From Candidatus Methanomethylicaceae archaeon (GTDB lineage Archaea; Thermoproteota; Methanomethylicia; Methanomethylicales; Methanomethylicaceae), in contig JANXER010000007.1 in the NCBI GenBank assembly GCA_025057955.1, positions 1-53,336 of the forward strand: a stretch of 53,336 nt of DNA, written 5' to 3'. Position 1 is the first letter of the stretch; each line of letters opens with the position of its first letter. A program made the translations under genes and the position numbers. Below are positions 1 to 53,336 of the stretch, in pieces. The notes below the pieces were generated by a model. That model was given only the letters and a program-made list of their open reading frames with translations, was not told the DNA's origin and did not search any database.

Positions 1-414
1 ACCCCTATGGATGTAGCTATATTGAAGGATGAAGAACGCATGGAACTTTCTATCAAAGAGCTTACTGATAATTTTCAAATCTTTGATATTGGAAGTGAGA
101 CCATCAATTTCTATTCTAGTATAATTGAGGGTGCTAAAATTATAGTAATGCGAGGACCTGCCGGTTACATAGAAGATAAAAGATTCACAAAAGGATCTGA
201 GGAATTATTAAAACAAATTGTAAGGAGTGGAGCAAAAATAATACTTGGAGGTGGACATCTAAGAAATATTGCAGAGAAAATTAATGTAATGGATAAGATT
301 GATTTCTTTAGCACTGGAGGAGGAGCATTTATTTCATATATCTCTGGCGAGAAATTGCCGGGAATTGAAGCCTTAATAAAATCTGCAAATATGTTTAAAT
401 CCAAAAAAGGATAA
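1..414 (+). CDS. pgk: Phosphoglycerate kinase, C-terminal part (5' end outside window)
   Basis: Archaeal PGK C-terminal motifs DIG.ET, GPAG, GGGH, STGGGA, GEKLPG; frame is open from base 1; directly upstream of gap. Confidence 0.93.
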   Translation, partial: TPMDVAILKDEERMELSIKELTDNFQIFDIGSETINFYSSIIEGAKIIVMRGPAGYIEDKRFTKGSEELLKQIVRSGAKIILGGGHLRNIAEKINVMDKIDFFSTGGGAFISYISGEKLPGIEALIKSANMFKSKKG

Positions 415-435
415 TTATCTTTACAGTGATTTTTT

Positions 436-1458
436 ATGAAATTAAGAATTGGAATAAATGGTTACGGAACTATTGGAAAGAGAGTTGCAGATGCTGTACT
501 TAAACAAAAGGATATGGAATTAATCGGTGTAACTAAAACAAAGCCTAACTTCGAATGTAGAATAGCAATGGAAAATGGTATAGATATATACGCTTCTTCA
601 TCTGATCGCATTAAACTTTTTGAGGAAGCTGGCATAAAGGTTAAGGGATCGCTAGAGGATTTATTGAAACAAGTAGATGTTATTATAGATTGTACGCCAG
701 GGGGTGTAGGCGCCTCTTATAAGCCAATTTATGAAAAATATGGTATTAAAGCAATATTTCAAGGTGGAGAGAAGCATGATGTGGCTGGATTTTCATTTAA
801 CTCCTATAGCAACTATAGAGAGGCTCTTGGAAGAAATTTCATAAGAGTGGTCTCTTGTAACACCACAGGTCTATGTAGATTGCTCTATGTTATGGATAAT
901 GCCTTTGGTATTAAAAAGGCGAGAGTTGTTCTAATTAGGCGAGGCGCTGATCCACATGAGGATTCAAAGGGACCTATAAATAGCATTGTTACAGATCCTG
1001 TAACCATTCCCTCTCATCATGGCCCTGATGTAAATAAGGTTCTGAAACACATAAATATTACAACTATAGCTTTTGCTGTACCAGAAACTCTTATGCATGT
1101 TCATGTATTGAATCTTGAACTCAATAATACTGCATCTGAATCTGAAATTATAAAAGCTCTATCAAACTATTCAAGAATAAAGATTTTATCTGCTAAAGAT
1201 GGTATAGCTTCTACCTCCGCAATAATTGAGTATGCTAGGGATTTGGGAAGAAAAAGATATGATATACATGAATTGATAGTATGGAAGGAATCCATTAAAT
1301 CCTTTGGAAATGAAGTATATCTTTCACAAGCAGTACATCAAGAAGCCATAGTTGTTCCTGAGAACATAGATGCCATTAGAGCTATTACAAAAACTATTGA
1401 AGATCCTGAAATTTCCATAAAAACTACAGATGAATCATTAGGAATTGGGAGGTGGTAG
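436..1458 (+). CDS. gap: Archaeal type II glyceraldehyde-3-phosphate dehydrogenase
   Basis: INGYGTIGKRVADA, catalytic VVSCNTTGL, PSHHGPDV, HQEAIVVPENIDAIRA. Confidence 0.97.
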   Translation: MKLRIGINGYGTIGKRVADAVLKQKDMELIGVTKTKPNFECRIAMENGIDIYASSSDRIKLFEEAGIKVKGSLEDLLKQVDVIIDCTPGGVGASYKPIYEKYGIKAIFQGGEKHDVAGFSFNSYSNYREALGRNFIRVVSCNTTGLCRLLYVMDNAFGIKKARVVLIRRGADPHEDSKGPINSIVTDPVTIPSHHGPDVNKVLKHINITTIAFAVPETLMHVHVLNLELNNTASESEIIKALSNYSRIKILSAKDGIASTSAIIEYARDLGRKRYDIHELIVWKESIKSFGNEVYLSQAVHQEAIVVPENIDAIRAITKTIEDPEISIKTTDESLGIGRW

Positions 1459-1461
1459 AGG

Positions 1462-1881
1462 ATTTTTAAGAACATCCTAGTGCCAATTGATGGATCTCCT
1501 GCCTCTCTAAGAGCTTTAGATTTGGCCATTGATATTGCAATGAGAGATGGAGCAAAAATAGCTTTAATATATGTAGTGGCAAATTCCCCTGGCCTTAGCA
1601 CTCAAGCTCTGGAGGATTTGAAAAGTACTGGAGAGAAGATATTGAATGAGGCTGAATCCAGATGTAAATGCTATGGAATATTGTCAAAGAAGATTATCAA
1701 AGTTGCAGAAATAAATCAATCTTCAGTAGCCATGGAAATATATGATGAAGTTATAAAAGGGAAATATGATCTCGTAGTGCTTGGCTCAAGAGGTTATATT
1801 GGTGAAAAAGCAATATTAATGGGAAGCGTTGCAATGTCATTAGCTATAACACTTCCTTGTACTATTATAATTGTTCGTTAG
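1462..1881 (+). CDS. Universal stress protein (UspA family), probable ATT start
   Basis: (I)FKNILVPIDGS..S..AL..A at the N-terminus; DLVVLGSRG...MGSVA and PCTIIIVR at the C-terminus. The track start (GTG 1480) cuts the first beta strand. Confidence 0.88.
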   Translation: MFKNILVPIDGSPASLRALDLAIDIAMRDGAKIALIYVVANSPGLSTQALEDLKSTGEKILNEAESRCKCYGILSKKIIKVAEINQSSVAMEIYDEVIKGKYDLVVLGSRGYIGEKAILMGSVAMSLAITLPCTIIIVR

Positions 1882-1892
1882 AGGATTCTGAA

Positions 1893-3248
1893 ATGAAAAT
1901 TACCTTTGGCACTGATGGCTGGCGCTCTCGCATGGATGAATATTTTAATAAGGAGAATGTAAAACTGATTGCCAAGGCTATTGCTAAATATGTTTATAGC
2001 ACTGGATTCAAAAGAGGAATTTTCATTGGATATGATGGTAGATATAACTCAAATGTCTTTGCTAGATTATGTGCAGAAGTATTGTCCTCATTTGATATTC
2101 CTTCCTTTCTTCCACCAAGACCAGTTCCTACACCAGTGGCTGCTTTTTCAGTTTTGAAGTATTCGCTTGATGGTGCTATAATGATAACAGCATCTCATAA
2201 TCCTCCTATATATAATGGGATAAAATTCATTCCACACTATGGTGGGCCTGCAACAGTTGAAATCACGAATTTAATTGAAAATTTAATATCTAAAGGAGGT
2301 GAGAATGGAAAGATTATAAATGAGCTAATTTTCATACTTAATCCGATTGATGATTATATTGATCATCTACTTAATTTACTCTCCTCAAGTAAGTTAAATA
2401 TTAAAGTAATAATTGATCCAATGCATGGCTCAATGGCAGGTATTGCTGAAGAAGTATTAAGTAGAATCGGTATGAAAGTTTATGTAATTAGAGGAAACAT
2501 TGATCCTGAATTTGGTGGATGTACTCCTGATCCAATTCCAAAAAATTTAGAGGAATTGCGTAAGTCGATATTATCTAAAGAGTATGATATTGGTATAGCC
2601 TTTGATGGTGATGGAGATAGACTAGCTGCTATAACTAATAGAGGATTATTTTTATTGGCAAATCAAATACTTCCTATAATATATATTCATATGCACGATA
2701 GAAGAAAAATAATTGGAAACGCTGCAAGAACAGTTGCAACCTCCCATTTAATAGACTTTGTTGTTAAGGAAAGAAATCATGAAGTTTTTGAAACTCCAGT
2801 TGGATTCAAGAATATTGCTCCTCTTCTTATTAATAGAAAAATAGTAATTGGAGGAGAGGAAAGTGGTGGAATAGGTTTCATTAACCATATACCGGAAAAA
2901 GATGGATTAGCTACAGCATTGTTATTGCTAGAAGCATTGGACTATGAAAATCCTCAATTAACATTGGAAAATCTTTATAATAAGTATGGAAGATTTGAAT
3001 TTAAAAGATTGGATTTACATCCTCATGAATTTAAGTTCAATATAGAAGGAATTAATGATATTTTTGGAAAGAAAATTATCAATATAATTAAAATTGATGG
3101 TTTGAAAATAGTTTTTAATGATGGATCATGGTTATTGATAAGGAAATCTGGTACAGAAAATTTGATAAGAATCTATTCAGAAGCAAGAACTGAATATGAA
3201 GTGGAATCATTAATTGATTTTGCTAAGAATTTTCTTTTAATAACTTAA
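1893..3248 (+). CDS. Phosphoglucomutase/phosphomannomutase family alpha-D-phosphohexomutase
   Basis: MKITFGTDGWR start, phosphoserine loop TASHNP, metal loop FDGDGDR, GEESGG, RKSGTE..IRIYSEA. Confidence 0.93.
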   Translation: MKITFGTDGWRSRMDEYFNKENVKLIAKAIAKYVYSTGFKRGIFIGYDGRYNSNVFARLCAEVLSSFDIPSFLPPRPVPTPVAAFSVLKYSLDGAIMITASHNPPIYNGIKFIPHYGGPATVEITNLIENLISKGGENGKIINELIFILNPIDDYIDHLLNLLSSSKLNIKVIIDPMHGSMAGIAEEVLSRIGMKVYVIRGNIDPEFGGCTPDPIPKNLEELRKSILSKEYDIGIAFDGDGDRLAAITNRGLFLLANQILPIIYIHMHDRRKIIGNAARTVATSHLIDFVVKERNHEVFETPVGFKNIAPLLINRKIVIGGEESGGIGFINHIPEKDGLATALLLLEALDYENPQLTLENLYNKYGRFEFKRLDLHPHEFKFNIEGINDIFGKKIINIIKIDGLKIVFNDGSWLLIRKSGTENLIRIYSEARTEYEVESLIDFAKNFLLIT

Positions 3249-3292
3249 ACTTTATTTAACATTTGTTAAATATTTTTTTAAAGGGATAGAGT

Positions 3293-3844
3293 ATGAGAAA
3301 ATTCCTTACCGCTAAGGCTGAGCTTGTTGAAAAAGTAAATGATGTGGCAAAAAAAGATGGAAGAACGATATTCAGTATAGTTAATGAGGCTTTGGAGGAA
3401 TTTTTAATGGCTAATGAGAAGAACAAGAGCTTATACGAAGTTATTGAGGAACTGAAAACTATTGAAATTGCGAAAAATGCTGGCATGGTATTTGTACCAG
3501 AGGAATTTCATGAGAACGTTATAAATAGAACCTCATTAGGTAAGAATGATTATAAATCTTGGAATGAAGCAGGTCGAATTTTTGGCAAGTATTTGGAAGT
3601 AAATAATATGAAGGAGCTAAAAAATATAGAGAGAGTAATCAAGTACTTAATTGGAGGTGTCTCAGAAATATTATTTTCAGAGAATAGAGTAGTGTGCATC
3701 TGTCCAAAGATGAGTGAACAAAGATCAGAGGAACTTGCAGAATTCTTGGAAGGCTTAATAGAGAGTCTTGGATTTATAATATCTTCAAAGGAAATATCAA
3801 GAGGAATTATAATTATTAAAATAAAGAAACAGAAAGCAGGGTGA
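3293..3844 (+). CDS. Hypothetical protein: N-terminal ribbon-helix-helix-like domain plus V4R-like C-terminal domain
   Basis: Strand-helix-helix pattern (FLTAKAELVEKVNDVAKKDGRTIFSIVNEALEEFL); clear paralog of the next gene. Confidence 0.55.
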   Translation: MRKFLTAKAELVEKVNDVAKKDGRTIFSIVNEALEEFLMANEKNKSLYEVIEELKTIEIAKNAGMVFVPEEFHENVINRTSLGKNDYKSWNEAGRIFGKYLEVNNMKELKNIERVIKYLIGGVSEILFSENRVVCICPKMSEQRSEELAEFLEGLIESLGFIISSKEISRGIIIIKIKKQKAG

Positions 3845-3850
3845 ACATAA

Positions 3851-4435
3851 GTGCCAGAGAAAATTGAGAAAAAACTCTTAGTTGTTAGATCGGATATTCT
3901 AGAAAAGCTTTCAGAGGTTGCAAGAAAAGAGAATAAAACATTATTTGCACTTACGAATGAGATTCTTCAAGATGCTTTAAAAGCTAGTGAAATGAAAACA
4001 ACAATAAGAGAAATAGTTGATTTCTATAGACTGATGAAGATACAAAAGGAATCAGGATCTATGGTAATTCCCATGAATTTATTGTTGAGTAGTTTAAAAA
4101 AATCGAATGATAAAATGAAAATTTTGAAAGAATGGAATGATGCTGGAGAATGGTATGGAAAATATCTTATTGCAAAATTTGATAATCCTTTAGAAATATT
4201 ACCATCCCTACTATCAACATCCTTTTGGCACGTTTCTGAGGTGAAAATTAATAGAAAAACAAATGATAGAATTGCCATAAGTATAATTGCACCAAATGTG
4301 GATCAACTACTTATTGAAGTTACTGTGGAATACTTGATTGGAATAATGCGTGCATTAGATTTCTATAATATTAAAAATGATATACTTCATGGAATTGCTA
4401 TTCTTGAATTTTCAAAGGAGTTAATTGAGAAATAA
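3851..4435 (+). CDS. Hypothetical protein, paralog of the preceding RHH/V4R-like protein
   Basis: LLVVRSDILEKLSEVARKENKTLFALTNEIL; shares WN.AG..(F/Y)GKYL with the upstream gene; GGGTGA RBS before the GTG start. Confidence 0.55.
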   Translation: MPEKIEKKLLVVRSDILEKLSEVARKENKTLFALTNEILQDALKASEMKTTIREIVDFYRLMKIQKESGSMVIPMNLLLSSLKKSNDKMKILKEWNDAGEWYGKYLIAKFDNPLEILPSLLSTSFWHVSEVKINRKTNDRIAISIIAPNVDQLLIEVTVEYLIGIMRALDFYNIKNDILHGIAILEFSKELIEK

Positions 4436-4472
4436 TTGAGAAATATAAGAAAGAGAATTGCTATTCAATGTT

Positions 4473-5492
4473 ATGAAAATGAGAGCAATGGTTCTTAGGG
4501 AATATAAGAAAATTGAGAATAAACCATTGTCCCTAGAAGAGCTCTCCATCCCTGCGCCTAGGGATAAAGAAATTTTAATAGAAATCTCAGTTTGTGGAAT
4601 ATGTAGAACTGAACTAGATGAAGTAGAGGGTAGATTGCCAACGAAGCTACCAGTAATACCTGGCCATCAAATTATTGGAAGAATTAAGGAATTAGGATCC
4701 TCTGTTAAAAAATATAGAATCGGAAAGAGGGTAGGTGTGGCTTGGATATATAGTACATGCGGTCTTTGTAATTACTGTAAGAATGGACTGGAGAATCTCT
4801 GTAGCAATTTCATTGGAACTGGTTGTAATGCTGATGGAGGATATGCTGAATATATAGTGGTAAATGAGGATTTTGTTTATCCTATCCCAGAAAGATTTTC
4901 TGATTCTGAAGCTGCTCCTTTACTATGTGCTGGTGCAATTGGTTATAGAGCACTTAAATTGTGTAAAATGAAAGATGGAGATGTAATAGCTCTATATGGC
5001 TTTGGATCTTCAGCTCATATTGTTTTTCAATTAATAAGATTTCTCTTTCCTAATTCAAAGATATTTGTTTTCACCAAGAGGAGGGGAGATAGAGCAAGTG
5101 AGCTTGCTCTTAGCATGGGGGCAGATTGGGTTGGAGAGACAGGAGAATCGCCTCCAATTAAATTTAATTGCGCTATAGATACTACACCTGTAGGGGTCTC
5201 TATTTTGGAAGCCCTAAGGAATCTAGATAGAGGAGGTAGACTTATAATAAATCTCATAAGAAAGGAGACTTCCATTAATGGATTGGACTATGTTACACAT
5301 CTATGGGGTGAGAGGGAAATAAAAACTGTTGCAAATGTGACAAGAAATGATGTTAGTGAATTTCTTGAGATTGCCTCAAGAATACCCATAAAGCCAGAGA
5401 TTGTAAAATTTCGTTTAGAAGAGGCTAATGATGCACTTTTAATGTTAAAATATGGAAAATATACTGGCAGTGGCATACTAGTAATTAGATAA
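4473..5492 (+). CDS. Zinc-dependent alcohol dehydrogenase family protein
   Basis: CGICRT, PGHQIIG, structural Zn CGLCNYC..G.ENLC, APLLCAGAIGY, YGFGSSA. Start is ATG 4473 or 4479. Confidence 0.9.
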   Translation: MKMRAMVLREYKKIENKPLSLEELSIPAPRDKEILIEISVCGICRTELDEVEGRLPTKLPVIPGHQIIGRIKELGSSVKKYRIGKRVGVAWIYSTCGLCNYCKNGLENLCSNFIGTGCNADGGYAEYIVVNEDFVYPIPERFSDSEAAPLLCAGAIGYRALKLCKMKDGDVIALYGFGSSAHIVFQLIRFLFPNSKIFVFTKRRGDRASELALSMGADWVGETGESPPIKFNCAIDTTPVGVSILEALRNLDRGGRLIINLIRKETSINGLDYVTHLWGEREIKTVANVTRNDVSEFLEIASRIPIKPEIVKFRLEEANDALLMLKYGKYTGSGILVIR

Positions 5493-6347
5493 AAATTTAA
5501 GCAATTCCTCAAGTGTTGGTAATCCACTTCTTGCGCCCTTCTTTTGAATTTTAATAGAAGCAGTGGCAATGCCCCAACTTAGACATTCATTCAAGCTTCT
5601 TCCTTTTATCATAGCTGCTAAAAAACCAGCATCAAAAGCATCCCCTGCGCCAGTTGTATCCACAACATTAACTTTCATTGCTGGCATGCTTATGCTATTT
5701 TTACCATCGAATAAATATGCTCCTTTAGCTCCCCTCTTAATTATAACAAGATTTACATAATTAGAAATAAGCTCCGCTCCTTTTGAATAATCCATACCTG
5801 TTAGTTTTCTACATTCAATTTCATTCATAAAGACTATGTCTATTCCTTTCAAGTCATTTGGCTTTAATTCGACAATGCTTCCTCCTGGATCTAGAGATAT
5901 TTTTGAATTTGTCATATTCTTTACTTTAATTAGAACTTTTCTACTTACATTACATAATTGTAAATACTTTGAATCTGGAATTCTATCTATTGAGCTCTCA
6001 AGGGCCTCATTTGCACCTCTATATGCAATCATTCTTCTATTTCCACTTTTTTCCACTATTACACATACCATGCCAGTTCTTTTTCCTTCTACAATTTTTA
6101 TGAAATCAATTGAAACGCCATTCTTATTAAGCTCTTCTATCGCACTTATTCCAAATGCATCATTGCCTACACAACCAATCATTCCCACTTTAAGACCAAG
6201 TCTTGCTGCTCCTACTGCAAAATTTGCTGCTGCTCCTCCATGAAAAATTTCAAGATCCGATAAAACTTCACTATCTAAATCTGGCAAAGCATCAATAAAG
6301 AATGATAAATCAATATTAATATTTCCTATTGAGATTACATCAAACAA
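5478..6347 (-). CDS. PfkB/ribokinase-family carbohydrate or nucleoside kinase
   Basis: GGAAANFAVGAARLG, VGNDAFG, DTTGAGDAFDAGF. Confidence 0.92.
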   Translation of the reverse strand: MFDVISIGNINIDLSFFIDALPDLDSEVLSDLEIFHGGAAANFAVGAARLGLKVGMIGCVGNDAFGISAIEELNKNGVSIDFIKIVEGKRTGMVCVIVEKSGNRRMIAYRGANEALESSIDRIPDSKYLQLCNVSRKVLIKVKNMTNSKISLDPGGSIVELKPNDLKGIDIVFMNEIECRKLTGMDYSKGAELISNYVNLVIIKRGAKGAYLFDGKNSISMPAMKVNVVDTTGAGDAFDAGFLAAMIKGRSLNECLSWGIATASIKIQKKGARSGLPTLEELLKFLSNY

Positions 6348-6351
6348 AATA

Positions 6352-7035
6352 TCACCTTTTGGAGAAAATCATTCTCGCATCAACAACTCTATATCCTCTT
6401 TCATAAACGATTGTAGGATTTAAATCTATTTCTGAAATTCTAGGAAAATCCATGATAATATTTGAAACTTTTAATATTACTTCAGCTAGGCTTTCTATAT
6501 CTGAGGGCTTTCTACCTCTTACTCCCTTTAATATTCTATGTCCTCTTATTTCTGAAATCATTTTCAAAGCTTCTTCTTTATCTATTGGCGCAATCCTCAG
6601 GGATATATCATTAAAAATCTCTGTAAATATGCCCCCCAGTCCGAAAACTACAACTGGTCCAAATTGAGGATCCATCTTAGCACCTATTATTGTCTCCAAG
6701 CCCTTTGGCGCCATTTCCTCTATGAGCACGCCCTCTAGCCTAAATCCACCATCTATAGCAATTTTTTCTATTTTCTTAAAAGCCTCATATGCTTCATTCC
6801 TACTATTTATATCTAAAATCACACCACCTACATCTGATTTATGAATTACATCTGGAGATACTATTTTCATTACTAATGGAAAAACAAAATCTTTTATAGC
6901 ATCATCAATTTCTTCAAGGCCTCTTATAACTTTCCATTTTCCAACAAAAATTCCATATTTTTGACATATTTCTTTTGCCTCTGGCTCTAAGAGCCATCCT
7001 CTTTCCAATCCTTTAAGAATTATTTCTTCCATCAT
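6352..7035 (-). CDS. acdB: ADP-forming acyl/acetyl-CoA synthetase beta subunit (ATP-grasp)
   Basis: LLEPEAK, KIVSPDVIHKSDVGGV, DPQFGPVVVFGLGGIFTE, EIDLNP, VDAR. Confidence 0.88.
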   Translation of the reverse strand: MMEEIILKGLERGWLLEPEAKEICQKYGIFVGKWKVIRGLEEIDDAIKDFVFPLVMKIVSPDVIHKSDVGGVILDINSRNEAYEAFKKIEKIAIDGGFRLEGVLIEEMAPKGLETIIGAKMDPQFGPVVVFGLGGIFTEIFNDISLRIAPIDKEEALKMISEIRGHRILKGVRGRKPSDIESLAEVILKVSNIIMDFPRISEIDLNPTIVYERGYRVVDARMIFSKR

Positions 7036-8480
7036 AATCCTCTCCTAATAATCTCCAGCTCCCTTCTTATTATATCATTTACAATTTTTGGATCACTTCT
7101 TCCTTTAGTCTTCTTCATTACTTGACCTACAAGAAAGTTTATTGCTTCCTCATTTTTTAAAGCATCAAGTACAGCTTTCCTATGCTCTTTGAATACTTCT
7201 TTAACTATTTGACCTACAACCTCTTCATCATAGATTCTTTCCATCCCCTTCTCTCTTACTATTTGAGATGGCATTTTTCCAGTTTCTACCATTTCAGGAA
7301 GTATTATTTTTCCTATTTTTCCACTAATTATCCCTTCCTTTATCATTTTCAACATTTCAATAAGTGCCTCAGGCGTTATTTTACTTTCATTAATTTCTAA
7401 ATCTCTATTATTCAAAATGCCCATTAAATCATTAATTATCCAATTACTAACAACTTTTGCCTCACCATATTGTTTGACACATTTTTCAAAGAAATCTGCT
7501 AATGCCTTATGAGTTGTTAGAATATAGGCATCATATTGTGGTATTCCATAGGTTATAATAAATCTCTCTGCACGTTCATCAGGAAGCTCTGGCATATTAG
7601 CCTTTATTTTATCAATAAGCTCATTGGTTATTATAATGGGCACAATATCCGGCTCTGGGAAGTATCTATAGTCATGTTCCTCTTCCTTCTCTCTCAGGGA
7701 TATTGTTACCTTTCTAATTTCATCCCAATGCCTTGTCTCTCTTAAGATCTTCTCTCCCTTGCTTACTAGCGAAATTTGTCTTGACAACTCATAATTTATT
7801 GCTCTTTCTACCTCTTTAAATGATGATATATTTTTAATTTCCACTCTCTCTCCATCTTTTATTGAAACATTAACATCACATCTCATAGCACCTTCTAAGC
7901 TACCATCGAATATACCTATATGTTCAAATACCGATCTCAGCTTTTGAAGAAATAGTCTAGCTTCCTTTGAAGTAGAAATATCTGGCTCAGTAACAACTTC
8001 TAGAAGAGCTACTCCCGCTCTATTATAGTCCACAAGAGTATAGGGGGATAAATCAATTGGTCCAATATGTACAAGCTTAGCAGGATCTTCTTCGAGCTGA
8101 ATCCTTTTTATCCTTATTCTTTTTACCTTCCCTTCGATATTTATATCAAGATATCCACCTGTACAAAGTGGAGGAGAACCCTTTGTTTCATACATGGAGA
8201 TTTGAAAATTCTTACTCATATCTACATAGAAGTAGTTCTTTCTATAAAATGAAATTCTAGAATTTATAGTGCTTTTTAATGCAATTCCTGCCATTATTGC
8301 AAATTCTATTGCCTTTCTATTTGGCTTTGGCAATGTTCCTGGATGGCCTAAGCAAATAATACATGTGTTTGAATTTGGCTCCTTTCCTCTATAGTCAGAT
8401 GAACATCCACAAAAGAGCTTTGTTTTTAAGCTTGTTAATTGACAATGAACTTCTAATCCTATTTTCACATTTGAAATCAT
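7032..8480 (-). CDS. gatB: Asp/Glu-tRNA amidotransferase subunit B
   Basis: IGLEVHCQL, RKNYFY, QLEEDPAK, DYNRAG..LLEVVTEPD, YRYFPEPD, GQVMKKTKG. Confidence 0.96.
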   Translation of the reverse strand: MISNVKIGLEVHCQLTSLKTKLFCGCSSDYRGKEPNSNTCIICLGHPGTLPKPNRKAIEFAIMAGIALKSTINSRISFYRKNYFYVDMSKNFQISMYETKGSPPLCTGGYLDINIEGKVKRIRIKRIQLEEDPAKLVHIGPIDLSPYTLVDYNRAGVALLEVVTEPDISTSKEARLFLQKLRSVFEHIGIFDGSLEGAMRCDVNVSIKDGERVEIKNISSFKEVERAINYELSRQISLVSKGEKILRETRHWDEIRKVTISLREKEEEHDYRYFPEPDIVPIIITNELIDKIKANMPELPDERAERFIITYGIPQYDAYILTTHKALADFFEKCVKQYGEAKVVSNWIINDLMGILNNRDLEINESKITPEALIEMLKMIKEGIISGKIGKIILPEMVETGKMPSQIVREKGMERIYDEEVVGQIVKEVFKEHRKAVLDALKNEEAINFLVGQVMKKTKGRSDPKIVNDIIRRELEIIRRGL

Positions 8481-8492
8481 AGTATTTCCTCC

Positions 8493-9917
8493 CTATAATG
8501 GTGGATTCAAATTTAAATTGAGCTCCTCCTCAAGTTTTCTGGCCACAGCTATTAATCTCCCCTCCATGAGTGGTGGAGCAATTATTTGAAATCCAATTGG
8601 TAATCCGTTTGAAAATCCACAAGGAACCGAAATTGCTGGAATTCCAGCTAAATTCACTGGTACAGTATCTACATCCATCATGTACATTTCAAGTGGATCT
8701 TCTATTTTCTCTCCAATTTTGAATGCAACTGTTGGCATTGTAGGTCCAACTAATACATCAAATTCCTTAAATAATCTCTCAAAATCCCTTTTTATTAAAG
8801 TTCTAACCTTCAAGGCTTTAAGATAATAATCTTCATAATATCCCGCTGAAAGTGCAAATGTCCCCAATAGAATTCTTCTCTTAACTTCCTTACCAAATAG
8901 ACTCCTCGTCTTAGAATATGCCTTCGACCAATCTAATCCCTCATCATCAATCCTAACACCATATCTTATACCATCATATCTTGCAAGATTGGAGCTTGCT
9001 TCTGACATTGCTATTAAGTAGTAAGCGGGAAGGGCATATTTAATTGTGGGAAGACTAACTTCTTTATATTTCATTCCAAGATTTTCCAATACATGTATGG
9101 CATTCCAAACCTCTTTTTTAACTCCTTCTTCCGTACCTTCACCAAAGAATTCCTTCAAAACACCCATCCTCATATTTTTGACATCCATATTAAGGTATGT
9201 TAAGTAATTTTCACATTCCTTATTTATGGAGGTTCCATCCATCTCATCATATCCTGCTATTATATTCATTAGGAGAGCACAATCTCTCACATCCCTAGTC
9301 ATAGGGCCTATTTGCTCTAGACTATTGGCAAAAGCAATTAAGCCGAATCTACTTACCAATCCATATGTAGGCTTTAATCCTACTATTCCACAGAAGCTAG
9401 CAGGACATCTTATTGATCCTCCAGTATCTGAGCCTAAAGCAGCAATAGCCTCTCTTGCTGCAACAGCTACAGCACTTCCACCAGAAGAGCCACCTGGCAC
9501 TCTTGATTTATCCCAAGGATTTTTTGAAGGAAAAAATGCGCTATTTTCTGTTGAAGATCCCATTGCAAACTCATCCATATTTGTCTTTCCCAAAATTACA
9601 GCTCCCGCCTCTTTTAGTTTAGTTACAACTGTAGCATCATATGGAGGAATATAATTTTCTAAGATTCTTGAACCACATGTAGTCCTCAATCCCCTTGTAC
9701 ATATATTATCCTTTATTGCTAATGGAACCCCTGCTAGAGGAGTATTTAAATTAACTTTATCTATATTTTCATTTATTGTAATATATGCTTTCAAATCATC
9801 ATCAAGCCTATCTATTCTAATTTTATATTCATCCATTACATCTTCCCAACTTAAATCGCCATTTTTAATTGCGTTTATAAGCTCAAATAATGTGAAATCT
9901 AATACTCTCAAAGTCAT
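8493..9917 (-). CDS. gatA: Asp/Glu-tRNA amidotransferase subunit A
   Basis: Amidase signature GKTNMDEFAMGSSTE, PGGSSGGS, GSDTGGSIR, EASSNLARYDG. Confidence 0.96.
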   Translation of the reverse strand: MTLRVLDFTLFELINAIKNGDLSWEDVMDEYKIRIDRLDDDLKAYITINENIDKVNLNTPLAGVPLAIKDNICTRGLRTTCGSRILENYIPPYDATVVTKLKEAGAVILGKTNMDEFAMGSSTENSAFFPSKNPWDKSRVPGGSSGGSAVAVAAREAIAALGSDTGGSIRCPASFCGIVGLKPTYGLVSRFGLIAFANSLEQIGPMTRDVRDCALLMNIIAGYDEMDGTSINKECENYLTYLNMDVKNMRMGVLKEFFGEGTEEGVKKEVWNAIHVLENLGMKYKEVSLPTIKYALPAYYLIAMSEASSNLARYDGIRYGVRIDDEGLDWSKAYSKTRSLFGKEVKRRILLGTFALSAGYYEDYYLKALKVRTLIKRDFERLFKEFDVLVGPTMPTVAFKIGEKIEDPLEMYMMDVDTVPVNLAGIPAISVPCGFSNGLPIGFQIIAPPLMEGRLIAVARKLEEELNLNLNPPL

Positions 9918-9921
9918 CCCC

Positions 9922-10227
9922 TCATACTATCTTTGGAGCAATGAAAAATCCATCCTTTGTTCTCTTTGCTTTAGAGAGGGCCTCTTGTTGACTAAGAGAG
10001 GGTTTTATAGAATCATCTCTAAGCATATTAAATATATCTATTACATGGTAAGTTGGTTCAACATCCTCCAGTTGAAGCTCATCAATACTTTTAAATGCCT
10101 CTAATATTCTATTTAATTGCTCCAAATATTCTTTTTTTTCATTCTCATTTAATTCTATTTTTGCAAGCCAAGCTAATCTATCAAGCTTCTCTCTGGATAC
10201 AATCTTTAAGTGCTCCATAATGCTCAT
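9922..10227 (-). CDS. gatC: Asp/Glu-tRNA amidotransferase subunit C
   Basis: [26 protein letters not shown]; immediately upstream of gatA. Confidence 0.9.
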
Positions 10228-10278
10228 AGAATAGTTTATTTAGGTATATATTTTTATACTATATTCTCGGTGATTATC

Positions 10279-12426
10279 ATGAATGAAAGCTTAATACTTA
10301 GAGTGGCTGAAGCAAGATCACAGGATGTAGGAAGAGGTCTTGCAAGAATAAGTCGCCAAGTCATGTCTAAGCTGGGTTTAAGGCCCGGCGACTTCATATC
10401 AATTACAGGACAGAAGACTACTGTTGCTCGCGTTTGGCCTCTTTATGAAGATGAAGATGCAGAAATTATAAGAATTGATGGAATAATACGTCATAATGCT
10501 GGAACTTCAACAGGTGATGCTGTAAAGGTTTCTGCTATTGAGCTTAAGCCTGCTACTAAGCTTATTCTTGCACCTGCTGAGAAGATAATTTTTGGTTCTG
10601 ATTTCAATGATTATGTAAGGCATATGCTCAAGGATATTCCTGTTACAAAGGGAGATACCATACCCATACCAGTGCTTGGGGAAGCTTTGAGACTCATTGT
10701 GGTCTCAGTTCAACCCTCTCCTTCTGCATATGTAACAGGGGATACTGAGATATCCATAAAGGAGGAGCCAGTGAAAGAGTTGGAAGCAGCTATTCCTAGA
10801 GTCACTTACGAAGACATAGGTGATTTAGAAGATGCAAAAATAAAGATTAGAGAGATGATAGAGCTACCAATGAAACATCCTGAGCTATTTAAACACCTAG
10901 GAATTGAACCTCCTAAGGGGATATTACTCTATGGCCCTCCCGGCTGTGGAAAGACGCTATTAGCTAAGGCTGTTGCTACTGAATCTGGCGCAAACTTCCT
11001 TTCCATAAATGGGCCTGAAATTATGAGCAAATTCTATGGAGAATCAGAAAGTAGACTCAGAGAGATATTTAGTGAAGCTGAAAGATCAGCACCTAGCATA
11101 ATATTCATTGATGAAATAGACTCCATAGCTCCAAAGAGGGAGGAAGTAACTGGAGAGGTAGAGCGTCGTGTAGTAGCTCAGCTATTAACATTAATGGATG
11201 GGCTTAAGTCTAGAGGACAGGTAGTAGTTATAGCTGCTACAAATAGGCCAGATGCTGTAGATCCAGCACTTCGTAGACCAGGAAGATTTGATAGAGAAAT
11301 TGCTATATCCATGCCAGATAAAAAGGCTAGGGCTGAGATTCTACAAGTTCACTTGAGAAATATGCCCTTGGATAATGATGTCAATATTAATGAACTTGCA
11401 GAATTAACTCACGGTTATAGTGGTGCAGATCTTGCAGCATTAGCTAGAGAGGCTGCAATGAGGGCCTTGAGGAGATTCCTTCCAAAGATAGATTTAGAGA
11501 AAAAAACCATTCCCGCTAACATACTTAAGAATTTGAAAGTTGGTAGATGCGACTTCTTTGAGGCAATGAAGGATATAACTCCATCAGCTCTAAGGGAAAT
11601 CTATGTAGAAGTTCCAGAGGTACATTGGGATGACATAGGAGGATTGGAGGATGTTAAAAAACAATTGAAAGAAATGGCAGAGTGGCCAGTCAAACACCCT
11701 GAACTATTTGAACAGATGGGAATAACTCCTCCTAAGGGAATATTACTCTACGGCCCTCCTGGAACTGGAAAGACGCTATTAGCTAAGGCTGTTGCTACTG
11801 AATCTGGCGCAAACTTCATAAGTGTAAGAGGACCAGAAGTGCTAAGCAAATGGGTTGGCGAATCTGAGAAAGCAATTAGAGAAATCTTCAAAAAAGCAAG
11901 GCAAGCAGCGCCTTGTGTTATTTTCTTTGATGAAATAGACTCCATAGCTCCAGTAAGAGGTGGAAGATTTGACTCAGGTGTTACTGAAAGAATGGTGAAC
12001 CAACTTCTCTCTGAGATGGATGGTTTAATACCACTAAGAGGCGTTGTTGTAATAGCTGCTACAAATAGACCGGATATGCTGGATCCTGCCCTTTTGAGAC
12101 CAGGAAGATTCGATAGATTGGTCTATGTGCCCTTACCTGATAAGAAGGCTAGAGAGGAAATCTTCAAGGTTCATACAAGGAAAATGCCACTTGCAGAAGA
12201 TGTCAACTTTTCAGTTCTTTCAGAAAAAACTGAAGGTTATACTGGTGCTGATATTGAAGCCATATGTAGAGAAGCTGCTTTAAATGCCTTGAGGGAAGAG
12301 ATGAAGCCAAAGAAAGTAGAGATGAGACACTTTGAAGCAGCTCTTAAGATTATTCCTAGGAGTGTATCCTCTGAAGATATTAGAAGATACGAAGCTTTGA
12401 AAGAAACTTTAAAATTCTATCACTGA
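10279..12426 (+). CDS. cdc48: CDC48/VCP (VAT) AAA+ ATPase with two AAA domains
   Basis: LRVAEA..DVGRG N-domain; two [17 protein letters not shown] Walker A motifs; two RPGRFDR; C-terminal HbYX-like FYH. ATG 10279 follows a GGTGA RBS. Confidence 0.96.
10947..11817 (+). repeat. 52-bp exact direct repeat within cdc48 (10947-10998 and 11766-11817); a second 26-bp exact pair lies at 11108-11133 and 11927-11952
   Basis: tggaaagacgctattagctaaggctgttgctactgaatctggcgcaaacttc occurs in both AAA domains, and ttgatgaaatagactccatagctcca occurs twice; both pairs are 819 nt apart. Confidence 0.9.
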
Positions 12427-13964
12427 CGTTTATACATTCTATAAATTTTATTCAATCCCTCGAGCAATGCATTAACAGAGGTCATTACAATATCGCCTCC
12501 AACTGCTAATCCTCTCGCAATTCTTCCATTTTTATCCTCAAGTACAACTTCAACTGAGCAAAGTGAATCTGTTCCTCCTGAAATGGCCTCAAGCTTATAA
12601 TTCAAAAGCTTAACCTCCTCTCCTATAGCGCTCTGTATAGCTTTTGCAGCAGCATCCACTGGTCCAATTCCAACTCCTGCTGCAATCCTTCTCCCTTCTC
12701 CTAACGCAATTTGAACAGAGGCTGTTGGTGTAATTTTGTTTCCAGTTATTATCAAAGCTTCATCAAGCCTTACTATTTTCTCTGCCTCTGGGAGAGCCCC
12801 CATGACCTCTTCTACTATTGCAATTACATCTTCCTCTATGATTTTCTTTTTTCTTGCTGCTAGTTTCTTAACTTTATCTACAACCTCTTTTATTTTTTCA
12901 TCTGAAAGATTAAATCTCTCCTTTACAAATGATGCTACAGCATGTCTTCCTGTGTGTTTCCCCATGACTATTCTTCTAGTTTGTCCCACCATCTCTGGTC
13001 TAAGAGGCTCATAACTTTCAGCTTTTGCAAGCACTCCATGAACATGTATTCCAGCCTCATGTGCAAAAGCATTATCTCCAACTATTGGAAAATTCGGCAT
13101 TAGCTTTATCATACTATATTTTTCAACAAGTTTAGACGTCTCTTTTAACATACTTAATTTTATTCCTGTATTTACTCTATACATTGCAAAAAGGGCTGTT
13201 ATTGTTTGTTCTACACTAGCATTTCCAGCTCTTTCTCCTAACCCATTTACTGTTGTATGTACCTGTTCAGCTCCTGCTTTAACACCAGCTAATGTATTTG
13301 CTACAGCTAAACCAAAATCATTATGGCAATGTACTGAGATTGGTTTTTTCAAAACTTTCTTCAATTCATAAATTAAATTAAACATTGCTTCAGGTTCCAT
13401 CACTCCAACTGTATCTGGAACATTGTGAATGTCTGCACCACATTCTTCTACGCTTTTATAGAATTTTATCAATCTCTCTAAAGGACTTCTTGTAGCATCT
13501 TCGCATGAAAATTCGCATTCAAGGCCATGCATTTTAACATATTCAGTACATTTAATAGCTTGAGAAAGTGCCTCCTCTTCATTCATTCTTAGCTTATACT
13601 TTAGATGTATATCTGATGTTGCTATAAATATATGAACTCTATCCACATTAGCCTTAATACAAGCATTTATATCTTCAATCACACATCTAGCTAATCCACA
13701 TACCTTTGCTCTTAATCCAAGATCCTTCATTCTTTTTACTGCTTGTAATTCATCTTCAGAATTTATTGGAAATCCACCCTCTATGACATCTACTCCAAGT
13801 TCATCAAGCTTCTTCGCAATTTCCAATTTCTCTTCCAATGTAAAACATACACCTGGTGTTTGTTCACCATCCCTCAAGGTAGTATCAAAGACGTAAACTC
13901 TCCTAGGTAGATGGGCTCTTTCTCTTACTGGTTGTATAAAATCACTTACGAAAATCCCTTCCAT
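12420..13964 (-). CDS. 2-isopropylmalate synthase / (R)-citramalate synthase (LeuA/CimA family) with C-terminal regulatory domain
   Basis: [45 protein letters not shown] regulatory domain. Start moved to ATG 13964 because the track start overlaps the divergent gene. Confidence 0.9.
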
Positions 13965-14022
13965 AACATTTCCCCAAGATTTATAAATTACCATCACCAA
14001 TATAATCATATTGGTGTAATTC

Positions 14023-14391
14023 ATGAAGAAAGAGTTAAGTGAAAAATTTAAAAAGAAAATGGGCTTTGTTCCAAGTATAATGGAATTAGCCACAGAATTA
14101 GATCCTAAATTAACCATGTTCTATGAATTCTGTGATTCAACTATTCAAGAAGATGGTGCTTTACCCTCAAAGATAAAAATGTTAATAATAATGGCCATGG
14201 GTGCACAACGTCATTGCAAGGAATGTGTAGTATCCGCTATGCGTGGAGCTTATAAAAAAGGAGCAACTATTGAGGAAATTCTAGAGACAATAAGATGTAT
14301 AGCAGTGGCTGGTGGTGCTCCTGCTCTCTCTGCTTGTAAGGATGCATTACAACTTCTAAAGGAAGGGAAACTCAAGGAAGAGGGTTGCTAG
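14023..14391 (+). CDS. Carboxymuconolactone decarboxylase/AhpD-family protein with CxxC
   Basis: GALPSKIKMLI, HCKECV, GATIEEILE, GGAPA. Confidence 0.85.
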   Translation: MKKELSEKFKKKMGFVPSIMELATELDPKLTMFYEFCDSTIQEDGALPSKIKMLIIMAMGAQRHCKECVVSAMRGAYKKGATIEEILETIRCIAVAGGAPALSACKDALQLLKEGKLKEEGC

Positions 14392-14397
14392 TGAATA

Positions 14398-15171
14398 ATG
14401 GTTGAAGGGCCTACAGCTAGAGCATATTCTATTAAAATTAGTAATGAATTCAAGGATGAAGTAATTTCTGAAATATTCACTAGATCTAAGAAAGTTTTAA
14501 TAGATATAAGAGAAATCATTGGTAGAAAATTTTCAGGAGCAACTTCTTTAGGGAAAAACATATTGCTTTTTTTTGAAGATATTGCCATAAGAATTCACTT
14601 AATGCTCTATGGAACAATTCACATCTATAGAAAAAATGATGAACTCATTAAACCAAAAGAAAGAGCTAGATTAATAATTATTGGAAATAATAAAAAATTA
14701 GTGGTTTTCAATGCACCAATCATTGAAATTAATAAGAAGGATTTTTTAATTGATAATTTAAGAAATACTCTAGGTCCTGATCCTTTAAATGAACAATGGG
14801 ATGAAGAGAAGGCTTTGAAAAATTTACTAAATTTTCCTAATGAAAAGATTGGAGTAATTCTTCTTAATCAATCAATTATAGCAGGGATTGGAAATATAAT
14901 TAGAAATGAAATTCTATTCAGAGTGGGTATAAATCCAGAGAGAAAGGTAAGTGAAATTTCTAAGGAAAAATTAAATAATATTGTGAAAATTTATTATGAA
15001 CTTAGTCATGAGTTTTTAGATTTAAAACTTAATAGCCGCAGCATAAGAGAAATATTAATGGTTTACAATAAATTTAATCAATCTTGTAAAGTTTGTGGTA
15101 ATAAAATAATATTCTATATTCAGCAGCCAATTAAGAGAAAAACCTTTGTATGTAGTAATTGCCAAAGATAA
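14398..15171 (+). CDS. Fpg/Nei-family DNA glycosylase/AP lyase (NEIL2/NEIL3-like motifs)
   Basis: N-terminal (M)VEGP, GKNILL, IHLMLYG, LGPDPL, H2TH LLNQSIIAGIGNIIRNEILF, zinc finger CKVC...CSNCQ. Confidence 0.9.
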   Translation: MVEGPTARAYSIKISNEFKDEVISEIFTRSKKVLIDIREIIGRKFSGATSLGKNILLFFEDIAIRIHLMLYGTIHIYRKNDELIKPKERARLIIIGNNKKLVVFNAPIIEINKKDFLIDNLRNTLGPDPLNEQWDEEKALKNLLNFPNEKIGVILLNQSIIAGIGNIIRNEILFRVGINPERKVSEISKEKLNNIVKIYYELSHEFLDLKLNSRSIREILMVYNKFNQSCKVCGNKIIFYIQQPIKRKTFVCSNCQR

Positions 15172-15173
15172 GA

Positions 15174-15740
15174 CTATTCGTAGAGTACTCCAAGATCTTT
15201 GAGCTTTTGATATATTTTGTTAACAGCAGTCTTCACTTCATCTTCATGTTTTGCTCCAGTACAGACCATTTTTCCAGAGGAGAAAATTAAAAGAACCACC
15301 TTTGGTTCACTCATTCTATATATTAAGCCCGGAAATTGCTCTGGCTCATACATCACATTATCAAGTAAATATGCTGCCTTCTCCAAGTTAACTTCAGCAT
15401 TTAGATTTGCAGAAGCTACTATATTCTGTATTTGTATTTCAGGCTCCCCTATAATTACTATATTCTTTTCCTTCAGATTCTTTATAATTTTGCTTATGGC
15501 ACTATGTACTTCTTTTTCAGATTTTGCTCCAGTACAGACCATTTTTCCAGAGGAGAAAATTAAAGTTGCAGTTCTAGGCTTTGATAGTCTATATATTAAG
15601 CCCGGAAATTGCTCTGGATTATACTCTACTCCAGGAACGTTTGCAGATATCACATTGAGATCTATCGTCTGGTTAATTGTTATAGATGCAACGACGTTTT
15701 CAATTTTAAATGAAGGTTTCAACACAGCAAATCTCTCCAA
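15174..15740 (-). CDS. tbp: TATA-box binding protein
   Basis: Two repeats: [39 protein letters not shown]. Confidence 0.98.
15249..15617. repeat. Exact nucleotide repeats between the two TBP half-domains (43 bp: 15249-15291 and 15522-15564; 30 bp: 15315-15344 and 15588-15617)
   Basis: ttttgctccagtacagaccatttttccagaggagaaaattaaa and tctatatattaagcccggaaattgctctgg each occur twice, 273 nt apart. Confidence 0.9.
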
Positions 15741-15767
15741 GATTAATTTCTAATAATTTTAAAAAAT

Positions 15768-16349
15768 TTAAATCTTTGTATTTTTCTCTCTTGGGATAAG
15801 TATTATCACTATAATAAAGAATATCAGCCCTATCATAATCAATGGATTTCTAAGCCATAGAAATGGATATCCTAAATAGGGCAAATACCAGACAAGCTTT
15901 CCAATAATCATGTCTTCAGATATCCATGATTTTGGATTATTTGGATTAAAATCTGGATAGAGATTTGCATCGCCCTTTGTTAATATATAATATTTACCAC
16001 CAATTTCCACTTTTTGAATAGCTCTATGAAGTATTGGTGGAGGATCATATATTGTAACTATAAATAAATCATAAATTTTCGTATTTGGGGATTTATAAAC
16101 CACAATGTCTCCTATGGGCCTTTCTCCAGCCAATATTTCATAGCCTTGAACCTTCTTTATGAATACTATGGAGCCCGTGGGAACGGTTGGCTCCATACTT
16201 CCAGATGCAACCACAGTAATTGGCATATTGGTACCAGAGATTGTTCTAAGTATTCCAATGGTTAATATGAAAAAAAGTAATATTATTAAAAACTTCTTAT
16301 TATTCTTTAATAGGCCCCAATCCAAATTTTTCAGCATTTTTATCAGCAA
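15768..16349 (-). CDS. Signal peptidase I, archaeal/ER (Sec11) type; start uncertain
   Basis: N-terminal TM, VVASGSMEP, GDIVVY, ILHR, TKGDAN, IIGK...PYLG, C-terminal TM. Confidence 0.9.
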   Translation of the reverse strand: MLIKMLKNLDWGLLKNNKKFLIILLFFILTIGILRTISGTNMPITVVASGSMEPTVPTGSIVFIKKVQGYEILAGERPIGDIVVYKSPNTKIYDLFIVTIYDPPPILHRAIQKVEIGGKYYILTKGDANLYPDFNPNNPKSWISEDMIIGKLVWYLPYLGYPFLWLRNPLIMIGLIFFIIVIILIPREKNTKI

Positions 16350-17211
16350 TTTCCTGAATTTTATTTATTTCATTTTCACTTATATGCTTAAATCTTCCTT
16401 GTAATTCTAAGTATTTTCTTACAGGTTCCCTTTTTGGTACTTGAACTGTTAATCTTGTTACTCCTCTATCGACTTCATATAATGGCCATAGTCCAGTTAA
16501 GACTGCTAATCTTCCTATTTCAATCCCTAAACTTGGATCAAATCTCCATCCAGTAGTACAAGGAGTTAATACATGAAGTAGCGAAGGCCCTTCTACATCA
16601 AGCCCCTTTCTCACTTTATTCATTAGATCTATTGGATATGATGGACATGCAGTTGCAGCATATGGTATCCCATGAGCTATGGCAATTCCTACTAAATCTT
16701 TCTTATGAGTTCTTTGTCCAATCGATCTAGCTCCTGGTGGTGATGTTGTTGTGGCTGCAGCATAAGGTGTAGCTGAGCTCCTCTGAATTCCAGTATTCAT
16801 ATAAGCCTCATTATCATAGCATATATATAATAAATCATGACCTCTTTCGAGCGCTCCACTTAATGCTTGAATACCAATATCAAAAGTTCCTCCATCTCCA
16901 CTAATTACCATTACATGAAAATCTTCATTACTCTTTCCTTTCTTTCTTAAAGCTTTAAGAGCACTTTCTATCCCTGCGGCAACTGCTGCAGAATTTTCAA
17001 ATCCTAAATGTATCCAAGGCACTCTCCATGCAGTTTGTGGAAAGTAAGATGTAGATACTTCAAGACAGCTTGTTGCTGTGACTACTACAACATTACCTCC
17101 AGAGGCCTTCAAAATTTGCCTTACAGCAGTTCCCACTGTACAACCTGCGCATAATCTATGACCAGGAGCTAAGTATTCATCCCTTGGCAAATCCTTTATT
17201 GTTTTAAACAT
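16300..17211 (-). CDS. porB: Pyruvate/2-oxoacid:ferredoxin oxidoreductase beta subunit
   Basis: GHRLCAGC, TPP motif GDGGTFDIG...DNEAYMNTGIQRS, PCTTGW. Confidence 0.93.
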   Translation of the reverse strand: MFKTIKDLPRDEYLAPGHRLCAGCTVGTAVRQILKASGGNVVVVTATSCLEVSTSYFPQTAWRVPWIHLGFENSAAVAAGIESALKALRKKGKSNEDFHVMVISGDGGTFDIGIQALSGALERGHDLLYICYDNEAYMNTGIQRSSATPYAAATTTSPPGARSIGQRTHKKDLVGIAIAHGIPYAATACPSYPIDLMNKVRKGLDVEGPSLLHVLTPCTTGWRFDPSLGIEIGRLAVLTGLWPLYEVDRGVTRLTVQVPKREPVRKYLELQGRFKHISENEINKIQEIADKNAEKFGLGPIKE

Positions 17212-17214
17212 TTT

Positions 17215-18381
17215 TCACTCCCTCAATCCTATATAAATGCAAGGTTTTCTCCTTCCTGATAATCCTACATCTTTTATTATTTTATACATTTGTTTGAAAT
17301 CATCAATTGTTATATCTCTACCTCCTAGCCCTCCCACAAAGCTTTGTACAGGTATTATTTTAGAAGAATCATAAAGGGTTGTTACGATTTCAGTGAAAAG
17401 TGGATGTCCTATTCCTCCCGGCGTTAATGCTCTATCTAGAACTCCTATGCTTTTCACGTCCTCAAACACTTCTATAATATCATTCTTTGGAAATGGACGA
17501 AAACATCTTATGGAAATTAGACCTACTTTTTCCCCCTCTTTTCTTAGACTATCCACAACTATTTTAGCTGTGCTACTAACTGCTCCCATTGTAATCAATG
17601 CATAATCAGCATCCTCCATCATATATGTGGAAATATTTCCATAAGTTCTTCCAAATAATTCTCCAAACTCTCTATTCACTTCATTTATATTTTTTCTACT
17701 TCTTTCAATAGCATCTATTATTTGATATCTCATTTCATAATAATATTCTGGTGGCCCAACAACACCTATAGTATAAGCTAATTTTGGAGAGAGCCTATTG
17801 AATAATGGCTTTGAAGGTATGAATTCTCTAACCAACTCCTCATCAGGCAATATTAATACCTCATTAATATGACTTAATATGAAGCCATCTAGATTTATCA
17901 TTACTGGTAACAATACCTCCTCAGCAATTTTAAATGCTTGAATTGTGGCATCAAAGGCCTCTTGTACTGAATTCACCCAAAATTGTATCCATCCTACATC
18001 CCTTTCAGCCATAGCATCAGAATGATCATTCCAAATGTTCAATGGATGAGAGAGCGCTCTATTAACATTTGCCATTACTATTGAAGTTCTAAGCGATGAT
18101 GCCATGAAAAGAACTTCATGCATATATGCAAGACCTTGTGAAGATGTTGCAGTGAATGTTCTTGCACCAGTTAATGATGAACCAATGCAAGCGCTTAGAG
18201 CAGAATGCTCTGATTCCACATTTATATATTCTGCATCCAATAATCCATCTGCAACAAACTCCGATAGTTTTTCTACAATTGGTGTTTGAGGGGTTATTGG
18301 ATATGCTGCTATTACATCAACATCTGCCATTTTTACAGCATATGCAACTGCATAATTTCCACTTAGGGCAACCCTCTTCAT
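17215..18381 (-). CDS. porA: Pyruvate/2-oxoacid:ferredoxin oxidoreductase alpha subunit
   Basis: AYPITPQT, VESEHSA, TATSSQGL, RCFRPFP, GLGGRD. Confidence 0.93.
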   Translation of the reverse strand: MKRVALSGNYAVAYAVKMADVDVIAAYPITPQTPIVEKLSEFVADGLLDAEYINVESEHSALSACIGSSLTGARTFTATSSQGLAYMHEVLFMASSLRTSIVMANVNRALSHPLNIWNDHSDAMAERDVGWIQFWVNSVQEAFDATIQAFKIAEEVLLPVMINLDGFILSHINEVLILPDEELVREFIPSKPLFNRLSPKLAYTIGVVGPPEYYYEMRYQIIDAIERSRKNINEVNREFGELFGRTYGNISTYMMEDADYALITMGAVSSTAKIVVDSLRKEGEKVGLISIRCFRPFPKNDIIEVFEDVKSIGVLDRALTPGGIGHPLFTEIVTTLYDSSKIIPVQSFVGGLGGRDITIDDFKQMYKIIKDVGLSGRRKPCIYIGLRE

Positions 18382-18656
18382 AATCCTTCCTCCTTAATCA
18401 TTGTTATAGCTTTCACATTACAACTTCTCTGACATATTCCACATCCTTTACAAAATGATAAATTGACTTCGTAAGATTCATCCTCATTTCTAACTATCGC
18501 TCCCTCGGGACAGAAAATCCAACATAATCCACATTTTGTACATTTATTTTTATCTAAGACAGGTCTGAAAACCCTCCATTGAGCAACATTGTATTCTATT
18601 GAATTACCTGGCTCAATTATCATTGCTCCTATGGGTAGCTCCTTCCAGCTCTTCAT
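18378..18656 (-). CDS. porD: 2-oxoacid:ferredoxin oxidoreductase delta subunit (2x[4Fe-4S])
   Basis: WRVFRP, CTKCGLCWIFCP, CKGCGICQRSC. Confidence 0.93.
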   Translation of the reverse strand: MKSWKELPIGAMIIEPGNSIEYNVAQWRVFRPVLDKNKCTKCGLCWIFCPEGAIVRNEDESYEVNLSFCKGCGICQRSCNVKAITMIKEEGL

Positions 18657-19219
18657 AATAATCCTCCTCTATCAAAAATTAATGTGCGCTCATATGCCTC
18701 TTTTACTGCATTAAAGTTCTTCTCTGCAAGCACTCCTTTGAATTTTTCCTTTAAAACATTTTCTATGGTTTCAATCTTAACTATTCTTGTAGCTCTTATC
18801 AGAGCTCCTAATATTGCAGTATTAGTTACCGGAACTCCTAATTTTTCTATTGCAATTCTAGTAGCATCTACTGTAGCTATTTTACTTGCATTTGGAAATA
18901 TATTCAATAGAACTTCTGGACTTGAAGATGTATTAACTACTGCTATACCGTTCTTCTTTAATCCCCTTCCAACTCCATTATCATTACAAAGGCTCTTATC
19001 TAGAACTACAACAATATCTGGCTCATAGATTTGTGTTCTTAATAGAATTTCATTATCATTAATTCTTGTAAATGCGAGTACTGGGGCTCCTCTTCTCTCT
19101 GGACCAAAGGCTGCAAATGCTTGTGCATACTTTCCTTCATTTACTACAGCTGTGGCTAGAATTTCTGCTGCTGTAACTACTCCCTGTCCTCCTCTTCCAT
19201 GCCATCTTATCTCCAACAT
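18653..19219 (-). CDS. porG: 2-oxoacid:ferredoxin oxidoreductase gamma subunit
   Basis: EIRWHGRGGQGVVTA, FGPERRGAPV, NTAILGA. Confidence 0.93.
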   Translation of the reverse strand: MLEIRWHGRGGQGVVTAAEILATAVVNEGKYAQAFAAFGPERRGAPVLAFTRINDNEILLRTQIYEPDIVVVLDKSLCNDNGVGRGLKKNGIAVVNTSSSPEVLLNIFPNASKIATVDATRIAIEKLGVPVTNTAILGALIRATRIVKIETIENVLKEKFKGVLAEKNFNAVKEAYERTLIFDRGGLL

Positions 19220-19317
19220 GACTGCTACACCATTAAAATAATTGTTATTTCTATAGTAATGTAATATTTAAAAATAGCTTTTTATTTAATGATAAATGCA
19301 AAATTTCAGGTGATGGT

Positions 19318-19731
19318 ATGGAAGAAATAATGAAATTAATAGGACAATACATAGATAATGGAAGAGGTTTTGAAGTAATCTTTGAAAAAGAAATCCCTAT
19401 CATCAATGAGCTTAAAGGAGTATCAAAGATAAAATTAAATGGAGAAGAAATTAAGGGTATAAGAAGAATAACAAAGAAGAAAATATTAGAAGATCATAAA
19501 GCCATCATTATTGAGAGTTCGAAAATTCTCATAGAAAATAAAATTCCATTTAAGGTTACAATTTTTCCAAAGGAGGTGATACTTAGATTTGATCTTGATC
19601 ACTATATACATCTATATCCTAATAAATGTATGATTATTGGCTTTAATGATATTAATGAACCTCCATTATACTTAATAAAAGATCAATTAAAGAAAATTAA
19701 GGAATTTAAAATATTAAAGCAGGTGAAGTAG
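19318..19731 (+). CDS. Hypothetical protein
   Basis: 137-aa ORF with AGGTGA RBS, composition like neighbouring genes, divergent from porG. Confidence 0.65.
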   Translation: MEEIMKLIGQYIDNGRGFEVIFEKEIPIINELKGVSKIKLNGEEIKGIRRITKKKILEDHKAIIIESSKILIENKIPFKVTIFPKEVILRFDLDHYIHLYPNKCMIIGFNDINEPPLYLIKDQLKKIKEFKILKQVK

Positions 19732-19748
19732 AAAGTGGGTGAAGTAGC

Positions 19749-19922
19749 ATGAATAAAATGATTATTATGTTTTGTCTCTCTTTAATTTTAATTTTCTCTC
19801 CCACCTTCATCTATTATGCTTTAAAAGATTCTTCAAGCAATATCATTCTAATATCTATAATACCTCTCATACTAGGTATTGTTATTTCCTTAATTCTAGA
19901 GAGATTAAAACTTCTCAAATAG
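19749..19922 (+). CDS. Small two-TM membrane protein (57 aa, absent from the ORF track)
   Basis: Manual translation MNKMIIMFCLSLILIFSPTFIYYALKDSSSNIILISIIPLILGIVISLILERLKLLK*; GGGTGA RBS upstream; fills the gap up to the convergent gene ending at 19926. Confidence 0.65.
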   Translation: MNKMIIMFCLSLILIFSPTFIYYALKDSSSNIILISIIPLILGIVISLILERLKLLK

Positions 19923-19925
19923 CAT

Positions 19926-20426
19926 TTATCCATACAGCTTAGTTATCTTTTTATAATCCTCCAAAGTCTTCTTAATTCTTTTTACATCCTTTTCATTAAT
20001 CTCTCTTACAATCTTTGCTGGAATTCCCATTATCACACTATTGCTTGGTATCTTCTTTTCCTCTGGCACAAGCGCTCCTGCTGCTACTATACAATTCTCT
20101 CCTATTTCTGCACCACTTAGAATAATCGCTCCTATTCCAATTAATGAATTATTCCCTATTTTACAACCATGTATAACACATCTATGTGCTATTATACATT
20201 CATCCCCTATAACCACTGGAAAATCATAATCCGTATGTAAAATAGCACCATCCTGTATGCTGACATTTCTGCCAATTGTAATTCTTTCTATATCTCCCCT
20301 AAGAACAGCAAATGGCCATATGTTGGTTCCTCCTCCAATAATTACATCCCCTATTACTAATGCCATCTCATGGATATATGCTGATGGATCGATTATAGGC
20401 TTTTTTCCATTCAATTCCTTAATCAC
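19926..20426 (-). CDS. Gamma-carbonic anhydrase family (YrdA/CaiE-like hexapeptide-repeat) protein
   Basis: IGDV.IG, LRGD, IQDGAILH, AHRCVIHGC (three His ligands), G.PAK. Confidence 0.9.
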   Translation of the reverse strand: MIKELNGKKPIIDPSAYIHEMALVIGDVIIGGGTNIWPFAVLRGDIERITIGRNVSIQDGAILHTDYDFPVVIGDECIIAHRCVIHGCKIGNNSLIGIGAIILSGAEIGENCIVAAGALVPEEKKIPSNSVIMGIPAKIVREINEKDVKRIKKTLEDYKKITKLYG

Positions 20427-20619
20427 TCTTCTTCACCCTGTTACTTGTGAAATACTTAAGTGTATTAATTCATTCTGGTACTTTATAATCATTGAAAAGG
20501 CTCTAAATCGATTCAATATCTAGAATAAATAGCACTAATGTGCTCTTAAATTCTTAGGAATTTCATATTAAACTAATCCTTTTATATTATTTTGCTATTA
20601 AATCTATTTAGGTGTACAA

Positions 20620-21246
20620 TTGATAAATCTAAAATCTGTATTTAGCGACTTCATTCAACCTATGGTTCCAAGAGGACCATCTCCAGCCTTCTCTCTTGTT
20701 CATTTAATAAAAACACTTTTACTATTGGAAAATGAAAGCATGGGCCGCCAAACTCTATCAAGATATTTAAATTTGGGAGAGGGCTCAGTTAGAACTATTA
20801 TCAAAAGGCTTTCTGAAAAAGGATTAATATTTGTTGATCCCGTTGGTGGATGCTCTTTAACTGAACTTGGTCATGATTTAGTAAAAAAAATTAGAGAGGT
20901 GATAATATCAGAAAGAGAAATAAATTTGAAGGATTTTGAAATAAAATCTCAAGCTTGGGCAATACACATTAGACCTATGTTCAATATGACTATTAATATC
21001 ACAAAGCTTAGAGATATAGCTGTAAAGAATGGTGCAGATGGAATGCTAATATTTTCCTTTAGAGATTCTAAGATTTCTCTTCCGCTTGTTTATGAGGATA
21101 TTTCAAGGGATTTTCCAGAAGTAAGGGATTTACTAATTAAATCATTTGAATTAAGAGATGGAGATTTAATTTTTGTGGGTTTTGCTGAAAATAGAAAATT
21201 GGCTGAGCTAAGCACACTTGCAGCTGCTATTTCATTATTTCTATAG
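20620..21246 (+). CDS. Winged-helix transcriptional regulator (DUF4443-like)
   Basis: GP.PAF, MGRQTLSRYLNLGEGSVRTIIKRL, G..LT..G wing, LRD.AVK.GADG. Confidence 0.75.
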   Translation: MINLKSVFSDFIQPMVPRGPSPAFSLVHLIKTLLLLENESMGRQTLSRYLNLGEGSVRTIIKRLSEKGLIFVDPVGGCSLTELGHDLVKKIREVIISEREINLKDFEIKSQAWAIHIRPMFNMTINITKLRDIAVKNGADGMLIFSFRDSKISLPLVYEDISRDFPEVRDLLIKSFELRDGDLIFVGFAENRKLAELSTLAAAISLFL

Positions 21247-21304
21247 AATTTTAGAAAAATATAAATTTTAGTCCTTATTGTATTAATTTCTTGGTGTAAA
21301 AATT

Positions 21305-22276
21305 ATGAAAAAAAGTACAATTGTACTATCTATAATCCTTTTAGTACTAATAGTTTCCGCTGGTGCTTATGCTATACCCTCAATCTTCTATAAGAAAGAG
21401 AAGATAAGAGTTGGTTATCTTACTGGCGATTTACATCACTTAGCTCTTTTTGTAGCCTTAGCAAATAACTACTTCGCTGAAAGGGGATTAGAATTGGAAC
21501 TCTATGAATATGTTAATGGTCCAACGCTTATGCAACACTTCATTGCAGGTGAGCTAGATTTTGCTTATGTAGGCACACCCCCTGCATTAACAGCTAGAGC
21601 ACGTGGCATAGGTACGAACAATACAAATATTCCTGTGGTGATAGGATCAGCTAACCTCGAAGGCTCTGCACTTGTGGTTAATCCTAATATAATTAAGAAA
21701 ATCAGTGATTTGAATAATAAGAGAATTGGCACTCCTGGCACTGGAACCATACAAGATGTTATGATAACAATATATGCCAAAGCCAATAACATAACAATAA
21801 CTAAGTATCCAGGAAGAATAGCTGATTTAGTCCTTCAATATGGTAGAGGGGAAATAGATGGATTTATTGGATGGGAGCCTTTTCCATCAATGGCCATTCA
21901 TCAACATAATGCATCTATTTTACTAACTTCTCGCGATATAATGCCAAATCATCAATGTTGTGTTCTAGTCACTACTGAAAGAATGTACAATACTCGCCCT
22001 GATATCGTTGAAAGAGTAATATCAGCACACAATGTTGCAATAGATTTCATCCTTAGCAACCCATCAGCCGCTAAGAAAATTGCAGTTGAAAGAACCAAAC
22101 TCCCTGAGCCAGTAGTAGAAATGGCTTTATCAAGGATAAAATTCTCAAAAACCGTTAATGTGGAGACCATAAGGACTTTTCTCAGTGAAATGATCTCTCT
22201 AGGAATCATAAAAGAGGTTGATAGAAATCAAATAGATGAGTTTATAAGGGGATTTGTAAGAATACCAAGCAAATGA
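21305..22276 (+). CDS. NitT/TauT-family ABC transporter substrate-binding protein
   Basis: N-terminal signal/anchor; GYL..DLHH, NGP, PGTGTIQD, WEPF, HQCCVL. Confidence 0.88.
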   Translation: MKKSTIVLSIILLVLIVSAGAYAIPSIFYKKEKIRVGYLTGDLHHLALFVALANNYFAERGLELELYEYVNGPTLMQHFIAGELDFAYVGTPPALTARARGIGTNNTNIPVVIGSANLEGSALVVNPNIIKKISDLNNKRIGTPGTGTIQDVMITIYAKANNITITKYPGRIADLVLQYGRGEIDGFIGWEPFPSMAIHQHNASILLTSRDIMPNHQCCVLVTTERMYNTRPDIVERVISAHNVAIDFILSNPSAAKKIAVERTKLPEPVVEMALSRIKFSKTVNVETIRTFLSEMISLGIIKEVDRNQIDEFIRGFVRIPSK

Positions 22277-23061
22277 CACTAGTAAATAGAAGATTAATTT
22301 ACTCTCTTCTTTACTATATAATCTCCATAGCTACATTTCTTACTTTATGGGAAATTCTCGTTATTCTACTATCCAATCCATATTTTCCAAGCCCTCTATC
22401 CATCTTTAGAGCTATCACTAGAATTGCTATATTTGGCGATATAGATGGTTATACGCTGATACAGCATATCTATGCCAGCTTAGAAAGAGTAATGATTGGG
22501 TTCTTTATTGCAGTAATAACAGGAGTTCCGCTTGGACTCTTGATTGGAATATTTCCCATTGTTAGAGCTCTTTCCATTCCTGTAATAGAGCCAATACGTT
22601 TCATTCCTCCTATAGCATGGATTCCTCTTGCCATTATCCTTCTTGTAGGAATGTCAAGATATGCATTCATAATATGGGTTGGCGCATTCTTCCCCATTCT
22701 TCTTAATACCATTGCAGGTGTAAAGAGAACTTCCATAACTCTCGTTCAAATGGCAAAGACATTTGGTGCAGATAGAAATCAAATAATTATGAAAATAATT
22801 TTTCCAAGTTCTCTTCCTGAAGTTATGACTGGATTGAGGGTTGGATTAGGAGTTGGCTGGATGTGTATTGTTGCAGCAGAAATGATTGGAGGAGATCCAA
22901 TAGGCTTGGGTAGATTAATAATAAAATATGCTAATTTAATTCAAACTGATGTTGTAGTTGCTGGAATGATTTCTATAAGTCTCATAGGAATGTGTATTAA
23001 CTATATGATACTAGCTCTTGAGAAGAGAATGTTCAAATGGAGGGTTGAGGTGACCACATGA
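22273..23061 (+). CDS. NitT/TauT-family ABC transporter permease
   Basis: SLERV..GF, IPPIAWIPL, EAA-like loop AKTFGA, GLRVGLGVGW..IVAAEM. Confidence 0.92.
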   Translation: MTLVNRRLIYSLLYYIISIATFLTLWEILVILLSNPYFPSPLSIFRAITRIAIFGDIDGYTLIQHIYASLERVMIGFFIAVITGVPLGLLIGIFPIVRALSIPVIEPIRFIPPIAWIPLAIILLVGMSRYAFIIWVGAFFPILLNTIAGVKRTSITLVQMAKTFGADRNQIIMKIIFPSSLPEVMTGLRVGLGVGWMCIVAAEMIGGDPIGLGRLIIKYANLIQTDVVVAGMISISLIGMCINYMILALEKRMFKWRVEVTT

Positions 23062-23823
23062 TTGGCAGAGGATGAAATTATCATAGATTCCATATCCAAA
23101 TCATTTAAGCAAGGATCTCAAACTCTTGAAGTAATAAAAGAAGTTTCCTTCAATGTAAGTAGAGGGGAATTTATATGCATTGTAGGGCCATCTGGCTGTG
23201 GAAAAACAACTTTATTGAAAATGATTTGTGGATTAGAACCTCCAACACTAGGTAGAATTTTAATAAGAGGAAATCCTCCAAATCCAAAGGTACATAAATT
23301 TGGTGTAATATTTCAAGAGGATTCTCTAATGCCTTGGAGAAATGTAATGAATAATATAAAGTTTGGATTAGAAATAAGAGGAATGGATGAGATAAAAGCT
23401 AAGCAAATAGCTGAAAAGTATATTGAAATTGTTGGTCTAAAGGGTTTTGAGAATTACTATCCTCATCAATTATCTGGTGGTATGAAAAAGAGAGTTGCAA
23501 TTGCTAGGGCTTTAGCGATAGATCCGGATTTGATATTAATGGATGAACCCTTTGCTGATTTAGATGCTCAAACTAGATCCTTTATGCAAAAGGAGCTCTT
23601 TAGAATATGGTCTGGGCTTAATAAAACTATAATTTTCATAACGCATAATGTGGAGGAAGCCGTCTTCTTAGCTCAAAGAGTTATTATTATGACTAGGCGA
23701 CCAAGTAGAGTGAAAGCTATAATAAAAATAGATTTACCTCATCCTAGAAATAGACTGAGCCCTCCATTTATCTCCTATAGAGAGAAGATATTAAATATGT
23801 TTCATGAAGAGATATGGGGGTGA
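23062..23823 (+). CDS. NitT/TauT-family ABC transporter ATP-binding protein
   Basis: GPSGCGKTT, FQE..LMPW, LSGGMKKR, MDEPF, THNVEEAVFL. Confidence 0.93.
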   Translation: MAEDEIIIDSISKSFKQGSQTLEVIKEVSFNVSRGEFICIVGPSGCGKTTLLKMICGLEPPTLGRILIRGNPPNPKVHKFGVIFQEDSLMPWRNVMNNIKFGLEIRGMDEIKAKQIAEKYIEIVGLKGFENYYPHQLSGGMKKRVAIARALAIDPDLILMDEPFADLDAQTRSFMQKELFRIWSGLNKTIIFITHNVEEAVFLAQRVIIMTRRPSRVKAIIKIDLPHPRNRLSPPFISYREKILNMFHEEIWG

Positions 23824-24373
23824 TTCTATAGAGGAGAAAAGTATAGTTGAGGAATTAATTGATTCATTACTAATTTCTAACGAAGAGTTCTCCTCTACTC
23901 TGCGTTCTATAATGAAGCGAAAGAATATTTCATTGAAAGAATTAAGTCAAGGGTGTAACATACCAATTAGTACATTGAATAAAATAATAAGCGAATCTAG
24001 AGATTTGAGAATCTCCACCCTTAGAGCCATTATTAATTATTTCAAATCATTGGAATCCCTTTCCTCTGATATAGTCATTGGTGTAATTGCCTCAAGAATT
24101 TGTTTAGATACATTATCGAAACATCAAATCTATGTGAAAGATAAAAAAGTTCTTATTAAGGAGTATCCAGTAGCAACAATAGAGGATGCTATAATAAGTG
24201 CAATAAGAGCTACACGAGATGGAGTTCATGGAATAGTTTGTGCACCAATAGTTGCAAGCATAATAGAGAAGTTCTTAAAGGTACCAATAGTTTGCATAAA
24301 GGTTGGTGAGATCAACGTTTTAGAATCAATTAATCTACTTGTGGATAAAATAATTTCACAGAAATCCTCTTAA
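23804..24373 (+). CDS. XRE-type HTH transcriptional regulator of a methanogen-associated family; start possibly ATA 23828
   Basis: SLKELSQGCNIPISTLNKII..RDLRISTLR HTH; C-terminal IGVIASR, EY...IEDAII, GIVCAPIV domain. Confidence 0.75.
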   Translation: MKRYGGDSIEEKSIVEELIDSLLISNEEFSSTLRSIMKRKNISLKELSQGCNIPISTLNKIISESRDLRISTLRAIINYFKSLESLSSDIVIGVIASRICLDTLSKHQIYVKDKKVLIKEYPVATIEDAIISAIRATRDGVHGIVCAPIVASIIEKFLKVPIVCIKVGEINVLESINLLVDKIISQKSS

Positions 24374-24425
24374 TTTTTTGTTTCAAATGAAATAATTGAT
24401 CAATAATTAGCAAAACCCCACTAGA

Positions 24426-24441
24426 TGAATACTTTTAAATA
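24426..24441 (+). promoter_or_regulatory. Putative BRE/TATA promoter of mcrBGA
   Basis: TTTAAATA at 24434-24441 with a purine-rich stretch just upstream, about 50 nt before mcrB ATG 24489; GTGAGGA RBS-like sequence before the start. Confidence 0.55.
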
Positions 24442-24488
24442 CTCCCCATAATTCTACTTATCTCAAAAGCATAGTGAGGATGGAATTT

Positions 24489-25823
24489 ATGGCAAAGTAT
24501 ATGGACAAAATTGATCTCTATGACGATCGTGGAAGGCTTTTTGATACCAATGTTCCATTGGAGGCAATAAGTCCACTCAAGAATCCAGCAATTCAGAAAA
24601 TAATTAACAATATAAAGCAATTTGTGGCAGTAAATCTTGAAGGCATAGAAAAGGCCTTATCGATAGGAGAGGTTGGTGGAAAGTTCTGTATTATAAGAGG
24701 AAGAACACTAAAGCTAGATTTAGTAAAAAATGCAGAAGCCATCGCTGAGGATTTGAAGAAATGTCTTCAAGTTGATAAGGAAGATGATACTGATGTTAGA
24801 GCAATAAAGGGAGGAAAGTACTTACTAGTTAGAGTTCCAAAGAGAAGATTGGATGCTGGTGTTGAATATACAACAGGTGTAACAGCAGTTGCTGCTGCTC
24901 TTTGCTGTATAATAATACAAAGATTTAACGTCAGCATATGGGATGCTGATTTAATACATACGGCAGTTTGGGGAAGATATCCTCAAACCATGGATATGCT
25001 AGGAGGCAATGTTTCCTCGCTATTAGCAGTACCACAACAAAATGAAGGTATGGGATATGCGCTTAGAAATATTCCATGTGCTAGCATTGCTCTTATAACA
25101 AGGAAAAATGCAATGAATGCTGCAGCATTGGCAGCCATATTAGAACAGACTGCTATGTTTGAGATGGGTGATGCTATAGGAAACTTTGAACGATATCATC
25201 TATTGGGATTAGCTTATCAAGGATTAAATGCCAATAATTTAGTATATGATTTAGTTAAGGAAAATGGAAAAGATGGAACACTTGGAAGCGTAGTTATTTC
25301 CACTGTGAAAAGAGCTTTAGCAGATGGTGTAATAAGACCGCTTAGTAAAATGCCCTCTGGCTATACCCTATATACAACTGATGACTTGAATAAATGGAAT
25401 GCTTATGCTGCTGCAGGATTATTAGCTGCAACCATGGTAACATGTGGTGCAGCTAGAGCTATGCAACATATTCCCTCTGTGCTAATTTACTTCAATGACT
25501 TAATTGAAAGAGAAACTGGTTTGCCTGGTGTGGATTTTGGAAGAGTTGCAGGAACTGGAGTTGAAATGGCCTTCTTCAGCCACTCAATTTATGGAGGAGG
25601 AAATCCTGCAGTGTTTCATGGAAATCATATAGTAACAAGGCATAGTAAGGGTTTTGCTATACCATGTGTAGCTGCAGCTGTAGCATTAGACGCTGGAACT
25701 ACAATTTACAGCCCTGAAAAGATTAGTGGAATTGTTGGAGAAGTCTTAAGCGAAGTACCTGAACTTAGAGAACCATTGCGTTATGTTAATGAAGCCGCAG
25801 TTTCTATAAAAGGAGGTGTTTAA
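24489..25823 (+). CDS. mcrB: Methyl-coenzyme M reductase beta subunit
   Basis: [62 protein letters not shown]. Confidence 0.98.
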
Positions 25824-25824
25824 G

Positions 25825-26601
25825 ATGATAGATTATAAGCCACAATATTATCCTGGATCATCCATTATAGCTGCTAATAGAAGAAAATACATCAATCCAA
25901 ATTATAAATTGGAAAAATTAAGATCCATAAGTGATGAGGATTTGGTCAGATTATTGGGACATAGAGCTCCAGGAGAGGCATATAAAAGTGTTCATCCACC
26001 ACTTGAGGAGATGGGAGAGCCAGAGTGTCCAATTAGACGATTAGTTGAACCTACGCCAGGTGCTAAAGCAGGAGATAGAATTAGATATGTACAGTTCACA
26101 GATTCAGTATACTTTGCTCCATTGGCTCCATATATGAGAGCATGGATGGGGCACTATAGATATCGAGGTGTGGATATAGGCGTACTATCTGGTAGAGTTC
26201 CATTGGAAGCAAGGGAACGCGATTTAGAGAAAGTAGCAAAGGAGCTTATAGAGACAGAAGTCTTCGATCCAGCAAGAGTAGGAATAAGAGGCGCCACTGT
26301 ACATGGCCATGCCTTAAGATTGGATGAAAATGGCATGATGTTCGATGCTCTGAGAAGATATCAGCTTGATAAGACCACTGGTGAAGTGGTATACGTTAAG
26401 GATCAAGTAGGCGTACCATTAGATAAGCCAATAACTCTTGGAAAACCAATGCCAGAGGATGAATTGAGAAAGAGAACCAGCGAATTTAGAGTGGATGGTG
26501 TAAGCTTTAGAACTGATGATGAACTCATAAGATTTATACAGAGGATTCATATATTAAGAACAGAAGCAGGTTTTGATCCAAATAAAGTTAAAGGAGTATA
26601 G
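25825..26601 (+). CDS. mcrG: Methyl-coenzyme M reductase gamma subunit
   Basis: [48 protein letters not shown]; GGAGGTG RBS before ATG 25825. Confidence 0.98.
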
Positions 26602-26612
26602 GGGGTGGGTTT

Positions 26613-28280
26613 ATGAGTGAGGAGAAAAAGTTTATAGAAGCTCTAAGGAGAAAATTTAAAGAAGCTCCCGAGGAGAAATTTACTAAGTTCTACATATATG
26701 ATGGATGGAAGCAATCTAAGAGGAAAAGAGAATTTGTAGAAATTGCTCAAAAAATAGCAAAGGAAAGGAGAATTCCATTCTATAATCCAGATCTTCACCT
26801 AGGAGGCATTCCATTAGGCCAAAGAGTTTTAATGCCCTACAGACTATCAGGAACCGATATATACTGCGAGGGTGATGATCTTCACTTCATTAATAATGCT
26901 GCAATGCAGCAAATGTGGCATGATATTAGACGAACTGTCATAGTTGGCTTAGATGCTGCTCATATGGTCTTAACTAAGAGGCTTGGTAAAGAAGTAACCC
27001 CTGAAACTATAAATCACTACTTGGAAGTATTGAATCATGCCTTGCCTGGTGCTGCCGTAGTTCAAGAACATATGGTTGAAACACATCCTGGTCTTGTCGC
27101 AGATAGCTATGTGAAAGTGTTCACTGGTGATGATGAGCTAGCGGATGAAATTGATGATAGATTTCTAATAGACATCAATAAGGAGTTTCCATCAGATCAT
27201 GCTCAACAGCTAAAGGCAGCTATTGGAAAGAGACTCTATCAAGTTTGTAGAATGCCAACAATTGTTGCTATGACTTGTGATGGAGCTACCATGTCGAGAT
27301 GGGCTGCTATGCAAATTTCAATGTCTATGATTAATGCCTATAAGCTAATGGCAGGTGAAGCTGCTGTAGCAGAATTTGCATTTGCTGCAAAGCATGCTGA
27401 ATTAATTGAAATGGGTACTTTAATGCCTTGGAGAAGAGCCAGAGGTCCTAATGAGCCTGGGGGTATTCCACTAGGATATATTGCAGATATATGTCAAGCT
27501 TCCAGGGTTAAGCCAGAAGATCCCGTTTGGGTTGCTCTTGAGGCAATATCCATGGGTGCAGTATTATATGATCAATTCTGGTTCGGTAGCTATATGTCTG
27601 GTGGCGTAGGATTCACACAATATGCTACATGCACTTACACAGATAATATACTTGATGACTTCTGCTATTATGGTGCAGATTATGTGAAGAAGAAATATGG
27701 TGGATTTGCTAAAGTTAAACCAAATTGGGATATTATTAAGGATATAGCAACAGAAGTATCCATATATGGATTAGAGCAATACGAGAGATTTCCAGCATTA
27801 ATGGAAACTCACTTTGGAGGATCTCAGAGAGCTGCTGTAGTAGCTGCTGCAGCAGGAGTATCTGTGGCTTTAGCAACTGGTCATTCTACTGCTGGTGTAA
27901 ATGCATGGTATTTGAGCCAATTATTACATAAGGAAGAGATGGGTAGACTTGGATTCTATGGCTATGATTGTCAAGATCAATGCGGCTCTACAAATAGTTT
28001 CTCATGGAGAAGTGATGAAGGCTTAGTTTTCAATTTAAGAGGAGTTAACTATCCCAATTATGCAATGAATGTAGGCCATCAATCTGCATACACTGGAATA
28101 ATTTCAGCGGCTCATGGTGGAAGAGGAGACGCATGGACAACCAATCCATTAATTAAAGTAGCATTTGCTGACAAGGATTTGAAGTTTGACTTCACACATC
28201 CAAGGCTATGCTTTGGAAAGGGCGCTCTTAGAGAATTCATGCCTGCAGGAGAAAGAGATCTCATAATTCCAAGCCACTAA
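26613..28280 (+). CDS. mcrA: Methyl-coenzyme M reductase alpha subunit
   Basis: VVQEHM (axial Ni ligand Gln), [61 protein letters not shown]. Confidence 0.99.
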
Positions 28281-28292
28281 TTTCTCTTTTTT
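28281..28292 (+). terminator. Putative archaeal oligo-T terminator after mcrA
   Basis: tttctctttttt immediately after the stop codon. Confidence 0.45.
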
Positions 28293-28310
28293 ATAAGAAA
28301 TGAATTTTTT

Positions 28311-28943
28311 ATGAGTAATGGATTTTTAGCTTTAAAGAGAATTATTGAAACTATATTTGATATCTTTACATTATCACCAAAGGAAGCAAGAGAGAAGTAT
28401 GATGAATTTCCTAATTTTGCTGAACAAATTGCAAAATTATTTCAAGAGGATCGCCTTTTTGAAATACCAGAAAGATTAAACTTACAATTGGAAATTGTGA
28501 AATCCTTTAGTCCAAAAGTTCGCCCTGCCCTTGATCCATATACTTCATTACAAATTGGTGTATTCAATAAGAATTTCTCAGATTGGGAAATTGGAAGATT
28601 TTTAAACTATCCTGAATGTTGCATAAGATCCTTTATTGAAGAGATTAGATATGGCTTTGATGAAAGGCATTTGAATGAATTGAAGACATTGAGTAGAGAT
28701 TGCATTTTCATAACCACGGCTGGTTTTATTCCTCATAGCATATTTTGTGAAAAATCCATTGAAACAGGATTGGCATCTATAATCAAGTATAATGAGCTTC
28801 TACTGTTAGAAGAACTAGAAGAAGAATTAGCAAAAGCTTTACCTCATTCCCATCCAGAGTATTGGCATCATTATTATGATGTTTTGAAATTTGATACATC
28901 ACATATTATTTTTGGGAGATCTTCTAAGGATTCGATTATATAA
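28311..28943 (+). CDS. DUF483-like protein (Cys/His-rich)
   Basis: RPALD, GRFLNYPECCIRSF, GFIPHS..C, PHSHPEYWHHYY. Confidence 0.65.
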   Translation: MSNGFLALKRIIETIFDIFTLSPKEAREKYDEFPNFAEQIAKLFQEDRLFEIPERLNLQLEIVKSFSPKVRPALDPYTSLQIGVFNKNFSDWEIGRFLNYPECCIRSFIEEIRYGFDERHLNELKTLSRDCIFITTAGFIPHSIFCEKSIETGLASIIKYNELLLLEELEEELAKALPHSHPEYWHHYYDVLKFDTSHIIFGRSSKDSII

Positions 28944-29623
28944 TCAACATCATGAGGAGAATATTCTCCCTCTCTATTTACAAATACAGAAACATCAGCT
29001 ACTCTCATTGCCATTAAATCATTTATATCATTTCCCACCATAACTACACATGCATAGAATGCTTTTAGCTTTTTAACAAACTCCATTTTATCTTGTGGAG
29101 AAGCATTGTATAAAACAAATTGTTTATTTATTTTCAATATTTCTGCACATTTCAATGTAGCCCTTTTACAATTTCCTGTGGCTATAAACAAGTCGCTCAT
29201 TTTCTTTATTTCATTCAAGATTTTTTTCAAATCCTCGTATATTCTCCCGCCTAATCCCACGCAATATATAGGCTCCCCATGGTTATCTAATATAAGTGCT
29301 ATGCAAGTTCCTATCTCAGAGCCACAATGTTTATCTGCTAAACCTTCAACCTCCTTTAAAGCCTTCAAAATCTCTTCTTTTAATATAATGTTTTCATCAA
29401 TTTTCGGTGGGGCTTTTGAAAAAGCACAGCTTATCTTAAGAAGGGGTTTTTGTTTTTCTATTCTCCTTAAATCTCCTTCTATATTTAGTAAATAGCCATC
29501 AACTTCCCTTACAAGCTTCAGAGTATTTACATGATATAATAATCTTTCATTTTTTATATCAAAAGCTATTCTACAAGGTTTTAAAATAGTTCCAGATTTA
29601 TCTAATATCAAAGCTACCCTCAA
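28874..29623 (-). CDS. HAD-superfamily hydrolase (soluble P-type ATPase-like)
   Basis: LDKSGT motif I, IATGN motif II, K, MVGNDIND..AM..AD motif IV; probable TTG start at 29623. Confidence 0.8.
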   Translation of the reverse strand: MRVALILDKSGTILKPCRIAFDIKNERLLYHVNTLKLVREVDGYLLNIEGDLRRIEKQKPLLKISCAFSKAPPKIDENIILKEEILKALKEVEGLADKHCGSEIGTCIALILDNHGEPIYCVGLGGRIYEDLKKILNEIKKMSDLFIATGNCKRATLKCAEILKINKQFVLYNASPQDKMEFVKKLKAFYACVVMVGNDINDLMAMRVADVSVFVNREGEYSPHDVDYIIESLEDLPKIICDVSNFKTS

Positions 29624-29625
29624 AT

Positions 29626-29913
29626 CTATCCTGCACCACATACTCCAGCGCTTGAATCAATGGTCTCTTCATCTCTTATTTGCTCTTCTCTCTCAGCTTT
29701 TCTCTCAATTTTATGCTCTACCTTCTGTTGATTATGAGCAGAGAGTTGCTTTGACTCAATTACCTCTAAGAAATCAGCATCATATAGAAGATCAGTAGTA
29801 TCTAGTCTTGCCCAAAGCTTTCCATCCATGTTTTTAAATTCTATGATTCTACCAATGGTACCTGTTCTCCTATATATTACCATGGATCCCTCTTTAATCT
29901 TCAACACCCCCAA
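29626..29913 (-). CDS. DUF2098 protein (MCR activation complex small subunit)
   Basis: G..V.Y.RTGT.G.I, WARLDTTDLLY...LE, C-terminal CGAG; methanogenesis gene context. Confidence 0.8.
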   Translation of the reverse strand: MGVLKIKEGSMVIYRRTGTIGRIIEFKNMDGKLWARLDTTDLLYDADFLEVIESKQLSAHNQQKVEHKIERKAEREEQIRDEETIDSSAGVCGAG

Positions 29914-29964
29914 AATCTTTAATATAAAATTCTACTTTTTTCCTTATTAATCTGAGGGACTATT

Positions 29965-30900
29965 ATGGAATCCTTGGATAAAATTATTCGCATAGCAAAA
30001 GAATTTAAGGGTTTTTCTAGGAAGATTGAAATTGGCAATATTGTAAAAATTTTTGGTAATATAGATTATGATGATGCTGGCATTATAGATATTGATGATT
30101 ATCATATTGTTGTCTCCACTGATGGAATAACTGAGGATTTGGTTGTGGTTGATCCTTGGTTTGCTGGATATTATTCTGTTCTTGTTAATGTGAATGATGT
30201 TATTGTAAAGGGAGCGAAGCCAATAGGATATGTAAATGTATTATCTGGACCAAGAGAAATTAGAGATAAAATTGCAAAGGGCATAAAGGAAGGTCTTGAA
30301 AAATATGGAATTCGTCTTCTCAAGGGACATACACATCCAGATACTTCATATTCTGCTATAGATGCTGCAGTAATTGGAATTGCAAGAAAAGTAGTAAGAG
30401 GAACTACAGCAAGCCCCCTTCAAAAAATTTTAATGGTTGTAGATCTCGATGGATCTTTTATTAAAAAGGGCTGGGTCAAATGCTTTGATAGCACAATAAA
30501 CAAATCTCCAAGAGAGGTTCAAGAGATGATATCTGCAATAATATCCTTTATTGAAAATGGAGATGTAAAATGTTCTAAGGATGTAAGTGCGCCAGGAATT
30601 TTGGGAAGTCTTGCTATGTTGTGTGAAGCAAGCAATGTAGGTGCAATTGTTCATTTGGATAAAATTCCCATTCCCAAAGATATATTAATTACAGAGTGGT
30701 TGACCTCTTATCCTGCAATGGGCTTCATATTTGGAATTATTGAAGATAGAGGGATTTCTATTCTAGAAGAGGCTGGCTTCTCTATTGGGTTTATTGGTGA
30801 ATTTACTGAAGATAATAGGCTTAGAGTTGAATACAAAGGATTAGAGTATACATTTATGGATTTTTCTAAAGAATCAGTTATTGGATTAAAATCTAGCTAG
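29965..30900 (+). CDS. Methanogenesis marker protein 2 (AIR synthase/PurM-like)
   Basis: DDAG, DGI..L...PWFAGY.SVLVNVND, GHTHPD, KDVS.PG.LGSL.MLCEAS. Confidence 0.85.
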   Translation: MESLDKIIRIAKEFKGFSRKIEIGNIVKIFGNIDYDDAGIIDIDDYHIVVSTDGITEDLVVVDPWFAGYYSVLVNVNDVIVKGAKPIGYVNVLSGPREIRDKIAKGIKEGLEKYGIRLLKGHTHPDTSYSAIDAAVIGIARKVVRGTTASPLQKILMVVDLDGSFIKKGWVKCFDSTINKSPREVQEMISAIISFIENGDVKCSKDVSAPGILGSLAMLCEASNVGAIVHLDKIPIPKDILITEWLTSYPAMGFIFGIIEDRGISILEEAGFSIGFIGEFTEDNRLRVEYKGLEYTFMDFSKESVIGLKSS

Positions 30901-32485
30901 CCTTTTCTTCCGGTAATAGGTGCTTTACTACTTCAATAGCAGGCCCCTTTGCTACAATACTTCCATTTCTGAGCAAAATTGCCTCATCACATGTCTTCAT
31001 TATGAAATCTATATCATGTGAAACTATTATGAATGTTTGTTTCAATTCCCTTCTTACACTTTTTATCGACTTTACTATGTACTTTTGAGTTATAGGATCA
31101 ATGGTTCCTGTTGGCTCATCCAATATAACTAAAATTGGCTCTTTTATCAATACTTGTGAGAGGGCAACTCTATGTCTTTCTCCCTCGCTCAATTCATCAG
31201 GATATTTATTAAATAAATTCTCTATATGACTTTCTTCAAAGCCCACTGCCTTTAATGTAATTAAGGCTTTAAATTTAGCAAATTCATCTGGAAGTTCCAA
31301 TCCTATGGCATTTGTTAAATTTTCTAAAATTGTTCTATATGGATATAGGGAATATTCTTGATGTAATATTCCAATGTAGCTTGTGGCTCTTCCTCTTCCA
31401 GTTATTCCCGGCTCACTCATGTTCACCCATTCGTCGCCTACTTTGATTAAAACTTTTCCAGAGGTGGGCACTGTTAAACCTGCTATTATTCTTGAAAGTG
31501 TAGTTTTTCCTGCTCCACTTACCCCTATTATTCCAAAAATTTCTCCTCTTCTTATCTCAAATGATACACCATCTATCGCTCTTACGATTCCTCTATCTAT
31601 GGAAAAAAAGTACTTTTTCACATTTTCTACTTTCAATATTATATCTTCCACTAATGGTCTTTCCTCTCTCAAGTCCTCTAATCCTTCTGATAGAAAAATT
31701 TTCACAATTTCTTTTGGCTCACCAATTGCTTCAATTCTTCCTTCATTCAATAATATAGCTTTATTGCTCAAGATTTCTATGCCCTCAGTTAGATGTGATG
31801 TAAGTAACATGGTAACATTTTCCTTCTTCAATTCATTTAGCATGTTATATATCATTCTTGCACTTAAGGGATCAAGCGTTCCTGTAGGCTCATCCGCAAG
31901 TAATAGAATTGGATCAATGGCTAATTGTCTAGCTAATACAACTCTTTGTTTTTCTCCACCACTTAAGTCTCTTGCCACATGAATTAATCTATGAGAAAGT
32001 CCCATTTTCTCCACAAGCTCAAGGGCTTTTTTTGTTATATCATTCTCATTGATCTTCCATCTTCTACTGAATGCCTCCATAATGTTTTCATAAACTGTCA
32101 AGTTACCATAAAGGGCAAAAGTTCTTTGAAACATTATGGCAACTCTTCTCTTGATATCTTGTACAATTTTATTTTCATTCCAAAAATCAACTTCAATCAA
32201 TTTTAAACAACATCCACATCTAAGACAATTGCCTCCAACTTTGCTTGGTCTATCAACAAAACCGCATTTTTCACAATAGGCAACTCGATAAATTATTTTA
32301 CCTGATGTTGGCTCATAATTGCTTAAACCTTTTATCATTGATATGAGTACACTTTTACCAGATCCACTTTTTCCTAAAATTCCAATACAATCTCCTTCAT
32401 TTATTATAAAAGAAACATTCTTAAGGACATATTTATCATCGAATTTCTTAGAGACATTATCTACTATAATGAAGGGCTCCACCAT
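30893..32485 (-). CDS. atwA: MCR system component A2 (double ABC ATPase with zinc-binding insert)
   Basis: GKSGSGKS, CEKC...CLRC insert, IMFQRTFALY, LSGGEKQRVVLARQL, RGRAT.YIGILHQEY.LYP, ELSEGERHR. Confidence 0.93.
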   Translation of the reverse strand: MVEPFIIVDNVSKKFDDKYVLKNVSFIINEGDCIGILGKSGSGKSVLISMIKGLSNYEPTSGKIIYRVAYCEKCGFVDRPSKVGGNCLRCGCCLKLIEVDFWNENKIVQDIKRRVAIMFQRTFALYGNLTVYENIMEAFSRRWKINENDITKKALELVEKMGLSHRLIHVARDLSGGEKQRVVLARQLAIDPILLLADEPTGTLDPLSARMIYNMLNELKKENVTMLLTSHLTEGIEILSNKAILLNEGRIEAIGEPKEIVKIFLSEGLEDLREERPLVEDIILKVENVKKYFFSIDRGIVRAIDGVSFEIRRGEIFGIIGVSGAGKTTLSRIIAGLTVPTSGKVLIKVGDEWVNMSEPGITGRGRATSYIGILHQEYSLYPYRTILENLTNAIGLELPDEFAKFKALITLKAVGFEESHIENLFNKYPDELSEGERHRVALSQVLIKEPILVILDEPTGTIDPITQKYIVKSIKSVRRELKQTFIIVSHDIDFIMKTCDEAILLRNGSIVAKGPAIEVVKHLLPEEKAS

Positions 32486-32519
32486 TACTTCTCCCCATGT
32501 ATTTGATATCAAGGAATAT

Positions 32520-33158
32520 TTAAATAATGCTCTTTATTTTTTTAAGGACATCCATGGAATCCAATCTCTTTTGATCTATTTTATTATATTTTATTAATTC
32601 CTCTAATTCTCTAACCCTTCTATTTCCAAGTTCAGGAATGGCCTTCTGTAAAATTCTATTATAATTTCTCAAATAGAATGGAATTTCTTTTGCAATTCTT
32701 ATGATTATTTCATATTCTTCTTCAGAAATCTTTTTCATTTTAATAAGAAAATTGAGAGTAGCCCTAATATTTACTAGAGCCTCAGAAATTGGTTGAAATG
32801 TTATTGGATGGAAGGCAACTGCAACTTCATCATCTCCAATAATTTTACCCTCTTTATACCATCTATAGATTTCACCAACACCTATCATTCCATAAACATC
32901 TAATTCACATGCCCTAATAGCTCCTATGCTTGCTCCTCCAACAACAATTACTCCATTCTTTATAGCGCTCAAAATTTCTCTATGGGAAACTGCAATTCTT
33001 TGATAGAAAACTCCATCAATTAATCCTATTATCTTTGCTCCATCATCCACAGCCTTAATAATATCTCCCCTTCCTGCAGGAGGCCTATAATCTGCTAATA
33101 ATATGCCTTTAGCATCGCTTAATGGTAAGCTTGGCCCAAGGAATATTGTGATTTTCAT
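32520..33158 (-). CDS. tfuA: TfuA, McrA thioamidation auxiliary protein
   Basis: IFLGPSL, PPAGRGD, IDGVF....V.HREI, GASIGAIRA.EL, DDEVAV; adjacent to ycaO. Confidence 0.92.
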   Translation of the reverse strand: MKITIFLGPSLPLSDAKGILLADYRPPAGRGDIIKAVDDGAKIIGLIDGVFYQRIAVSHREILSAIKNGVIVVGGASIGAIRACELDVYGMIGVGEIYRWYKEGKIIGDDEVAVAFHPITFQPISEALVNIRATLNFLIKMKKISEEEYEIIIRIAKEIPFYLRNYNRILQKAIPELGNRRVRELEELIKYNKIDQKRLDSMDVLKKIKSII

Positions 33159-34348
33159 GAAATCCTTCTCCTACAACGCCTCCCAACTCTATCTCTATCT
33201 AACGCATAGACCTCTAAACCTGGAACTATAACTCTCACAGCAGGCACATTCAGTTCTTTTCTAGTTAAATCTACTATAATCACCTCATTTAGTCCAACTT
33301 CCTTCAATTTCTTCAAAATATAGTTTATATCCTCTAAGAAATCTTGACTTTCAAAGAGCTTTATTTCACTAAGCTTTATACTTCTTTCAGCCCTCTCAAA
33401 CCATTTTCTATTTAATCTCTTCATTCTTTCATAACCTATTATTCTTGCAAATCCTGCTTTATAGGTGTCTTCTCTTGTTCCATGTATTGTTGTGAGTCTA
33501 CTTTGTGCAGCTTCTGTTAATGCTCTTATAAGTGCTATTTCAGGAATTAGATGACAACCCACCCCCAGCGAAAGTAATGCTGGATCCTTTGTTTTTTCAT
33601 CATCTAATGCTACTGCTATAGTAGGTATCTCTATATCTGAAGTTATTTCCTTTATGTAAACCTTTATATTTGCTCTTTCGAACTTTTTTAATAGCTCTTT
33701 TGCCAGTCCATTCGAATCCACCTCTAAATCCCTCGCCTCTATTGCTTCAACCTCATACAGAGACCATGCATCTCTTTCTATAACCTCTAATAATCCATGT
33801 AATATTGCTTCTTCAATAACATTTCCTGCTGCAAGTCCATTAGTATTAGTTCTAAATAATTGATTTTCCCTTTTATATGGATGGAATACTGCCTCAGCTG
33901 GTACTAAAATTTCTTTATTTTTTATTAAAGAAAATCCATATACCCATTCCAAAATTTCCTTATGAGAATATCTTCTTAAGAATGGCAAAATCAATTCATT
34001 AGGATTCAAAATTTCATAAGATTTGGATAGTTCTTCATAACTTCCTCTTACTATTTTTGAAGAATCTGGCTCAGCTGAATATCTTTCAATTCCCTCCATT
34101 ATTGCTGAAATTTTAGCAAGTTCTGGTGTATGCCCCTTCCCATTATAAACTGTTATTGCTCCTTCAGCTGCATTAGGCCTAATGGAAGTAAACACAGGTA
34201 TTCCTATAATATCCAATCCAGTTATATCAGCAACTCTAGTTATTCCAGCTTTTTGATATACATTCTCTAAGAGGCTTAATGTTTCATGAAGACTTTTAGC
34301 TCTATGAGTTCCTTCTTTTAAAACCTTCTTTACTTGCTTTAAAATCAA
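33155..34348 (-). CDS. ycaO: YcaO McrA-glycine thioamidation enzyme (methanogenesis marker 1)
   Basis: GTHR, ITRVADITGLD.IGIPV, GKG, MEGIERYS, TNGLAAGN, EVIERD, EAAQSR, VRVIVPGLE. Confidence 0.93.
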   Translation of the reverse strand: MILKQVKKVLKEGTHRAKSLHETLSLLENVYQKAGITRVADITGLDIIGIPVFTSIRPNAAEGAITVYNGKGHTPELAKISAIMEGIERYSAEPDSSKIVRGSYEELSKSYEILNPNELILPFLRRYSHKEILEWVYGFSLIKNKEILVPAEAVFHPYKRENQLFRTNTNGLAAGNVIEEAILHGLLEVIERDAWSLYEVEAIEARDLEVDSNGLAKELLKKFERANIKVYIKEITSDIEIPTIAVALDDEKTKDPALLSLGVGCHLIPEIALIRALTEAAQSRLTTIHGTREDTYKAGFARIIGYERMKRLNRKWFERAERSIKLSEIKLFESQDFLEDINYILKKLKEVGLNEVIIVDLTRKELNVPAVRVIVPGLEVYALDRDRVGRRCRRRIS

Positions 34349-34352
34349 AATT

Positions 34353-35594
34353 TCACCCTTCGAGTTCTTTCATTCCAGATGCCATTAATGCTACTCCTAC
34401 TGCTCCTATTAGATTTGGTCTTTGAGGAACGATAACTTCTACGCTTAGCACATCCGACATAGCTTTTACAAGGCCTTTGATTAATGCTGTGGAGCCAACT
34501 TGTATTATGGGATGTCTTATATCTATTTCTTGAAGTTGTTGCTCAAAAACTTGTTCAGCTACACTATAACATGCTGCAGCTGCAACATCCTCTATTCTAG
34601 CTCCACTTGCTAAAGCTGCAACCAAGTCTTGAAGGCCAAAAACTATACAATAGGCATTCATTGGCACATTTCTATAATCCCCTTTCAATGCTAATTCTCC
34701 AAGCTCATCAAGGCCAATCCCCAATCTTTTTGCGCTAGTTTCTAAAAATCTACCAGAAGCTCCAGCACAAACTCCTCCAACTGTGAAACTATCCGGTATA
34801 CTATCATAAAGTGTAATGGCTTTATTATCCATCCCGCCTATATCTATAACCGTGGCATCTCCTTTTTGTCTATCACATAGAAATAATGCTCCTTTCGAAC
34901 ATGTGGAAACTTCTTCCATAGAGAGTTGAGCTTTATAGTATTCCTTTAGTATTCTCCTGCCATATCCTGTGACACCTATGGCTTCTAATCTTTCAAAGTC
35001 TATGTTAGCCTCTTTAAGCGCAATTTCAAGCGCCTTCTTCCCACTCTCTAAAACGCTTGTTGTAGGGAGCCATCCAACACCAACTATTTCATTATCCTTC
35101 ATAATTACTGCTTTTGTTGTTGTTGATCCAGAATCTATTCCTGCTGTTATTCCTTCTTGCTTCGTTCTTGCAAATAGGGGTTTTTTACTGATTATATTCA
35201 CCAGCGCCTCCATTCTCAATAGTAGAGTTCCAGCCTTAGTTCTCTCCGTAAAGGAATAGGTTACAACTGGAATTTTGCTCTTACTCTGAATATATCTTCT
35301 AACTATGCTTCTCACAAGCGCCCCCTCAGCACATTTGAAGCAAGTTGTTAGAAATACACCATCTACTTCCACTTCTCTCTCCACAATTGCTTTTGCTCTT
35401 GCCATCATTAATTTTAATCCACTACTGATAGCATGAAATCCTAATTCCTCCTCTGCTACTTTTATATCATTCAAGTCTACCTCAGGTACTACTATTCTTC
35501 CTCCAACCATCTCTGCAGCTTTTTCTATCTCTTTCTGAATCCCACTATATTCTGTTCCACATGATATTTGTGCAATTCTTACTTTTCCTGTCAT
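34353..35594 (-). CDS. Methanogenesis marker protein 15 (ASKHA, acyl-CoA dehydratase activase-like)
   Basis: [55 protein letters not shown]. Confidence 0.9.
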
Positions 35595-35628
35595 TTTTGA
35601 CCATCCTATAATTTGGCTGACCATTTTT

Positions 35629-36777
35629 CTACTTTATCCTTATCTCTACAACATCTCCATCCATTAGTACATGATCCTCTCCTACTCTTTCTCCATCATA
35701 ATTTACTGATTTTCCCCATACTTTTGCATACTTAAAATTCTTATATAGATGAGAATGAACAATTTTAGCAATCTCTATAACTTTTGTGCCCATAGGAACT
35801 ATTATAGGCTTTTTAGCAATTTCTCCATTTGGTTCCTTAGTATATACTCTTACAATTCCAAGAATTTTAAACAATGATTCTCCTATTTTTGATAATCCCT
35901 CTCCTGTTGCTGTTGAAACTCCTATGGCCTCTTTTCCAATAGCTTTTTTAAATTCTTCAACAGCATTTGGATTCAAGTCTATTTTGTTTATTAAAATTAA
36001 TGCAGGTTTATATGTCTTGGTTTGCTCAAGGGCCTCTATGAAATCCTCTAAATCAACCTCCCCCAAAATCTTTATTATTGCGTTTCTTATTCCTCTTTCC
36101 TTGAGAAGTTCCCTCACATCTTCAATTTTACAAGATAATCTTCCCATACACTTTATTTGAATGCCGCCGCCACTTGTGAGCTCTATCTCAACTCTATTTA
36201 CTTTTCTCTCAAGTATTATTCCTGCATTTCTTAATTCATTAACTATTATATTATATTGCTCCACAGGATTCCTTCCATCCAATAATAATATTAAGCCATC
36301 AGAATTTCTTATCAAGCTTAATAGCTTCGATCCCCACTTTCCATTTTCCATTCCTTCATAAATGGCTGGAGTATCTATCAATTGGAATTGAATATCCTCA
36401 TATTGCATCATGCCAGGAACTGGATCTTTTGTTGTAAATGGATGATTTGAAACCTCTGATTTTGCATTTGTCAACTTTGTAATTAAAGAACTTTTTCCAC
36501 ACCCTGTTAATCCTATTATCGCTATTTGTGCAGCCCCCTCCTTCTTTATGGAAAAGCTTGTATCTCCTCCACCAGTTTTCCTTTTTTTCTGTTCCTCCAA
36601 TTCTTTCTTCAATTGAGCTAGTCTTCTACGAAGGTGCCCTCTCATTTTCTCTGTTCCCTTATGTTCAGGTATGAGGGATAGAAATTCTTGTAGATACTTT
36701 ATCTTCTCCTGTAGCGTCTTTGCCTCCATATACTTTTTTTCAGCAGCTCTCGCTTGTGGAGGAAGATTTGTTGGCAT
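35629..36777 (-). CDS. DRG/OBG-family GTPase with TGS domain
   Basis: [44 protein letters not shown]. Confidence 0.92.
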
Positions 36778-36799
36778 TTTCCTTTAAATAAATCTACTA

Positions 36800-37771
36800 T
36801 TACTTATTATTCTTTCTTTTCATTATATTTACCATTCTTGCAATTCTAACTGCTCTATCCGCTACTTCCACGGCAGTAGTTCCAAACAAATATGTATTTG
36901 GCTCTATGCCAAATCCTCCCTCATCAACTATGACATCTACCCAGCCTACATTCTTTTTCGCTAAATCCTCTATAAAATCTAAGAGCTCTTGCTCATCCTT
37001 TTTATCCATATCCCTTTTGAATATGTAAGTCTTAAGACCTAGTCTCTCTATTGCTAATCTTACATATTCATTATAGGTTATATTTATTGAAGCGCGAAGA
37101 TTTGGATTGATCTTCATAACCTTAAGAAGAACTTTTCCAAGATGACCCGATACTCCGAACTCAGGATCAAGTAAAGCCTTCGCTTTTCCTCTGAACCTCA
37201 CGATTCTTCCTGGTACTCCTGCTACATCTGATATATTTCTAGCCCCCTCTATAGCCATAACAACATTGGAGAAAACTTCAGGTAGTACTACGGAGAATTC
37301 CTGAGTCCCTTCTATTAATTCTAGAGCTGATTTCACCTCATTAATCACTCTACGCCTCATATCCATTACATCTATTGTCAAACCCATATGAAGCTGCATA
37401 CAAATACTACATCTCTCTTCCACTAGATTGGATATCTTCATTCTATGTGCATGGCATATTGTTCCACTTTTTCTAAGATTTAAGCAAATTCTACAAACTT
37501 CATATATAGTATCAACCTGTCCTCTTTTCTTCATATTCATTTCAGCTGCAATGCTTCTTGCGATTGCCTTCAATTCTTCTAAATCAAAGGGAGGACTTAT
37601 CAATTCACTCTCATTCTGACTTAAGTATCCACTTACTGCTGCTTGTGTTACTCCTAATCTATCCGCGATTTTCGTCTGAGGCCAGCCGTAAGTCTGACTT
37701 AACTCCTTTGCAACAAGAACTCTTAATGCTGGTAAAAATTTTCTTACCACTATTTCACATGGTGGATTCAA
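36800..37771 (-). CDS. thiR: ThiR-type regulator (XRE HTH plus ThiN-like thiamine-phosphate domain)
   Basis: PPCE....LPALR, Q..IA..LGVTQAAVS.Y HTH, C..H/C..C, PEV.SN, VPGRI, PEFG.S.H, G.EP; divergent from thiDN. Confidence 0.8.
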   Translation of the reverse strand: MNPPCEIVVRKFLPALRVLVAKELSQTYGWPQTKIADRLGVTQAAVSGYLSQNESELISPPFDLEELKAIARSIAAEMNMKKRGQVDTIYEVCRICLNLRKSGTICHAHRMKISNLVEERCSICMQLHMGLTIDVMDMRRRVINEVKSALELIEGTQEFSVVLPEVFSNVVMAIEGARNISDVAGVPGRIVRFRGKAKALLDPEFGVSGHLGKVLLKVMKINPNLRASINITYNEYVRLAIERLGLKTYIFKRDMDKKDEQELLDFIEDLAKKNVGWVDVIVDEGGFGIEPNTYLFGTTAVEVADRAVRIARMVNIMKRKNNK

Positions 37772-37877
37772 AATCCTCCCCCCATAAGTGATTTATATAA
37801 TCATTATTTTTCATTAATAAATTATTTATATTACCCTTTATAAAGGTGATCTACAAATTTTATAAATTGGTGGTTTT

Positions 37878-39230
37878 TTGAGAATCCCTACTGTTTTAAC
37901 AATTGCTGGATCGGATTCGGGTGGAGGAGCAGGAATAGAAGCAGATTTAAAAACTTTTGCTGCAATAGGCGTTCATGGTACTGTTGCTATAACTGCCATC
38001 ACTGCACAGAATACTACAGGAGTTTTTGGAATACATGAAATACCACCTGAGATGATTAGACTTCAAATAGAGGCAGTCTATAATGATATTGGATTTGAAT
38101 TTGCAAAAACTGGCATGTTATTTTCAGAGGCTATAATAAACGAAGTTTCTGATGTTATAAAAAAACTTGGAATTAAAGTTGTTGTAGATCCAGTAATGAT
38201 TGCAAAATCTGGAGCGCCTTTGCTATTGCCAGAGGCAATGACTGCACTTAAGGAAAAATTAATTCCATTAGCTGAAGTTGTAACTCCAAATGTTAATGAA
38301 GCAGAGGCTTTAACTGGAATTAAAATTCATACCATAGAGGATTCAATAAGAGCAGGTAAAGCCATTCTTGATTTAGGGCCTAAAGCAGTAGTTGTAAAGG
38401 GCGGACATCTGAAGGGAGATGCTGTGGATGTTTTATATACTAAAGAAGGAGTAATTAAAATATTAGGAAGTCCAAGAGTAGAATCAATCACCACTCATGG
38501 TACTGGTTGTACTTTTTCTGCAGCTATAGCTGCTTATCTTGCGCTTGGTTTATCTATTGAGAATGCCTTTGCTGAAGCTAAGAAGTTTGTTACAAACGCT
38601 ATTAAGTATGGCTTAAGAATTGGAAAAGGTGTAGGGCCTGTTGAACCAATGAGCAATCTAAGAATAGATGCAGAGCGCTATAGAGTAATCTCAAAGATGT
38701 ATGATGCTCTGCGTCTATTGGAATCATCCCCTCAACTTTCTAAGCTAACACCAGAATGTCAGATAAATTTAGTGATGGCTCTTCCATATCCATTTGCAGA
38801 TAGCATAGAGGCTGTTTGTGGAATTCCTGGTAGAATTACTAATATTGGTGGAAGATTACGTCCATCATCTTGTCCTACTTTTGGAGCTTCAAAGCATTTA
38901 GCTCGTCTTATAATAACAGTTATGGAATATGATTCAAATGTGAGATCGGCTATGAATATAAAGTATTCTAAGGAAATAATTGAAACTTGTGAAAAGCTTG
39001 GTTGGATTGTAAGCTATTACGATAGATGCAAGGAGCCAGAGGAAATAAAAGCAAAGGAAGGAGCAACAATTCCATGGGGCACAAGAGAGGCAATTAAATC
39101 CATTGGAAGAATTCCAGATATAATTTATCATACTGGAGATTATGGAAAGGAGCCAATGATTGTAATACTAGGGAGGGATCCTTTAGAGACGGTATCGAAA
39201 GCAATTAAGCTAGCTGAATCCTTAGCTTAA
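37878..39230 (+). CDS. thiDN: Bifunctional HMP/HMP-P kinase and thiamine-phosphate synthase
   Basis: [36 protein letters not shown], then a ThiN domain (PECQ.N, PGRI, FGASKH, GKEPM). Confidence 0.93.
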
Positions 39231-39234
39231 TTTC

Positions 39235-39744
39235 TTAGCTTAATTTAAATGATTTATTTTTTAAAACATCAAACAGCCCACTCCTTAAACCCTCCAAAAA
39301 AGATGTTATTTTGAACAAAGGAACAATAAATACATTGTTTTTTTCCTTTATTCTCTCCTCATATAATGTTACTAATGTTGGTATTATAATAATCTCTTTC
39401 CAACTTTCAAAATCAATTAAGGATAATTCAGCTAATTTGTATGAAAAATATAAACATCTATTATAATGTAACAATGTTGCATTTTTTAAAGCAGAGAATT
39501 TACTATATTTGGCCTTCCAATGCTTACAATCTGCCACTATTATTCTTGGATTTTCCAAAGCTATAATATCTATTTCATATCTCCTCTTATTATAAGAAAA
39601 TCTTAAATTTTTAATGGTTAGAAAGCCACTCTCTGATAGTATGGATGAGGTTAAATCTTCAAAATCCCTCCAACCCTCCTTTTTTAAAATCTCTTCAAGC
39701 TGTTCTCCTGATTTCATTCTTTCCTCAAGCTCTTTTAGTAGCAT
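39235..39744 (-). CDS. PD-(D/E)xK nuclease-like (NERD/Mrr-like) protein
   Basis: WRDFEDL...L...GF, EIDIIA, DCKHW. Confidence 0.7.
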   Translation of the reverse strand: MLLKELEERMKSGEQLEEILKKEGWRDFEDLTSSILSESGFLTIKNLRFSYNKRRYEIDIIALENPRIIVADCKHWKAKYSKFSALKNATLLHYNRCLYFSYKLAELSLIDFESWKEIIIIPTLVTLYEERIKEKNNVFIVPLFKITSFLEGLRSGLFDVLKNKSFKLS

Positions 39745-40554
39745 TCACTCACCGAAGAGAACTTCATTTGGTATTTTCGCTATTGGTGGATTAATCAATT
39801 TATGTCTATTTTCAATAATCCTTCTCAATATGAACTTTATTTTATCCCTTCTCTCCTCTCCTAATACTTTCACAATTTTTTCATAGTCATAGCCTAAGTC
39901 CAAATGGTAATATAATATTTCATCAATTTCATCATAACTCATTCCAAGCTCCTCTTTTGCTGTTTGACCTCTCCATAAGCCAGGACTACTTTCCTTTTCA
40001 ATTATTCTCTCTGGTATATTCAAAAATTTTGCCAATAATCTTACTTGTGTTTTATAAAGTCCTCCTATTGGAAGTATATCCACTCCACCATCCCCATATT
40101 TTGTGAAATATCCAATTGCCAATTCGCTTCTATCACCACATCCTACTACTATTCTTCTTTCCATATTTGCAAAATAGTATAATATTATCATTCTAACTCT
40201 TGCTTTTAGATTTCCCTCAGCTATCAAGTCTCCTTTTCTTTCAAGCTTATTTAGAAAACACTTCACAATTTCTTCAATTTCAATTATTCTATATTGTAGA
40301 TTGTATTTATTCACAATAAACATGGCATCTTGTATTTCCTCTAAATCACTTCTTTCAGGCATTATTAATGCTAAAATTTTCTCTCTTTCAAAGGTACGAG
40401 CAAGTAGAGCTGCTACAGTTGATGAATCTACTCCTCCACTTAATCCAAAAACCACTCCTCTATCTCCAATCTCTTTTCTTAGAAAATCTCTTATTATTTC
40501 CTCAGTTTTCTTCAAGTTTATATTTTTCAATGGATTACACACTTGAAGCACCAA
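39745..40554 (-). CDS. nadE: NH3-dependent NAD+ synthetase (start may be a few codons downstream)
   Basis: GLSGGVDS, NLKARVRM, GYFTKYGDG, LYKTQV, S.GLW.GQT. Confidence 0.94.
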   Translation of the reverse strand: MVLQVCNPLKNINLKKTEEIIRDFLRKEIGDRGVVFGLSGGVDSSTVAALLARTFEREKILALIMPERSDLEEIQDAMFIVNKYNLQYRIIEIEEIVKCFLNKLERKGDLIAEGNLKARVRMIILYYFANMERRIVVGCGDRSELAIGYFTKYGDGGVDILPIGGLYKTQVRLLAKFLNIPERIIEKESSPGLWRGQTAKEELGMSYDEIDEILYYHLDLGYDYEKIVKVLGEERRDKIKFILRRIIENRHKLINPPIAKIPNEVLFGE

Positions 40555-40599
40555 AAAATAATAATAGAAATTACTTTTTTATAATTCATGGTGATAAAT

Positions 40600-41283
40600 A
40601 TGAGAGTTTTCTATCCTTTATTACTTATAAATTTCAAAACTTATATTGAGGCTCTTGGAGATAGAGGTCTAAATCTTGCGAAGATTGCTGAAAAAATTTC
40701 TTTGGAATATGGAGTTTGTATAGCAGTAGCTCCTCAATTTGTTGATATAAAAATGATTGCTGAAGAAGTTTCCATACCAATTTTTGCTCAACACATTGAT
40801 CCATATATGCCAGGTGCATATACAGGTCATATAACGCCAGAATCAATTAAGGAAGCTGGTGCTCATGGAACTCTATTAAATCATTCAGAGAGGCGCTTGA
40901 GAGTGGATGAAATAGAACTTTCATTAAATAGATGTAAGGAGCTAAATCTAATTTGTTGTATATGTGCAGGAAATACTCCTATAGCTATATCATTATCTAT
41001 GCTAAATCCAGAAATGGTTGCAGTAGAGCCTCCAGAGTTAATAGGATCTGGAATATCAGTTTCAAAAGCAAAGCCAGAGATAGTTAAATCCTCAGTAGAG
41101 GCCATTAAAAGAATTAATCCAAGTGTACATGTTTTATGTGGTGCAGGAATAAGTGATGATGTAGATGTACGCAAGGCTATTGAGCTAGGATCCGAGGGCA
41201 TATTAGTTGCATCTAGTATTGTAAAATCAAAAGATCCGGAAAAATTATTACAAAAATTTGCTAAAGCGATGTTATCCTCATAG
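40600..41283 (+). CDS. tpiA: Triosephosphate isomerase, archaeal type
   Basis: INFKTY, AQHID, NHSERR, AVEPPELIGSG, LCGAGI, ASS; GGTGA RBS before ATG 40600. Confidence 0.96.
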   Translation: MRVFYPLLLINFKTYIEALGDRGLNLAKIAEKISLEYGVCIAVAPQFVDIKMIAEEVSIPIFAQHIDPYMPGAYTGHITPESIKEAGAHGTLLNHSERRLRVDEIELSLNRCKELNLICCICAGNTPIAISLSMLNPEMVAVEPPELIGSGISVSKAKPEIVKSSVEAIKRINPSVHVLCGAGISDDVDVRKAIELGSEGILVASSIVKSKDPEKLLQKFAKAMLSS

Positions 41284-41496
41284 AATTTAATATTTTTCAC
41301 AATCAATGTATGGAAATATAATAAAATGTAATTAAATGTAATTATAGAAGTTATAGATATATAATTTATCTTAAATTGTTTTAAGTTTTGAAATGTAAAT
41401 TAATGATAAACTAATAGTAATTATTTAAGAGGGTAGAAAATTTTTCAATTTAAAGAAGAATTGACTATCAAATGAATGGGAATTATGGAGAAATTT

Positions 41497-42000
41497 CTAA
41501 CTTATACTTACCTTTGTTACCGTAGGAATGGTTAAAAGCTTGGAAATAACTTCTCCTGGTACTTTTTTATCAGTTATAATAAGTAATTTTGGATCGGGAT
41601 TGAGATCTGGATCTTCAGCAAGTATTTGTCTAATGCTAAGGCCAGCCTCTGCTATATATGATGTTGCTTTAGCTATTACTCCAATAGCAGTTGGTTGTGC
41701 CCTTATTTCTAAAACCCCATAACCTAGTTCCGGTGCAACCTCCTTTAGAAAACTTCCCGCAGGCTTTATCTTTATGAAAATATTTCTCATTCTCTCATTA
41801 TTTATAATCTCTTTTACAGTTTGTCTTACAACCCTCCTATCTACGGATATAGCACGAGCTATACTAGTGTCAGGTATTTCAACATTGCCACACACTATTC
41901 TTCCTTCATCATTGATGCTTAAACCAAGCTCTACCATGACTCTTGCTACTTTAAGCTTAGCAGGAGAATTTGAAAAGAACTTTTCAACCTCTTTCCACAC
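41497..42000 (-). CDS. ACT-domain regulator of amino-acid metabolism (archaeal family)
   Basis: IARAISVDRRVV HTH-like segment, then an ACT domain (G.IA......AGLSIRQI...DP). Confidence 0.8.
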   Translation of the reverse strand: MWKEVEKFFSNSPAKLKVARVMVELGLSINDEGRIVCGNVEIPDTSIARAISVDRRVVRQTVKEIINNERMRNIFIKIKPAGSFLKEVAPELGYGVLEIRAQPTAIGVIAKATSYIAEAGLSIRQILAEDPDLNPDPKLLIITDKKVPGEVISKLLTIPTVTKVSIS

Positions 42001-42032
42001 ACATATTATTATGATAATAATGATTTAAAAAC

Positions 42033-42575
42033 TTAGTCTATGCCAATTATTATGGTACCAAGCTCCGGTCTCTCCTCTTTCACACCAAGTCTTACTTTCA
42101 AATATTTATCTGCTGGTGGTGATGGACTCCCTACAATTGCATTCAATTTCTCTAACTCAGGTATGCATAATGGCAACATTATTGTCAATAGTTTATCCCT
42201 TTTTTCCTTTATTATACTTACTTTATCTTTATATATTACTAAATTTCCTATAACAATATTCCCTTCCTCTTTTAATTTTCTTAATAACTCCTCATCATAT
42301 ATATCTTCAGCTATCACTTCATTATCACACACCATTCTTACTAGAGAAGTCTTAGGCCATTTAAATTCCATATTAGTTAAACATGCATATATTGACTTTT
42401 TACTAAGGGCTTTTCTTACACCTAAGTTTAATCCCCTACATAATCCCATCAATATATTGCTCTCAGCCTCTTTTTCCAACCTCTCAATTTCCTTCTTATC
42501 TTCATCATTTAATTTCACAACTTTTACTATTCCCTCTATTCTATTTAAAACATTAAAAATCTCATCGTTTAACAT
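42033..42575 (-). CDS. Hypothetical protein translationally coupled to the RACo gene
   Basis: 180-aa ORF overlapping the RACo stop by 14 nt, normal composition, three Cys in the N-terminal half, SPSPP motif. Confidence 0.7.
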   Translation of the reverse strand: MLNDEIFNVLNRIEGIVKVVKLNDEDKKEIERLEKEAESNILMGLCRGLNLGVRKALSKKSIYACLTNMEFKWPKTSLVRMVCDNEVIAEDIYDEELLRKLKEEGNIVIGNLVIYKDKVSIIKEKRDKLLTIMLPLCIPELEKLNAIVGSPSPPADKYLKVRLGVKEERPELGTIIIGID

Positions 42576-44463
42576 ATCTTCTCACATTTATTGGTGATTT
42601 TATTATACTCATTACTTCTGGAAAATCCTCTAGCCTACTATTTGGCATGAACATTGCATTTATATACTCTTCTTCAAATATTCGCTCTACAGCCAATTCT
42701 ACATATTTCATTTTCTTCACAATTTCCTCAGCCTCTTTTCTATAATCTATAGACTTCAAGCACAATCTAGCGCCTGATCCTGCTGTATTACCTAAGAAGG
42801 AGATTCTTGAAGTTGGCAAATCAGGTATAATTCCTATGATTTTTGCGCTTAAAGGATCTATATAACTTCCAAAGGCTCCTGCAATTATAATTTCAGATAT
42901 TTCTTCTTTTTTTAATCCTCCTTTTTTCATAAGTGTCATATATCCGGCATATATTGCTGCTTTTGCTTTCTGTATTTCTCTTATATCCTCTTGTGTTATT
43001 ACGATATCTTCTTCACCCGTTGCTGTTTCCTCTTTGAATACTAGAATGAACTCTTTACCAAATCCTCCCTCGCGCACTCTTCTATGGTTCTTTAAAATTA
43101 TTCTTCCTGATGTATCTATTATGCCTGTTCTCAACATTTCAGCAATAGCATCTATAATACCTGAACCACATATCCCTCTTGGTTTTTCATCATTTATTGT
43201 AATATACTCAACTTCAAAATCCTCTCTTATCTTTACTTTTTCTATGGCTCCACTAGCAGCTCTCATACCATATCTTACATGTGCTCCTTCAAATGCTGGA
43301 CCAGAGGCTGTGGAGCAACACCATAATCCTCTCTTATTGCCTAGTATTACTTCAGTATTAGTTCCAACGTCCATAAGTAGAGTAATTTTTTCTTTCTCGT
43401 GTATTCTTGATGCTAAGACATCTGCTATGGCATCTGCACCAACAAATCCTGCTATATTTGGCAATGTATAAACATTGCCAGATGGATTTATATTAATTCC
43501 AAGTTCTTTTGCCTTAATATTATAGCTCATTCCTATTACAGGAGAATAAGGAGCTAATCCAAGCCATTTTACATTTAATCCTAGAAAAAGATGATGCATA
43601 GCAGTATTTCCTACGACAACCACCTCATATAAATCCTCTCTCCTTACATCTGTTTCCATCAATCCTCTCTCTATTAATTCATTTATTCCAGCTATTATTG
43701 ATCTTTGCAATTCCTTCAGATTTTCCTCACTCTGAGATGCATATTGTATTCGTGAAATTACATCCTCGCCGTACTTTATCTGTGGATTCATAATTCCATC
43801 AGCAAATAGTATTTTTCCACTTATGAGATCTACTATGAATACCGCAAGCTTTGTAGTTCCAATATCCACAGCTACTCCATAACAATCCTTTGTTTTATCA
43901 CCAGGTTGAATATTTATAATTTCTCTATTATTTATTATTGTAAAGGTAACCTTCCAACCACTCTCTCTTAAAATCTTCGGCATCTCTTTTATAATAGTAT
44001 AATCTAATGAAAAATTACTCATTCCTAAATGGGATAGAACTTCATTAATTCTAACGTCATCCCCCCTAGGATCTTCTAATGATGGAGGATTAATTTCGAA
44101 ATAGAGCTTTTTGATATTGGGACTTACTTTAGCAGTTGGCTCTACGCCCATTATTACCAATTTTTGCCTTCCTATTCTACTCTTATCTGGAACATTTATT
44201 ATCAAATGATCTAAAACTTTCAATTGACATGCTAATCTAATTCCCTTCGCAATTCTCTCTCTACCAATTTTACGTACCTCTTGTTCTGTGGGTGGAGGAG
44301 TGCTTCCCTTTACTACTTCCACTAAGCATTTTCCACAAGTTCCTCTGCCACCGCATAATGCTACAAGATCAACATCAGCTTTCAATGCTGCTGTTAATAC
44401 TGTGGAAGAATCTTGAACTGAGATCTTCTTACCCTCTGGTAAAAATTTTACTTCAAATTCCAT
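42562..44463 (-). CDS. ATP-dependent reductive activator of corrinoid proteins (RACo/DUF4445 ASKHA with N-terminal [2Fe-2S])
   Basis: CGGRGTCGKC...RLACQ ferredoxin; VDIGTT, NPQ..YGEDVISRI, FVGAD, DVGTNTE, GPAFEG, GICGSG, AGAFG, GNTA. Confidence 0.92.
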   Translation of the reverse strand: MEFEVKFLPEGKKISVQDSSTVLTAALKADVDLVALCGGRGTCGKCLVEVVKGSTPPPTEQEVRKIGRERIAKGIRLACQLKVLDHLIINVPDKSRIGRQKLVIMGVEPTAKVSPNIKKLYFEINPPSLEDPRGDDVRINEVLSHLGMSNFSLDYTIIKEMPKILRESGWKVTFTIINNREIINIQPGDKTKDCYGVAVDIGTTKLAVFIVDLISGKILFADGIMNPQIKYGEDVISRIQYASQSEENLKELQRSIIAGINELIERGLMETDVRREDLYEVVVVGNTAMHHLFLGLNVKWLGLAPYSPVIGMSYNIKAKELGININPSGNVYTLPNIAGFVGADAIADVLASRIHEKEKITLLMDVGTNTEVILGNKRGLWCCSTASGPAFEGAHVRYGMRAASGAIEKVKIREDFEVEYITINDEKPRGICGSGIIDAIAEMLRTGIIDTSGRIILKNHRRVREGGFGKEFILVFKEETATGEEDIVITQEDIREIQKAKAAIYAGYMTLMKKGGLKKEEISEIIIAGAFGSYIDPLSAKIIGIIPDLPTSRISFLGNTAGSGARLCLKSIDYRKEAEEIVKKMKYVELAVERIFEEEYINAMFMPNSRLEDFPEVMSIIKSPINVRRYVKR

Positions 44464-46126
44464 TCTCTTTCAACCTCATATAATCTTCAATTACCTTTGA
44501 AGGATCACCATCGCTTATAATTTTACCATTAATTATTAATATACATCTATCTGCTACTTCCTCTATGAAGTCTAATTGATGGCTTACAAGTATTATTGCT
44601 GGTTTTAGGATTAATTTAATTTTTTTCAAAATATTGGCAACTCTCCTTAAGTTTAAAGGATCTAAATCTCCAAAAGGCTCATCAAGTAGAAGTACCTTTG
44701 GATTAGATACTAGAGAAAGAGCAAGTGCTATTCTTATTTTCTCTCCACCTGAGAGCTCATAAGATTTTCTATTGAGTATTTCTGAACTAAGATTGAACCA
44801 ATTTAAAATTTCCTCTGCAATCTTTCTACTTTTCTCAAGATTTTTTTCTAAAAAAATCTCTTTTAAAGCAATTCTATCAATTCCTAATTCACTTAGCTTA
44901 ATTTCCATTTCATTTTCAGGAAGTTCCATTATTCTACCTAGGAAATCCACTTGAGTTTCACTTAATCCTATTTTTTTTGCTCTTCGAAAAGCTCCTTCTA
45001 ATAGCTTATAATCCTTAATTCCTAGCCTTGAGGAGAATAAATTCAATACTTCAGACCAATAAGGTAAATCGAACTCTTGATGCATTATGCTTATTTTTCT
45101 CCTGGCTTTAAGGCTCCTCCTTCCAAGTTTATTAATTGTAACCCATTCTCCTTTATGATATAGCAATATATTTCCAGAGTTGGGCAATTCCAATCCTGCT
45201 AATATTCTTAATAGTACAGTTTTTCCGGCGGCAGAAGGACCAATGATTGCTGTTATTTCACCAGTTCTAAAGCTCATAGTTGTATTTTTCAATTCAAATA
45301 TTTTTCCATAGGGGATCAATTTGTATACTTTTTCAACATTTTCCATCCTTAAAATCTCTCTTCCTTTTATTCTAGTTTTCTCCAGAGGTCTCTCCAATTT
45401 AGAGAGAAACTCATCAACAATTTCCTTTGGCCTTCCTTCCATTAGTTTTCTTCCCTTTTCAATAAGCACGACTCTATCTGCGAGTTTCAAATGTGTTTGA
45501 GGATTATGAGATACAAAGAGTATACTTGTTCCATAAGCATCTCTTACTCTTTTTAATGCATCAATTAAAGCCTCTCTACTTTTTATATCCGTCATAGTAC
45601 CAGGCTCATCAAGTAGTAATAGCTTTGGCTTTCTTGCAATTTGTCTTGCCACAATAAGCCTTTGCTTCTCTCCACCGCTTAATATTACAGACCAGAGATC
45701 TACTTTTCCATCCAATCCTACGACCTTCAAAATTTCCAAGGCTCTAGCTTTATATTCTTCATATTCGCTTTCACTTTGAGGTAAACTCTCCTCTTTTATA
45801 TCTTGATACCTTAAGGCTCTAATAACATTATCTATGACTGAATCTGGCCAAAGAGCAAAGGTCCTTTGAAGTTGTATTGCAGTCCTCTTCTGAAGCTCAT
45901 AAAATGCTTCCTTTGGTGAATTTGGAGTTACTTCAAGATCTTCAAATATAATTCTCCCACTATTGAAGCTCTCTACACCCCTCAATATTCTCAATAGTGT
46001 GGTTTTTCCTGCTCCACTCTCTCCTAGTATGCCTAAAATTTCTCCTCTATTCAAATTCAATGAAATTGAATTTAAAGCTGTAATTCCATTTGGAAATATC
46101 TTCACAATATCTTCACATGAAAGCAT
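44453..46126 (-). CDS. Second component-A2-like double ABC ATPase lacking the zinc-binding insert
   Basis: GESGAGKTT, LSGGEKQR, LLLDEP and GPSAAGKT, LSGGEKIR, LLLDEP; A2-like blocks LQRTFALW..VIDNV, EWV....GR, MHQEF; no TM segments and no permease nearby. Confidence 0.8.
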   Translation of the reverse strand: MLSCEDIVKIFPNGITALNSISLNLNRGEILGILGESGAGKTTLLRILRGVESFNSGRIIFEDLEVTPNSPKEAFYELQKRTAIQLQRTFALWPDSVIDNVIRALRYQDIKEESLPQSESEYEEYKARALEILKVVGLDGKVDLWSVILSGGEKQRLIVARQIARKPKLLLLDEPGTMTDIKSREALIDALKRVRDAYGTSILFVSHNPQTHLKLADRVVLIEKGRKLMEGRPKEIVDEFLSKLERPLEKTRIKGREILRMENVEKVYKLIPYGKIFELKNTTMSFRTGEITAIIGPSAAGKTVLLRILAGLELPNSGNILLYHKGEWVTINKLGRRSLKARRKISIMHQEFDLPYWSEVLNLFSSRLGIKDYKLLEGAFRRAKKIGLSETQVDFLGRIMELPENEMEIKLSELGIDRIALKEIFLEKNLEKSRKIAEEILNWFNLSSEILNRKSYELSGGEKIRIALALSLVSNPKVLLLDEPFGDLDPLNLRRVANILKKIKLILKPAIILVSHQLDFIEEVADRCILIINGKIISDGDPSKVIEDYMRLKENGI

Positions 46127-46129
46127 ATC

Positions 46130-47044
46130 TTACACCTTGATTAGATAGGACTGAGGGAGAATTTTAACTAATATGTAGCTTCTCATTAGAGATTTTTTAA
46201 TATTAGCTATATCACCAAGCCTCCTTCCCTCAATATCTATGGAGGCCACTTTATATCTATAATCATCATAAGGTAATTTTATTCTTAAACCATCTATTTT
46301 CAATGTGATTGGGCTAGGTGAAAGTGCCTCTAGAGCTTCTGGCATTTGTCTTTCAATTTCCTTTTTCACAAGTGCTGGCTCTACAATTAAAGGATCAAGA
46401 TCCATTTCCCTTCTTCTCTTCTCAGCCACTCTTTCTGCCAAATCAGATACTAATTCCAATTTTTCAATCATTTCATTAATTCTAAATCTCTCTGGATATC
46501 TACCAATACCTCCTACATAACCTTCAATTCCTGGCAGTTCAATTTCATCAGGACCACCTGTTACAATAATGGGTATGGATATATCTTTGAATAATTTTGT
46601 TTTGAAGTTTTTTAGACAATATTCAAAATTTCCAAGCACAAATATAGCAATATCATGTTCTTCTATAAGTTCACGATCTTCTTTACTTATATGCGCTATT
46701 TTCTGACCAACACCTCTTGAAAGCCCTAATAGATTTGTCTTAGCTCCATGTCTTCTTAGATTCTCTGCAATATCACAAGCTGGATGAGGTAAATGATGTC
46801 TCGAGAGGCTTGGAGCTACTACTACAATCTCCACTCCTATGAGTGGAGCTTCCTTTAAGCTTCCCTTCAGTTCCTCTGCAATTTCCATCACTTTTTTTAA
46901 ATCATTTTCTGGAACAGCTATATGCATTATTAAATCAAGTCCAATGACATTCTTTTGTATGATAAAACCTCCTAAATCTTCCACAAACTCCACTAAAATT
47001 TCATGTTTATGGACTCCTCCTTCAAATATAAGATACTTTAGCAT
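46130..47044 (-). CDS. Methanogenesis marker protein 7
   Basis: FEGGVHKH..LVEFVEDLGG, PLIGVEI.VV.PSLSRHHLPHPACDIAE.LR, GLSRGVG, EEHD. Confidence 0.92.
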   Translation of the reverse strand: MLKYLIFEGGVHKHEILVEFVEDLGGFIIQKNVIGLDLIMHIAVPENDLKKVMEIAEELKGSLKEAPLIGVEIVVVAPSLSRHHLPHPACDIAENLRRHGAKTNLLGLSRGVGQKIAHISKEDRELIEEHDIAIFVLGNFEYCLKNFKTKLFKDISIPIIVTGGPDEIELPGIEGYVGGIGRYPERFRINEMIEKLELVSDLAERVAEKRRREMDLDPLIVEPALVKKEIERQMPEALEALSPSPITLKIDGLRIKLPYDDYRYKVASIDIEGRRLGDIANIKKSLMRSYILVKILPQSYLIKV

Positions 47045-47576
47045 TATCAATCATCTCCATTGCCTTCTTAATCCATTCCTCTTTAATGGGATCCTCTGAA
47101 GCAATTATAATTATAATTTCATCTCTCTTCATAGAACGTCTAATTTTGAAGCCTTCGGGTAAAATTCTTGATATCAACTCCGTAATTTTCTCAGTAACAC
47201 TTATTGCCTTCTCTCTTATCTTAATTTCTTTCAAGTATTCTAAATCAACTCCTTTTACAAGAATATCATTTCTTCCTATTTGCTCAATCTTGTCTCTTCC
47301 CAACTCACTCCAAAGCGCCCTCAGAGCATCAGCTAGATCCAATTCATTATCAAGCGATATCTTAATACTATCAGATCTCACCTCAAATTTTGCTAAATCT
47401 TTAAGTACGTTCTTCCTTTCAAATTCTCTATAGCTTATACTGATTATAAAGAGGGGGATTTCCGGTCTTATATATGCATATAGCCATTTTATGCTTCCAC
47501 CTAATGCCAAATCTTCTACAGCTCTTTCAATGAGATGTCTATAACGCTCTCCTCCCTTCTTATCAGAGGAGTCCAC
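47022..47576 (-). CDS. Methanogenesis marker protein 17
   Basis: D..G...Y..LI, P.FII, LW..LGRD.IEQ, RILPEGFKIR, ASED; lies between mmp6 and mmp7. Confidence 0.82.
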   Translation of the reverse strand: MDSSDKKGGERYRHLIERAVEDLALGGSIKWLYAYIRPEIPLFIISISYREFERKNVLKDLAKFEVRSDSIKISLDNELDLADALRALWSELGRDKIEQIGRNDILVKGVDLEYLKEIKIREKAISVTEKITELISRILPEGFKIRRSMKRDEIIIIIASEDPIKEEWIKKAMEMIDNAKVSYI

Positions 47577-47589
47577 AATGAGCCTAATT

Positions 47590-47988
47590 TTAAGCCTCCT
47601 CCACTATTTTTTTAAGGATTTCATAATTCAATTTATCTCTCTTTCTTCTAGGAGCCTCCTCAGCACTTTCTAGCGCTTTAGCAACGTTCTTTAGTACACT
47701 TCTCTCCAATCCTAGCATGAAAAAACCTGGCCTTGGTCCTCCGCCTCTTTTTGCTCTACAAATTCTTTCATCTCCTATTCTAAATCCCCTCGCTTTTACA
47801 AATATTCTATTTGGATCCATCTCCTTCAATTCCTTTATGGCCTTCTCAACGACTTCATCCTCTCCCTCTATTAAGAGGCCATAGCAAGTCTCCTTATAAT
47901 TTATATCACTGATCTTAGAGATTTTCTCCGCCAACATTGATGGTGTTAAATTTGAATCTGGTGATAGCATAACCACATAAGTTTTCAT
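47590..47988 (-). CDS. Methanogenesis marker protein 6
   Basis: KETCYG..IEG, IF.K.RGF..GD.RICRA.RGGGPRPGF..L..E. Confidence 0.9.
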   Translation of the reverse strand: MKTYVVMLSPDSNLTPSMLAEKISKISDINYKETCYGLLIEGEDEVVEKAIKELKEMDPNRIFVKARGFRIGDERICRAKRGGGPRPGFFMLGLERSVLKNVAKALESAEEAPRRKRDKLNYEILKKIVEEA

Positions 47989-49478
47989 TAATTAGCCTCC
48001 ATAATGTAAATTTCATCATTTTCTCTAATATTTTTCAAATTCTCCAAACCTGCTATAACTTCCCCTATTATATTGCTTCCATCGAACCCCTCAGCTGTTG
48101 GACCAAATTTTTCACTTCTTGATAATCTTATTCCAATTATACCTACATTCTTCTTTACAGAATTGGTCACTCCTATTACTCCAGCATTAACACCCTCCTT
48201 TGGAGTATTCTCTGGTATGAGCATTTTTTCTATATTACCTTTGAATAAAACTACATCCTTTGTTGCAAAGAAAACTTTCAAACACCCTATTTTTTTCAAG
48301 TCCATTCCAGTAACTCTTTCAAAATATTTCACAGTAACTGGTGCAAGCTCCCTATATAGTTTTATTTTCAAGATTTTATTCTTTGATATCCCTTTACAAA
48401 TCACCTTTCCTTCTTTATAAATTTCTAAAGTGGTTGATGGCATATGATCAACAATTATAGCATCATCACTGACATCTTCTTCTCTTATACATCTTATGCC
48501 TAAATTCTTCAAAATGATGGAAGCTTCATATTGAGTCTTTCCCAATAATTCTATTTTAGCTGGATTGACTATAACTTTAATTCTATCTCCTTCTAAAGCT
48601 ACATCAGCGAGCTCCAATCCCTTTGTGATCTTGCCCACTATTGTATGATCAATGGATATTGGCGCTCTATCCGTATATACATAGATGGATCCTGTCATAA
48701 TTCCTCCATTTCTAATAGAGATTACACCTCTTTCCCTAATTCCAATTTTTTCTCTTTCCAATGAAGTTACGTATTTATCATGTGAAATGAATCTACTAGT
48801 CTTTCTTGAGACTAGAAAGCCATTAGCTAATGCATTATATAAATATTCTCCATTCTTGGGAGATTCAAAATCCAAGGAAATTTCCATATGAGTTATTATT
48901 TCATCTCCATAATTTGGTACGTAATCTAAATTTACTCGCATTAATTGTATTCCTCCTCTTTCCTTTACTATGGGGGAGATTTTTTCTATATAATCTCCCA
49001 CTTTCAATAATTCAAGAATATGTCTTCCATAGACCACTTTTCCCATAATATCTCCATCATCTGGAGGAAAATATAATCCAACATGAGTTTTCTTGCTAAA
49101 TATTAAATGCGACTCATCTAAACTCATTCCAGATAGACTGATTGTAATCTCATATTGTTTTAACTCAATTTCCTTTATTAATGGTTTAAAGTTTGAGATT
49201 GTAGGGCCAAAGGCTATGGCCTCATTGGTTGCCCATCTTACTTTACAACCTTCAAAATTTTTGTAAACTTTTCTCCATTTATCTAGAGCTTTTTCACATT
49301 CCCATCTTATTATAATTTTACCTCTATTAGTTATTACCTCATAGAGATTTGTAATAATTTTTTCTATATCTATTGGCCTTTTCACTGCTATAATGAAATC
49401 ATTAAAATTAGGTAATATTTTCCTTAGATTCTCCCCCTCTTGAATTTCAAATTCAATTCCATCCACTATAATCTTCAT
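47988..49478 (-). CDS. Methanogenesis marker protein 3 (cyclophilin-like)
   Basis: I.VDG, T..G, VRW....AFGP, LSG, R.RG.ISIRN.G...G.IYVY, AP.T..YF, PEN.P, IGVTN, FGPT.E.F.GSNI.G; ATG 49478. Confidence 0.88.
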   Translation of the reverse strand: MKIIVDGIEFEIQEGENLRKILPNFNDFIIAVKRPIDIEKIITNLYEVITNRGKIIIRWECEKALDKWRKVYKNFEGCKVRWATNEAIAFGPTISNFKPLIKEIELKQYEITISLSGMSLDESHLIFSKKTHVGLYFPPDDGDIMGKVVYGRHILELLKVGDYIEKISPIVKERGGIQLMRVNLDYVPNYGDEIITHMEISLDFESPKNGEYLYNALANGFLVSRKTSRFISHDKYVTSLEREKIGIRERGVISIRNGGIMTGSIYVYTDRAPISIDHTIVGKITKGLELADVALEGDRIKVIVNPAKIELLGKTQYEASIILKNLGIRCIREEDVSDDAIIVDHMPSTTLEIYKEGKVICKGISKNKILKIKLYRELAPVTVKYFERVTGMDLKKIGCLKVFFATKDVVLFKGNIEKMLIPENTPKEGVNAGVIGVTNSVKKNVGIIGIRLSRSEKFGPTAEGFDGSNIIGEVIAGLENLKNIRENDEIYIMEAN

Positions 49479-49525
49479 ATAGTACACCAAACAATTATTT
49501 ATCACCTCTCTCAAATTTATAAAAG
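49479..49525. promoter_or_regulatory. Compact divergent promoter region between mmp3 and mcrD
   Basis: 47-bp gap containing palindromic TTTATAAA (49516-49523), TTATTTAT (49495-49502) and a minus-strand GGTG RBS (49485-49488). Confidence 0.45.
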
Positions 49526-49873
49526 GTGCCTTTATTGAGCGAGCAAGAGATAGAATTAATGCCAAGAAGATTAATGTCCATGGATAGGGCAGATGAGCTT
49601 GTTAATATGCTTAAGGCTACTGGCTTAATTAGTGAAGTACTATTGCAAAAACACAAATATTATGATGGAAAATACTTGGTTGGACGCTTTATATTATTGA
49701 TTAATAATCCTCCGAATGAAGTTATAAGCAAAATTGCTCCAATTTGTGAAAAAATGATGCCATATGGCTATGATATTAGAGTAGGTAAATTTACAAAACC
49801 AAGGCCCACAGTCTCAGACTATATTAGGGAGGCAATATATTGGAGCGAACTATTGGAAGGGGAACGCAAATAG
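49526..49873 (+). CDS. mcrD: Methyl-coenzyme M reductase operon protein D (short form)
   Basis: IELMPRRL, VGRF, PYGYDIRVGKFTK..PTVSDY; directly upstream of mcrC. Confidence 0.78.
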   Translation: MPLLSEQEIELMPRRLMSMDRADELVNMLKATGLISEVLLQKHKYYDGKYLVGRFILLINNPPNEVISKIAPICEKMMPYGYDIRVGKFTKPRPTVSDYIREAIYWSELLEGERK

Positions 49874-50511
49874 TTGATTGTAGAGAAGCGCAAGGAGTGG
49901 GAATAGGTGGAGGTTTAGCTCAAAGAGGGACGATTTCAGAATCCGAACGCCTTGATGTTGTTGCAATAGCAATGTCTCCTTCAAAGAGGCATATTACAAA
50001 ACCCATTTGCGAAATAACCTATGGACTTAGGGAGCAAGGAATAAGGACTAGCGTATTAGTTCTTGAATCTGGATCAGGAGTTCCACCTGATTCACCATAT
50101 GGTGGTGCACCAGGTGGAACAATGGCTGGAATTACTGAGAAGGAAATTCTTCAAATAAAGAGATTTAAGTTAGCAATTCTTCATCTTGGTGGTATTGCAG
50201 GTCATGTAGTATATAAGGCAAGAGCTTTTTTACGTTACGTGGATATTCCAGCCATAATTGTTTGTGAGGCACCTGTGGACTATGAGGATTTCGCAAAAGT
50301 TGGTATAATAACAAGATTGGTTCGCCCTCCTCCAGATAGAGTGGAATGTCTTGGCATAATTGTGGATATAGTGACTGGAGTTGTTAGAGGTGTGAGCGTT
50401 CAAAGAGATAAATTGAATGAAATAATATTAAAGGTTAAATTTTGGTTAAATAAAATAGAGGAAGGATCGGTGAAATTAATTGGCCAAAGTATATATCCAT
50501 CCTCCAAATAG
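49840..50511 (+). CDS. mcrC: Methyl-coenzyme M reductase operon protein C
   Basis: IGR.TQIVDCRE..G.G.GGGLAQRGTISE, SPSKRHITKPICEIT, SVLVL.SGSG.P, CEAPVD.EDFAK.G. Confidence 0.95.
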   Translation: MERTIGRGTQIVDCREAQGVGIGGGLAQRGTISESERLDVVAIAMSPSKRHITKPICEITYGLREQGIRTSVLVLESGSGVPPDSPYGGAPGGTMAGITEKEILQIKRFKLAILHLGGIAGHVVYKARAFLRYVDIPAIIVCEAPVDYEDFAKVGIITRLVRPPPDRVECLGIIVDIVTGVVRGVSVQRDKLNEIILKVKFWLNKIEEGSVKLIGQSIYPSSK

Positions 50512-50917
50512 CCTAATTTTATTCGATTTAGTTAGGCGATTTGGGCATACTCCTCTTGGATTGGGTGAGGAGGTTTCTAAGAATGTCAATAAGCCAGAGA
50601 TTGATTCTCCTCCAATGAATATAACTCCCGATTTTCCTAGAAAGGGCTTAAAATATGTTGCAATAGAGGTTCCTTCTGGGGTTAGAGGAAGATTGGCTCT
50701 AATAGGTCCATTAATTGAAGAGGCAGATGCTGCAATAATAGTAGATGATCCAGAGGTTGGCTTTGGATGTACAAGCTGTGGAAGAGCTAATGAATTCCTC
50801 ATATATCTTGTGAAGCAGAGAGGAATTCCTTACATTGTGGTTCCCTATCCTTATACCGAAGAAGAAGCGAAAATCATGGTTAGTGAGATTAAAAAGTTCC
50901 TAGCCTCTTTACATTGA
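50480..50917 (+). CDS. Methanogenesis marker protein 5
   Basis: KVYIHPPNSLIL.DLV.RFGH.PL, DSPPMNIT, GLKY.AIEVPSGVRGR, FGC.SC.R.NE. Confidence 0.93.
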   Translation: MAKVYIHPPNSLILFDLVRRFGHTPLGLGEEVSKNVNKPEIDSPPMNITPDFPRKGLKYVAIEVPSGVRGRLALIGPLIEEADAAIIVDDPEVGFGCTSCGRANEFLIYLVKQRGIPYIVVPYPYTEEEAKIMVSEIKKFLASLH

Positions 50918-50919
50918 AA

Positions 50920-51153
50920 TCATTCAAATTTTTTGAGAACCTCCTCCAATCTCTTGCGTATGAATTCCTTGGCCTTAATTAAATTCTCATAATTCCCTTT
51001 CAATGCCCACATCATAGGAGGATTTTCATTATTAAGCATTGCCTCTTTTATTGGTACCTCTACTATTTCAATGCCAAACTTATTGACTGCTTCTGCTATT
51101 ATTGAATAGGGCGTTCCAGCAGGAATAGGCATAAGATACTTTCTCTCTTCCAT
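50920..51153 (-). CDS. Small hypothetical protein (77 aa)
   Basis: IPAGTP..II.E....F...V...LKG..ENL.KA..FI; stop abuts the mmp5 stop; AT-rich promoter-like sequence upstream. Confidence 0.65.
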   Translation of the reverse strand: MEERKYLMPIPAGTPYSIIAEAVNKFGIEIVEVPIKEAMLNNENPPMMWALKGNYENLIKAKEFIRKRLEEVLKKFE

Positions 51154-51340
51154 AGTACATTAATTGATTAATTGAAATATAAAAATCTATATAATTCCCT
51201 ATATATAATCTATATTTAAATTATCATATTATGATAATATAAAAAATAATCTATATATTATCGCTTATAGATCGCCTCATTTTTCAAGAATTTCTGCAGT
51301 TATATTTCCAAATGGTACCACATTTATTGAATAATTTTTT

Positions 51341-52597
51341 CTAGGAGCTAGATTTTATTAAATCCAGAATCTCCTTTGCCCTTTTAGGTGTTATATCTCT
51401 TTCTCTTACCATAATCTCAGCAATTTTATCCACTAAATCTCCCTTTGCACCTACCATTATTGCTATATTTCTTGCATGAAGCTCCATATGCCCTCTTTGT
51501 ATGCCCTCAGTAACTAATGCTCTAAGTGCTGCAAAGTTTTGTGCTAAGCCTACAGCACACATTATTTCAGCCAATTCCTTAGCTGTTTTAATGCCTAAGA
51601 TTTTTAAGGATAGTCTAGCCAATGGATGAGCTCCTATAGCTCCACCTACTGTACCTACCGCTAAAGGCATTTCCAATTCTCCTACTAAGTCATCCTTCTC
51701 ATTTTTATACCATCTTGATAGTGGAAGATACCTACCTGAGAGAGATGCATAAGCATGTGCTCCTGCCTCAATTGCTCTCGTATCGTTTGCAGTTGCTAAA
51801 GCTATGGCTATAATTCCATTCATAATTCCTTTATTATGTGTAGTAGCTCTATATACATCATAGCATGCAAATTTATATGCCTTTATAATATCATCAATTA
51901 TCTTTTCACCTATCACTTCCTTCTTATATACTACTTTAGCTCTTACTATTCTTTCTGTGGCAAGATTCGATATAATTCTTAAAAGCACACTACCTCCAGT
52001 TATTGCCTCAATATCTGGCGCCATTCCTTCAACAATTGTATTCACTGTATTTGCTCCCATGGCGTCTTTACAATCAACAAAGAATTCTACTATCAACATT
52101 TCATCATTTGAAGGGCCAATGATTCTAGCATTTACGTCCCTTACACCTCCTCCTACCTCAACCAAGCTCTTTGCAAAGGAGTTGGCTCTTTCTATTAATT
52201 CAGATTTAAATTTCAAAATATCATTAATTGCTTTATTTGGATTTGGAACATTCAATACTTGAATTTGTCCGCGCATTATTGATCTTGTGCACTCTGCTAT
52301 AAAACCCTCGGGAAGTGCTAGCTTTGCAGCATGACTTGCAGCAGCAATAACAGAGGGCTCCTCAATTACCATGGGTATTAAATAATCCTTACCATTAATT
52401 CTGAAATTAACCGCAATTCCTAAAGGTATTGGAAAAATACCCACAACATTTTCCACCATTTTATCAGCTAATGAGATCTCAAGCCCACCATCTAATAATT
52501 TCAAATCTTCATCTGTTAAGTTTGCAAAATTTTTCAATTCCCTTCTTCTCTCATTTATACTCATTTTATAGAAGCCAGGAAGCCTAGAAGTTCTCAT
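51341..52597 (-). CDS. mvaA: Class II HMG-CoA reductase
   Basis: SR..GFYK, ENVVG, EEPSVIAAAS, DAMGAN, HNKGIMNG, GLAQN, EGIQRGHM.LHARN; GAGGTGA RBS before ATG 52597. Confidence 0.93.
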   Translation of the reverse strand: MRTSRLPGFYKMSINERRRELKNFANLTDEDLKLLDGGLEISLADKMVENVVGIFPIPLGIAVNFRINGKDYLIPMVIEEPSVIAAASHAAKLALPEGFIAECTRSIMRGQIQVLNVPNPNKAINDILKFKSELIERANSFAKSLVEVGGGVRDVNARIIGPSNDEMLIVEFFVDCKDAMGANTVNTIVEGMAPDIEAITGGSVLLRIISNLATERIVRAKVVYKKEVIGEKIIDDIIKAYKFACYDVYRATTHNKGIMNGIIAIALATANDTRAIEAGAHAYASLSGRYLPLSRWYKNEKDDLVGELEMPLAVGTVGGAIGAHPLARLSLKILGIKTAKELAEIMCAVGLAQNFAALRALVTEGIQRGHMELHARNIAIMVGAKGDLVDKIAEIMVRERDITPKRAKEILDLIKSSS

Positions 52598-52602
52598 TTT
52601 TC

Positions 52603-53259
52603 TCACCTCAATTTTTTCAATATTTGTAATACCCCTCTACCATTTTTCTCCTCACATATTATATCTGCTCTCCTCTTAAGTTCAGTTATTGCGTTACCAA
52701 CGGCCACTTTAATATCAGCAATTTCAAAGAGTGGAATATCGTTTATATCATCTCCTATTGCCATTATTCTTCCATTTCCAAGTCTTTCAATAGCTATTTT
52801 TACCCCTCTTCCTTTATTCCAATCTTTAGGCAAAATTATGAATATATTCCTATTGAAATCAAAATGAATTTCTTTCAACATTCCATTCTTCTTCAATAAT
52901 TCTACTACAGCCTCATAATATTTCATACTACCAAAGATAATAATTTCTCCATACATTAAATCTATGTTTTCCTTTTTCGCCCTTTCTATGATTAAATCCT
53001 TAATGTTATACCATTTTTTATCTGGCAAAACCTCCTTGTTTCCATTCATCATGATTATGGTTCCATTCTCTAAAACTAAGGCATCAAATATTTCAAAAAC
53101 TATTTTATCTGGTATATTTTCTAGAGCTCTTCCTGTTGCTAAAATTTTTTTCTGAGGAAGATTTTCTAAGAGAATTTTAAGTTCGCTATTTATCATGAAG
53201 TTATTTTCCTCATCTGCAATGGTTCTATCATAGTCCATAACAATGATTTCTACTTTCAT
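52603..53259 (-). CDS. HAD-superfamily IIB (Cof/phosphoglycolate phosphatase-like) hydrolase
   Basis: DYDRT, ATGR, ENG, NKG.G, IGDDINDIPLF, AVGNA. Confidence 0.88.
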   Translation of the reverse strand: MKVEIIVMDYDRTIADEENNFMINSELKILLENLPQKKILATGRALENIPDKIVFEIFDALVLENGTIIMMNGNKEVLPDKKWYNIKDLIIERAKKENIDLMYGEIIIFGSMKYYEAVVELLKKNGMLKEIHFDFNRNIFIILPKDWNKGRGVKIAIERLGNGRIMAIGDDINDIPLFEIADIKVAVGNAITELKRRADIICEEKNGRGVLQILKKLR

Positions 53260-53336
53260 AATCTTCAATCCTCCATCTTTTATTAGAATATTATTCTTTG
53301 TACCTTTTTATGAAGAAAATACTTTATTAAAAATTC

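Follow-up and report, generated by a model that had tools for sequence, protein, structure and literature searches.

A Methanomethylicales operon that probably co-expresses MCR-activation genes and a RACo-type corrinoid activator as two separate systems

The 53,336-nt stretch of DNA analysed here (the window) carries a Methanomethylicales-specific operon, which we propose, with a probability of roughly 0.6, to join two separate ATP-dependent metal-cofactor reactivation systems for co-expression. [quoted passage not shown] The second module, RACo and Hyp180, would serve the corrinoid proteins of methyltransferase systems encoded elsewhere in the genome; an electron would be placed onto the [2Fe-2S] cluster of RACo, and ATP would then enable the reduction of Co(II) to Co(I) in the manner of the solved RACo. 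With the only general activase of the genome located in the operon, it would be co-expressed with the MCR-activation genes. The operon most likely serves to produce the two repair systems at the same time, and the modules would not be physically coupled into one machine. A methyl-reducing methanogen, which runs from methyl-corrinoid through methyl-CoM to methane, needs both reactivation systems. The features are as follows.

47988..49478, minus strand: Mmp3 (methanogenesis marker 3); TIGR03268 447 bits, cut-off 234
47590..47988, minus strand: Mmp6 (DUF2102); TIGR03272 131 bits, cut-off 126; PF09875 118 bits
47022..47576, minus strand: Mmp17 (DUF2113); TIGR03291 127.5 bits, cut-off 67; PF09886 155 bits
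46130..47050, minus strand: Mmp7 (McrC-like, MCR_C domain); TIGR03274 407.5 bits, cut-off 349; PF04609 366 bits
44453..46126, minus strand: A2′, A2-like double-NBD ABC ATPase; TIGR03269 309 bits, cut-off 517
42562..44463, minus strand: RACo-type reductive activator of corrinoid proteins; Fer2, RACo_linker, Raco_middle and RACo_C_ter
42033..42575, minus strand: Hyp180, 180-aa protein of an unannotated family; predicted fold weakly nitroreductase/FMN-like
41497..42000, minus strand: TrpY-family regulator with ACT-like C-terminus; NF053754 204 bits, cut-off 180
49526..50917, plus strand: divergent unit of the next three genes
49526..49873, plus strand: McrD-like short ORF; PF02505 54 bits
49840..50511, plus strand: McrC; TIGR03264 282 bits, cut-off 213.5
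50480..50917, plus strand: Mmp5/DUF2112; PF09885 198 bits
29629..29901, minus strand: DUF2098, outside the operon; PF09871 75 bits
29965..30900, plus strand: Mmp2, between DUF2098 and canonical A2; TIGR03267 249 bits, below cut-off
30893..32512, minus strand: canonical component A2, outside the operon; TIGR03269 759 bits

The minus strand carries all seven operon genes, and the family scores and junctions bear out the co-orientation, tight packing and gene identities that an earlier, sequence-only reading had described. Its statement that the junctions are of 13 nt or less is correct for the 13-nt gap between Mmp6 and Mmp17, and other junctions are also as it gave them: Mmp3 and Mmp6 share one base in TAATG (read from the sequence), and the overlaps of A2′/RACo and RACo/Hyp180 are 11 nt and 14 nt, respectively. 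A 3-nt gap separates Mmp7 from A2′. The statement fails for Mmp17 and Mmp7, which overlap by 23 nt (Mmp7 start at ATG 47044) or 29 nt (TTG 47050). The TIGR03268 alignment begins at residue 32 of the long Mmp3 ORF (mechanical start TTG 49565), and translation probably starts at ATG 49478 rather than at this TTG. About 40 nt upstream of this ATG there is a TTTATAAA box, a putative TATA element. The gene overlaps suggest a single transcript, so the seven genes may be co-transcribed. The TrpY-family regulator starts 32 nt after Hyp180; 21 of 26 related loci have it downstream of the operon, at a distance of 68–949 nt in the 19 that could be scored, and this conserved neighbour is possibly, but not necessarily, part of the operon transcript. 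The canonical A2 is accompanied by TfuA, YcaO and Mmp15, 12 kb from the operon. Unrelated neighbour genes in the same window are likewise tightly packed, and the genome is 1.2 Mb in size.

The arrangement was compared across two families comprising 33 genomes, including the one studied (f1, 32 genomes in 10 genera; f2, one genome). In 31 of them RACo_C_ter follows Mmp7 on the same strand at a distance of about 3.6 kb, and in the remaining two (G012, G030) the genes lie at contig ends. The same gene order was present in 24 of the 26 named Methanomethylicales loci, the contigs of the other two stopping earlier. The A2′/RACo/Hyp180 junctions are the tightest and best conserved of the operon, with an A2′/RACo overlap of 8–14 nt in 22 of 24 scored loci and a RACo/Hyp180 overlap of 14 nt in 19 of 22. 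In six related loci the gap between Mmp7 and A2′ is widened to 75–87 nt, which could leave room for an internal promoter and counts against a single transcript. The junction between the mmp genes and RACo is intact down to 56% identity of RACo and 47% of A2′, and no break was observed in the 10 genera of f1 or in f2. Outside the order, RACo was not found within 10 kb of Mmp7 in any of 54 loci of other lineages, nor within 5 kb of it in any of the 71 Halobacteriota genomes that encode both, and it is unlinked in the sister, Nezhaarchaeales-type order, where A2′ lies beside mcr/mmp genes and RACo elsewhere (G040, G046, G048). The synteny of mmp7, A2′ and RACo that the sequence-only reading proposed to compare is kept across Methanomethylicales and was not seen in the other lineages examined. 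In a phylogenetic tree seven mmp-linked RACo sequences formed one clade with support of 1.0, which fits a single relocation of the gene. Because it is kept across an order, the arrangement exceeds chance, and because the carrier genomes are kin, its conservation counts as one evolutionary event.

The second A2-like ATPase reported by the earlier reading is well founded, and the canonical A2 is also in the window. TIGR03269 is the top family for A2′, even though the score is below the cut-off, and among solved structures it is most closely related to the A2 chain of 8S7V/9H1L (234 bits). A2′ is 34% identical to the genome's own canonical A2, lacks the 26-aa CxxC...CxxC insert of the latter and contains three other inserts that are peculiar to it; judged by these sequence features, it is a component A2 paralogue without the Zn-binding motif. 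Full-length relatives with 38–48% identity occur in Methanobacterium, Archaeoglobi and Methanospirareceae records, as well as in Halobacteriota genomes. Within the class, A2′ was detected in the same 37 of 61 genomes as Mmp7 and in no genome of the 24 without Mmp7, 17 of which have RACo. Similarly, in a sample of Halobacteriota, A2′ was detected in 38 of 94 Mmp7-positive genomes, against none of 57 Mmp7-negative ones, of which 20 have RACo. In the Nezhaarchaeales-type loci (L016, L023, L088) A2′ and mcrA are arranged tail-to-tail, and in the Bathyarchaeota BA2 locus (L127) A2′ sits between mcrA and A2/mcrBG. Because A2′ is found only in Mmp7-positive genomes and adjoins mcr/mmp genes in three Thermoproteota lineages, it belongs with MCR; its distribution follows Mmp7/mcr, and not RACo.

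The affinities of RACo are different. The protein has four Pfam domains, in the order [2Fe-2S] domain, linker, middle and ASKHA ATPase domain, and it matches the solved RACo 3ZYY over its full length (458 bits, residues 2–617 against 3–630). The cluster residues Cys37, Cys43, Cys46 and Cys79 are invariant among 13 orthologues. The scores against NCBIfam models were 532 bits for AcsV (cut-off 800) and 156 bits for RamA (TIGR04270, cut-off 500), RamA being the activase of methylamine-methyltransferase corrinoid proteins in Methanosarcina. This RACo gives the single RACo_C_ter match in the whole 1.21-Mb genome (a COG3894-type activase). At least five B12-binding ORFs, each some 210–230 aa long, adjoin MtaA-family, MtmB and core-MetE-like genes in the same genome, and no B12-binding match was found on the window's contig. 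Thus, the remark of the earlier reading that no corrinoid protein or methyltransferase gene lies near RACo is true of the window and misleading for the genome. Orthologues with 41–47% identity have as neighbours corrinoid protein and MttB-family genes (L018, L019, L025), MtrH (L017), or MtaA-like genes and a corrinoid protein (L024); in relatives without mcr the orthologues adjoin corrinoid proteins and MttB-family methyltransferases. The status of RACo as the genome's only COG3894-type activase, the five or more corrinoid proteins and these neighbourhoods indicate that it belongs with the methyltransferases. A RamA-type gene accompanies the mmp-linked RACo in 17 of 32 f1 genomes, and the one scanned among them, that of G008, proved to be a true RamA, with 782 bits and a position beside mtaBC. 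The mmp-linked RACo is kept in all 17, which suggests, counter to the two-module reading, that it may do a job that RamA cannot.

Hyp180 matched no Pfam or NCBIfam family. Its predicted structure (model pLDDT 91) aligned with VIA-align Z scores of 4.2–7.2 almost exclusively to nitroreductase-superfamily chains, which weakly suggests a nitroreductase-like fold. A profile search returned 417 representative clusters. The gene adjoins RACo or RamA in related genomes and genera; in genus g9 it has moved elsewhere, and in L050 it does not follow RACo. In Methanomassiliicoccales-type loci the MCR-activation cluster itself includes a Hyp180-family gene; this holds for nine of the nine loci spanning the McrC–Mmp3 interval, and no RACo was found within 10 kb of them. 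These clusters argue against the two-module reading, as they link Hyp180 with MCR activation irrespective of RACo.

The tightest junctions, A2′/RACo/Hyp180, span both proposed modules, which also speaks against their separateness; translational coupling often accompanies physical association. One could propose direct coupling, in which RACo would be an ATP-driven entry passing the low-potential [2Fe-2S] electron to the McrC/Mmp7 clusters, or would serve both MCR and corrinoid proteins. The order-wide retention of RACo inside the mmp operon with 8–14-nt overlaps with A2′, also alongside a RamA-type gene, and the independent embedding of a Hyp180-family gene in the Methanomassiliicoccales-type cluster are consistent with this. 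However, RACo orthologues occur beside corrinoid/MttB genes in class members without Mmp7, the three sister-order methanogens have Mmp7 and A2′ with RACo elsewhere, and proximity of RACo to Mmp7 was seen in 0 of 54 other-lineage loci (10 kb) and 0 of 71 Halobacteriota genomes (5 kb). Moreover, the genome requires a corrinoid activase, for which RACo is the sole candidate, and the known mechanism of RACo is binding of its corrinoid protein, not action as a free low-potential donor. Direct coupling is for these reasons distinctly unlikely, even though RACo could fill the role of physiological electron donor of the MCR activation complex, and the structure paper on that complex likens the action of A2 to ATP-dependent corrinoid activation (PMC12176620). 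What stands of the integrated reactivation module suggested by the sequence-only reading is co-expression, made reasonable by the conserved linkage; its stronger ideas, among them that RACo donates electrons for MCR activation, are unsupported by the neighbourhoods of the orthologues and the unlinked sister order.

The conserved A2′/RACo and RACo/Hyp180 overlaps could alternatively mark a three-part corrinoid-activation unit unrelated to MCR, whose position after mmp7 is incidental; the 75–87-nt gap before A2′ at some loci could hold its promoter, and two Halobacteriota genomes have an A2′ homologue in the vicinity of a RACo_C_ter gene, at 5.5 kb (G546) and 14 kb (G500). Such a unit is very improbable given the lack of A2′ in the 24 class genomes and 57 Halobacteriota genomes without Mmp7, despite RACo in 17 and 20 of them, its location among mcr genes without RACo in the Nezhaarchaeales-type and Bathyarchaeota BA2 loci, and its nearest solved relative, a subunit of the MCR activation complex. 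The adjacency could also be meaningless: a single event in the ancestor of the order would have placed RACo–Hyp180 behind the mmp genes, and small, gene-dense genomes would merely have inherited the junction. The confinement of the carriers to one clade, the monophyly of mmp-linked RACo (hence one event), the absence of the linkage from every other lineage examined, and the equally tight packing of unrelated neighbours in a 1.2-Mb genome agree with this. It is nevertheless unlikely, because the junction outlasted divergence to 56% (RACo) and 47% (A2′) identity without an observed break in a region otherwise rearranged, as seen for Hyp180 in g9 and L050.

The two-module operon can be compared with several known systems. 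In the MCR activation complex of Methanococcus maripaludis (PDB 9H1L/8S7V), McrC, Mmp7, Mmp17, Mmp3, A2 and DUF2098 were co-purified (Nature 2025, PMC12176620), and the window encodes homologues of all six. This agrees with the complex membership assumed by the earlier reading except for Mmp6, which has no mention in the main text of that paper and is therefore not established by it as a subunit. As described there, the complex has no RACo-like, A2′-like or Hyp180-like subunit, and the words RACo and RamA do not occur in the main text (PMC12176620). According to a preprint, the M. acetivorans "MCR activation operon" contains component A2 with Mmp5, Mmp6, Mmp17, Mmp7, Mmp3 and Mmp15 (bioRxiv 10.64898/2026.03.18.712670), and the order A2–Mmp3–Mmp6–Mmp5–Mmp15–Mmp17–Mmp7, complete or cut by contig ends, was found in 53 of 54 other-lineage loci. 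As in that operon, Mmp3, Mmp6, Mmp17 and Mmp7 of the window are co-oriented with an A2-lineage double-NBD ABC ATPase. Unlike there, the ATPase is the paralogue without the Zn motif, with the canonical A2 12 kb off, Mmp5 belongs to the divergent McrD-like/McrC unit, and RACo and Hyp180 are appended, which is the case in no other examined lineage. The M. acetivorans operon is reported to have constitutive low-level expression (bioRxiv 10.64898/2026.03.18.712670), and by analogy such expression could be a sensible context for a general activase.

The RACo of Carboxydothermus hydrogenoformans (PDB 3ZYY; CoFeSP complex 4C1N) has the same four-domain architecture and conserved [2Fe-2S] cysteines. 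It differs in acting on CoFeSP of the acetyl-CoA pathway, whereas the window RACo likely has small MtaC/MtmC-type corrinoid proteins as substrates, scores below the AcsV cut-off and is encoded among MCR-activation genes. RamA shares with it the ASKHA RACo_C_ter and the presumed job, ATP-dependent reduction of Co(II) to Co(I) on methyltransferase corrinoid proteins, but the window RACo carries an N-terminal [2Fe-2S] domain and scores 156 bits against the RamA cut-off of 500. The M. acetivorans protein MA_3967, a "component A2 homolog lacking the zinc-binding motif", served as an outgroup in the preprint (bioRxiv 10.64898/2026.03.18.712670); A2′ resembles it, by description, in its two NBDs, missing Zn motif and occurrence in many MCR-bearing archaea. 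Unlike in the Halobacteriota sample, where A2′ directly adjoins an Mmp7-like gene in only one of 38 genomes (G439), A2′ of Thermoproteota is physically tied to the mcr/mmp genes.

The predicted operon is located on contig C47 of a 1.21-Mb genome, which is 94% complete and has a G+C content of about 34%; the closest relatives with names are Methanomethylicaceae/Methanomethylicales MAGs. It consists of seven co-oriented genes, of which Mmp3, Mmp6, Mmp17 and Mmp7 form one unit and all score above their own NCBIfam cut-offs. They are followed by A2', an ABC ATPase resembling component A2, by the reductive activator RACo, and by a protein of 180 amino acids, here called Hyp180. The window also encodes mcrBGA, DUF2098, Mmp2, canonical A2, TfuA, YcaO/Mmp1 and Mmp15. 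The features are as follows.

Features of the predicted operon and its surroundings
49478 to 42033, minus strand, seven-gene run Mmp3-Mmp6-Mmp17-Mmp7-A2'-RACo-Hyp180
Within the run, A2', 557 aa, double-NBD ABC ATPase, best family component A2
Within the run, RACo, 633 aa, with all four RACo/Fer2 Pfam domains
Within the run, Hyp180, ORF of 180 aa, no family matched
28311-28943, plus strand, DUF483 protein (PF04467, 106 bits), 3' of mcrA
30893..32512, canonical A2 (TIGR03269, 759 bits)
34353..35624, Mmp15, outside the operon
41497-42000, minus strand, TrpY-family regulator (204 bits), 32 nt after the operon
49526-49873, plus strand, McrD-like ORF, 115 aa (match to the C-terminal half of PF02505, 54 bits)
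50480..50917, plus strand, Mmp5, opposite to the operon

The genes are closely packed, with a 1-nt overlap between Mmp3 and Mmp6 (TAATG), a 13-nt gap between Mmp6 and Mmp17, a 23-29-nt overlap between Mmp17 and Mmp7, a 3-nt gap before A2', and overlaps of 11 nt and 14 nt at the A2'/RACo and RACo/Hyp180 junctions, respectively. Hence, the gene content, order and packing described in the sequence-only reading are confirmed, except that the Mmp17/Mmp7 overlap exceeds the limit of 13 nt stated there. The McrD-like ORF lies directly 5' of mcrC and overlaps it, which defines a divergent unit mcrD-like/mcrC/mmp5, apart from mcrBGA at 24474-28280; the GTG of this ORF and the ATG of Mmp3 are only 47 nt apart. 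At the other end, a TrpY-family gene also follows the operon in 21 of 26 related loci, with gaps of 68-949 nt in the 19 that could be scored, and its product might be either a regulator of the operon or the product of its last gene. A homologue of the DUF483 protein, 40% identical, adjoins Mmp5-Mmp15 in three Nezhaarchaeales-type loci (L016, L023 and L088); its position beside mcrA here and beside Mmp5-Mmp15 there makes it another conserved mcr/mmp neighbor.

To follow the linkage between the mmp genes and RACo, 60 relatives and the source genome were searched for RACo_C_ter and Mmp7 as well as for A2' and Hyp180. The data showed that RACo is located about 3.6 kb downstream from Mmp7, on the same strand, in 31 of the 33 genomes of the two Methanomethylicales families (own genome included), while the remaining two (G012 and G030) contain pieces at contig ends that are compatible with the same order. 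A second set comprised 80 Mmp7 loci from named genome records, 26 from Methanomethylicales and 54 from other lineages (Methanomicrobiales, Methanomassiliicoccales, bog/fen 'Halobacteriota' MAGs, Bathyarchaeota BA2 and Nezhaarchaeota). The order Mmp3-Mmp6-Mmp17-Mmp7 was present in all 26 Methanomethylicales loci, with A2' next in 25 (the contig of L047 stops after Mmp7), RACo after A2' in 24 (the other two contigs stop earlier), and Hyp180 after RACo in 22. Named Methanosuratincola records are among those that carry the operon. The packing is conserved as well, with an A2'/RACo overlap of 8-14 nt in 22 of 24 scored loci and a RACo/Hyp180 overlap of 14 nt in 19 of 22, while the gap between Mmp7 and A2' is widened to 75-87 nt in six loci. 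At locus L049 there are 846 nt between Mmp7 and a partial A2-like match, and in genome G004 the A2-like gene (C16:3214-4853) is read as two pieces abutting at one position, possibly due to a frameshift or an assembly error.

The linkage was not found outside the order. Three genomes of the sister family f6 (G040, G046 and G048) hold Mmp7 and RACo on separate contigs or 870 kb apart, and the gene layout of this family matches a record titled Nezhaarchaeota. Neither tblastn nor HMM searches detected RACo in the fetched flanks, some shorter than 10 kb, of any of the 54 loci from other lineages. Among 151 Halobacteriota genomes, Mmp7 was present in 94, RACo_C_ter in 91 and both in 71, and none of these 71 had the two genes within 5 kb, although pairs split across contigs could escape the tables; the nearest distances were 10 kb (G440) and 22 kb (G430). 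RACo near mmp genes was thereby surveyed in the 61 class genomes, the 80 named loci and the Halobacteriota sample. In a phylogenetic tree, seven mmp-linked RACo sequences formed one clade with support of 1.0, which indicates that their conservation goes back to a single event in the order's ancestor. Thus, the synteny of mmp7-A2'-RACo, proposed as a check of the sequence-only reading, is kept across the two families but was not found in the sister family or in the other lineages sampled.

The RACo protein has the domain organization of known reductive activators (COG3894, [2Fe-2S] type). The N-terminal plant-type [2Fe-2S] ferredoxin domain (PF00111, 41 bits), in which the cluster ligands Cys37, Cys43, Cys46 and Cys79 are invariant in 13 orthologues, is followed by the linker, middle and ASKHA domains (PF17650, 72 bits; PF17651, 201 bits; PF14574, 322 bits). 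Residues 2-617 align end to end with the solved RACo of Carboxydothermus hydrogenoformans (3ZYY, 458 bits). The score of 532 bits against the model of AcsV, which activates the CoFeSP of the acetyl-CoA pathway (NF040756), is below its cut-off of 800 bits, and the match to RamA (TIGR04270; 156 bits, cut-off 500 bits) is confined to the ASKHA part.

The potential substrates of RACo were considered from the gene content of the source genome, where it is the only RACo_C_ter gene. This genome encodes five or more B12-binding ORFs (about 210-230 aa), whose neighbors are MtaA-family methyltransferases, an MtmB homologue and a core-MetE-like gene. Neither MtaB nor MttB was found in it; its methyltransferase set rests on the MtmB, MtaA-family and core-MetE-like genes. 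The MtmB homologue (PF05369, 385 bits; G000:C23:5370-8104, locus L011) is an uninterrupted 452-aa ORF with a corrinoid protein as neighbor. It is followed by another ORF, of about 460 aa, and no NCBIfam model matched it. In class members without Mmp7, RACo orthologues adjoin corrinoid protein and MttB-family genes (L018, L019 and L025); the orthologue in a Nezhaarchaeales-type genome adjoins MtrH (L017), and that at locus L024 is found beside two MtaA-like genes, a corrinoid protein and a Hyp180 copy. These neighborhoods suggest that RACo goes with corrinoid proteins. The cobalamin-dependent radical-SAM methylase Mmp10 was also considered as a client of RACo and was rejected, as no Mmp10 reached the cut-off in the 94%-complete genome (best score 26 bits).

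The comparison of A2' with canonical A2 showed that the two proteins are distinct. A2' scores 309 bits against the component A2 model (TIGR03269, AtwA; cut-off 517 bits), as compared to 759 bits for the other copy in the genome. It retains two ABC nucleotide-binding domains, seen as two PF00005 stretches with GxxGxGKT, LSGGE and LLLDEP motifs in both halves, and has three inserts of its own, but it lacks the Zn-binding Cys-rich loop of the N-terminal domain, with a 26-column gap opposite the CxxC...CxxC of canonical A2 and only two cysteines in the whole protein. Among solved structures, the A2 chain of the MCR activation complex is its best relative. Records named Methanobacterium, Archaeoglobi and Methanospirareceae contain full-length relatives with 38-48% identity, as do Halobacteriota genomes. 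A2' was present in exactly those 37 of the 61 class genomes that contain Mmp7, and in the Halobacteriota sample it was found in 38 of 94 Mmp7-positive versus none of 57 Mmp7-negative genomes. Nezhaarchaeales-type loci have it in tail-to-tail orientation to mcrA, and in the Bathyarchaeota BA2 record it is flanked by mcrA on one side and A2/mcrBG on the other. These distributions suggest that A2' goes with MCR, and its confinement to Mmp7-bearing genomes together with its ties to mcr/mmp genes in three Thermoproteota lineages makes it a candidate second MCR-dedicated ATPase. A Zn-less A2 paralogue directly abuts a second Mmp7-like gene in genome G439 (C2:79825-82392), and another lies 5.5 kb from a RamA-type gene in genome G546 (C1:3347621-3355509).

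Hyp180 belongs to an unannotated family of 417 representative clusters, nearly all of about 190 aa, whose named members come from Methanonatronarchaeum and Hodarchaeota. Pfam gave no match, and the seven close relatives from a word-index protein search are all hypothetical or nameless. The structure model (pLDDT 91) had no Foldseek match in the PDB at E<=0.001, and its ESM Atlas look-alikes were only unnamed or viral clusters with few shared features. In VIA-align, nearly all of its matches were chains of the nitroreductase/FMN superfamily, among them BluB and iodotyrosine deiodinase, with Z of 4.2-7.2 and rmsd of 3.0-4.4 A over 90-117 of 180 residues; this Z range is middling by the program's own scale, so a nitroreductase-like fold is a lead only. 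Complex prediction for RACo and Hyp180 scored 0.00 in two runs without folded controls, and is evidence neither way.

The neighbors of the Hyp180 family are mixed. Of the 17 relatives with a second, short RACo-type gene, 11 have a Hyp180 paralogue with 28-32% identity beside it (12 if a partial copy at a contig end is included); in genome G008 the RACo-type gene concerned scores 782 bits as a true RamA and adjoins mtaB-mtaC. In all nine Methanomassiliicoccales-type loci that cover the McrC-Mmp3 interval (L071, L076, L085, L091-L094, L096 and L098; the HMM seed included the sequences of six), a Hyp180-family gene lies between McrC and Mmp3, on the opposite strand, within the cluster A2-McrC-Mmp3-Mmp6-Mmp5-Mmp15-Mmp17-Mmp7, and none of the nine has RACo nearby. 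Two of them (L092 and L098) have a second copy upstream of A2, while at L085/L128 a corrinoid protein and a split MtmB (in-frame stop) are found just upstream of A2. A role of Hyp180 as a constant RACo partner was rejected, since RACo or RamA was present within about 7 kb in none of 19 Thermoproteota genomes outside the class (from 21 carrying the family, with G311 and G366 left out), where the neighbors are unrelated housekeeping genes (leucyl-tRNA synthetase-like, aminotransferase and similar). In genus g9 the gene is gone from the operon, and a copy in genome G009 (C12, 6976-7509; L125) directly precedes an ORF of 193 aa that matches B12-binding_2 weakly (27 bits). Hence, Hyp180 is tied strictly neither to RACo nor to MCR.

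We consider it probable, at roughly 60%, that the operon is a lineage-specific fusion of an MCR-activation module and a corrinoid-activation module, which serves their co-expression. The first module would consist of Mmp3, Mmp6, Mmp17, Mmp7 and A2', and the second of RACo and Hyp180, so that a methyl-reducing methanogen would co-express, from a shared operon, two ATP-driven systems, one restoring Ni(I)-F430 and the other Co(I)-corrinoid. The MCR activation operon of Methanosarcina acetivorans is described in a preprint as having constitutive, low expression (bioRxiv 10.64898/2026.03.18.712670). If this carries over to the operon studied here, steady expression would suit a general activase serving several dispersed methyltransferase systems.

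A direct coupling of RACo to MCR activation would be consistent with the tight A2'/RACo/Hyp180 junctions, with the fact that genomes holding a RamA-type gene keep RACo as well, and with the independent link between Hyp180 and the MCR cluster in Methanomassiliicoccales; it appears unlikely. It seems similarly unlikely that in Methanomethylicales the translationally coupled genes A2'-RACo-Hyp180 encode an additional unit that feeds electrons into MCR activation by means of ATP, or one that regenerates Co(I)-corrinoid as well as Ni(I)-F430. Such a unit would combine the [2Fe-2S]/ASKHA engine of RACo with the Zn-less A2 paralogue and a flavoprotein-like partner to deliver a low-potential electron to the McrC/Mmp7 clusters, and would be the first instance in which an enzyme with a nickel tetrapyrrole has recruited a corrinoid-type activase. 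Methyl-reducing methanogenesis is kept running by two ATP-consuming 'repair' steps, MCR activation and corrinoid reactivation, which the operon would bring together on the preferred reading of two fused modules. With members of the lineage now in culture, the operon offers leads that can be tested: co-regulation of the two repair systems is possible, the Zn-less A2 paralogue is a candidate second ATPase for MCR, and a family of about 190 aa recurs beside RACo, beside RamA and inside the Methanomassiliicoccales MCR-activation cluster.

A literature search outside supplements and subscription journals, where an earlier mention is possible, found no description of the RACo linkage. A2' fits, by description, the 'A2 homolog lacking the zinc-binding motif' (MA_3967-type) of the same preprint, which uses this homolog solely as a phylogenetic outgroup (bioRxiv 10.64898/2026.03.18.712670). 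The complex in the structural study from Methanococcus maripaludis comprises McrC, Mmp7, Mmp17, Mmp3, A2 and DUF2098, and Mmp6, which the sequence-only reading had listed as an established subunit, does not appear in its main text (PMC12176620). Mmp3, Mmp6, Mmp17 and Mmp7 are co-oriented both here and in the M. acetivorans-type operon, whereas canonical A2, Mmp5 and Mmp15, which are part of the latter, are all located outside the operon here. The arrangement is thus a variant of the MCR activation operon, apparently undescribed, that is built from known families.
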